A stretch of DNA of 32,000 nt from Promethearchaeum syntrophicum (lineage in GTDB: Archaea > Asgardarchaeota > Lokiarchaeia > Sigyniarchaeales > Promethearchaeaceae). The position numbers and the translations under genes were made by a program. The stretch lies in NCBI RefSeq assembly GCF_008000775.2, contig NZ_CP042905.2, positions 2,970,001 to 3,002,000 of the forward strand. The letters run 5' to 3'. Below are positions 1-32,000 of this stretch, piece by piece. Positions within the stretch are counted from its first letter, which is position 1. Each line of letters begins with the position of its first letter. Below the pieces are notes generated by a model, which was given only the letters and a program-made list of their open reading frames with translations, did no database searches and was not told the DNA's origin.

Positions 1-1118
1 GAAATCATGATAAAAGCAATATTTCAACTAAAAGGTCATGGTTACAATTTCTTGCGGAATTAGAACTTATCATTCTATTATCTCCTAAAACCAATAATAA
101 AGAAGAATATACTATTTTTAAATTCGTCCCTTATTCAGAAAACAAGAAAAATCCTGGGATGATTCGTATCAAAGACACTTGCATATACGGGATTCCATCT
201 TATGGGGCTATGACAAAAACATATTTTCCCGATATTTATAATGCACTCCCAGATAGTTCTGATACATTTAATATCTTGATGATGCATTTTGGGATAAATG
301 GTCAAGTTATAAACAAATTAGGATTTGAAATGAGTGAAGATTTAAAATTACTGCATAAAAAAGTAAATTATCTTGCGTTAGGTCATTTCCATAAAAAATA
401 TGCACTTCCCAAGAATAAAGAGTGGGTGTTTAACCCCGGAAGTTTAGAAGTTACTGATGCCAGAGAAATCTGGGAAAATTACCCTCGAGGCATTTTCTTA
501 GTGGAAGTGCATGATAAAGAAAATCCTAATATTAGGCATATTCCTTGGGTTAAAGGTAAAAGTGAAAGTCCTGATGAAATTCCCAATCGATTCTTTGCAG
601 ATATTACAATTGATATAGGGAAAAATGATTCAAGTTCATTTAAGGAGGCACTATCATATATATTAGAAAGCTTAAAAATTATTCTGGAAAAAAAAGGAAC
701 AGCTCATTTAAAAAAAAATGATTTAGAATTACCTATTGTTTTGCTTACCTTAAATGGGACAATTTCCTATTCAAGATTGGAAGTAAACATCAATAAACTG
801 AAAGAAAGAATTAAAGAAAAATACGATGTTTTGGATGTACGTGTTTTTAGTGGATCTGTGAAGTCAGAAATTGACGGAATCGTGGTAGATATAAGTTCTG
901 AGAAATCACTTGAAGAAATTGAAAAAGATGTATTTTTACAACTCATTGAACAGCATCCAGATTATGAACCACACAAAAACGATATAATTCAATTAATGTT
1001 AGATTTAAAAAGTTCGATTCTTGATCCAAAAAAAAATTTTGACCAATTAAGAAATCAAATCAAATTATGGTGGAGATCACATATCTCACTCCCACAAGGG
1101 GAATTAAATAAGAATTAG
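1..1118 (+). CDS. mre11: Mre11 double-strand-break repair nuclease, 5'-truncated by the window edge
   Basis: The frame is open from base 3 (NHDKSNISTKRSW...), so the ORF-track ATG at 159 is internal. Calcineurin-type phosphoesterase motifs are visible: (G)NHD at the edge, ILMMHFG, and LALGHFHKKY (GHxH). The stop lies 11 nt before the rad50 ATG, with AGGAGC in between. Confidence 0.85.
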   Translation, partial: NHDKSNISTKRSWLQFLAELELIILLSPKTNNKEEYTIFKFVPYSENKKNPGMIRIKDTCIYGIPSYGAMTKTYFPDIYNALPDSSDTFNILMMHFGINGQVINKLGFEMSEDLKLLHKKVNYLALGHFHKKYALPKNKEWVFNPGSLEVTDAREIWENYPRGIFLVEVHDKENPNIRHIPWVKGKSESPDEIPNRFFADITIDIGKNDSSSFKEALSYILESLKIILEKKGTAHLKKNDLELPIVLLTLNGTISYSRLEVNINKLKERIKEKYDVLDVRVFSGSVKSEIDGIVVDISSEKSLEEIEKDVFLQLIEQHPDYEPHKNDIIQLMLDLKSSILDPKKNFDQLRNQIKLWWRSHISLPQGELNKN

Positions 1119-1129
1119 GAGCAAATTTA

Positions 1130-3832
1130 ATGATAATAACTAAAGTGCAATTAATAAACATCACCACCCATAAGAATAATTTCATAAAATTTGAAGAAGG
1201 AACTAATCTTTTAATGGGACCCAATGGCACAGGAAAATCCACCGTTCTTACAATGATTGGGTATGCACTTTTTGATATGAAACTTGGAAATAATCAAAAA
1301 TCATACGTCCGTGTCCCATCATCTAAGAATAATTTTGGTACAGTAAAAATTTGGATAAGTGGCAAAGATAAACAAGAATATTGTATTGAACGCACAATTG
1401 GGAAACCTAACAATAAAATAATTGTATCTCATTCTGATACGGGTGCAATTCTAACTAAAATTTATAATAAAGCTAATTTACGGATTTGGATTCAAGATCA
1501 GATGGGATTAAGTAAAAATTTTTCACTTTCAAGTATATTCGAACACGCCATAGGTGTGAATCAAGGAACGTTTACTGCCCCATTTTTAATGAACCCTAGT
1601 GATAGGTCCAGTATTTTTGCCCCTTTACTAAATGTACATATTTATAAAAACATTTATGATAAATACAGAGAGATTAATAATTCATTCAAAGATGAAATTC
1701 AAAATTTAGAAAAAGAGATTAGCTTTATTGAAGGAGAATTAAAGGGAAAAGATCAAATCACTCAACAACAAATAGATATTAATGAAAAACTTCGAGAATT
1801 AAGGGTTTCATCTATAAGTTCGATTACAAATTTTAACCGAATAAAGAAAAAATACGATGAATTGGTACTAATAAAGGAAAAATTAGAAAAAGTAAGAAAT
1901 GATGTCGAAAGATTGGAGTATAAGAAGAAAAATTTAGAAGATATTCTTGATAAAAATGAAGTTGAAATCAATGAAGCTAAATCAGCAAAAAATATTTGCG
2001 ATGATTATAGAAATGATTATTTAGAATACAAAGAATTACTCAAAGATGAAAGAAAATTACAAGAAAAATATACCCTACTCAATAAATATATCGGAGAAAA
2101 AAATCATTATAATAAATCTTTAATAAAACTTGAAGGGAAATTAAATCAAATTTCAAATCAGATTGACAAAATCAATAAGAAAAGCGGTTTATTACCGACT
2201 TTAGAAAAGAAATTCCTCAGAAATAAGATTATTCAAAAAAAGATTCATAATCTCGTAATTCAAATTGAATCAAAAACCATTATGCAAAAAAATTTAGAAT
2301 TATTAATTCAGGATAATGCAAAACTTAAAAGAAAAATTACAAAATTGCAAAAAACATTAAAAATATTGCCTGAAATTGAAAAAAAATGTGTTCTAATAGA
2401 AACTTCTAATCAAAAAATTAATGAACTCAATCAGAAGATAGCGGTTAAAGAAGGAGAAATTAAGAAATTAAAGCAAAATAAAAAAGACTCCAAAGGAGGG
2501 AAATGTCCCTTCTTGCTTGAAAAATGTAAAAATATTGAAGGAGATTCATTGGAAGATTATTTTCAAAAGAAAATTGATGACGAACAAGATTCAATAAAGA
2601 AATTAAAAAACAATTTAAAGGGACTTATGGAAGAACTTGAAAATTTAAAGATTGAAGAAGGCAAATTAAAACAATTGGAAAGATCTCAGATAGAATTAAA
2701 ACAGCTTGAAGATCAGAGAAAAAATAATACTGTGAAAATCAACGATTTAAAGGAAAATACAAGTAATAAAGAAAAATTAGAAATTCATAAAAATAATCTC
2801 CAAGAGGAACAAAATATTCTTGAAAATGATGTAAAACAATATAATATTATCAATGAGAATATTACTAAAGATTTACCAGAGTTAAATCAAGAAAAAGCAG
2901 AAATTGAAATAGAAATTGTGAAATCAAATAAAATTTTAGAACCTTTTGAAAACCAAATTAAAGAATTAGTAGAAGTCCCCAATCTCCTTAAGGAAGTTAG
3001 GAAAAATATGAATTCAAGACAAGATAATTTTTATGCCTATAAAGAAAATGTTAAAACTATGAAGAAATTACCAAAATTTAAAGATGAACGACTCGAGATT
3101 AAATCTAAACTCCAAAAAAACATGAAGAAGCTACAAAGTAAAGAAAAAGAGAAACTTAATTTAGATAGACAATATGATGATGAACAATTTTTGAATTTAG
3201 AACAAGATAAAGAAAAAGCTAAAAACGATTCAATTGAAATACAAGCAGATATTAAAAACCAAGAAATTTTCTTATTGGATGCAATGAAAAAATTAGAAAA
3301 CTTATCCGAAAAAGAGAAAAATCTCAATCAAAAAAACCAAGATTGGAATGAATTGAAAAAAATTAGTGATTTTAGTGAAAAAATTCGCATCTGGTTTAAA
3401 GAAGCTCAACCTAAAATAACTGAAGCTCTCATGGCTCGAATTAATAATACTGCCTCTGAATTATTCAGAAAAATTACTGGTGATGAAGCCATTCAGCTAA
3501 AATGGCAAAAAGATTATGATATTCATATCATTACTGCCCATAATCCCCTTCGAACATTTTCACAGTTATCGGGCGGTGAACAAATGAGTGCTGCATTGTC
3601 TGTCCGATTAGCAGTATTAAAAGTGCTTACAAAAATTGATTTTGCGTTTTTTGATGAACCAACGACTAATCTCGACTCAGAAAAACGGAAAAATCTCTCT
3701 AGCTGTATACAAAATATACGAGGATTCAAACAACTATTCGTAATCTCACATGACGATACATTTGAAGAAAATGCGGATTTTTCTATTCATTTCTCAAAGA
3801 ATGATTATGATGAAACTGTTGTAACATCCTAA
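1130..3832 (+). CDS. rad50: Rad50 SMC-like ATPase
   Basis: N-terminal Walker A GPNGTGKST. A very long K/E/N-rich coiled-coil middle follows. The C-terminus carries signature LSGGEQMSAALSVRLAV, Walker B FAFFDEPTTNLD and H-loop FVISHD. It sits directly downstream of mre11. The mid-coil Cys pair is CPFLLEKC rather than CxxC. Confidence 0.9.
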   Translation: MIITKVQLINITTHKNNFIKFEEGTNLLMGPNGTGKSTVLTMIGYALFDMKLGNNQKSYVRVPSSKNNFGTVKIWISGKDKQEYCIERTIGKPNNKIIVSHSDTGAILTKIYNKANLRIWIQDQMGLSKNFSLSSIFEHAIGVNQGTFTAPFLMNPSDRSSIFAPLLNVHIYKNIYDKYREINNSFKDEIQNLEKEISFIEGELKGKDQITQQQIDINEKLRELRVSSISSITNFNRIKKKYDELVLIKEKLEKVRNDVERLEYKKKNLEDILDKNEVEINEAKSAKNICDDYRNDYLEYKELLKDERKLQEKYTLLNKYIGEKNHYNKSLIKLEGKLNQISNQIDKINKKSGLLPTLEKKFLRNKIIQKKIHNLVIQIESKTIMQKNLELLIQDNAKLKRKITKLQKTLKILPEIEKKCVLIETSNQKINELNQKIAVKEGEIKKLKQNKKDSKGGKCPFLLEKCKNIEGDSLEDYFQKKIDDEQDSIKKLKNNLKGLMEELENLKIEEGKLKQLERSQIELKQLEDQRKNNTVKINDLKENTSNKEKLEIHKNNLQEEQNILENDVKQYNIINENITKDLPELNQEKAEIEIEIVKSNKILEPFENQIKELVEVPNLLKEVRKNMNSRQDNFYAYKENVKTMKKLPKFKDERLEIKSKLQKNMKKLQSKEKEKLNLDRQYDDEQFLNLEQDKEKAKNDSIEIQADIKNQEIFLLDAMKKLENLSEKEKNLNQKNQDWNELKKISDFSEKIRIWFKEAQPKITEALMARINNTASELFRKITGDEAIQLKWQKDYDIHIITAHNPLRTFSQLSGGEQMSAALSVRLAVLKVLTKIDFAFFDEPTTNLDSEKRKNLSSCIQNIRGFKQLFVISHDDTFEENADFSIHFSKNDYDETVVTS

Positions 3833-3895
3833 AGAAGGAAAATTATATCCATCTGCTAGATAATAATTTAAGAACAAAATCATTTTTTTATTAAA

Positions 3896-4384
3896 ATGGA
3901 AGGTCGAGTCATTCTTCGAATTAGTGACTTCTTCAAATTTTTTTTTGTCAATCCAGGTTTGATTTTTGGATATTTGAATGATATTTTTGAGAAAAAGTAT
4001 CAATCAATGCAATATATAGAAGAGCTCGAAAATGGATTTTTATTCGTGTTCAAAGATATTGAATCTTTCAAGAAAAGAGCAAAACCCTTAATAAAAGAAG
4101 AGCTCAAAGAAATTACGAACAATGACACGAGTGCCATGAATTTTTTTCAGAAATTTTTTATTCCAAAAGAGAAATTTCCAAAAGAAGGAATTATATTGGA
4201 GATAGAGATTATATCAGGGGATAAATCAGAAATAGTTCCTTTTCTTAAGAATTTCATTTATTCCGTCAGCCAAAACATTAATATTAAGATAGATAATGAG
4301 CAGAATTTATTATTTAAAATCCTTGATTTTGATATTATTAAAAAATATGCTAATTCATTGATGAACCGATTTTATAAAACATAG
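3896..4384 (+). CDS. hypothetical protein, small soluble paralog A
   Basis: No family recognised. It shares blocks with the next ORF: RVILRIS/KIVVKIS, NGFLFVFKD/DGFLMIFQN, FFQKFF..KEGIILE/FFKKIFPKKGIILN, VPFLKNF/TPIVKNF. Confidence 0.6.
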   Translation: MEGRVILRISDFFKFFFVNPGLIFGYLNDIFEKKYQSMQYIEELENGFLFVFKDIESFKKRAKPLIKEELKEITNNDTSAMNFFQKFFIPKEKFPKEGIILEIEIISGDKSEIVPFLKNFIYSVSQNINIKIDNEQNLLFKILDFDIIKKYANSLMNRFYKT

Positions 4385-4418
4385 ATTTAAGAATATAAAA
4401 GTTATAGTGAGTTTAATA

Positions 4419-4916
4419 ATGGATAGGAAGATTGTTGTAAAGATCAGTTTCTCAATAGATATAATTAATAAAAGTATTGAGAAATATTCAGGTTATTTCA
4501 ACGAATTAAATAAGAAATTCAATGAAGGTGAAATTTATTTAGAATTAATTCAAGATGGATTTTTAATGATTTTTCAAAACGGTAAAGCTTTTAAAAATTA
4601 CCATACATTGCCCAAAGAAAAAATGGAGCGAGAATTAAAACAGATGGATGAAGACGACAAATCTTTTCTATTTGATAAACAGTTCTTTAAAAAAATTTTT
4701 CCCAAAAAAGGAATCATTCTTAACTCTGAGGGATATTCGGGAAATCTTCACGCATTAACTCCCATAGTCAAAAATTTTTATGAAAAAATGCATCCCGATA
4801 TTCAAGTAATTCCTAGATCGGATAAATTGGTTCAAATTCATTTAAAAAGTATAGACGCTACTTATACATTCATAAATTTTTTGTATTGGAAGATTTACAC
4901 TTTGAAAAATCAATGA
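4419..4916 (+). CDS. hypothetical protein, small soluble paralog B
   Basis: Paralog of 3896-4384. The ORF track starts at GTG 4407. ATG 4419 is preferred because it lies about 20-25 nt after the TATA-like GAATATAAAAG and aligns with the paralog's N-terminus. Confidence 0.6.
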   Translation: MDRKIVVKISFSIDIINKSIEKYSGYFNELNKKFNEGEIYLELIQDGFLMIFQNGKAFKNYHTLPKEKMERELKQMDEDDKSFLFDKQFFKKIFPKKGIILNSEGYSGNLHALTPIVKNFYEKMHPDIQVIPRSDKLVQIHLKSIDATYTFINFLYWKIYTLKNQ

Positions 4917-4965
4917 AGTTACATAATTTATTTTTTGCATATGGAATTTTTTCTTCGTACTTTCA

Positions 4966-4980
4966 AAAGTTTATATATAA
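4966..4980 (+). promoter_or_regulatory. TATA-box-like element for membrane paralog 1
   Basis: AAAGTTTATATATAA, centred about 29 nt upstream of ATG 5003. Almost the same element (AAAGTTTATAAATTA) sits at the equivalent distance before paralog 2. Confidence 0.5.
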
Positions 4981-5002
4981 TATTGCCAATAAAAATCATA
5001 GA

Positions 5003-5809
5003 ATGAATAAAAATCTTCAACCATCTTCCATTCGTAAATATTCCATCCGATCGGATTATAAACTGAGTTTTACTTTAATTTTCCAAAATTTCCTTCCTAT
5101 TTTTATTGTTTTGGCAATAGGAGTTGTTCTTAACGAGGTTTTGGATTATTTATTTCTAGATGTGCTCTTTCCCGAACTCCCTTTCAATCAATATGGACTT
5201 CCTCCCGGATTATTATATTTCCTAAGTAATCTTCCGGGTGATGCGATTTTTTATGGGTTTTTCGGGGTGTGCATGGGACTTTGTTCGGAGATTATGTCTT
5301 CTGGAGATCAATTTACCCAGGTAAAGAGATTTCCATACTATCTTAAAAAATTCTGGCTCAAATTTTTTGCACTAGGCTTAGTCATCAATTTCCCATTCTA
5401 TTTGGCATATTTTATCAGAGCATCGTGGGTAAATCCCGTGTTATTCATTACACTTTGGGCGTTATCACATTTTGTGTATTACTTTTTAGTGGAAATTAAT
5501 CCGGCTCTCATTACCAGGTCAAAATTTCGAGAGGCAATTAAAGATAATATTTTTCTTCTTAAATCCCAATTTTTAAGAATTCTGATAACATTTGGAATAA
5601 TAACTTTAGTGTTTTCAAGTCCCCTAATAATTTTGAGATCTTTGGAACAATTTGGGTCATTTTCAGATGCAGATATTGAGATTCTTCATTTTCTCCACCG
5701 CTTATTTAATTATATCAAAATTTTTATCGGGAATCCGCTTAACGCGTTTCTTTCCATTGGTATTTATAATGAAAATATTGTCTTCCCAACTCTCCAAAGT
5801 AAAAAATGA
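5003..5809 (+). CDS. polytopic membrane protein, tandem paralog 1 (unknown family)
   Basis: Multiple hydrophobic segments. Roughly 70% identical by eye to 5948-6763. Start moved from 4886 to ATG 5003, which aligns with the paralog N-terminus and lies about 29 nt after AAAGTTTATATATAA. Confidence 0.75.
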   Translation: MNKNLQPSSIRKYSIRSDYKLSFTLIFQNFLPIFIVLAIGVVLNEVLDYLFLDVLFPELPFNQYGLPPGLLYFLSNLPGDAIFYGFFGVCMGLCSEIMSSGDQFTQVKRFPYYLKKFWLKFFALGLVINFPFYLAYFIRASWVNPVLFITLWALSHFVYYFLVEINPALITRSKFREAIKDNIFLLKSQFLRILITFGIITLVFSSPLIILRSLEQFGSFSDADIEILHFLHRLFNYIKIFIGNPLNAFLSIGIYNENIVFPTLQSKK

Positions 5810-5910
5810 ATTAACTAAGGTCAGCGTGATTGGAAAGTTAATCCCTTGAATAATAAATGAAATAATATATCCTTCATTTAGATATAACTTCTTCAACGAA
5901 ATTTCAAATT

Positions 5911-5925
5911 AAAGTTTATAAATTA
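5911..5925 (+). promoter_or_regulatory. TATA-box-like element for membrane paralog 2
   Basis: AAAGTTTATAAATTA about 30 nt upstream of ATG 5948, preceded by TTTCAAA as in copy 1. Confidence 0.5.
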
Positions 5926-5947
5926 TATTCTCCATAAAAACTAGAGT

Positions 5948-6763
5948 ATGAAAGCAAATCACGAATTATCATCGACCCGTAAATATCCAATTGTATCTGA
6001 TTATAAACTGAGTTTTACTTTAATTTTCCAAAATTTTATCCCAATTTTTATTGTTTTGGCAATAGGGGTTGTATTAATGGAGATTTTAGATTACTTTTTA
6101 TTAGATGTACTATTCCATGAACTCAATCTCGTACAAAATACTTGGTTACACCAAATTATCTATGTCTTATGTAAACTACCAGGGGATGCAATTTTTTATG
6201 GATTTTTCGGAGTGTGTATGGGATTATGTTCGGATATAATGACTTCGGGTGACGAATTTACACAGATAACGAGATTTCCATATTATCTTAGAAAATATTG
6301 GCTTAAATTTGTTTTACTCTGCTTGTTAATCAATTTCCCTTTCTACCTTTCTTATTTTATTCCACAACCGTGGTTTAATCTTGGTATATTCATATTTCTT
6401 TGGATTCTCGCTCATTTTATTTATTATTTCTTGGTGGAAATTAATCCAGGTCTTATTCAAAGGTCAAAAGTTCTCGAGGCTATCAAAGACAATATTATTC
6501 TCCTTAAATCCCAATTTATTCGAATTTTGATAACATTTGGAATAATTTCTATAGTGTTCTCTGGTCCACTTTTAATAATGAGATCTTTGATACTATTTGG
6601 GGGAAAATCACCAGAAGAAATTAGGCAACTTGAACTTTTCCATCGCATATATACTTATATCAAAATTTTTATCGGACATCCGCTTAACGCATTTCTTTCT
6701 ATTGGTATTTACAATGAAAATATTGTCTTCCCATTACTCCAAAATAAAGAAAAATTAAACTAA
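5948..6763 (+). CDS. polytopic membrane protein, tandem paralog 2 (unknown family)
   Basis: Shares YKLSFTLIFQNF(L/I)PIFIVLAIGVVL, LPGDAIFYGFFGVCMGLCS, YYFLVEINP and IKIFIG.PLNAFLSIGIYNENIVFP with the upstream gene. AAAGTTTATAAATTA lies about 30 nt before the ATG. Confidence 0.75.
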   Translation: MKANHELSSTRKYPIVSDYKLSFTLIFQNFIPIFIVLAIGVVLMEILDYFLLDVLFHELNLVQNTWLHQIIYVLCKLPGDAIFYGFFGVCMGLCSDIMTSGDEFTQITRFPYYLRKYWLKFVLLCLLINFPFYLSYFIPQPWFNLGIFIFLWILAHFIYYFLVEINPGLIQRSKVLEAIKDNIILLKSQFIRILITFGIISIVFSGPLLIMRSLILFGGKSPEEIRQLELFHRIYTYIKIFIGHPLNAFLSIGIYNENIVFPLLQNKEKLN

Positions 6764-7086
6764 GGCCATCGGTACTGAATAATGAATTCTCTGGCAGTTA
6801 CCCGATAAAATTTCATAATTATCCTTTTTTCACTCATCTCTTTCCTTGCCAGAGTAATGAGACCCGCTTCTTCTAGATCTTTAAGATGGCGTTTTATAGT
6901 TCCCGGATTATATTTTGTATCCTTATGAAGTTGCATGATTGTTTTTGCTTCTGCATAAAGATTTTCAAGAATAATAAGTTTTACAGAGTGTTGAAATTGA
7001 TTAATCACACTGGGATCTGTGATTACCATTGAATCTCTAGGAATAAATTCTGTTCCATGATCTGATTCTTGAATTTTAATGGACAC
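6760..7086 (-). CDS. ArsR-family winged helix-turn-helix transcriptional regulator
   Basis: The segment ILENLYAEAKTIMQLHKDTKYNPGTIKRHLKDLEEAGLITLARKE matches the ArsR/SmtB-type wHTH pattern, and the size (108 aa) fits. Its stop codon overlaps the stop of the convergent gene (CTAA). Confidence 0.7.
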   Translation of the reverse strand: MSIKIQESDHGTEFIPRDSMVITDPSVINQFQHSVKLIILENLYAEAKTIMQLHKDTKYNPGTIKRHLKDLEEAGLITLARKEMSEKRIIMKFYRVTAREFIIQYRWP

Positions 7087-7200
7087 CCCTAATAATTTGT
7101 AATTGTGTTGTAGTTAAATAAATTGTTATTAATAATCCTTTCAACTTTCTAAATTAAACCTATTTTTAATATTTGCTAAATCTTCTGTACTTATATATAT

Positions 7201-7217
7201 TTTGTAAATAATGCAAA
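7201..7217. promoter_or_regulatory. imperfect copy of candidate operator TTTGYA-N5-TGCAAA
   Basis: TTTGTAAATAATGCAAA. It matches 13 of 17 positions of the perfect palindrome 52 bp downstream and has the same half-site spacing. Confidence 0.35.
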
Positions 7218-7252
7218 ATATTTAAAAAACATTTTTACTATACTAGACATAA

Positions 7253-7269
7253 TTTGCAATAATTGCAAA
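7253..7269. promoter_or_regulatory. perfect palindrome, candidate operator in the ArsR / DJ-1-like divergent intergenic region
   Basis: TTTGCAAT-A-ATTGCAAA has 8-bp arms and one central base. It lies about 53 nt before ATG 7322 and downstream of the A/T-rich TATA-like TTTAAAAAA (7221-7229). Confidence 0.45.
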
Positions 7270-7321
7270 CTATGTTTTCTTCCTCTACAGTTTGAAAAAT
7301 TTTTCAGGATATTTGAAAAAC

Positions 7322-8131
7322 ATGAAAATAACAAAAAAAATAGTTTTGACATACTCAATTCTACTAATATTTTTTAGTACCACACCAACTGTTAAATTAG
7401 TAAACGCTCAAGAATCCTCTGAAACAACATACAAAGCATTATTTTTAGTCTCAAATGCATATGGAGATAATTATTACGACCTGGTTGGGAATTTTTCTCA
7501 ATGGGGGTGGGAAATAGAGACTGCGGGAAGCAGCAACGTTGTTAAAGGGTGTGTCAATCATCACTTAGCCTATACACTGAATTGTAATCTTACCTTTAAT
7601 GATTTGAATGAATCTAAGATTCAAGAGTATGATTGTCTAATTATTCCAAGCGGAGGTCATTGGTATTCGCTTGTGGCTTTAGATTCTGTAGAATTAATAG
7701 TTAGAACCGCTCATGAAAGCGATTTAATCATAGGAACACTATGTATAGGACAGAAAGTCCTTTCCGATATCGATGGTTTAATGGATGGAGTAAAAGTTGC
7801 CTATTTCAATATGGTAGAATCAGATATGGAAAGAGAAAACGCCCGAATAGTCCATCGAGATGTTGTAACTGATGATGGGTTTGTCACTGGTGGCGGAGGA
7901 GGGAGTTTATCGGGAGGAGGTTATACTGTCGCACCCACAGCCGAATTTTGCGAAGCAGTGAAAGCCGCTTTGGAACCTAATAATAATAAACTAATCTATT
8001 CGTTAACAGGGTCGATTGGGGGAGTTTTGTTACTATCAATTGGAATATTAGTTGTAAAAAACCGACATAAAATTTTTTCAAAAACACATAAAAAAACTCA
8101 ACAAGTTAAAGAAAAAAGAAGTGAAATATAA
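7322..8131 (+). CDS. secreted, C-terminally anchored DJ-1/PfpI-like (class I glutamine-amidotransferase-like) protein
   Basis: Start moved from TTG 7292 to ATG 7322, which gives signal peptide MKITKKIVLTYSILLIFFSTTPTVKLVNAQE. DCLIIPSGG ... DLIIGTLCIGQKVL resembles the DJ-1/PfpI nucleophile-elbow region, with Cys present and the following His absent. There is a Gly-rich linker GGGGGSLSGGG and a C-terminal TM helix followed by a basic tail. Confidence 0.45.
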   Translation: MKITKKIVLTYSILLIFFSTTPTVKLVNAQESSETTYKALFLVSNAYGDNYYDLVGNFSQWGWEIETAGSSNVVKGCVNHHLAYTLNCNLTFNDLNESKIQEYDCLIIPSGGHWYSLVALDSVELIVRTAHESDLIIGTLCIGQKVLSDIDGLMDGVKVAYFNMVESDMERENARIVHRDVVTDDGFVTGGGGGSLSGGGYTVAPTAEFCEAVKAALEPNNNKLIYSLTGSIGGVLLLSIGILVVKNRHKIFSKTHKKTQQVKEKRSEI

Positions 8132-8880
8132 TGAATTTGACAAAAAAAGGAAAAATAATAATTAGTCTTGGAGTGCTTGTAGTAATTCTCGGAGCAGGGA
8201 TTCCAATTATTGTCAGTAGCGTTGCCCAAGATTCTGCAGTGAAATTAACCCTTTTAGATAATGCGGGAGTAATGATTGAATTTCAAGAGACGCGGATTTA
8301 TATCGATCCATATAATTTTGGCAATGAATATGAAGATAAACCTGCGGACGCTATTTTAATAACGCACGAACATGGAGATCATTACGATCCTGATGTAATG
8401 GAGTCTTTGCAAAAGGAAGGAACGATCAATGTATTCCCGGCAATTATGGAAGCAGAAATCGCAAGATTTGATGGAATGGGTGTGGTTCCTGAGGAAAGCT
8501 TTATGGTAGGTAGCATAAATATTTCGACATTTTATATGTATACCAGTAACAGTCATCCACAATCATCAAATTACACCAGCTATATCATTGATATTAACGG
8601 ATTCACAATTTTTCATGCAGGCGATTCTTACAATTTAGTGGAATATTATGAATTGAGGGATAAAATCGATGTAGCAATGTTACCTGTGGGACCTGGATGC
8701 CAAACAATGGCAGAACAAGATATAATTACCGTCCTTTCAGTTATAAGACCAACTTATTACATACCCATACATTTTGCAGAAGATGCGGATGAAACATTCT
8801 TAGATACATATAGGGATTCGTTGAGTGATTATAAGGTAGTCCATTTATCATATTTTTCCTCACGTAGATTTTGGATCTAG
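8131..8880 (+). CDS. membrane-anchored metallo-beta-lactamase-fold hydrolase
   Basis: N-terminal TM helix, then ILITHEHGDHYD (HxHxDH) and later FHAGDS and IPIHF. Its start overlaps the previous stop (TAATG), so the two genes are probably translationally coupled. Confidence 0.7.
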   Translation: MNLTKKGKIIISLGVLVVILGAGIPIIVSSVAQDSAVKLTLLDNAGVMIEFQETRIYIDPYNFGNEYEDKPADAILITHEHGDHYDPDVMESLQKEGTINVFPAIMEAEIARFDGMGVVPEESFMVGSINISTFYMYTSNSHPQSSNYTSYIIDINGFTIFHAGDSYNLVEYYELRDKIDVAMLPVGPGCQTMAEQDIITVLSVIRPTYYIPIHFAEDADETFLDTYRDSLSDYKVVHLSYFSSRRFWI

Positions 8881-8884
8881 GATG

Positions 8885-8900
8885 TTTTTGTTTTTTTTTT
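8885..8900 (+). terminator. poly-T archaeal-type terminator
   Basis: T5-G-T10 begins 5 nt after the stop codon of 8131-8880. Confidence 0.45.
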
Positions 8901-8942
8901 AATCACATAAAATAACATGAAAAATATTTAAGGTTAAATAAA

Positions 8943-10184
8943 ATGAAAAATGAAAATCGCCCAGAACTTGACATTTTACGAATTATTTCTTGTTTAATAG
9001 TTATTGTCCTCATTCATATTCCAAACAATTATGCCTATACTTTTTATATGGATCTGAGTCAATATACGGGGTACCTAATTCATACTCTTGGTATTTCGGT
9101 TGCCATGGGATCTTTTATATTTATTTCGGGGTTTAGTCTTTATCTAAGTGAGAGTAATAGAAAATTGAATTCCAAGGAGAAAATTAAAAATTTCTTGAAA
9201 AAACGCTTTTTGAGGATTTTTCCCCTATATTGGTTTGCTTTAATTGTCTATTTGCTTATTTTTCCTGATACAGGGAGGACCGTTATCTTTGAAATTGCTC
9301 ACGTATTTGGATTACAAATGATCTTCGCTCCAATGGGGGGTGATCCGATTTGGACTATTTGGTTTATAGGTATTATTGTGATATATTACCTTATATTCAT
9401 GCTGTTGAGTTATTTAGATTCGCTGAAAAAAATTATTCCTGTTTCCATTCTGATTCAAGCAGGGTTTGTAACGCTTAACATATTATTTGATTTGGTTGAA
9501 TATCGATTCTTTCAGTATTATAATATCTTTATTCTGGGAATAATTATGTCAAAAATTTATATTTCACCTCAGTTCACAAAAGTCAAAGAATCACTCATAA
9601 AAAAAAACAAGAATCTTCCACTTATTATAGTATGTGTCATGGTTCTGATAAGTATTCCATTATATTTTGTCTTAGCGAGATATACACATACCAGTTTTCT
9701 TTCAAATTATGGAACTTACTATCTTTTTCAAATTGTCGCACGGCAACCGGGATACTTTGAGGTCGCCTCGGCCTTTCTATTACGACAACTCAATATTGTA
9801 TTGTTCCTTATTGGAATTTTGTCACTTTTGTATCTTGTGATGAAAATTCTGCATAAAATCTTTAAAAAAGAAAAGATTAATAAAATAATCTCCGTCGTGG
9901 CTTATTCAACATTTGGAGCCTATCTTTTCCATCGACCCATCATAATTCTGCTTTCGATCATCGTCACTGGTATTTTCAATGTTAATATGTATGCAAGAGA
10001 AAATTTCTATATTGCTTTATTATTCGTTCCCATTATCTTTCTATTCTCATATGGTTTACAAAAAACATCCGATCGGGCAATAGCATTGTTTAAAAAGCGA
10101 AAACATAAAAAAATTGATGAAATTAAAGAAATTGTTGAAATTGAATCTCCATCAATTACAGAAAAAAGTTCCACATTAACTTAA
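8943..10184 (+). CDS. acyltransferase family 3 (OafA-like) integral membrane protein
   Basis: N-terminal RPELDILRIISCLIVIVLIH matches the acyltransferase_3 signature. About 10 hydrophobic segments. Late motif AYSTFGAYLFHRP. Confidence 0.65.
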   Translation: MKNENRPELDILRIISCLIVIVLIHIPNNYAYTFYMDLSQYTGYLIHTLGISVAMGSFIFISGFSLYLSESNRKLNSKEKIKNFLKKRFLRIFPLYWFALIVYLLIFPDTGRTVIFEIAHVFGLQMIFAPMGGDPIWTIWFIGIIVIYYLIFMLLSYLDSLKKIIPVSILIQAGFVTLNILFDLVEYRFFQYYNIFILGIIMSKIYISPQFTKVKESLIKKNKNLPLIIVCVMVLISIPLYFVLARYTHTSFLSNYGTYYLFQIVARQPGYFEVASAFLLRQLNIVLFLIGILSLLYLVMKILHKIFKKEKINKIISVVAYSTFGAYLFHRPIIILLSIIVTGIFNVNMYARENFYIALLFVPIIFLFSYGLQKTSDRAIALFKKRKHKKIDEIKEIVEIESPSITEKSSTLT

Positions 10185-10196
10185 ATCATAGATACA

Positions 10197-10206
10197 TTTT
10201 TTTTTT
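10197..10206 (+). terminator. poly-T terminator
   Basis: T10 run 13 nt after the stop of 8943-10184. Confidence 0.4.
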
Positions 10207-10394
10207 CAAATATTTCTCAGAAATTTTATTACTTGGCTTGTTTTCTCTGGGTTCAATTATTTTGATTTCATCTTCTATAACTTCAAAGAATTCAGTGATA
10301 ATTTTATGATTGAATCCTATTTTTATGAATTATAATTAAAAATCAATACAAAAAATTTAACCGATATCGTTAATTTTATTTCTTCAGAGATATA

Positions 10395-11015
10395 ATGGAA
10401 CGATTTATGGAAATAAAGAACGGTCGGGCACAAATTAATATTGGAAAAAATGGTATCACACCTACTTTTCTGGAACATCTTAAAATAATATTAAAAAAAG
10501 AAAAAATAGTGAAAATTAAAATTTTAAAAGAAATCTCAATGGAACAAGGGAATGAACCCCTTATTAATAAAATTATTGAAGATTTGAACGTTTTCGTTTT
10601 AGATTCCCGAGGAAACACATTTATTATTTCGAAAAAGAAAATTTCCGATATCCATATCCCAAAAAAATATTTATTATTAAAAAATACATTTCACCCCCCT
10701 TCTAAAAAGAAAAAGGAAGAAATTGAGGTTATAGAAACAGAAAAAATCCCAAATGAAAGCAATTTTTCTGAACCTGATTATATAGATTATGATAATAAGG
10801 AATTAGTTGCAGAAATAGATAAACAAAGCGACATACTTTATGGTTCTGTTTCAGAACCCGTAGAAAAGGAATCTGATCAAACACGAAACCCTAAAAAAGC
10901 AAAATTTCATTCAAAGAAAAGAAGTTATCCAAAATCTAATAATCGATCTAGAAAACAAATTAAAAATAAACGCAAATTTAAGAAAGGTAGTAAAAAAAAG
11001 AAGAAAAAATTCTAA
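10395..11015 (+). CDS. YhbY/CRM-domain RNA-binding protein with long lysine-rich C-terminal tail
   Basis: INIGKNGITPTFLEHLKIILKKEKIVKIKIL ... GNTFII is the CRS1/YhbY pattern. Residues from about 95 to 206 are an acidic-then-basic low-complexity tail ending KRKFKKGSKKKKKKF. Confidence 0.65.
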   Translation: MERFMEIKNGRAQINIGKNGITPTFLEHLKIILKKEKIVKIKILKEISMEQGNEPLINKIIEDLNVFVLDSRGNTFIISKKKISDIHIPKKYLLLKNTFHPPSKKKKEEIEVIETEKIPNESNFSEPDYIDYDNKELVAEIDKQSDILYGSVSEPVEKESDQTRNPKKAKFHSKKRSYPKSNNRSRKQIKNKRKFKKGSKKKKKKF

Positions 11016-11028
11016 TAGATGAGAAAAA

Positions 11029-11463
11029 ATGCCTCGAGGGAATCGAAAAAAGGGACCTCATAGAAATAAGATTAGAAAGAGTTTCCAAAAACGCCATTTA
11101 TTGATGCAAAAATTAGCTCGAGGTAGAATTGAAGAACTTCTGGAGTTAGCTAAGAAAACCCATGCTGAAGATCCAAAATTAGCTAATAGATATGTCACTC
11201 TTGCCCGAAATATTGCGATGGGAACCAAAGTGGCGATACCAGCAATTTTAAAGAGATATATTTGCCATAATTGTAAACAATTATTAGTCCCCGGAAGAAA
11301 TATGCGTTTTCGAATTAATAATAAGGTACATTATGGTACTTATGTTTCGGTAACTTGTCTCACTTGTGGCCAAATTAGCCGTTATATAGTGAAAGGACGT
11401 GCGCGAAGAGATAAAAAGGTAAAAAATGATGACCAATCCAAGAATGCATATAATTCTAACTGA
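11029..11463 (+). CDS. rnp4: RNase P protein component 4 (Rpp21/Rpr2 family)
   Basis: Basic helical N-terminus (RIEELLELAKK...ANRYVTLARNIAM). Zinc ribbon CHNCKQLLVPGRN...VTCLTCGQ (CxxC...CxxC). Confidence 0.8.
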   Translation: MPRGNRKKGPHRNKIRKSFQKRHLLMQKLARGRIEELLELAKKTHAEDPKLANRYVTLARNIAMGTKVAIPAILKRYICHNCKQLLVPGRNMRFRINNKVHYGTYVSVTCLTCGQISRYIVKGRARRDKKVKNDDQSKNAYNSN

Positions 11464-12118
11464 AACAGCCCTAGAATTGATCCCAAAATCCCTAAAGAAG
11501 AAACCAAGTACTATGAAAAGTATTGAAAAATTTGGACGAGCGGGACAAATTCTTGATACATCACTACATCATTCAAATATGCATACATTAGAAAACTCCC
11601 AAAAGAGAGGTAGACCGGACATCCTTCATCATTTTCTACTTGACACCCTTGGGAGCCCTGCCAATATAAAGGGATTTTTAGAAATATATTTTCACTGTGC
11701 ATCAGGTTTCTATAAAGTAAATTCAGAAATGAAGTGTCCAAGAGATTACATCAGATTTAAGGGGTTAATGTTTCAATTGATCAGAAAAGGGCATATTCCT
11801 CCAAATCAACAACCTTATCTCATATCAAGAATGGATATTGATCTAAAAGATTGGATAAAAAATAATTTTAACAGGAAAAACACTTTTATATTTTCACTAA
11901 ATGGCAAAGAAGCATCTTTAGAAACGATTACTTCAAAATTCTTTAATGAAGCAAACAAATGTGCTGTGTTAATTGGTGGATTTCAAAAAAATCATTTTTC
12001 CGATGATATTCTAGAAATACCAAGTCAAATGTTTGCTTTAGCAGATAGAGGATATGATAGTTGGATTGTAACGAATCGATTATTAGCAAAATTTGAACTA
12101 GATTTGAAATTAATTTAA
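11426..12118 (+). CDS. nep1: Nep1/EMG1 SSU rRNA pseudouridine N1-methyltransferase
   Basis: HIILTETALELIP near the N-terminus and RGRPDILHHFLLDTLGSP are Nep1 hallmarks. The start is ambiguous: ATG 11426, 11429 or 11444. All three overlap the end of rnp4. Confidence 0.8.
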   Translation: MMTNPRMHIILTETALELIPKSLKKKPSTMKSIEKFGRAGQILDTSLHHSNMHTLENSQKRGRPDILHHFLLDTLGSPANIKGFLEIYFHCASGFYKVNSEMKCPRDYIRFKGLMFQLIRKGHIPPNQQPYLISRMDIDLKDWIKNNFNRKNTFIFSLNGKEASLETITSKFFNEANKCAVLIGGFQKNHFSDDILEIPSQMFALADRGYDSWIVTNRLLAKFELDLKLI

Positions 12119-12223
12119 CTTAGGATAATTTTAAATAATTTTTATTTAATATATTAGATACTTTGTTTTATTTTATTTTTATAAACCAATATTTTTATTT
12201 TAAGAAGATCATCAATTAGAAAT

Positions 12224-12619
12224 ATGGTAGACATTTTAAAAAAAGAATTAAAAATGGATTTTGATTCCGCTGTAACAAGAGTTGAAAAAATTGTTTCTGA
12301 AGAAGGTTTCACCGTAATGTTAACAAAACCAATAGATGAGATTTTCAAAAAGAAATTAGGGTTAAAAGAATATCCTAAATATACAACAATTCTTGCCTGC
12401 GGAGCAAAATTTGCAAAAGCAGCAATGGACGTATCTAAAGATGTTGGGTTACTATTCCCTTGTAGTTTTGTTGTGTATGAGGAAGGAAATAAAATTTATG
12501 TTTCACATTCATCTATTATGAAAATCGCCCCAGAAATTGGATTTGCATCTTATGAAGAGATGAAGCCGGTAATTGAAATGACAGGAAAAGCTGTACACAC
12601 TGCATGGGATAGATTATAA
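12224..12619 (+). CDS. DUF302 domain protein
   Basis: FDSAVTRVEKIVSEEGFTV ... YTTILACGAKFAKAAMDVSKDVGLLFPCSFVVYEEGNKIYVSH fits the DUF302 pattern. Confidence 0.7.
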   Translation: MVDILKKELKMDFDSAVTRVEKIVSEEGFTVMLTKPIDEIFKKKLGLKEYPKYTTILACGAKFAKAAMDVSKDVGLLFPCSFVVYEEGNKIYVSHSSIMKIAPEIGFASYEEMKPVIEMTGKAVHTAWDRL

Positions 12620-12644
12620 ACCCATCCTTAATAGGAGGAATTAT

Positions 12645-13724
12645 ATGTCCGATTATTATTTTAAGCAGATAAATCCCGAGCATACTTGTAAAGCCTATTT
12701 ATTCGGTCCTGTGAATAGCAAAAGCGTCGCAATTGTGGACCCTGAACTTGAACATATTGATGAATATTTGGACCTATTAAGAAAAGAAAATTTCACACTC
12801 AAATATATCATAGATACGCACACACATGCAGATCATCTATCAGGAGCAGCTGCATTAAAGGAGGAATCAGATGCAAAACTTATCATGCATAAAAAAGCTC
12901 CCGCTAAATGTGTGTCTATTCGTGTCTCTAACGGAGATGAATTGGATTTTGAAGGATTGAACATCAAATTTATAGAGACACCGGGCCATACTAAAGATTC
13001 AATAAGTATAATTCTACCAGGTAAAATTCTAACAGGAGATTCGTTATTTTTAGACGATGGAGGTGCGGGTAGGGACGATTTACCGGGTGGTTCTTCAGAA
13101 TTACATTGGGAGACTTTTCAAAAATTTTTATCTCTTCCAGAAGACTTAATTGTTTTTCCAGCTCATGATTACCGGGATAGAAAACCTTCATCATTAAAAA
13201 AACAAAAAGAGTCAAATCCCTTTTTAAAACCTCGAACCAAAGAAGAATATGTAGAATTTCTCTTAGATTTACAATTAGGTCCCGCAGAATGGATGAAAGA
13301 TGTATTAAAAGCAAACTATGAATGCACTACAGATCCAAAAGCTGCATGGGTCCCAATTGATTCTCCTTCTTGTGAAGTAATGGGAACTCTTCAACCAGGA
13401 GTCGAAGAACAGCAAGTAAATAATATCTTACCTCGTAAATTACAAGAAAAACTTGATAATAAGGAAGATTTTGTTTTTATTGATGTTAGGGGAATTTCTG
13501 AACTTCATGGAAAATTAGGTAAGGTTGTTGAAGCAATAAACATTCCATTGACTTCGATAATGAATGATGTAGGTCAGATGAATAAATATATTAACAAATC
13601 AATAGTTGCCATTTGTGGAGGAGGGAAGCGCTCCATAATCGCCGCTAAAATGTTAAAGAAATCAGGTTTTAAAAATCCTCTTTATGTTGAAGGAGGAATT
13701 AGGGCTTGGAGGAAAATTAAATAA
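12645..13724 (+). CDS. ETHE1-type persulfide dioxygenase (MBL fold) fused to a C-terminal rhodanese domain
   Basis: DTHTHADH (HxHxDH), ETPGHT, GDSLFLDDGG and FPAHDY match the ETHE1-like metal site. The C-terminal rhodanese has active-site loop CGGGKRS and ending VEGGIRAW. AGGAGG lies 8 nt before the ATG. Confidence 0.75.
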   Translation: MSDYYFKQINPEHTCKAYLFGPVNSKSVAIVDPELEHIDEYLDLLRKENFTLKYIIDTHTHADHLSGAAALKEESDAKLIMHKKAPAKCVSIRVSNGDELDFEGLNIKFIETPGHTKDSISIILPGKILTGDSLFLDDGGAGRDDLPGGSSELHWETFQKFLSLPEDLIVFPAHDYRDRKPSSLKKQKESNPFLKPRTKEEYVEFLLDLQLGPAEWMKDVLKANYECTTDPKAAWVPIDSPSCEVMGTLQPGVEEQQVNNILPRKLQEKLDNKEDFVFIDVRGISELHGKLGKVVEAINIPLTSIMNDVGQMNKYINKSIVAICGGGKRSIIAAKMLKKSGFKNPLYVEGGIRAWRKIK

Positions 13725-13755
13725 CCTTATTTTTTACTTCATTTTTTATTACTTG

Positions 13756-15147
13756 ATGAATGATAAGCCCATTACAGCAATTTTAATCGGAGCCGGTTGG
13801 AGAGGTAGAGTCACTTATGGATCCTATGCATTAAAATTCCCAGATAATTTGAAATTTATAGCAGTGGCGGAACCCGATTCAAAAAAAAGAGATTTATTTC
13901 AAAAAGAACACAATATTCCAAATTCATTTGTGTTCAAATCATGGCAAGAGATTTTAGATCCATCTGTAGGAAAAATAGCTGAAACCGCTTTTATATGTAC
14001 GCAAGATCAGATGCATTACCAGCCGGCAATAAAAGCTCTTGAGTTGGAATATGATCTTTTACTAGAAAAACCTATTTCACCAAGCTTTGAGGAATGTAAT
14101 CACATCTCAAACTTAGCTCAGGAGAAAAAAAGAATCGTTCAAGTATGTCATGTACTAAGATTTACTAAATTTTTTAAAAAATTAAAAGAATTAATTGATT
14201 CTGGTGCCATTGGGGATATTATTGATTATGATCATTCAGAAAATGTCTCATATTGGCATTTTGGGCATTCTTATGTACGAGGTAGTTATAAAAAAAAAGA
14301 TGAATCTTCACCCCTAATTCTTGCAAAATGTTGTCATGATCTTGATATAATGTACTGGTTAATTGGGAAAAAACCTTTGACTGTTCAATCCAAAGGATTT
14401 TTATCTTTTTTTAGCCCAGAAAACGCACCTAAAAATGCTCCTGAAAGATGTACTGATGGATGTCCCCAAGAAGAAACTTGCCCATGGTATGCTCCCGGAC
14501 TATATTTAGAAGGAGAGCCACTTATTAGAATTGGATTACATGCAAAATCTCGTTTTTTACGATTTTTTTCATCATTAATACTTAATCACCGAAATATAAT
14601 GCTATTTTTAAGTAAATTTATAAAAAAACTTAGACCATTTTTAAATTGGGAAGAATTCCCTGCCAATTTCATTACATCTGACTTATCATATGAAGGAAAA
14701 ATGAAAGCACTTAAAGAAGGTCCTTTTGGAAAATGTATTTTTAAAACTGGCAATGATGTTGTTGACCACCAAATTGCAACTTATACGTTTCCAAATGGGG
14801 TTATCGGAACTCTAAGAATTACCGGCTTAAGTGAGTTTGAAGGCAGAGAATTAAGAATATTTGGAACAAAGGGTGTTATTCGAGCACATTTTCGAACAGT
14901 TGAAGAAGAAATAAAAATCACTGATTTTAGAACATATAAAACAAAAAGAGTCTATATAAAAGGATTATCTAAAGGAAGCCATGGCGGGGGAGATTTTAAC
15001 CTTCTGGATTCATTTATTAAAGTAATCAAGGGAGACTTAACACCAGAACAAGCAGGAACAACAAATATTCAAGGAGCTTTGCAATCACACATCATGGCTT
15101 TTGCAGGTGAGGAAGCCCGAATCAGCGGTCGAAATCACGAATTCTGA
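13756..15147 (+). CDS. Gfo/Idh/MocA-family NAD(P)-dependent oxidoreductase
   Basis: Start moved to ATG 13756 (MNDKPITAILIGAGWRGR), because the ORF-track start overlaps the previous gene. Rossmann GAGWRG and the LLLEKP motif are present. Confidence 0.7.
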   Translation: MNDKPITAILIGAGWRGRVTYGSYALKFPDNLKFIAVAEPDSKKRDLFQKEHNIPNSFVFKSWQEILDPSVGKIAETAFICTQDQMHYQPAIKALELEYDLLLEKPISPSFEECNHISNLAQEKKRIVQVCHVLRFTKFFKKLKELIDSGAIGDIIDYDHSENVSYWHFGHSYVRGSYKKKDESSPLILAKCCHDLDIMYWLIGKKPLTVQSKGFLSFFSPENAPKNAPERCTDGCPQEETCPWYAPGLYLEGEPLIRIGLHAKSRFLRFFSSLILNHRNIMLFLSKFIKKLRPFLNWEEFPANFITSDLSYEGKMKALKEGPFGKCIFKTGNDVVDHQIATYTFPNGVIGTLRITGLSEFEGRELRIFGTKGVIRAHFRTVEEEIKITDFRTYKTKRVYIKGLSKGSHGGGDFNLLDSFIKVIKGDLTPEQAGTTNIQGALQSHIMAFAGEEARISGRNHEF

Positions 15148-15155
15148 GAAATTAC

Positions 15156-17408
15156 TTATTGAAAATACCATGAAATTTCTTGGATCTTTTCTTCAATTTT
15201 TTCCCTTTCGATATCTGATAATATATTCGATTGAGGAGTTTGTATGTTAGAAGCAATTATTCTTCCAAACTTATCTTTCCAAATTAGATCTCCAGTTATT
15301 TTTTTTCTACTAAAAAATTTCTTAGAGAATTTGAGAAATGAATCTTTCAGAAAAATGAATAATAATTTAGAAGCATTTTGATAAGGTCCTAAATCTTCTC
15401 TTCCAATTATTTTAAAAAAATCTTGATCTACTTGATTCTTTTCAAATAATGATTTGAATATTTTCTGTATTAAATCTATTCGAAATTCTGCTATATTTTT
15501 ACTATTTAGAACACTTTTTAGAATTAAAGATAAAATATCTTTTTCATTGGAAGAAAATTTTTTGAATAATCCTTCAATAGTTCGTTTTTCTGCTTCGTAT
15601 ATATTTCTACAATAATCACGTGTAGAGACATTCAATCTTTTGGTACTTTTACCCAATTTAATTTGATAATCTGAATACATTTTTTCGGATAATCCCATTT
15701 TACCCATAATCGCCAGTTTTTCTAAATTACTTTTTAAGACATAGCTACCATAGATAAATTTCATTGAGTCACATTTCTTAATTGCAATATCAATTTCTCC
15801 TGAAGATATATAACCATATTTTGTAAAATCTGAGATTATCTGCCATGGGAGCACATTGGAAATTATTGGAACGCCTTTTTTAATTAAGAAAACAACTTGA
15901 TCGGGAGTTAAAATAGTTTTTGGTTGAGCTTTTTTTGTCCAATTCGGTTTATCAATTAATTTTGGATTACATAGAGTATAATCAAAAGGTTGGATAAATG
16001 AAATAATGGGGGAAGTTGGATCTATAATAATTCTTGCACCATCAGTAAATGATTGAAGGAATTCTTCGTGTAATTTATTAACATTAACATCCCATTGAAT
16101 AATTATTGAATTTTTTGAAAGACCAAAATTAGGTTGCCTCTTTCTTTGATGCTCAATCCAATTAGGAATAATTTCATCCCCTTTAAGCCAATTAAAAAAT
16201 TTCCGGTGTAAATTTATTTCTTCATTCATAATATATTCTCTATTACTGGTTTTAATATGTTGAATTACATAATTTAAGGTAGGATATCTCTCCAATAAAG
16301 TTGTAGATATAAATGAGAAATCTCTCTGGTTGTAATAGCTTGAATATCCTTCTTTAACAAAATAAATTGGTCTTTCTCCAGCAGATTTCATAATATAGAT
16401 TAGAAAGTCATCTGCCATATCGTAAGCAGGAAGGAAATATGCTTTCGTGTTAGTTTTAGAGGAAATCCACTTTTTTATATATATAATTGATGTCCCTGAA
16501 ATCTCCAATTTATCATAAATTAGATAGTATCTCTTCTTTAATAATTGAGGAGATATATTCCAAGATTTGTTCAAATTTGTTAAATTTTCCTGATTCCCAT
16601 TAAAAAGCAACTCTAGAGTTATTTTTGCATCACAAATTTCCTCATTCGAGATGTTTTTCGGCTTTTTAAAACTTTCAAAATGAAAAATATAATTTAGTTT
16701 GTTTGCGATTTTATTCAAAATATAAGCATTCTCAAGCTTATTAATCATCCCTAAGTTCCAGAAATTTTGAATAAAAATCTCTAAAATATCATGGAATTTC
16801 TGATAAAAAAAATCAAACATTGCCTCAATGAATAACTTTTCTTCTTCTTTAGAATCTTTTAAGAGTTCAAAATATGAATCAATTTTATATAAAATTAGAT
16901 CTGAACTTAATATATTTAAATCATCTTCTAAGGATTTTACGAGAGTTTTTACTTGTGTGGTATATGATTCTTTTTTTAAAAGATATCTACATAATATCTT
17001 TATTCTCTCATTAAAAGGAATTTCTATTTTATTGATTTTATCGCCAACTTGAACGAGTGAAATTTCCTTAATTTTTTCAAGATAGGATGAGAGATTGGAT
17101 GTTTTAATTAATTTCAATTGTGATTTTTGATTTGATATATTTTTTACTTGTTCATCAGATAGCATTAGAAGTAATTTTCCCAAATGCTTACACCAATCAA
17201 AAGACCGGTTAAGAAAATCAGGACAATAATGTGCCACATATTTTTCCTGCAAGTTAATAATGGCAGTGTAAGGATTTTGCGCACTCCCTTGGATAATACA
17301 ATATGTAATCAAAGGAATTTCTTGAATAATTGCAAATTCAAGTACATTCTTATCAGAAATCGACCTAGCTCTAGATAACCGTGAAGATGAAACTAAATTT
17401 TGTATCAT
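15156..17408 (-). CDS. SWIM-type zinc-finger protein, 750 aa, third gene of the MoxR-vWA operon
   Basis: N-terminus RLSRARSISDKNVLEF...CIIQGSAQNPYTAIINL...AHYCPDFLNRSFDWCKHLGKLLL has SWIM-like ligands H60-x-C62...C73-x-H75. The remaining ~670 aa match no family I recognise. The start lies 4 nt after the vWA gene stop. Confidence 0.6.
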   Translation of the reverse strand: MIQNLVSSSRLSRARSISDKNVLEFAIIQEIPLITYCIIQGSAQNPYTAIINLQEKYVAHYCPDFLNRSFDWCKHLGKLLLMLSDEQVKNISNQKSQLKLIKTSNLSSYLEKIKEISLVQVGDKINKIEIPFNERIKILCRYLLKKESYTTQVKTLVKSLEDDLNILSSDLILYKIDSYFELLKDSKEEEKLFIEAMFDFFYQKFHDILEIFIQNFWNLGMINKLENAYILNKIANKLNYIFHFESFKKPKNISNEEICDAKITLELLFNGNQENLTNLNKSWNISPQLLKKRYYLIYDKLEISGTSIIYIKKWISSKTNTKAYFLPAYDMADDFLIYIMKSAGERPIYFVKEGYSSYYNQRDFSFISTTLLERYPTLNYVIQHIKTSNREYIMNEEINLHRKFFNWLKGDEIIPNWIEHQRKRQPNFGLSKNSIIIQWDVNVNKLHEEFLQSFTDGARIIIDPTSPIISFIQPFDYTLCNPKLIDKPNWTKKAQPKTILTPDQVVFLIKKGVPIISNVLPWQIISDFTKYGYISSGEIDIAIKKCDSMKFIYGSYVLKSNLEKLAIMGKMGLSEKMYSDYQIKLGKSTKRLNVSTRDYCRNIYEAEKRTIEGLFKKFSSNEKDILSLILKSVLNSKNIAEFRIDLIQKIFKSLFEKNQVDQDFFKIIGREDLGPYQNASKLLFIFLKDSFLKFSKKFFSRKKITGDLIWKDKFGRIIASNIQTPQSNILSDIEREKIEEKIQEISWYFQ

Positions 17409-17412
17409 ATTA

Positions 17413-19989
17413 CTAAACCCTCGATATAATATTACTTACAATTTTAGGAAAGTTTTTCCAATTATCAACAGGAATTAATTGAGCATTTATAGATTCGACT
17501 ATTTGCTGAATATTACCCATTCCATACATAGTTTTAGGGACAATTAAGATGCTTGTAGCATTTTCATTCACGATATTTTCTAAATGTTTTTTTGATCTTT
17601 GAAAATCTCCTAAATAGGCATCTGTAACTAATATAAACATTTTATCTTGACTTTTTGATAGTTTAAATTGATTTTCGGCCCATTCAACAGCAGATTGCAT
17701 TTGAGTTCCACCACGAGCGTGTAAATCGAGTATTTCATCAACAATTTCATCCAAAACAATATCTTCATTAATTTCACATAAAATATGAGAAGAACTTTCA
17801 AACAAAGCAACCCCCAATTCATCCCTCGCAAAAACCATTAAAAGCATAACAGTTACAATGGAAGCACTAGCCAATGGAGCTCCAGTCATTGAACCACTGA
17901 TATCTAAAAGAAAAATAACACATCTTCTTCCAGAAATCTCTTCTCTTACAATAAAATCATCCAATTTTACATCTTCGATTTTTTTTCCAGAACTTAGCAA
18001 GTTATCTATAGTTTCATCTATATCTATAGCCCAAGGATCATCACCAAGAAAAAATGGTCGAGTTGTGCCTTCTGGCAAGATTCCAGCTTCAGAAGATCCG
18101 ATTAGAAGAGCTGCTTTTGTCTTAGCTAAATCAATAATAATTTCCTTGGCGCGATCTTTAACAGTTTGTCTAAGCCATTTTGGTAATTTATGTCCATGTT
18201 TAAACCATTGATTGAGAAAATTCTCCCCTCCTCCAGCGCCAATAGCTTTTCTAAAAAGATCTTCCTCTTCGGGAGTATGGCGAATGATTTTTGATACTTG
18301 ACTTAAATCCCGCATTGCTAAAGCGCCCAATGCACCTACACTCTTTTTTTTAATAGACATACTGATTAAGGTTTGTGATTGGGATTGAGTTAACGAATTT
18401 TTTCTTAGTATACTGTTTACACGTTCAAAACTGGGATTCTCAGTAGAAATCATATTTTTAAGATATTCAAATACGTCTCCAAGTAATTTAGCAATTTCTG
18501 CTTTATCCATTCCTAAACTATCCCCTTTCTCAAAAATTTTTGATATTTCAAGATCATAATTGTTTTCTTGCGCAAATTCAATAGATTTTGCTAAATCATC
18601 TGGAGTTTGAGAAGTTTCGATCATATTTTTTATTTCTTCTTGGTTAAAATTTCTAAAAGTTTGATTTAAATGAGAATTTCCAACTTTCTTCTTAATATTT
18701 TCTAATTTTTCAAATAGGTCATTGTGATCACCCCAATTTAAATTCTTATCAGCTAAATAATTTGAAACTTTATTTCTGAATAAATCAAGCCATTCAGCAT
18801 TTGATATTGGGTTGTCAATTACTTCATTCAAAGGTGTTTTTTTAAAATCTTTAGAATATTTATTATAAATTCGATTGGAGAGATTTGAATTGAAAATATC
18901 ATCTAAATCTTTAGCTTTCTGCAATAAATCAAGTGGAGAATTATATTCATGAGAGTTTTCAATAAATGAATCTAATTGATCATAATTTAACGTATCTTTA
19001 AATAAATTAGGAGAAAAAAGAATATCTTCTAAATTTGTTGCCTCTTCTTTAAATCTATTTTCAGCATAATTTATCATACTATCCAAACGTGGGGCATGAT
19101 CTGATATCGAGATATTATTTTGGTTTAAAATATTTTTGAAATTATTAAAAATTTCTAAAGAATTTTGTAATTCTCTTGATGATAATTCATCTATTATTTT
19201 GGAAGATTTAGAAGATATCTCATGTTTATGATTTTTTAAAGAGTCTTCTAACATTTCTGCTAAATTTTGAATATTTTTTTCACGGCTCAAGTTCTTTACT
19301 TCAGATGTTAACGAAAGAATGTGACTTCTAACAAGGTCCTCATTATCTATAAAGGGGACTTTTTGAAGCATCAGCTTTTTTGCAAAATCCATTATTCCAC
19401 CCCAATTATCAAGTTTATTTTGTCTAAGACCTTGACTACCACCAATTGTATCATAAGCAATTCGTTTCTTTAAAATGTCTAAACTTTCATTGTTTGTGAG
19501 TGAGATATAATCTTGAGGATCAGATGCAAAAATTTCATTTTCTATTTGCTCTACAAAACGAAGGCTTTCCAACCCTTTACTTGAATCTACAGACCTTTGC
19601 AATGTTAGAAAACTTAAAATCTCATTTAAAATATCTTGTGCGCCAGTTAAATGTTTAGGAACAGTTTTAGAAGTAATCAAACTTGAATCTACAGTATCTC
19701 CTTGAAATAAATCCCTTTCATCACCGAGAAGGATTCTTATCGCAATAATTTCTGCAAATTTTTGAGCTTCTGGAGGGCTTGTGATGATTGCAAGTGTGAT
19801 TAAATCATTAGTATCTAGTGAAGATTTTGTGCGCAAGATCTTACATATTCCCATAGCGCATATAGCTTGGGATTGCCTTGAACTAAAAATACTTTTTTTT
19901 ATACCTGGAGATTCATTTATGCTTTCTCTAGCGACATTTATAAATTCAGATGCAAATTCAACTAATTCAAAGTGTCCCATTAAAATCAC
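17413..19989 (-). CDS. 858-aa protein: ~680-aa helical region plus C-terminal von Willebrand factor A domain
   Basis: The C-terminal vWA has a complete MIDAS: VIFLLDISGSMTG (DxSxS, D696 at 17902-17904), ARGGTQM (Thr) and ILVTDAY (Asp). The preceding PFFLGDDPWAIDIDETIDNLL...DDFIVREE resembles CoxE/YehP-type vWA leaders. The N-terminal ~680 aa are helical and N/K/E/L-rich, and I recognised no family. Confidence 0.75.
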   Translation of the reverse strand: MILMGHFELVEFASEFINVARESINESPGIKKSIFSSRQSQAICAMGICKILRTKSSLDTNDLITLAIITSPPEAQKFAEIIAIRILLGDERDLFQGDTVDSSLITSKTVPKHLTGAQDILNEILSFLTLQRSVDSSKGLESLRFVEQIENEIFASDPQDYISLTNNESLDILKKRIAYDTIGGSQGLRQNKLDNWGGIMDFAKKLMLQKVPFIDNEDLVRSHILSLTSEVKNLSREKNIQNLAEMLEDSLKNHKHEISSKSSKIIDELSSRELQNSLEIFNNFKNILNQNNISISDHAPRLDSMINYAENRFKEEATNLEDILFSPNLFKDTLNYDQLDSFIENSHEYNSPLDLLQKAKDLDDIFNSNLSNRIYNKYSKDFKKTPLNEVIDNPISNAEWLDLFRNKVSNYLADKNLNWGDHNDLFEKLENIKKKVGNSHLNQTFRNFNQEEIKNMIETSQTPDDLAKSIEFAQENNYDLEISKIFEKGDSLGMDKAEIAKLLGDVFEYLKNMISTENPSFERVNSILRKNSLTQSQSQTLISMSIKKKSVGALGALAMRDLSQVSKIIRHTPEEEDLFRKAIGAGGGENFLNQWFKHGHKLPKWLRQTVKDRAKEIIIDLAKTKAALLIGSSEAGILPEGTTRPFFLGDDPWAIDIDETIDNLLSSGKKIEDVKLDDFIVREEISGRRCVIFLLDISGSMTGAPLASASIVTVMLLMVFARDELGVALFESSSHILCEINEDIVLDEIVDEILDLHARGGTQMQSAVEWAENQFKLSKSQDKMFILVTDAYLGDFQRSKKHLENIVNENATSILIVPKTMYGMGNIQQIVESINAQLIPVDNWKNFPKIVSNIISRV

Positions 19990-20001
19990 ATTCGTAATTT
20001 A

Positions 20002-20973
20002 TTATTTTACAACTGTATTGATGATTTTCTTAACAATTTGTTCAGATTGGAATCCGGGTCGTGGTTTTAACCCTCCAATCAGCACAAGACCCGCAATTTT
20101 CTTAAATTCATTTATATCTAATTTCTTTTTAAGTTGTTTTTTTGCAGCTAGTTTTGTAATTGCTATAGCAGAACGAATTGAAGCAGGTCTTTCAATTTCT
20201 CGGCTCTTTCGTGTAGCATCGATTAAATTGTAGGTGAGATCTATATAATCTTTTGATAATTTAGTTTGAGGAATATTTGCATGAATAATTTCCATTTCAA
20301 CTGAACGTGAAGGATAATCTAATTTAATCCAAATTTTTATTCGATCTTTAAGAGCTTCTGATAAACGATGAGTTCCCGCCATATCTCCTGGATTAGCAGC
20401 ACACATTAAAAAAAAATCATCATGAGCTCTAATCCTACCTAATCGTGGTAACATAATACTTCGTTCTTCTAGAGGTTCCAAAAATGTATTTTGGGTGTAT
20501 TCTGTAGCGCGGTTTAATTCGTTTGCCAGAAATATTCCACCTGTTACCATCATTTCTGTCAAAGAACCTGGTAAAAATGATTCTTTAATGAAACCTCTTT
20601 TTAATGTTTCTCCAGGATCAAAAGCACCTACAAAATGACCAGGTTTTGTCGATTCATCTAATGTCATCCATTCAAAATTCTTCTTACGTGAAGAAGCAAA
20701 GGATCTTGCAAGAAGTGTTTTACCAGTTCCAGGAGGACCAATTAAAATTGGTGTTAATTGACATGCTTCAGCATCTTCTAATAATTCAAATGCTTGTTTA
20801 TACTGCCCTTTTTTTACTAATTCAATATCTGGTGTGTTGTCAAAAACAAAGGATTTCTCCATCAATTCGTAAAAATCACTTTTTTTTACTTTTTGATTTT
20901 CTTTACTAATTTTACTTGTAGTTTTCTTACTAATTTTCTTTGTAACTTTACTTTTTGTTTTTTTTGGAGGCAT
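20002..20973 (-). CDS. MoxR-like AAA+ ATPase with lysine-rich N-terminal tail
   Basis: Walker A LIGPPGTGKT. The Walker B region GGIFLANELNRATEYTQNTFLEPLEERS corresponds to the MoxR hhhDEINRA...LLEAMEE pattern but has Asn where the Asp is expected. CAANPGDMAGTHRLSEALKDRI is the MoxR sensor/Arg region. N-terminus MPPKKTKSKVTKKISKKTTSKISK. The stop lies 12 nt before the vWA gene start. Confidence 0.8.
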   Translation of the reverse strand: MPPKKTKSKVTKKISKKTTSKISKENQKVKKSDFYELMEKSFVFDNTPDIELVKKGQYKQAFELLEDAEACQLTPILIGPPGTGKTLLARSFASSRKKNFEWMTLDESTKPGHFVGAFDPGETLKRGFIKESFLPGSLTEMMVTGGIFLANELNRATEYTQNTFLEPLEERSIMLPRLGRIRAHDDFFLMCAANPGDMAGTHRLSEALKDRIKIWIKLDYPSRSVEMEIIHANIPQTKLSKDYIDLTYNLIDATRKSREIERPASIRSAIAITKLAAKKQLKKKLDINEFKKIAGLVLIGGLKPRPGFQSEQIVKKIINTVVK

Positions 20974-21232
20974 ATTTTGTCACTTATTAATATTTTTACC
21001 TTATATAAATTTAAACATATAGGGAATCCGATTTTCTAAAAATTATTTGGCTCCTATTAATGTTTTTTTGTAAATGGATGATTCTCAAAAATAATTCTGA
21101 ACTTTAAAAATTTGTTTTACGGAAGATCTTCAGAGATTTATAAATTAATGTTTGGATTTTTTTTTGAATAGCCTTGCTAACTATTGGATTCAATATATTT
21201 TAATATATCATTGATAGATATTTCTTTTATGA

Positions 21233-22006
21233 TTGAAATCTTTCAAGGTGTTTTTTTTGACTGATAATGCTATTTCTATTAAAAATCTTGTAAAAAATTT
21301 TGACGATGAAGTCACTGCTGTAGATAATTTAAATCTGGAAGTTAAAAAAGGAGAGACTTTTGGTTTTTTAGGACCCAATGGAGCGGGTAAAACCACTACA
21401 ATAAACATATTGTGTGGGCTTTTAAAACCAACAAGTGGAACCGTGTGTGTTGGAGGATATGATGTCACGAAGAATCTTAAAAAAGTTAAAGAGTTGATAG
21501 GTGTTTGCCCCCAGGAAGCAGCAGTTTTCAAATATCTAAGTGGTCGTGAAAATATCGAACTATTTGGTAACTTACACAAGATGTCTAAGAAGGATTTAAA
21601 AGAACGTGCTGATATGCTCATTGAAAAAATGAATTTAACAAAAGCCAGTAATAGAAAAGCAAAGGGTTACTCTGGGGGTATGATTAGAAGTTTGAATTTA
21701 ATTATTGCTCTGATTAATAGTCCAGACATTGCATTCTTGGACGAACCAACTGTAGGTCAAGATGCCAGAGCCAGACGTGAGACATGGAAATTTATTGGTG
21801 ACCTTAAAACACAAAATAAAACAACTATTTTAACCACACATTATATCGAAGAAGCAGAAGCTCTCAGTGATAGGGTAGGAATAATAGACTTTGGCAAATT
21901 AATAGCATTAGGAACTCCAAAAGAATTGAGGGAAAAATATAATGCAAAAAATTTAGAAGACGTATTTTTAAAAATAACAGGTCGTAGAATTTTGGAGGGA
22001 ATATAA
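21233..22006 (+). CDS. ABC transporter ATP-binding protein (ABC-2/DrrA-like)
   Basis: GPNGAGKTTT, Q-loop CPQE, signature YSGGMIRSLNL, Walker B IAFLDEPTVGQD, H-loop TTHY. There is no in-frame ATG at the 5' end. Candidate starts are TTG 21233, GTG 21248 and TTG 21257. Confidence 0.85.
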   Translation: MKSFKVFFLTDNAISIKNLVKNFDDEVTAVDNLNLEVKKGETFGFLGPNGAGKTTTINILCGLLKPTSGTVCVGGYDVTKNLKKVKELIGVCPQEAAVFKYLSGRENIELFGNLHKMSKKDLKERADMLIEKMNLTKASNRKAKGYSGGMIRSLNLIIALINSPDIAFLDEPTVGQDARARRETWKFIGDLKTQNKTTILTTHYIEEAEALSDRVGIIDFGKLIALGTPKELREKYNAKNLEDVFLKITGRRILEGI

Positions 22007-22007
22007 A

Positions 22008-22745
22008 ATGGATGCACAAAGAATTAGAGTTTTAGTAAAAAATAATATAATAAAACTTATCAGAACACCAGCTAATTTGTTCATGAACATTTTATTTCCA
22101 GCAGTCCTGACATTAGTATTTGGGATATCTTTTAACGATCCAGAAACGGGAATGACCATAAGTTTCACTACACCAGGACTTATATCTTATGCCATAATAT
22201 TCATTATTATGACTGTCGCCATGAGTTTTACAGAAGACAGGGAATCAGGCATACTTAAGAGAATCAACACAACTCAAACGACTTCAAGCGAATTTATGGG
22301 CTCACACATAATTAGCAACATGATTACTAGCTTTATTCAAGTAATAATTGTTGTGGGACTTGCACTTCTAATTGGATTTAGACCTACAGGAAATTTATGG
22401 AGTTATGTCTTAGTATTTATTATCATTGGTCTATTTGCTTTGATTGCTGTAGGATTGGGATTAATTGTAGCTACAATTGCTAAAAGTCCCGGAGCTGCAT
22501 CTGGGATTTCATTTATATTTATTCTACCAATGATGTTCTTTGGAACCTTCATGCCATTAAACTCCACAACTGAAATTATTGCAAAGTTTATGCCAAGTGC
22601 ATATGCCACTAATGCTTTAGAGGTTCTCTTTACGGGAGATAATTTAAATCCTGTAGTATTATCCGGAATTTTATTTTTGTCAATAACTAGCATTATTATA
22701 GTACTAATTGGTGTGTTGTTATTCAATAAATTAGGAAATAAATAA
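22008..22745 (+). CDS. ABC-2 type transporter permease
   Basis: Six hydrophobic segments and 245 aa. The start lies 1 nt after the ATPase stop, preceded by GGAGGG. Confidence 0.75.
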   Translation: MDAQRIRVLVKNNIIKLIRTPANLFMNILFPAVLTLVFGISFNDPETGMTISFTTPGLISYAIIFIIMTVAMSFTEDRESGILKRINTTQTTSSEFMGSHIISNMITSFIQVIIVVGLALLIGFRPTGNLWSYVLVFIIIGLFALIAVGLGLIVATIAKSPGAASGISFIFILPMMFFGTFMPLNSTTEIIAKFMPSAYATNALEVLFTGDNLNPVVLSGILFLSITSIIIVLIGVLLFNKLGNK

Positions 22746-22766
22746 TAAAAACAGTTCTTATACTTC

Positions 22767-22775
22767 TTTTTTTTT
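22767..22775 (+). terminator. poly-T terminator
   Basis: T9 about 20 nt after the permease stop. Confidence 0.4.
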
Positions 22776-22827
22776 GATATTTCTGCCAATTTCCCTTATT
22801 TATCAGACATTAGCACTGCTTGAGACT

Positions 22828-24345
22828 CTATTTTTTCTCTGCGTGTAAGTGATTCAGCTCATTAAAAGGAAAATTGAATTTCTTGAACGTTTCAGCAAAA
22901 TTAGAATAATTCTCGATGGATTTTTTTATTTCATTATATCCTCTAAATGAAGATAAATAGGAAGTAATTTCTTCGCCATGTATTATATCTGGGAGAAGAA
23001 ATTCTGAATGTATTGAAAATTTCTCTTCCCTTTCTTCTTTCGTACTTGGTACAACTATTGGAGAATTTTCTATATCTAAGTTGATTCTTTGAAATCCATT
23101 TTCTGATGCTCTGATTCCATAAATAAAATTATATTTTAGTTTAATATTGGGAAAATGTTCATTGAATTGATTCCATAATACATCCAAGCACCCATAACAA
23201 GGATTCTTCTCAGATAGAATAAATAATTCACCTCTTATTTCTGTTTTATCATTATGTTCTAAAAGTCCTAATTGATGTACAAAATTATTTAGAATTTTAA
23301 ATTCACTATGTTGACTATTAGTTTTTTTGTAATTTATTTTATCATCTTTGGGATGTAAAACTGTTTTGGGTATAAAAAATGGGGTTAATTCCTTTTCAAA
23401 ATGGATCGAAGATAACTCTGGGATATTTTTTTCGTCCATCGATTTTATGACTTTTTCAGGAACATTTCCTTTTTTATCTGTTTCAATATATTTTTCTGTT
23501 AGTTCTAGTTGAAATCTTGAATTGGAACTTTCAACATTCTTTCCATCAAAAATAACCATCGGACCTTTATCATTAAAAGAAATGATATATCCTTCTATCT
23601 CTTCTTGGTTGCCAATTTTGATTTTGTATATACCAAAGGCAAGATGTAATGTACTCCCTCTCATTCCCGTTTGTTTATTCCTCATTTGAGGAATTGTTTG
23701 TTTCCAATTCAGTACATTAACTTTATTAGATTTACTTCGATACAATTTTATTTCTTCATTCTTAATTTTATTGATGACTTGATATCCTTGATACCTAGAA
23801 ATGCTAGAACTAATTGATATATTTTCTATATTGAAAAAATCCTTTAGTTGGCCATCTTTATGAACGAGATCTTTGGGCATCGGTTTTGGATCATAAATAT
23901 GGATAATACATTTCGAGTTGAAATAGTTTGTCAAGTCTTTCGTATTATAATTCGTAGCTTTGCCTGTATAAAAGCAGCCAATTAACTTCAGCGAAACTCG
24001 GTCGTAAATATCAATTTTAATCATGGTACCAGGAGCTAAGTTAAATCTTTTGCGGCGTTGTTGTGCATTGAAGAACCTAAATAGATTATCCGGAAACTTT
24101 TTCCTCGCATTTTTCCGAATTTCACGAACCGTCTTTCTTGTGATTTGGATACATTTTTTTGGCTCAATCCCAGGAAATTTCGTGAAGTAGAATCCTTCGT
24201 TAAAAGAATATACTTCTGCTTTTTGACATGCGGATTTACTTAAATATTTGAAAAATTGTTCTTTTTCATCAATTAAGGGATTTCTTAGCAGAGCTATTCT
24301 GTTTTTATCGTGAATTTTTACCCAAGATTCTTCAAAGTTTGTCAT
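22828..24345 (-). CDS. orphan 505-aa protein with a C-terminal-half nucleotide/nucleic-acid deaminase-like signature
   Basis: H346-S-E348 (codon H346 at 23308-23310), then a helix-like FKILNNFVHQLG, then a strand-like GELFILSEKN, then P382-C-Y-G-C386 (C386 at 23188-23190). This gives HxE-x33-PCxxC with the expected secondary-structure context. The N-terminal ~330 aa match no family I recognise. Confidence 0.5.
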   Translation of the reverse strand: MTNFEESWVKIHDKNRIALLRNPLIDEKEQFFKYLSKSACQKAEVYSFNEGFYFTKFPGIEPKKCIQITRKTVREIRKNARKKFPDNLFRFFNAQQRRKRFNLAPGTMIKIDIYDRVSLKLIGCFYTGKATNYNTKDLTNYFNSKCIIHIYDPKPMPKDLVHKDGQLKDFFNIENISISSSISRYQGYQVINKIKNEEIKLYRSKSNKVNVLNWKQTIPQMRNKQTGMRGSTLHLAFGIYKIKIGNQEEIEGYIISFNDKGPMVIFDGKNVESSNSRFQLELTEKYIETDKKGNVPEKVIKSMDEKNIPELSSIHFEKELTPFFIPKTVLHPKDDKINYKKTNSQHSEFKILNNFVHQLGLLEHNDKTEIRGELFILSEKNPCYGCLDVLWNQFNEHFPNIKLKYNFIYGIRASENGFQRINLDIENSPIVVPSTKEEREEKFSIHSEFLLPDIIHGEEITSYLSSFRGYNEIKKSIENYSNFAETFKKFNFPFNELNHLHAEKK

Positions 24346-24564
24346 TAATTTCTATTCCAATAAGGACTAAAGGTTTTTTACAAAATGTAAAACCCATTGC
24401 TAAATGAATTCGTAGATTATTAAAGAATTTTTGGACAGTAATATGCATGAAATTTGGACTATGAGGGTGAGAAGGCTGTTCTTCTTCTCGTTCATTTCCA
24501 TTTTCCAATTACAACCTTAATCACTTTAACGAATAATTTAACGAGTTAAACGATTCTACCCAAT

Positions 24565-24578
24565 GAAAAGTCAGATTT
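24565..24578. repeat. direct repeat copy 1 (GAAAAGTCAGATTT)
   Basis: Exact 14-mer repeated 70 nt downstream. About 19 of 23 positions match when the alignment is extended. Confidence 0.7.
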
Positions 24579-24634
24579 CCATAAGGTGTATGCGGAAAAT
24601 TTACGCTTTACTAAGGGATAGTAATCCAACCAGG

Positions 24635-24648
24635 GAAAAGTCAGATTT
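24635..24648. repeat. direct repeat copy 2 (GAAAAGTCAGATTT)
   Basis: Exact copy of 24565-24578. The 70-nt offset is not a multiple of 3, so any signal is at the nucleotide level. Confidence 0.7.
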
Positions 24649-24862
24649 TTGGGAACTATAATTTCAGTTTTTTTTTCCAGTTTCATTGATTTTAGGAACA
24701 TTTATAATATAAAAAGATTAATTTTAATATGCTCGAATCAAATATGTATTTTTAATTGCATTTTAGAGTTTTGAATAACTAAAATTGAATTCTTAAAAAT
24801 ACAGCCCGTGTTTGATATTTTGAGTAATTTAATTAACATATAAATTAAACTGGTGAAAAAAA

Positions 24863-25225
24863 ATGGGATTTAAAATAAAACATCTTTTTATCATAAATAT
24901 TATCACATCCTTACTTTTTGGATTAGGATTTCTATTTATGACTGAAATACAGAACACTATGCTTGGTATTGAAGATAATCTTTTAGGATTTAAGTATTTT
25001 GGCCTTGCCCTTATTGGTAATGCCATTTTGTTATTCTTCTCAATAAATTCAGAGGATAATCCTGCTAGGAAAGCGATTTTAATTTATAATTCCTTTGGCG
25101 CTTCCCTTCTAGTAATATTGATGTTCGTAACTTTAGATTTAACGATTATAATGGTTTGGGTTTCTATAATTCTTCAAACTGTATTATGTTGCCTACATGC
25201 ATATTTCCTCTTCAAAAAAGAGTAA
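24863..25225 (+). CDS. small membrane protein (about 4 TM), unknown family
   Basis: Four hydrophobic segments. The TATA-like CATATAAATTA (24837-24847) lies about 20 nt before the ATG. Confidence 0.55.
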   Translation: MGFKIKHLFIINIITSLLFGLGFLFMTEIQNTMLGIEDNLLGFKYFGLALIGNAILLFFSINSEDNPARKAILIYNSFGASLLVILMFVTLDLTIIMVWVSIILQTVLCCLHAYFLFKKE

Positions 25226-25247
25226 AAACAGGGAAATTTGATATAAA

Positions 25248-25269
25248 TTTTTTTTTTCAAATTTTTTTT
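25248..25269 (+). terminator. poly-T terminator (T10 ... T8)
   Basis: T10 and T8 runs begin 23 nt after the stop of 24863-25225, in a convergent intergenic region. Confidence 0.4.
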
Positions 25270-25367
25270 AGATATGATCTAATTTATGTTATGATTTAAT
25301 TACAAAAATATTTTAATTTTAGTTAAAAATACTGAGAAAAAAAATTGGCCTTGTTATTTTTAACAAT

Positions 25368-25901
25368 TCAGTGATTAAGGTCCGGTACATGAAATACATC
25401 AAGGTAGGGTTCTTTAAACGAAAATACGGTTAAAAGTAAAATTGTTAACATAAAAAGCCCTAAAATCAACCCGAACGATTTCTTATTGAATTGAATGATG
25501 ACATTGTTTTCGATACCAATTGCTATTAATGCGATGATTATCAAAACGATAAATGAATAAATCAATTCTACTGCTAGAGGTTCGATGTGGGGTAAAAACA
25601 TTGGACCAATGTACCATACAAGAATTTCTAACCAAGGAATAAGTAATGTTGTAAAAAGCCGCATAGTCCAGTAATCTTTTCCTAATTCTTCTTTTTTCCT
25701 GAAGACGGCATATTCAATTAAAACTGTAAAGAAATAAGCCCAAAAAGCTAGTTTCATGTGTTGTAAGACAGATTCACTTGTCCCCGCAAAGATTCCGACT
25801 GGAAAGTACGGAAGCCATTCGTAGAGAAAGTGGAGTAGTGAGAAAAATACAAGGTAAATTACTACCTTTGCAAATGTCCATTTTTTATCGAAGCGATTCA
25901 T
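25368..25901 (-). CDS. polytopic membrane protein (possibly DUF6512-like)
   Basis: Five or six hydrophobic segments. The motif TSESVLQHMKLAFWAYF recalls the NESvWEHxKL motif I associate with DUF6512. This is from memory and unverified. Confidence 0.55.
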   Translation of the reverse strand: MNRFDKKWTFAKVVIYLVFFSLLHFLYEWLPYFPVGIFAGTSESVLQHMKLAFWAYFFTVLIEYAVFRKKEELGKDYWTMRLFTTLLIPWLEILVWYIGPMFLPHIEPLAVELIYSFIVLIIIALIAIGIENNVIIQFNKKSFGLILGLFMLTILLLTVFSFKEPYLDVFHVPDLNH

Positions 25902-26078
25902 TTTTTCACCTTTTTTATTTAATAAAGATAATAAAATATCGGTGTGGAAAATTTAGAAGATATCGATTATAATAAATAGTAAAAAAGTGATTCTATCTTA
26001 TGAGTTCGCGCACTCGGGTTATAATTACATAAATTTCCAAACTATAAAAAAAGAAGGTATCATTGGGATTGATTTCAA

Positions 26079-26690
26079 TTACATTCCGGTGGTTTCCACT
26101 TGTTTTTGATTATTTTTTTTCGCAATTATTGTTAATACTAATAGCAATACCCAACCAATACCCATAACCGAATATTCAAAAGCAACCAGAATCCACTTAA
26201 ATACACTCGTGACAGATAGAAAATTCAATAGGGTTAAGTTGAAATTTGAGGGATTGGTATATATTAAAATCATAAAAAGATTTTCCAAAGCATCAAACGT
26301 ACGAGAAAAAATAGTCAGAACCAACCCGATTTTTGGAATAATTTGTATATTGCCCTTATTCTTAAGGAATTTCAGCAAAAGCGCATTCAGTGAAAAAAAC
26401 AGTAAAACTCCAGTCAAAATAAATAGGTAGTCAAAGATATAGAGCCGATTCACGAATGGAATCACTGACTGCCATGCCCCCACAATAACTTCAACTTCAT
26501 TTCGAGTTGCAGCATTTTGTAAATCTGCTGTAGAATAACCACTCTGCTCTATCTGCTGAGACATGTTTGTAAATCCAAAAATAATGATGCAGGAATAACT
26601 TACAAAGAATAATAATGTTAAAAATAATTGAAATCTAAGAGATTTTGCAATAGCGTACTTTTCAAATTTCTTAAAATTTAGGAACTTCAT
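26079..26690 (-). CDS. membrane protein, unknown family
   Basis: 203 aa with four or five hydrophobic segments. No motif recognised. Confidence 0.55.
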   Translation of the reverse strand: MKFLNFKKFEKYAIAKSLRFQLFLTLLFFVSYSCIIIFGFTNMSQQIEQSGYSTADLQNAATRNEVEVIVGAWQSVIPFVNRLYIFDYLFILTGVLLFFSLNALLLKFLKNKGNIQIIPKIGLVLTIFSRTFDALENLFMILIYTNPSNFNLTLLNFLSVTSVFKWILVAFEYSVMGIGWVLLLVLTIIAKKNNQKQVETTGM

Positions 26691-26830
26691 ACATATATAG
26701 CAACCAATAAGCTATTAAATTCTTATTCCACAATTTTTCTTAATTGACGCTAACTTAATATTGAGAAGGTAGGTTAATAATCTTTAAATTAGGAGTTTAA
26801 TCATTTGAAGCCCATATAATGAAGAAAAGA

Positions 26831-26902
26831 TGCGTTCACCGGGAATTGAACCCGGGTCCCCGGGTTGGAAACCCGAGATGCTAACCTCTACACAATGAAC
26901 GC
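26831..26902 (-). tRNA. tRNA-Gly (anticodon UCC)
   Basis: The reverse complement folds as a 72-nt cloverleaf. The acceptor stem GCGUUCA/UGAACGC is perfectly paired. The D arm is GUGU/GCAU. The anticodon stem UCGGG/CCCGG carries loop UUUCCAA, giving anticodon UCC. The T arm CCGGG/CCCGG has loop UUCAAUU. The discriminator is A. No CCA is encoded and there is no intron. It forms a GC-rich island in AT-rich DNA. Confidence 0.9.
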
Positions 26903-27082
26903 AAATGAAGAATTAGTAATTTCTAAAAATTAATTCTATGAAATTTTCGATTAATTAAAAAATTTATGTTATGTTTACTACGGATTTTAATCAAGACAGT
27001 GGTTTTTATATAATCGGAACAATTCGCTACGATCACAATTTATTTATAATTCTTTAAACAACTGAATATCAAATTCAGAAAA

Positions 27083-28489
27083 ATGAGTATCATGGAAAAT
27101 TCAGAAAAAAAACTGGAAAAATCGAATTTTAAGCATTATATCTCGTATGGATTTGCTCAATTTTCAGATATTATTGCCTATCAATCATTTACGCTTTTAA
27201 TATTTACTTTTTATTACACAAATGTAGAGTTAGATGTCTCTCTTATAACCTTGGGTTTTATTATTTGGAGTATTTGGAATAGCTTTAATGACCCGTTAAT
27301 GGGTTATATCTCCGATAAAACTCACACAAAATGGGGCAGACGTAGACCTTATATTATCTTTTCAATAATTCCGCTTGCAGTCGTTATGGTATTACTCTTT
27401 ACCCCACCGATGGGAGCGGGAGATACAATTAAATTGGTATATTTCATAATCATTATTTGTATTTTTGATGTGTTTTATACGATGTATAATTTGAATCAAA
27501 CTTGTCTCTTTCCAGAAATCTTTATTGATCCACAAGAGCGAGTGAAAGCGATGAATGTGAAGCAAATAATTGGAATAATCGGGTTACTTGTTGCCTTTTT
27601 ATTACCTTCATTTATAATCGAAGATCTAACTGATCCAGCATCATTTCCTCTTTATAGATATGTTGGTCTGATAATCGGAATAATTGTAATTATTGGGGCA
27701 ACGATTTTCCTTATATGGGGGCCAAGAGAACGCTTGGAATTCAGTAAAGATCATGAAAAAGCCCCCTCCTTCTTTAAATCCTTAAAAATAGCTATGAAAA
27801 ACAAATCTTTTATGTGGTTTATCGTTGTAGAAGTATCAAATTGGTATGTATTTGGGATGTTGCCTACTATAGTCCCGATTTATGGTAAATTTGTTTTGAA
27901 TATTACAGATTCTTTTCAATTGAGTCTTCTTTTGGGAGAAACATTTATTTGTGGGGCTCTTTTCATTAGCGTGTGGAAATGGGTTGTATCAAAGTTAGGT
28001 CCTAGAAAAACATGGATAATATCCCAATTAACTTGGATTATATCATTAATACCTTTATTTTTTATTAGCACACCAACTCAAGGGTTCATATTCTTTGCAT
28101 TTATCGGGATAGGATTATCAGGATCGATGTTAAATATTGATTTGATTCTTGGTGATGTGGTAGATGAGGATGAATTTGATACAGGAGCACGCAATGAAGG
28201 AGGTTATTGGGGTGTTACGGCCTTTTTCATGCGCCTATCTACAATACTTGTCTTTATTTCTATAAATACTATTCTTGAAAGCGTAGGATGGAAGGTATAC
28301 GATCCTGAAACTGCAGATGAAGGAGTCATTACTGGTTTACGAATCTTGATATCCCTCTTACCTTCAATATTCTTAGGTATTGGTATGTTGGGGATGTTTT
28401 TTTATCCCCTACATGGGAAAAGATTAGCTGAAGTAAGAAACGGGTTGGAGAAAATACATTTAGATAAGAAATCAAAAACTGGGATGTAA
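27083..28489 (+). CDS. GPH-family (MelB/YicJ-like) glycoside-pentoside-hexuronide:cation symporter, MFS superfamily
   Basis: NDPLMGYISDKTHTKWGRRRPYI is the GPH loop 2-3 signature. About 12 TM segments. ATG 27092 is an alternative start. Confidence 0.75.
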   Translation: MSIMENSEKKLEKSNFKHYISYGFAQFSDIIAYQSFTLLIFTFYYTNVELDVSLITLGFIIWSIWNSFNDPLMGYISDKTHTKWGRRRPYIIFSIIPLAVVMVLLFTPPMGAGDTIKLVYFIIIICIFDVFYTMYNLNQTCLFPEIFIDPQERVKAMNVKQIIGIIGLLVAFLLPSFIIEDLTDPASFPLYRYVGLIIGIIVIIGATIFLIWGPRERLEFSKDHEKAPSFFKSLKIAMKNKSFMWFIVVEVSNWYVFGMLPTIVPIYGKFVLNITDSFQLSLLLGETFICGALFISVWKWVVSKLGPRKTWIISQLTWIISLIPLFFISTPTQGFIFFAFIGIGLSGSMLNIDLILGDVVDEDEFDTGARNEGGYWGVTAFFMRLSTILVFISINTILESVGWKVYDPETADEGVITGLRILISLLPSIFLGIGMLGMFFYPLHGKRLAEVRNGLEKIHLDKKSKTGM

Positions 28490-28737
28490 ATTCATCCCTT
28501 TAAAATGTAAAATTTTATGCAAAATTTCTATCAAAAATGAGTGTATATAGAAAAAAATTTTAGTTTTTTAATGAAAAGGAAAAATTTTTAGAAGAAAAAA
28601 GACGTTTTTTTTGCATAATGAGTAAATACTGGCAGCCAATCTTATTAAAAACATCTGCAATATTAACTATTTTTTAAAAAAACTGTAAAAATAGCATTAA
28701 AATACTCGAGTCCTAAAAAATAAATAAGGTTATCTAA

Positions 28738-30909
28738 ATGACTAAATATTTTGATGATGTTGAAGAAGCCGTAGATGCTTTAATTAAAAAAGTAGGGAAT
28801 AGAATTTCAATTGTAATGGATGTTGGGAATGGAAAATTGAATCACTATATCAATGCTTTAATAAACCGTGGAAAGAAAGATCCGAATCTTGATATTTCGA
28901 TAATATCTGCACTCCCTCCTGAAGTTCCATCCGGAAAAAGTGATCTTGAAAAGAGATTTTATAAACTTCTTGCAAAACGCATATGGAAAGATTATCCTAC
29001 ACATGAATATTTCAAATTGGTGAGAAACAAAACCCTCCCTTCCAATATTCATATTTATGAGATGTATGTGAAGTCTGGAGCTATTTTAAATGAACCTAAG
29101 ATGCAGCAAAATTATTGTAATTTCCATTATACCTTAATCGCCCGCGATTTACTAGTGCGTGGGGTTAATGTTGCTGCAGGTTTATTTGCAAAACGAATAA
29201 TGGATGATGGGGAAATTATAATAAGTGGAGGTTCAAATACAGGTTTAGTATTTGATGTAGCAAATACCTTAAGAAAGTTGGGAAAAGAGGGAGAAAAAAC
29301 AGCAGTTATTGGCGAAATTACGAGTGGCATGCCGTTCATGTATGGAGATGAGACAAAAAATCAGGAAGATCTAATAGAATTTATGTTAGATGCACCTAAA
29401 TATGATTTCAATTTGTTTTCAGTTCCGAAACCTTCAGTATCAATGATAAATCACATCATAGGATTTTATTCAAGTACATTACTCAAAGATGGTGGTACTA
29501 TTCAAATAGGAATTGGTGCAATGGCAGATGGAATCGTGAATAGTATCATTATGCGCCATGATAGAAATGAGGAATATAAGGAAATTCTCAATAAAATTGG
29601 AATTATGGATAATTTTGGGGAAGTAATATCAAAATGGGGAGGAACTGGAACATTCAAAGAAGGATTCCATGCAAATTCAGAAATGTTAGTAGAACCATTT
29701 TTAACTATGCTAAAGAAGAAAATTCTAAAAAGGAAAATTTATGATCATTGGGGGATTCAATCCTTAGTAAATGATAAGAAGATTAAGGATGAAATTTTGC
29801 CAAACAACATCCTCGAATTACTACTCGGCTTAGGTGCAATTCAGAAAGTATTAACTCAAGAAGACTTTGATAATTTGCAGTACTATGGGATATTTAAAGA
29901 AGGTTTAGCATATACCGAATATGACCTTCTCAATAATGATAAAAAATATTCGACCGATCTGAGAGATAAATCCAATCTTGACCTTATACAGAAGGAGTGT
30001 GTGGGAAAAGAGTTAAAAAATGGGTATATTGTTGGAGCTTCGTTCTTTTTAGGTTCTTCAGAATTCTATAATAATTTAATTGCTATGGATGAAGAAGAAC
30101 GTAAATTAATTAGAATGAATTCCGTCCTTAAAATTAATCAGCTCTATGGCGGGGAAAAATTAAGACGATTGCAACGAATAGAATCACGTTTCTTTAACTC
30201 GGGAATGTATGTGACCTTACTGGGGGCAGTTGCATCCTATCAATTGGAAGATGGTCGGGTAGTAAGTGGAATAGGAGGTCAATTTAATTTCGTTAATATG
30301 GCACAAGAATTACACAATGGAAGATCTATTATCTGTTGTAGTAGTACGCGAGGTTCTGGGAAAAAGACCAAATCTAATATTAAATTTTCCTATGGACATA
30401 CTTCAATTCCTAGATATCTTAAAGATATTGTAGTTACAGAGTACGGAATTGCAGATTTACGGGGTACTAGTGATGAAGATTGTATTAAAGAAATGCTAAA
30501 CATAACAGATTCGCGCTTTCAAGAATCTTTATTAAAAGAAGCGAAGAAAGCGAAAAAAATAAATAATGACTATAAGATTCCGGAGAAATTTAAAAATAAC
30601 ACCCCAAAAGGTCTGGTGGACAAATTTAGTTCTTTTAGCGAGAGGGGGTTGTTTAAAACATTTCCGTTCGGTCATGATTTCAATGAAGATGAACTCTCAA
30701 TAGCTGTTGCATTAAAAACCGTAAAAAATCATGCTGAAGCTCATAAATTGGATATAATTAAGACTTTAATCAAATCTCCTAATTCAAGAACTATAGAAAA
30801 AGCCCATCACTATTTGGAATTGTTAGAACTCGAAAATCCAGAAACCAGTCATGATAAAATTAGCCAGAAATTACTACTCAAAGGCTTGAAATTAACGGGA
30901 AAGATATAG
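28738..30909 (+). CDS. acetyl-CoA hydrolase/transferase-family protein, unusually long form (723 aa)
   Basis: GGTIQIGIGAMADGIV, HANSEMLVEPF (candidate catalytic Glu region) and VSGIGGQFNFVNMA (the GxGGQxxF motif of the C-terminal domain). Confidence 0.65.
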   Translation: MTKYFDDVEEAVDALIKKVGNRISIVMDVGNGKLNHYINALINRGKKDPNLDISIISALPPEVPSGKSDLEKRFYKLLAKRIWKDYPTHEYFKLVRNKTLPSNIHIYEMYVKSGAILNEPKMQQNYCNFHYTLIARDLLVRGVNVAAGLFAKRIMDDGEIIISGGSNTGLVFDVANTLRKLGKEGEKTAVIGEITSGMPFMYGDETKNQEDLIEFMLDAPKYDFNLFSVPKPSVSMINHIIGFYSSTLLKDGGTIQIGIGAMADGIVNSIIMRHDRNEEYKEILNKIGIMDNFGEVISKWGGTGTFKEGFHANSEMLVEPFLTMLKKKILKRKIYDHWGIQSLVNDKKIKDEILPNNILELLLGLGAIQKVLTQEDFDNLQYYGIFKEGLAYTEYDLLNNDKKYSTDLRDKSNLDLIQKECVGKELKNGYIVGASFFLGSSEFYNNLIAMDEEERKLIRMNSVLKINQLYGGEKLRRLQRIESRFFNSGMYVTLLGAVASYQLEDGRVVSGIGGQFNFVNMAQELHNGRSIICCSSTRGSGKKTKSNIKFSYGHTSIPRYLKDIVVTEYGIADLRGTSDEDCIKEMLNITDSRFQESLLKEAKKAKKINNDYKIPEKFKNNTPKGLVDKFSSFSERGLFKTFPFGHDFNEDELSIAVALKTVKNHAEAHKLDIIKTLIKSPNSRTIEKAHHYLELLELENPETSHDKISQKLLLKGLKLTGKI

Positions 30910-30916
30910 GAAGGTA

Positions 30917-30929
30917 TTTTTTTCTTTTT
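30917..30929 (+). terminator. poly-T terminator
   Basis: T7-C-T5 begins 8 nt after the stop, and a T12 run follows at about 30963-30974. Confidence 0.4.
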
Positions 30930-31501
30930 CAATTCAAATCAATAAAAATTGAAGAAGTTTTCTTTTTTTTTTTTGTAGAAATTTAATCACAATTGGTGAA
31001 ATAAAAAAACAAAATCGGATTATGATTTTCAGTAAATATTTTATAACGTAATTAATCCTATTGCATTTCTCTCTTATACAGCAGGGTTGTGTTCCCCAGA
31101 TTTTTCTTATATCTGCTAATTTAAGTTTCTTGCGATATTTCACTCTTAGAGTGACTTTTTCTGCTTTTAGCTTCTCAAATGTTTCTGATCTATAAGAATT
31201 TACCGTATCTTTTGAAAAAAGTTGTTTTCTGCGTATATAGAAGTTCGCCGCTGAAATTTTGTAAATTTTTTTTGATCAAAAGACGAAATATTACCAAATT
31301 ATTTATCTAGAAAACGATTTAAAAAAAAAATTTATAACCAATATTGATCAAACTCTTTTCAATGAATTAACAAAAAACACAATTAAAATACCAGATCGAT
31401 TATTAAGAATCAATGAAATCAAAATGAATTTCTACAATTCATGAATTCTTGTGTTCAATGTGAAATTCGTTCTGGTTAATGAAATTTAAGTTTTGATAAA
31501 A

Positions 31502-32000
31502 ATGGAGTATCTTAAAGCTGATATTGAATCTCTTGGTGAAAGAACCTCAGAAGAAATCATCAAAGATGAAGTATTAGATTTCATGAAAGCTTGTTATCAA
31601 TGTGGAACTTGTTCGGGTTCATGTCCCTCAGGACGTAGGACTGCGATAAGAACTCGTCAACTGATCAGAGAATCATTGCTAAATATAGAAAAAGTTCTTG
31701 CCGATCCAGATATATGGATGTGTACCACATGTTTCACTTGTTTTGAGCGATGTCCCAGATCACTCCCTACGACCAATATAATCCTCAAATTGCGTAATTT
31801 AGCATGTCAAAGAGGTTTTATGATGGCGTCCCATAAAAGCTTAACTCATATTTTATTTAAAACTGGTCATGGAGTCCCTTTAGGAGGAACAGATAATAAA
31901 TGGACACAAGCACGTGTTTCCTATGGATTACCAAAAATTCCCCCAACAACACATTCACATCCAGAAGCTGTAAAAGAAGTTGAATTATTAATGAAATCAA
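31502..32000 (+). CDS. hdrC: heterodisulfide reductase subunit C-like iron-sulfur protein, 3'-truncated by the window edge
   Basis: Not in the ORF track because it runs off the window. My translation is MEYLKADIESLG...ACYQCGTCSGSCPSGRR...IWMCTTCFTCFERCPRS... It has two CxxCxxCxxxCP [4Fe-4S] motifs with HdrC-like spacing, and the frame is open to base 32000. Confidence 0.75.
   Translation, partial: MEYLKADIESLGERTSEEIIKDEVLDFMKACYQCGTCSGSCPSGRRTAIRTRQLIRESLLNIEKVLADPDIWMCTTCFTCFERCPRSLPTTNIILKLRNLACQRGFMMASHKSLTHILFKTGHGVPLGGTDNKWTQARVSYGLPKIPPTTHSHPEAVKEVELLMKS

Follow-up and report, generated by a model that had tools for sequence, protein, structure and literature searches.

A candidate three-subunit MoxR-vWA remodelling machine encoded by the archaeon Promethearchaeum syntrophicum

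A compact operon of Promethearchaeum syntrophicum MK-D1 encodes a MoxR-class AAA+ ATPase, a helical protein that ends in a vWA domain and a large SWIM-solenoid protein. We consider it a little better than an even bet, with a probability of roughly 55%, that this locus specifies an undescribed archaeal three-subunit MoxR-vWA remodelling machine in which the SWIM/solenoid protein would be the specificity subunit. A literature search for an archaeal operon of MoxR, vWA and SWIM genes returned nothing, in agreement with the original prediction, which had called the operon uncharacterised.

Operon layout and inheritance

Within the window, the 32,000-nucleotide stretch of DNA that was analysed and to which all positions refer, three genes follow each other on the minus strand, on which all features given below are also located: gene 1 (20002..20973), encoding a 323-aa MoxR-class AAA+ ATPase (AAA_5), gene 2 (17413..19989), encoding a helical protein of 858 aa with a vWA/MIDAS domain at the C-terminus, and gene 3 (15156..17408; DSAG12_03206), encoding a 750-aa SWIM-solenoid protein. 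Gene 2 starts with a GTG; the NCBI annotation begins at an ATG 9 nt downstream and has 855 aa. Only 12 nt separate genes 1 and 2 and 4 nt genes 2 and 3, and the locus is bracketed by a convergent plus-strand gene that stops at 15147 and a divergent one that begins at 21233, so that coordinates, gaps and neighbours all confirm the compact self-contained three-gene operon that had been predicted. Tight or overlapping junctions as in MK-D1 recur at five other loci (L001-L004 and L012). Reading of the sequence revealed a TATA-like element, TTTATATAA (21001..21009), as candidate archaeal promoter of the operon; its centre precedes the start codon of gene 1 (ATG) by about 32 nt, implying a very short leader, and within the operon such a box is found upstream of gene 1 alone. 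By its layout the locus is one self-contained operon, predicted to be co-transcribed, and the genes are probably translationally coupled. That the three ORFs are genuine genes and did not arise by chance follows from homologues with E values of 0 to 1e-118 and from the synteny of the triad at other loci.

How stable is this association? The order of genes 1, 2 and 3 is found in 13 of 13 sufficiently long Asgard loci from Loki-, Thor- and Heimdallarchaeota, the flanks of which are unrelated, and also in distant archaeal triads (L023, L025 and L026, partially in L024); the synteny in related genomes on which the prediction depended thus exists. Moreover, the distance matrices of the three proteins correlate with r=0.81-0.95 (Mantel p<=0.0002), indicating co-evolution. 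Judged from sequence comparison, the three genes are inherited as a unit, their order being conserved from these Asgard phyla to more distant archaea. Identity across Asgard falls from gene 1 (67-75%) through gene 2 (38-51%) to gene 3 (31-37%), as expected for a motor, an adaptor and a specificity subunit. Gene 3 had been called an obligatory third partner, which holds inside the triad clade but not beyond it, where related two-gene systems (L030-L034 and L037) lack gene 3 and have a gene 2 protein of 478-685 aa that keeps the N-terminal motif and residues 561-858. In a compact triad (L025) both gene 2 and gene 3 are shortened. A pattern scan of 185,579 species genomes yielded 9 loci, the system comprises about 20-25 full-length clusters at 50% identity, and one copy (L022) has decayed; the patchy distribution and the decayed copy imply that the system is dispensable. 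No conserved client gene adjoins the operon in the loci examined.

The ATPase and its vWA partner

Gene 1 is indeed the MoxR-type AAA+ ATPase with lysine-rich N-terminal tail that had been foreseen. It matches Pfam AAA_5 (2.5e-19, 70 bits) and AAA_3 (8.5e-14, 52 bits) and marginally passes the cut-off for bpMoxR (27.9 versus 27 bits). Its best NCBIfam match is GvpN with 74 bits at a family cut-off of 267, and its best single-domain PDB match is MoxR 2r44 (34 bits), with the solved NorQ (24 bits) and CbbQ (23 bits) among the nearest single-domain structures. The low-complexity tail (20878..20973, aa 1-32) is rich in Lys, Ser and Thr, 13 of its 32 residues being lysines; the tail preceding the KGQY motif measures 41-81 aa in Asgard triads and about 26-29 aa in two-gene relatives with a clear start. 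Walker A (GPPGTGKT; 20716..20739, aa 79-86) is invariant. The Walker B motif (IFLANE; 20518..20535, aa 147-152) is non-canonical in that Asn151-Glu152 replaces Asp-Glu, and the ATPase kinetics may be atypical because of this exchange of Asp for Asn. Nearly all relatives examined have A-[N/Q/H]-E at this position, one outlier (L036) has A-D-W, and none has the canonical D-E.

The vWA domain of gene 2 (17440..18030, aa 654-850) is CoxE-like. Pfam VWA_2 (4e-09) and VWA (9.5e-06) match over residues 691-850, VWA_CoxE reaches 2.7e-05 (24.1 bits, slightly below its cut-off of 26.4), and the cobaltochelatase subunit model TIGR02442 (4.3e-5) and CobT_C match weakly. The MIDAS motif DxSxS (17890..17904) reads D696-I-S-G-S700 and is completed by T762 and D790; D696, S698, S700, T762 and D790 are invariant in every orthologue and distant subfamily, so that the C-terminal vWA domain with complete MIDAS was correctly predicted. 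Residues 1-650, which had been described as unassignable, are covered by no Pfam, NCBIfam or PADLOC family. Ahead of the vWA domain two segments are conserved. The pre-vWA segment (18031..18252, aa 580-653; GAGGGEN..WF..LP.W.R...K..AK...IGSS.AG.LPEG..RP), for which we infer a possible contact with the ATPase ring, has 56-70% identity per window, and the N-terminal motif (19717..19953, aa 13-91; ...SSRQSxAI...DLVxLAVITSPP) is kept even by the short two-gene forms. In hhalign the gene 2 N-terminus matches residues 247-294 of gene 1 weakly (E=0.02, probability 2%), a hint that the motif may resemble the AAA+ lid/sensor-2 helices of gene 1. The central helical region (18310..19692, aa 100-560) is variable; it is occupied by 458-623 residues in full triads, by 267 in the compact triad and by 59-304 in two-gene systems, from which it is mostly missing. 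AF2 models it as mostly helical (pLDDT 60-87 for residues 270-580), the model of the whole protein being unusable at pLDDT 48. As two-gene relatives lack both this region and gene 3, and the compact triad has a shortened form of either protein, the pattern suggests that residues 100-560 may be a docking platform for gene 3.

What could such an ATPase and vWA pair act upon? To our knowledge, every characterised AAA_5/CoxE-like vWA pair activates or matures specific enzymes. Enzyme activation and maturation by these pairs have been summarised (PMC3893208). Accordingly one might picture the triad as a chaperone dedicated to the maturation of metallocentres or enzymes, of the CoxD-CoxE-CoxF, NorQ-NorD, CbbQ-CbbO or CobS-CobT-CobN type, with gene 3 as CobN/BchH-like binder of substrate or cofactor, and the CoxE-like vWA domain with its weak TIGR02442 and CobT_C matches, the ranking of GvpN before NorQ and CbbQ among the named matches of gene 1 and a chelatase-like three-subunit stoichiometry are in line with this idea. 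We nevertheless hold it to be unlikely, as gene 3 has no homology to CobN/BchH, an XdhC/CoxF-like partner is absent, no client enzyme or cofactor pathway is a conserved neighbour, the flanks differing per locus, and the known chelatase and maturation partners contain neither a SWIM finger nor HEAT arrays. Like CbbQ-CbbO and NorQ-NorD of the CGN subfamily, in which GvpN also belongs with CbbQ and NorQ, the triad has a small AAA_5 gene directly upstream of that for a 600-860-aa C-terminal-vWA protein with intact MIDAS, but its scores lie far under the family cut-offs, no Rubisco or NOR client is nearby and its Walker B has N-E instead of D-E. A conserved SWIM/solenoid third subunit is foreign to CbbQ-CbbO and NorQ-NorD, as had been claimed for the characterised MoxR systems. 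The chelatases CobS-CobT-CobN and BchI-BchD-BchH likewise consist of AAA+ motor, vWA/MIDAS adaptor and large substrate-binding subunit, and the gene 2 N-terminus may hold an AAA+-lid-like remnant faintly reminiscent of the degenerate AAA+ module of BchD; however, the triad has no tetrapyrrole context. Midasin/Rea1 also joins AAA_5-type modules by a long helical linker to a MIDAS domain at its C-terminus, an arrangement that the triad divides between two genes. When PDB entries are ranked by whole-sequence score, Midasin comes first for the gene 1 profile, albeit its 94 bits add up from eight weak matches (-0.6 to 17.2 bits each) along the six-module AAA ring, every one below the 34 bits of MoxR 2r44, and a specific relationship was rejected; the gene 2 profile did not match the Midasin MIDAS domain at E<=1.

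Gene 3 and the bacterial Yeh-type cluster

Gene 3 itself belongs to no Pfam, NCBIfam or PADLOC family. Its N-terminal module of helix, beta-sheet and SWIM finger (17124..17408, aa 1-95) is modelled by AF2 with strands at residues 22-30, 33-39, 47-52 and 57-61 and a helix at 74-81 (pLDDT about 69-90). The putative zinc ligands H60, C62, C73 and H75 (HYCPDF...WCKH; 17184..17231) are invariant, H60-x-C62-P-D-F...C73-K-H75 and the upstream RLSRAR...IQGS..PY being unchanged in 7-14 orthologues of about 33% identity, and the HxC...CxH pattern recurs in 106 of 109 relatives of the module. The module aligns with the N-termini of YehQ-type proteins (hhalign 83%, E=8.9e-6) and with a Hymenobacter SWIM-DUF5691 protein (hmmsearch E=3.8e-5), and a close gene 3 relative (P0040) clears the Pfam SWIM threshold. 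The predicted SWIM module is thereby supported, albeit as a variant finger whose first ligand is His and not Cys. In two orthologues the SWIM loop contains a G/Y-rich insert. About 70 small stand-alone proteins have a similar N-terminal module.

The remainder of gene 3 consists of a fast-evolving, solenoid-like first helical arm (16380..17090, aa 107-343; AF2 helices at pLDDT about 75-90, 13-33% identity per window), a conserved central domain (15669..16421, aa 330-580; DDLLIYI..AGERP, EYIT..H..FF.WL, IIQWDVN, QPFD.TLC, LPW) and a C-terminal helical arm (15159..15668, aa 581-750; pLDDT about 72-90). For the first arm Foldseek returned generic alpha-solenoids only, at E of at least 0.04. The central domain, with 37-47% identity, matches no family, is modelled with low AF2 confidence and is the sole part common to compact distant relatives (HMM positions 315-639); in it, or in the poorly modelled gene 2, an enzymatic fold may be hidden. 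In Heimdall-labelled lineages the C-terminal arm is lengthened by 600-950 aa of HEAT repeats (HEAT_2 at 1e-31 to 1e-57 in P0012-14 and P0017), and the HEAT-fused gene 3 remains within the triad.

Does the triad belong to the bacterial Yeh-type cluster (E. coli yehL-yehM-yehP-yehQ with yehI; the Deinococcus operon ddrTUVWX is probably of this type)? The original prediction suggested that it might be an archaeal three-gene yehLMPQ and gene 2 a fusion of DUF5682 (YehM) and vWA. The component classes agree, as both have an ATPase of the AAA_5 class, a vWA protein of CoxE type and a large protein with SWIM at its N-terminus. Yeh-type clusters are as uncharacterised in the literature as the triad, and some of them comprise three genes, the vWA protein being a fusion; a Streptomyces plasmid (L009) carries a natural DUF5682-VWA_CoxE protein in such a layout. 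Together with the SWIM homology at module level, and with HEAT extensions of gene 3 that could parallel the large helical DUF4132/DUF5691 partners, this might indicate a true, very divergent orthologue with a YehQ-like gene 3, which we regard as highly improbable. Bacterial proteins reach 331-676 bits with Pfam DUF5682, which hits none of 5 archaeal gene 2 orthologues at E<=10, hhalign of gene 2 with DUF5682 gives 0.2-0.4% probability, and the invariant GxRHH...E...RE...GGWH has no counterpart in gene 2. The fusion has its precedent in Streptomyces but is not supported here, and the profile searches recovered the SWIM module of gene 3 but no relation between the gene 2 N-terminus and DUF5682. 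With the archaeal HMMs, YehL-type ATPases obtain 17-33 bits and the unrelated MoxR 2r44 obtains 34; the scores do not exceed 12.5 bits for YehP-type vWA and 3 bits for YehQ-type proteins, whereas distant archaeal triads reach 80-437 bits. Neither the ATPase nor the vWA lies nearer to YehL and YehP than to generic MoxR and vWA proteins. Furthermore, none of the archaeal proteins gives a hit to DUF4132 or DUF5691, the genes stand in another order, the SWIM finger has His as its first ligand, and the module is, given the stand-alone proteins, not Yeh-specific. Demonstrable homology is limited to the SWIM module, the resemblance otherwise being architectural and not one of membership.

Defence context, mechanism and client

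MoxR-vWA cores are employed by bacterial conflict systems, as the original prediction had stated, and their ternary forms, described as VMAP, iSTAND, FtsH and beta-propeller types with SWIM unmentioned, resemble the triad in that a third protein with helical stretches is conserved beside the core, the genes keep a strict order and all three components evolve congruently (Kaur et al., 2020; PMC7159879). The SWIM/HEAT parts of gene 3 could by this analogy sense an invader and the MoxR-vWA pair license an effector in an NTP-dependent defence system. The marginal bpMoxR match, the patchy distribution with one decayed copy, occasional restriction, methyltransferase or toxin-antitoxin neighbours (N6_N4_Mtase at L003 and L004, Eco57I at L025, PIN at L012) and a toxin-deaminase gene at 1.9 kb distance inside the window would fit such a role. 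Against this, PADLOC gave generic P-loop matches only and no significant system-level match for the three proteins, the third component belongs to none of these types, and a search of viral contigs gave no relatives. The vWA domain is C-terminal and carries no fused effector domain, and Pfam, NCBIfam and PADLOC detect none in genes 1-3, just as no effector motif had been visible before. In addition, the triad is archaeal, its flanks are mostly metabolic and transport genes that vary by locus, and the strong conservation of the ATPase across phyla is accompanied by no paralogous diversification in the loci examined. A defence function is therefore left unsupported by PADLOC, viral contigs and neighbourhood, and we rate its chances as slim.

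How would the proposed remodelling machine work? By analogy with CbbQ-CbbO, NorQ-NorD, RavA-ViaA and CobS-CobT-CobN, gene 1 would form a hexameric ring to which gene 2 would bind via its conserved N-terminal and pre-vWA segments, and the MIDAS ion of gene 2 would grip an acidic residue of the client. Gene 3 would dock onto the central helical region of gene 2 and, as specificity subunit, use the SWIM module and the surfaces of its solenoid to recognise the client; in some lineages the HEAT repeats may enlarge these surfaces. ATP hydrolysis would then lead to remodelling, maturation or disassembly of the client. Circumstantial pointers to the nature of this client are the SWIM module, the Lys-rich tail of gene 1 in Asgard triads, the G/Y-rich insert in the SWIM loop and the radiation induction of the Deinococcus ddrTUVWX operon (SWIM...CoxE-like VWA; PMC5552922), an architectural analogue without demonstrable homology. 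On these grounds we lean weakly, and at clearly less than even odds, towards a nucleic-acid-associated complex as the client that the machine would act upon.

A conserved three-gene operon

The operon consists of three ORFs on the minus strand, coding for a MoxR ATPase of 323 aa (gene 1, 20002-20973), a helical protein of 858 aa that ends in a vWA domain (gene 2, 17413-19989) and a SWIM protein of 750 aa (gene 3, 15156-17408; 100% identical to DSAG12_03206 of P. syntrophicum MK-D1). The gaps between them measure 12 nt (gene 1/gene 2) and 4 nt (gene 2/gene 3). Strand, lengths and gaps in the original prediction were reproduced to the exact coordinate, as was the bracketing by convergent and divergent neighbours, a GFO/IDH/MocA oxidoreductase gene ending at 15147 and an ABC-transporter gene starting at 21233. 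A TATA-like TTTATATAA, read from the sequence, is found some 32 nt upstream of the ATG of gene 1 and is a plausible candidate for the archaeal TATA box of the operon. The start of gene 2 (19980-19989, minus strand) is ambiguous: a GTG at 19989 yields 858 aa and the ATG annotated by NCBI 9 nt downstream yields 855 aa, and the first residues are not conserved in orthologue alignments.

The genes around the operon are mostly metabolic or housekeeping (MBL-rhodanese, oxidoreductase, ABC and MFS transporters, EMG1/NEP1, DJ-1, acetyl-CoA hydrolase), the exceptions being a toxin-deaminase-domain protein 1.9 kb off and an SMC/Rad50-like ATPase 11 kb off. At its C-terminus the former (22828-24345, minus strand, 505 aa) matches the polymorphic-toxin deaminase family BURPS668_1122 above the cut-off (PF14424, E=6.8e-8), and an HSE...PCxxC motif can be seen; PADLOC had no hit for it. 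The latter (1130-3832, plus strand, 900 aa, AAA_23) scores 81.7 bits for LmuB and 73 bits for mad3 in PADLOC and is preceded by a 319-aa ORF with no Pfam hit (159-1118, plus strand); the pair could be a Rad50-Mre11-like or a Lamassu-like element. Some 3 kb separate the operon from the EMG1/NEP1 pseudouridine-N1 methyltransferase homologue (11426-12118, plus strand, 140 bits), which is a factor of ribosome biogenesis and shows no sign of linkage to the operon.

How widely is this arrangement kept? An exhaustive search with a gene 3 profile over 1.84 billion representative proteins (threshold E<=1e-3) returned 122 clusters, some 20-25 of them full-length and the rest mostly small proteins that match the SWIM module alone. 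The synteny expected in related genomes was borne out, as gene 1, gene 2 and gene 3 follow each other in this order in all 13 Asgard loci long enough to be judged (Loki, Thor, Heimdall and Harpocratesius lineages); the three genes abut closely or overlap there, and the flanks are unrelated. Identity to the window proteins drops from the motor to the scaffold (67-75% for gene 1, 38-51% for gene 2, 31-37% for gene 3). Distant triads occur in MAGs labelled Methanosarcinales and Methanobacteriota; gene 3 measures about 785 aa in the distant triads L023 and L026, and in the compact triads L024 and L025 gene 2 is reduced to about 640 aa and gene 3 to about 625 aa. Correlations between the three proteins' pairwise distance matrices are r=0.81-0.95 (Mantel p<=0.0002), and the triad is inherited as one unit with a patchy distribution. 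One decayed copy was seen in the Promethearchaeota isolate PPR_0005 (L022, 5676-8954), where gene 2 begins at residue 134, only residues 19-236 of gene 3 are left and gene 1 was not detected in a locus free of N runs. Gene 3 is followed on its strand by a tandem pair of alpha/beta-hydrolase genes in both L023 (10426-12174) and L026 (9736-11460); this may be an accessory module or the shared synteny of close relatives.

The three proteins

Gene 1 matches Pfam AAA_5 with 70.1 bits (cut-off 22) and AAA_3 with 52 bits (cut-off 27), in agreement with its earlier assignment as a MoxR-type AAA+ ATPase; its top NCBIfam match, GvpN with 74 bits, stays far under the GvpN cut-off. The family alignment keeps GPPGTGKT, AANPGD, KDRIK and ASIRS without change, and we take these, by the MoxR consensus, to be Walker A, sensor 1, Arg finger and sensor 2. 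The Walker B motif is LANEL (20518-20535, minus strand), in which Asn151 replaces the canonical Asp of hhhhDE and the catalytic Glu is kept. The relatives among the compared loci (L001-L038) carry A-[N/Q/H]-E and none carries D-E; a single outlier, L036, has A-D-W and has lost the catalytic Glu. The lysine-rich N-terminal tail noticed earlier is indeed rich in Lys, Ser and Thr and is 41-81 aa long in Asgard triads as compared to about 26-29 aa in relatives with a clear start that consist of genes 1 and 2 only. Kinship with Midasin/Rea1 was considered and rejected, as its 94 bits, the top score among PDB sequences, add up from eight matches that individually reach -0.6 to 17.2 bits; as a single domain, Cytophaga MoxR 2r44 matches best (34 bits), with NorQ and CbbQ next. 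Since the Midasin score adds up weak matches and 2r44 is the best single-domain match, gene 1 is, judged from its sequence, a divergent MoxR-class ATPase without specific Midasin affinity. A gene 2 profile likewise gave no hit to Midasin at E<=1.

In gene 2, family matches are confined to residues 654-850 (VWA_2 37.5 bits, cut-off 27; VWA 26.4 bits, cut-off 23.8). For VWA_CoxE (PF05762) the window protein reaches 24.1 bits, just under the cut-off of 26.4, and all of five orthologues match (best E=5.3e-08); for comparison, bacterial YehP scores 243 bits. The MIDAS, the metal site of the vWA domain, is complete as predicted, and D696, S698, S700, T762 and D790 (DxSxS...T...D) are invariant across all subfamilies. 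The helical N-terminal part, which the original prediction could not assign, has resisted assignment here as well, residues 1-650 finding no match in Pfam, NCBIfam, PADLOC or PDB sequences. Identity is 46-52% over residues 1-100 and 53-71% over residues 550-858 and lowest in the centre (20-44%). A weak likeness of the N-terminal motif to an AAA+ lid (E=0.02) may be taken as a hint. The AF2 model of gene 2, built from three sequences (pLDDT 48, vWA not folded), is too poor for use. A homologue search had the window protein and one 78% relative among the matches listed, and orthologues were collected from the loci.

The converse metagenome search, with the conserved ATPase in place of gene 3 as query, found gene 2 always present beside gene 1, and the pair, in the window only 12 nt apart, is kept at every sufficiently long locus. 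L030-L034, a subfamily of about 50% identity, and L037 were classed as two-gene systems, since the ORFs that come next are found on the other strand. The third partner, originally thought to be obligatory, is present in every judgeable Asgard triad locus, but the wider family includes systems that do without it. The two-gene versions of gene 2 are 478-685 aa long and retain the N-terminal motif, the pre-vWA segment and the vWA domain with its MIDAS. To gene 2 region 100-560 they align only 59-304 residues, whereas full triads align 458-623 and a compact triad 267. Since these numbers differ between triads and two-gene systems, presence and size of the central region track gene 3, from which we infer that gene 3 docks on this helical region. 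Some two-gene relatives have an ORF of about 85 aa immediately upstream of their ATPase gene (L030/L031, 7538-7867; L034, 546-950), for which the case for a histone fold is weak, its sole PDB sequence matches, CBFD_NFYB_HMF proteins, being very weak (E ~0.7).

Gene 3 begins with a module (residues 1-95) that AF2 models with good confidence as helix, four-stranded sheet and helix. Its signature HxCxnCxH (H60-x-C62...C73-x-H75) differs from the SWIM signature CxCxnCxH in that the first Cys is replaced by His, which is a competent zinc ligand. The four putative ligands are invariant across orthologues of about 33% identity. Of the SWIM-like finger proposed earlier, the homology to SWIM proteins stood and conformity with the Pfam family did not: for PF04434 (cut-off 19.6 bits) the window protein had no hit and one of seven orthologues matched at E=0.0034, but the relative P0040 (E=2e-28 to the gene 3 profile) reaches the gathering score with 21.9 bits, and a profile of 109 module sequences aligns with the N-termini of YehQ-type proteins over 80 columns, the ligands falling in register (hhalign 83%, E=8.9e-6). 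Because 106 of the 109 module relatives carry the HxC...CxH form, the module belongs, by sequence, to a distinct His-variant SWIM subfamily. In L003 (8001-10325) and L017 (8001-10295) the SWIM loop that separates the ligand pairs HxC and CxH holds a Gly/Tyr-rich low-complexity insert of 17-24 residues, e.g. GGGERNYGGYGRGYGGYGGYGSGGSTDGG.

The remainder of gene 3 has helical arms on both sides of a conserved central domain (330-580), which is poorly modelled; the first arm (aa 107-343) evolves fast, and the second is C-terminal. A Foldseek search of the gene 3 model against the PDB found generic alpha-solenoids alone (best E=0.04, TM ~0.1), and neither the gene 2 nor the gene 3 profile had a match among PDB sequences. 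HEAT repeats lengthen gene 3 by 600-950 aa in Heimdallarchaeota-labelled lineages, with the triad context retained. The N-terminal 650 residues of gene 2 and the 650 post-SWIM residues of gene 3 fall, by these comparisons, outside every described family.

Relation to the Yeh-type cluster and other MoxR-vWA systems

Is the triad an archaeal version of the bacterial yehLMPQ cluster (YehL ATPase, YehM DUF5682, YehP vWA, YehQ SWIM), with gene 2 as fusion of DUF5682 and vWA components, as originally proposed? The comparison set comprised E. coli yehL-M-P-Q and six diverse bacterial loci, in which the layout (DUF4132)-AAA-DUF5682-VWA_CoxE-SWIM, with or without DUF5691, recurs. The imagined architecture is real in bacteria, since a Streptomyces sp. 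NBC_00984 plasmid has a true DUF5682-VWA_CoxE fusion of 1257 aa (L009, 6947-10720; 676 and 217 bits), and this locus is a three-gene form of the Yeh-type cluster because an AAA ATPase gene and the gene of a 625-aa protein without Pfam family stand on either side of the fusion. None of the methods used supports such a fusion in gene 2. Pfam DUF5682 was absent from five archaeal orthologues at E<=10 and from L023 and L024 at E<=1, with bacterial positive controls at 331 and 676 bits, hhalign gave 0.2-0.4% probability with profiles of 5 and 10 sequences, and hmmsearch gave 0 bits or less. As an observation on the DUF5682 proteins themselves (L005-L011), their invariant N-terminal residues G8-x-R10-H11-H12, E35, R175-E176 and G199..H202 (YehM numbering) look like a catalytic or metal-binding constellation and presumably resemble TraB/TIKI-type motifs.

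The other components score similarly low. The gene 1 HMM gave 17-33 bits on seven YehL-type ATPases, not above the 34 bits for the unrelated MoxR 2r44, which by HMM scores alone would place gene 1 outside the YehL subfamily. The archaeal HMMs reached at most 12.5 bits on YehP-type vWA proteins and, with full-length gene 3, at most 3 bits on YehQ-type, SWIM and DUF5691 proteins, as compared to 80-437 bits on distant archaeal triads. Full-length gene 3 aligned weakly with YehQ-type proteins in hhalign (E=0.008) and only over residues 5-88, that is the SWIM module; Pfam DUF4132 and DUF5691 had no hits among the archaeal proteins, and BLASTP of genes 1-3 against YehL/M/P/Q found generic AAA+ (2e-08) and vWA (3e-05) matches only. 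The SWIM module, which also occurs in many stand-alone proteins, is the sole part common to both, and homology of the triad as a whole with yehLMPQ is not supported: on sequence criteria the relation is one of architectural analogy, with no demonstrable membership. As to the analogue, the five-gene operon ddrTUVWX of Deinococcus deserti, which begins with a SWIM zinc-finger gene and ends with a CoxE-like VWA gene, has a promoter with the RDRM motif and ranks with the loci most strongly induced by radiation in an IrrE/DdrO-dependent manner (PMC5552922), and DUF4132 genes are DdrO- or LexA-linked (bioRxiv 10.1101/2021.07.07.451423). A Rhizobium etli locus has the five-gene layout SWIM-DUF5691-AAA-DUF5682-VWA, and ddrTUVWX, which matches it by composition, is probably a Yeh-type cluster.

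Four MoxR-vWA ternary conflict systems have been described, with VMAP, iSTAND, FtsH or beta-propeller components, in which the vWA proteins bear variable C-terminal effectors; SWIM is unmentioned (Kaur et al., 2020; PMC7159879). In contrast, gene 3 has none of the four in Pfam, and gene 2 ends in the vWA domain itself with no fused effector, leaving as sole link a marginal bpMoxR hit of gene 1 (27.9 versus 27 bits). That the triad acts in defence, one of the options originally listed, is likewise not supported and looks unlikely: PADLOC on the operon and ten neighbouring window proteins was negative except for the generic SMC/LmuB-like ATPase 11 kb away, scans of viral contigs found no relatives of the triad, and the neighbours are mostly metabolic or housekeeping genes. 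From the chelatase I/D/H and CobS/T/N systems the triad differs in that gene 3 has no CobN/BchH family hit in Pfam or NCBIfam.

Proposed mechanism and meaning

For a triad of this composition, operon structure, conservation and co-evolution a mechanism can be modelled on CbbQ-CbbO, NorQ-NorD, RavA-ViaA and CobS-CobT-CobN (family overview: PMC3893208). By analogy, gene 1 would form a hexamer and gene 2 would bind to this ring via its conserved N-terminal and pre-vWA segments, with its MIDAS gripping an acidic residue of the client. Gene 3 would be the specificity subunit, docked on the central region of gene 2, and the triad would remodel its client driven by ATP. The SWIM finger, the basic ATPase tail, the Gly/Tyr-rich SWIM-loop insert of two orthologues and the DNA-damage link of the analogue make us lean weakly towards a client associated with nucleic acids, a tentative and rather doubtful assignment. 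A far bolder proposal, to which we give very little credence, is that the triad constitutes a fifth, archaeal class of three-component MoxR-vWA machines, centred on Asgard archaea, whose SWIM/HEAT solenoid targets a nucleoprotein or large protein assembly as a split prokaryotic counterpart of the eukaryotic Midasin/Rea1 principle, which combines an AAA_5 ring and a long helical linker with a terminal MIDAS that pulls assembly factors off a complex. If true, this would be a new ATP-driven way of remodelling complexes, in those archaea that are most closely related to eukaryotes.

The locus is a previously uncharacterised, archaeal, co-evolving MoxR-vWA-SWIM triad whose kinds of components are already known; in the literature no functional study was found of yehLMPQ, DUF5682, DUF4132, MoxR+vWA+SWIM combinations, Asgard MoxR or the DSAG12 loci. 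Few AAA+ systems are as widespread and as little understood as MoxR-vWA pairs, of which only a handful have a known client, and MoxR-vWA operons with unknown partners are common. Alone, the triad settles no long-standing question, and there is so far no pointer to a surprising function. Treating the Yeh-type cluster as analogue with no demonstrable homology keeps a mis-annotation from spreading. The triad also yields testable predictions, namely that the centre of gene 2 docks gene 3, that the MIDAS is the client grip and that the SWIM/HEAT surfaces are the specificity element. It adds to the MoxR-vWA family a version that is clearly delimited, has three co-evolving subunits and holds about 1,400 residues outside described families; this version occurs in the one culturable Asgard archaeon and in Loki-, Thor- and Heimdallarchaeota.

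Follow-up and report, generated by a model that had tools for sequence, protein, structure and literature searches.

Deaminases of bacterial toxins have been built into base editors, as in the case of DddA, SsdA, and the newer Sdd/Ddd enzymes, and DddA itself is a T6SS-delivered toxin with an immunity protein, DddI. To our knowledge, the toxin-deaminase clades described to date are all bacterial, with sporadic transfers to eukaryotes, and their founding classification names none from archaea. Toxin-type nucleic-acid deaminases have been proposed as the ancestors of the editing and mutator deaminases of eukaryotes, including DYW and AID/APOBEC, the latter being thought to derive from bacterial toxin deaminases, and one of the toxin clades, BURPS668_1122 (Pfam PF14424), which is the sister of SCP1.201/BaDTF1, is without archaea among its listed hosts (Iyer, Zhang, Rogozin & Aravind 2011, PMC3239186). 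Members of PF14424 deaminate ssDNA cytidines in CBE reporters (bioRxiv 10.1101/2023.05.21.541555), and the bacterial ones form the C-terminal ends of CdiA, RHS, and SpvB toxins; in an exhaustive HMMER search, we found about 40 C-terminal PF14424 domains, among them that of an RHS/SpvB toxin of 2319 aa. Classical polymorphic toxins and immunity families are rare in archaea (PMC3482391), and a 2026 commentary counts Asgard archaeal deaminase systems as an open gap (PMC13327615). The archaeal capture of a bacterial deaminase is exemplified by Methanopyrus kandleri CDAT8 (tRNA C8-to-U8), which carries an accessory THUMP domain (PMC3239186).

The gene described here lies in a stretch of 32,000 nucleotides of the Promethearchaeum syntrophicum genome (the window), where it occupies 22828..24345 on the minus strand, as do all features of the gene and its upstream region given below, and encodes, from an ATG start in the ORF list, a complete, stand-alone protein of 505 aa. 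The product matches P0001 at 100% identity, an entry that GenBank already names [quoted passage not shown] and Pfam labels the domain likewise; moreover, 12 full-length relatives with 52–76% identity were found, all in Lokiarchaeia, so that the term "orphan" used in a first-pass annotation of the window had to be dropped. That annotation had also read an HxE-x33-PCxxC signature in the ORF, which was confirmed with HSE at residues 346–348 (23302–23310) and PCYGC at 382–386 (23188–23202), the latter containing the only CxxC among the 6 Cys of the protein. When the protein was shuffled 200,000 times, a pattern of the form [HC]xE-x15-60-PCx2-4C appeared 191 times (about 1e-3); a chance origin is therefore unlikely, and the existence of a PF14424 match makes the question irrelevant. 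The match reached 33.2 bits against the curated gathering cut-off of 29.6 and placed residues 333–404 on profile positions 74–141 of 146, with positions 1–73, the first half of the model, unmatched. All 13 family members exceeded the cut-off (best E 8e-9), hhalign comparison of the Loki family with 27 bacterial toxin-deaminase domains gave a probability of 99.1% (E 1e-18), and the similarity to distant PF14424 relatives was ~40 bits over ~70 residues.

The catalytic core (residues 331–420; 23086..23355) consists of helix-2 with H346-S-E348-F-K350, strand-3, helix-3 with P382-C-Y-G-C386, and strands 4–5, with helices predicted at 347–358 and 384–397 and strands at 370–378, 401–409, 411–414, and 417–420. 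The predicted ligand residues sit at the N-termini of two helices with a strand between them, and we place H346, C383, and C386 as the putative zinc ligands and E348 as the putative proton shuttle. Conservation of the HSE and PCYGC residues in homologs had been set beforehand as a test, and H346, E348, P382, C383, and C386 proved to be invariant, together with K350, across 13/13 family sequences. The dCMP_cyt_deam, CDA, and dCTP-deaminase families gave no match to the protein at E up to 10, no match was obtained with NCBIfam, and PDB sequence searches, whether started from the protein or from the family profile, returned nothing relevant; weak secondary Pfam matches in some orthologs were to APOBEC1, SNAD4, and NAD1. 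The full-length AF2 model was poor (pLDDT 52.5), and its top Foldseek matches in the PDB, almost all APOBEC3A/B/G over ~178 columns, were non-significant (best E 0.066). Thus, the profile comparisons support the presence of a cytidine-deaminase-superfamily (CDA fold) domain and, as far as sequence can tell, its membership is specifically in the BURPS668_1122 toxin clade (PF14424) and not in TadA or APOBEC. The superfamily assignment of the first-pass annotation therefore stands, with the clade corrected away from the TadA and APOBEC to which it had been likened.

With the BURPS668_1122 clade, the Loki protein shares the helix-2 to strand-4 core, the xE[FY]K[IM]LN helix, a strand-3 ending in SE+xPC, the CxxC helix followed by QF...FPN[IV], and a Lys two residues past the catalytic Glu (K350). 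With respect to the RxxDxExK signature of helix-2, E348 and K350 are present and invariant, and H stands for D and N343 for Arg. The first ligand is thus His (HSE) as opposed to the DxE of the clade, for which the motif-bearing bacterial matches had D in 38 of 39 cases and C in 1 of 39. The Loki proteins also differ by PC[YH]GC from the bacterial PCxSC, and the conserved Ser of helix-3 (PCxSC; "CxxCxS" in the table of PMC3239186) is absent, as PC[YH]GC-L-D lacks Ser at either position. Furthermore, 119 residues follow the CxxC, compared with 22–32 in most bacterial members (three outliers, 51–70), and the Loki fold, with strands 4–5 and a conserved tail, appears more complete than most bacterial toxin versions. 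The domain is internal and not C-terminal, follows a new N-terminal module, and occurs without delivery domains and without an Imm2, Imm3, or SUKH immunity gene. Hence, in contrast to polymorphic toxin systems, the Loki protein shows neither a delivery domain nor a position at the extreme C-terminus nor a cognate immunity gene.

The sister clade SCP1.201, to which DddA, the dsDNA cytosine deaminase toxin of Burkholderia cenocepacia, belongs, has an [HD]xEx[KQ] motif that is matched exactly by the Loki H-S-E-F-K, allows a His ligand, and has an insert before helix-2, for which the Loki protein has a candidate (PMC3239186). However, the Loki family had no PF14428 match, DddA in the PDB was not matched by sequence even with the Loki family profile at E up to 10, and the Asn with which strand-3 ends is not a conserved residue in the family (N in MK-D1, T in most). 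The likeness to AID/APOBEC, the vertebrate ssDNA mutators and restriction factors, is one of working mode, not membership, with a stand-alone, intracellular, immunity-free HxE...PCxxC protein in both cases; APOBEC3 structures were the top Foldseek matches of the Loki model, albeit non-significant (E at least 0.066), and AID/APOBEC belongs to the helix-4 division, as opposed to the C-terminal hairpin division of the clade of the Loki protein (PMC3239186). CDAT8, for its part, is comparable as an acquired archaeal deaminase with an attached accessory domain, acting on a nucleic acid, but originates from the dCMP-deaminase clade, not a toxin clade, and has no sequence kinship to the Loki N-terminal module.

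The first-pass annotation had set the deaminase domain at residues 335–420 and correctly converted these to 23086–23343; the catalytic core is indeed there, but the domain itself probably starts, at low confidence, near residue 175–234, not 335. This revision is based on hhalign and concerns three regions ahead of the core. The conserved basic middle region (residues 156–233; 23647..23880; pI 10.1), with a mean majority fraction of 0.79 in the family alignment and AF2 pLDDT <50, may be a linker or may already belong to the deaminase domain as its N-terminal helix region, and it is here, at residue 174, that the hhalign match to the first part of the bacterial toxin domains begins, with low confidence. 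It is followed by an invariant beta-hairpin block, YKIKIGNQEE-EGY-IS-NDKGP-V-FDGK-VESS (residues 234–275; 23521..23646), which is the most conserved segment (0.88), has strands predicted at 234–244 and 250–258, and falls, in a low-confidence part of the alignment, on the "GN..aeG.I" region (strand-1/strand-2) of the bacterial PF14424 domains; it probably represents, at this low confidence, strands 1–2 of the deaminase fold. Between this block and helix-2 is a candidate clade-typical insert (23356..23520), in which the columns of the family alignment are indel-rich and gapped against the bacterial domains in hhalign, residues 276–322 being an insertion at an alignment confidence that is low upstream of residue 323. 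The BURPS668_1122/SCP1.201/YwqJ group is described as having an insert before helix-2 (PMC3239186). On the other side of the core, the acidic C-terminal tail (residues 421–505; 22831..23085; pI 5.3) is conserved, with N427, P429, V432, P433, T435, R439, F443, H446, S447, L450, L451, I460, Y463, L464, and F467 invariant, and is lacking in the bacterial toxin domains; homologs of it were found only within the Lokiarchaeia deaminase family.

The ~330 N-terminal residues had been regarded as lacking any recognisable motif, and the region is indeed large and unfamiliar, but it holds a discrete, basic module of ~135 residues (20–155; 23881..24288; pI 9.9) that is also found on non-deaminase proteins. 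It includes the basic patch RKNARKKF...QQRRKRF pointed out in the first-pass annotation (residues 77–101), of which QQRRKRF is nearly invariant in the family, and its motif is NP..E...YFTKFP..P..F....FF.....R.LFNLP....IYD..SLK.I......L..Y...S..IIHIYDP. The module independently matched P0016 (E 2e-16), P0018 (1124 aa, E 5e-10), P0056, and positions 795–930 of P0017 (1559 aa, E 2e-11), and an alignment across these architectures (A2) showed P58, F92, R98, F101, L103, L119, H149, Y151, and D152 to be invariant. It recurs on giant membrane-anchored proteins with a terminal HNH nuclease domain, that of P0017 scoring 22.4 bits for PF01844 against a cut-off of 21.4. The AF2 model of the module (pLDDT 73, pTM 0.66) had no significant Foldseek match in the PDB (best E 0.82) or the viral BFVD (best E 0.07); Pfam, NCBIfam, PHROG, and PADLOC gave no match, a profile search with A2 returned only 4 proteins, and viral contigs searched with P0017 and P0018 yielded nothing. 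That the module might be a decayed second copy of the deaminase domain, of the kind known from APOBEC3G, was also considered and ruled out by an hhalign probability of 0.2%. The module is thus a separate, previously undescribed domain and, because the same module is on the giant HNH-nuclease proteins, it seems to behave as a portable adaptor for nucleic-acid-attacking effectors.

A profile search of a 5.8-billion-protein set with the family alignment (A1) returned the same 13 proteins, and the GTDB species representatives had the gene at only 2 loci. The family was absent from IMG/VR viral contigs, a search of metagenome contigs with alignment A6 found nothing, PHROGs had no match for the protein, and PADLOC (PADLOC-DB v2) had none for it or for P0016, P0017, and P0018, a link to defence islands likewise not being found. 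The protein is single-copy and conserved over its whole length in each genome carrying it, a pattern that would also be compatible with a housekeeping editing role. In 21 of 21 pairs among 7 sequences, all with an intact reading frame, dN/dS was 0.25–0.5, a value to be read with the AT bias in mind; from these two observations, the gene is functional. The six genomic contexts all differ, with no neighbour common to them. In four of the six loci, the gene downstream is convergent; in the other two it is co-directional, at distances of 89 and 310 nt, and the two genes concerned, one of the beta-lactamase family and one PPDK-like, are unrelated. There are some hints that the gene has been exchanged among Loki lineages. 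In the L003/L010 genome pair, dS was 0.13 for the deaminase gene and 0.69 for the other shared gene, a single comparator that is possibly fast-evolving or a paralog, and the high-identity block comprises the gene with ~56 nt upstream and ~210 nt downstream, with larger-scale synteny retained around it. GC3 was below the neighbour mean in three of the six loci, and the composition was indistinguishable from that of the host in MK-D1 and fully ameliorated in both MK-D1 and L. ossiferum. The AcCoA-hydrolase genes near the deaminase gene in these two organisms match over a fragment at 33% identity and are not orthologous, which made them unusable as a divergence control.

Similarity between genera extends beyond the coding sequence, reaching 90–185 nt upstream of the ATG in blastn. 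The conserved upstream region (24346..24476) comprises a leader and a promoter-like block, CAAAAATTCTTTAATAATCTACGAATTCATTTAGCAATGGG (24393–24433), within which is a TATA-like TTTAATAAT (24416–24424), and also includes GCCTTCTCAC (24467–24476). The block is common to the MK-D1, L. ossiferum, P0005, and P0013 loci, and those of P0003 and P0007 retain only CAAAAAATTCTTTAATAA, ~35 nt ahead of the ATG (alignment A4). From the archaeal BRE/TATA consensus, we infer that the block is a promoter. A structured leader RNA was rejected, with an RNAalifold energy of -0.06 kcal/mol, 3 pairs, and no covariation.

Taken together, we consider it somewhat probable that the protein is a domesticated, cytoplasmic, zinc-dependent polynucleotide deaminase of toxin-clade descent, accessory and without an immunity partner, with a role that is possibly directed against mobile elements. 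A BURPS668_1122 (PF14424) deaminase domain of a bacterial polymorphic toxin would have been captured and domesticated by a Lokiarchaeia ancestor, and the gene would travel together with its promoter and leader, possibly from one Loki lineage to another. Given that the assayed relatives in the PF14424 clade deaminate ssDNA cytidines in base-editor assays, the most likely substrate would be the cytosine of a polynucleotide, either ssDNA or RNA. Judging from the context, the N-terminal module and the basic middle region (pI about 10) may target or regulate the enzyme, which would act inside its own cell in the absence of an immunity partner, most likely restricting or mutating invading genetic elements in the manner of APOBEC. 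A DNA deaminase with neither regulation nor an inhibitor should self-mutagenise, and therefore some control mechanism must exist. It is possible, though doubtful, that Lokiarchaeia have in this family a home-grown APOBEC-like innate-immunity deaminase, i.e., a toxin warhead freed from its immunity protein and put under a new sensor/targeting module shared with the giant HNH proteins. If so, there would be an Asgard-specific family of modular nucleic-acid-attacking effectors and an independent parallel to the toxin-to-mutator route proposed for the eukaryotic AID/APOBEC.

Of the functions listed in the first-pass annotation, namely, editing, nucleotide-pool depletion, and a toxin-like action, that of a secreted toxin is disfavoured. 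A classical toxin exported against competing cells, as in bacterial polymorphic toxin systems, might be suggested by the location of the bacterial PF14424 domains at the ends of CdiA, RHS, and SpvB toxins, by the loosely polymorphic-toxin-like giant HNH-ending proteins that carry the N-terminal module, and by the JGI annotation of one ortholog, which reads "putative deaminase of polymorphic toxin system." It is nevertheless very improbable: the protein lacks both a signal peptide and a TM segment (the Kyte-Doolittle mean over 19 residues reaches 0.76 at most) and has no repeat or processing domain and no Pfam match at E up to 10 to RHS, PAAR, HINT, filamentous haemagglutinin, or other T5SS/T6SS/T7SS delivery markers; the deaminase domain is not at the extreme C-terminus because the conserved tail of 85 residues follows; the domain is not polymorphic, being the same in all orthologs; and archaea rarely have immunity families or polymorphic toxins of the classical type (PMC3482391). 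Also, as anticipated in the first-pass annotation, no immunity gene was found, with no Imm-family match in Pfam for the protein or its neighbours and no conserved downstream gene in the six loci, and therefore no immunity candidate. Nucleotide-depleting deaminases exist as single-gene defences. A deaminase of free nucleotides or bases, depleting dCTP/dCMP as bacterial anti-phage dCTP deaminases do or serving pyrimidine salvage, would retain the ancestral activity of the superfamily (PMC3239186), with nothing in the sequence directly specifying a polynucleotide substrate. This, however, is improbable given the absence of any match to the metabolic families at E up to 10 or in PADLOC, closest relatives that are all toxin-type nucleic-acid deaminases, and secondary matches to APOBEC1, SNAD4, and NAD1, not metabolic deaminases.

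An RNA editor, either housekeeping or lineage-specific, which would convert C to U in tRNA, rRNA, or mRNA with its basic N-half binding RNA by analogy with CDAT8 and the plant DYW editors, is unlikely but accords with several observations, such as the single copy conserved over its whole length, the ordinary chromosomal surroundings with metabolic genes nearby, and the strongly basic N-terminal module and middle region (pI about 10). It also has precedents in the archaeal tRNA-editing deaminase of bacterial origin and in the toxin-clade deaminases that gave rise to eukaryotic RNA editors (PMC3239186). Against it are the very narrow range, i.e., a subset of Lokiarchaeia with 2 loci in the GTDB species representatives, a dN/dS that is high for a core RNA-modification enzyme (subject to the AT bias), the sharing of the N-terminal module with HNH-nuclease giants, which is a non-housekeeping association, the normal U8 of the one tRNA in the window (a single data point), and the action of the assayed PF14424-clade members on ssDNA (bioRxiv 10.1101/2023.05.21.541555). 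There is likewise only a small chance that the gene is a selfish or mutator element without host benefit, carrying its promoter along as it spreads horizontally from one Loki lineage to another, and persisting by mutagenic or addictive means. The low dS and the confined high-identity block of the L003/L010 pair, the six differing contexts, the lowered GC3 in three loci, the conservation of the promoter with the gene, and the moderately high dN/dS would fit such an element, but the flanks of the gene have no transposase, integrase, or terminal repeats, the family is absent from IMG/VR viral contigs, amelioration of the composition is complete in MK-D1 and L. ossiferum, and the L003/L010 pair keeps its larger-scale synteny and offers only a single comparator gene.

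The preferred reading of a domesticated toxin-type deaminase would mean that such an enzyme has also been domesticated, as an immunity-free intracellular protein, in the nearest relatives of eukaryotes available in culture, by a route that can be tested directly in MK-D1 and L. ossiferum, both of which are cultured. The Loki enzyme would be of complete fold and His-liganded in a clade that is otherwise Asp-using and often truncated, and it could offer a compact, less toxic scaffold for base editors; the N-terminal module, to judge by its deaminase and HNH nuclease partners, may have a role in conflict biology. What is new is the N-terminal module, the differing immunity-free contexts, the His in place of Asp, the untruncated fold, and the promoter-like block shared across genera; the domain itself is known to Pfam and GenBank.

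Within the window, the gene is monocistronic, as had been claimed, between a convergent downstream gene for an ABC-2 permease, which ends at 22745, and a divergent upstream gene at 24863. A functional tie to the MoxR-VWA genes (17413–20973) or the ABC transporter was rejected, as strand switches intervene and the genes are absent from all five other loci. The tRNA to which the first-pass annotation drew attention is tRNA-Gly(TCC), the sole Rfam match in the window, at 26829–26903, 2.5 kb from the deaminase gene; it and the small membrane genes are incidental, because the neighbourhood is unconserved in all five other loci. A tRNA-adjacent integration island was also rejected; an integrase is absent, the composition is uniform, and the tRNA is unlinked to the deaminase gene in other genomes. 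The upstream intergenic gap was confirmed to be 517 nt, and its description as repeat-bearing holds in a minor sense only, in that a 14-mer, AAATCTGACTTTTC, not conserved in the other loci, is present in its far upstream part as two exact copies 70 nt apart (24565–24578 and 24635–24648), which are its only matches in the 32 kb against 0.07 expected.

The ORF proposed in the first-pass annotation was confirmed as real, occupying 22828-24345 on the minus strand with an ATG start and encoding 505 aa, and the signature claimed for it was present, with HSE at residues 346-348 and PCYGC, the sole CxxC in a protein of six cysteines, at residues 382-386. This composite HxE/PCxxC motif arises in ~1/1000 shuffles of the protein. 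Its deaminase identity was backed by Pfam, which assigned residues 333-404 to PF14424 (Toxin-deaminase, BURPS668_1122 family) with 33.2 bits against a cut-off of 29.6; PF14424 matched all 13 orthologs in the family comprising this protein and its 12 relatives (Loki family). Comparing the Loki alignment, profile to profile, with 27 bacterial domains gave a concordant result (99.1% probability, E 1e-18), and H346, E348, K350, P382, C383 and C386 were invariant in the family. Furthermore, the family profile, used in an exhaustive HMMER search, recovered ~40 proteins whose C-terminal ends aligned to profile positions ~319-391, and the C-terminal matches tested were PF14424 domains, the carriers of which include a 2319-aa RHS/FG-GAP/SpvB toxin and an Iodobacter haemagglutinin-repeat protein fragment. 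The AF2 full-length model, which was poor overall (pLDDT 52.5), placed HSE at the N-terminus of helix 347-358 and PCYGC at that of helix 384-397, with strand 370-378 between the two catalytic helices and strands 401-420 after them; its best PDB matches by Foldseek were almost exclusively APOBEC3A/B/G and were not significant (best E 0.066, probability 0.92). Taken together, the profile evidence shows the predicted domain to be of PF14424 type with an intact catalytic signature.

The sequence is 100% identical to that of a protein of the cultured Asgard archaeon Promethearchaeum syntrophicum. The protein had been regarded as an orphan, which was refuted by 12 further full-length proteins, 52-76% identical to it, from Candidatus Lokiarchaeum ossiferum, "Promethearchaeota archaeon" MAGs and metagenomes. 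A profile search with the Loki family recovered the identical set of proteins, the only matches among GTDB species, each represented by one genome, were in L. ossiferum and on a 1.4-kb contig assigned to Methanococcoides, and a search of viral contigs gave no match. The deaminase family is shown to be conserved and restricted to Lokiarchaeia. The 1.4-kb contig (JAIORJ010000197.1, 1445 bp), in a MAG labelled Methanococcoides sp., encodes a 93%-identical copy of the protein, and its label is most likely a binning error.

The Loki family differs from the bacterial clade in its zinc-ligand motif and its extent. Of 39 bacterial PF14424 hits with a locatable motif, 38 had DxE, which is typical for the BURPS668_1122 clade (PMC3239186), and one had CxE, whereas the Loki family has HSE. 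The bacterial consensus was R..DxE[YF]K[IM]L[NE]...PCxSC..VI..QF...FPN, and the Loki protein retains a similar EFKILNN...PCYGCLDVLWNQFNEHFPNI. The bacterial domains mostly stop 22-32 residues past CxxC, in agreement with the remark that many clade members are truncated after helix-3 (PMC3239186), whereas the Loki protein runs 119 residues beyond CxxC, with extra strands and a conserved acidic tail. Nowhere is the protein better conserved than at residues 234-275 (YKIKIGNQEE-EGY-IS-NDKGP-V-FDGK-VESS), which align, with low confidence, with the toxin strand-1/strand-2 region, and residues 276-330 probably form an insert ahead of helix-2, a feature characterising the clade group. Because of this alignment and the insert that follows, the domain, initially placed at residues 335-420, probably spans about 175/234-420.

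The HMMER search also indicated that profile positions 1-150 match proteins without a deaminase, namely P0016 (283 aa, E 2e-16), P0017 (1559 aa, positions 795-930, E 2e-11), P0018 (1124 aa, positions 688-820, E 5e-10) and P0056 (202 aa). P0017 and P0018 are homologous over most of their length, and P0016 is the latter half of a comparable gene that has been split in two, because the ORF upstream of it matches their N-terminal parts. This giant-protein family (1100-1560 aa; metagenomic contigs L004 4590-9269 for P0017 and L005 2-2952 for the split gene including P0016, plus P0018) has a conserved N-terminal region, one hydrophobic segment, located ahead of the module by reading the sequences, the N-terminal module and a C-terminal HNH nuclease. 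The C-terminal ends read CRYC...HHIWP...WNLV.C..H; Pfam gave no match on the full-length proteins, and the excised C-terminal region of P0017 matched HNH with 22.4 bits against a cut-off of 21.4. On L004, the neighbours of P0017 were an LRR protein, a wHTH protein with a weak CARF-like match and unknowns. P58, F92, R98, F101, L103, L119, H149, Y151 and D152 (deaminase-protein numbering) were invariant across the architectures. Modelled on its own by AF2 (pLDDT 73, pTM 0.66), the module (residues 20-155) had the order strand-strand-long helix-two short helices-strand-strand-helix-strand, for which Foldseek found nothing significant in PDB (best E 0.82) or BFVD (best E 0.07); its sequence had no match in Pfam, NCBIfam, PHROG, PADLOC or PDB sequences. 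Profile comparison ruled out a degenerate deaminase. The module and the middle region (156-233) are both strongly basic (pI 9.9 and 10.1, respectively). The predicted deaminase domain is shown to be fused to a portable N-terminal module.

To the gene's monocistronic status, as originally claimed, its neighbours conform: an ABC-2 permease gene converges on it 82 nt from its 3' end, and a small membrane-protein gene is divergent, 517 nt from its start. Besides the window, the comparison took in L. ossiferum and four contigs from metagenomes or MAGs, six loci in all. The genes on either side were different at each, with not one neighbour in common, and the downstream gene was convergent in four and co-directional in two, where the genes were mutually unrelated (at one locus a beta-lactamase-family gene at a distance of 89 nt, at the other a PPDK-like gene at 310 nt). 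Since neighbours differ in all six, no gene qualifies as a candidate for immunity or as a conserved operon partner, upholding the earlier reading that an immunity gene was absent downstream. The MoxR-VWA genes and ABC transporter near the MK-D1 gene were missing from the other loci, and the protein itself lacks a signal peptide, any TM segment and domains for toxin delivery. It is thus shown to be without the features that serve delivery and immunity in toxin systems, and we consider it highly improbable that it is an exported toxin.

By analogy with its relatives, the deaminase would target polynucleotide cytosines: in base-editor reporters, ssDNA is deaminated by members of the PF14424 clade (bioRxiv 10.1101/2023.05.21.541555), and BaDTF1-3, which are related toxin clades, act as mutators of DNA (PMC7901873). 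A lineage-specific RNA-editing enzyme is an unlikely alternative reading of such a family, and there is a slim chance that the substrate lies in the nucleotide pool. The context suggests that the protein probably acts inside its own cell, with the N-terminal module and the basic middle region targeting or regulating the deaminase, in an accessory role, possibly against mobile elements. It is a matter of speculation that the module or the acidic tail autoinhibits the deaminase, sparing the host from self-mutation. That the gene is instead selfish or a mutator appears quite improbable.

Detection of the domain is not new, because Pfam and GenBank already recognise it. The founding classification found the clade only in bacteria and Perkinsus and noted that archaea rarely acquired deaminases (PMC3239186), and in archaea polymorphic toxins are rare, as are their immunity families (PMC3482391). 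Our literature search, incomplete in coverage, found no paper on Asgard toxin-type deaminases, and deaminase systems in Asgard archaea are an open question in a 2026 commentary (PMC13327615). What is new is the combination of architecture, host lineage, a His ligand in a fold that is not truncated, and a new N-terminal module.

Nei-Gojobori dN/dS was 0.25-0.5 in all 21 pairs of seven deaminase-gene sequences, values inflated by extreme AT bias, which compresses dS; these estimates indicate purifying selection, weaker than usual for core genes. Two contigs, L003 and L010, share a 1756-nt block, 92% identical (dS 0.13), consisting of the deaminase gene with ~56 nt on its 5' side and ~210 nt on its 3' side, and the deaminase proteins are 90% identical. 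Their sole other shared gene, encoding a ~1070-aa protein with no Pfam match (L003 15863-19066; L010 8440-11508; 65% amino-acid identity), has 76.5% nucleotide identity and a dS of 0.69. Deaminase GC3 was under the neighbour mean in three loci and the same as the host in MK-D1, L. ossiferum and L009. This dS contrast, together with GC3 and the variable contexts, suggests that the gene may have been exchanged among Loki lineages. L010 also has a second, partial deaminase 3' end (6559-6733, 91% identical to L003 11319-11526) after a PPDK-like gene that is itself immediately downstream of the deaminase gene, which resembles the trace of an insertion or recombination event at the 3' end.

Upstream nucleotide similarity between genera reaches 90-185 nt before the start codon (window 24346-24476, minus strand; L001 ~9860-10000; L008 ~7817-8000; L009 ~6730-6820), a region better conserved than many synonymous CDS sites. 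The block CAAAAATTCTTTAATAATCTACGAATTCATTTAGCAATGGG (window 24393-24433) is common to MK-D1, L. ossiferum and the orthologs P0005 and P0013, the last despite a protein identity of only about 53%; P0003 and P0007 retain only CAAAAAATTCTTTAATAA, about 35 nt ahead of ATG, having lost about 110 nt of leader. The conserved upstream region is probably a BRE/TATA-type promoter plus a leader that would be dispensable in some lineages, and no conserved RNA structure was found in the region. The intergenic region had been described as repeat-bearing, and further upstream there are two exact copies, 70 nt apart, of the 14-mer AAATCTGACTTTTC (window 24565-24578 and 24635-24648, minus strand; 0.07 expected in the window), which are not conserved at other deaminase loci. 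The first 18 codons in MK-D1 (window 24292-24345, minus strand; L008 ~7985-8010) are homologous to untranslated 5' leader elsewhere; in P0005, the corresponding ATG starts a mini-ORF of 7 codons (ATG AGG AAA TTT GAA GAA GAT TAG), and the real start is downstream.

The GC content is uniform across the window (29-33%), and a single tRNA-Gly lies 2.5 kb from the deaminase gene. Positions 1130-3832 on the plus strand encode a 900-aa protein that carries an AAA_23 (Rad50/SMC-like) ATPase domain at its N-terminus, and ORFs around it without a family match lie at 159-1118, 3896-4384, 4886-5809 and 5948-6763. The minus strand has a three-gene block at 15156-20973. The product of 15156-17408 (750 aa) has no family match, that of 17413-19989 (858 aa) carries a VWA domain at its C-terminus, and that of 20002-20973 is a MoxR-type AAA ATPase whose N-terminus has a Lys-rich extension; this ATPase also weakly matches the bpMoxR model of MoxR-vWA-beta-propeller ternary systems.
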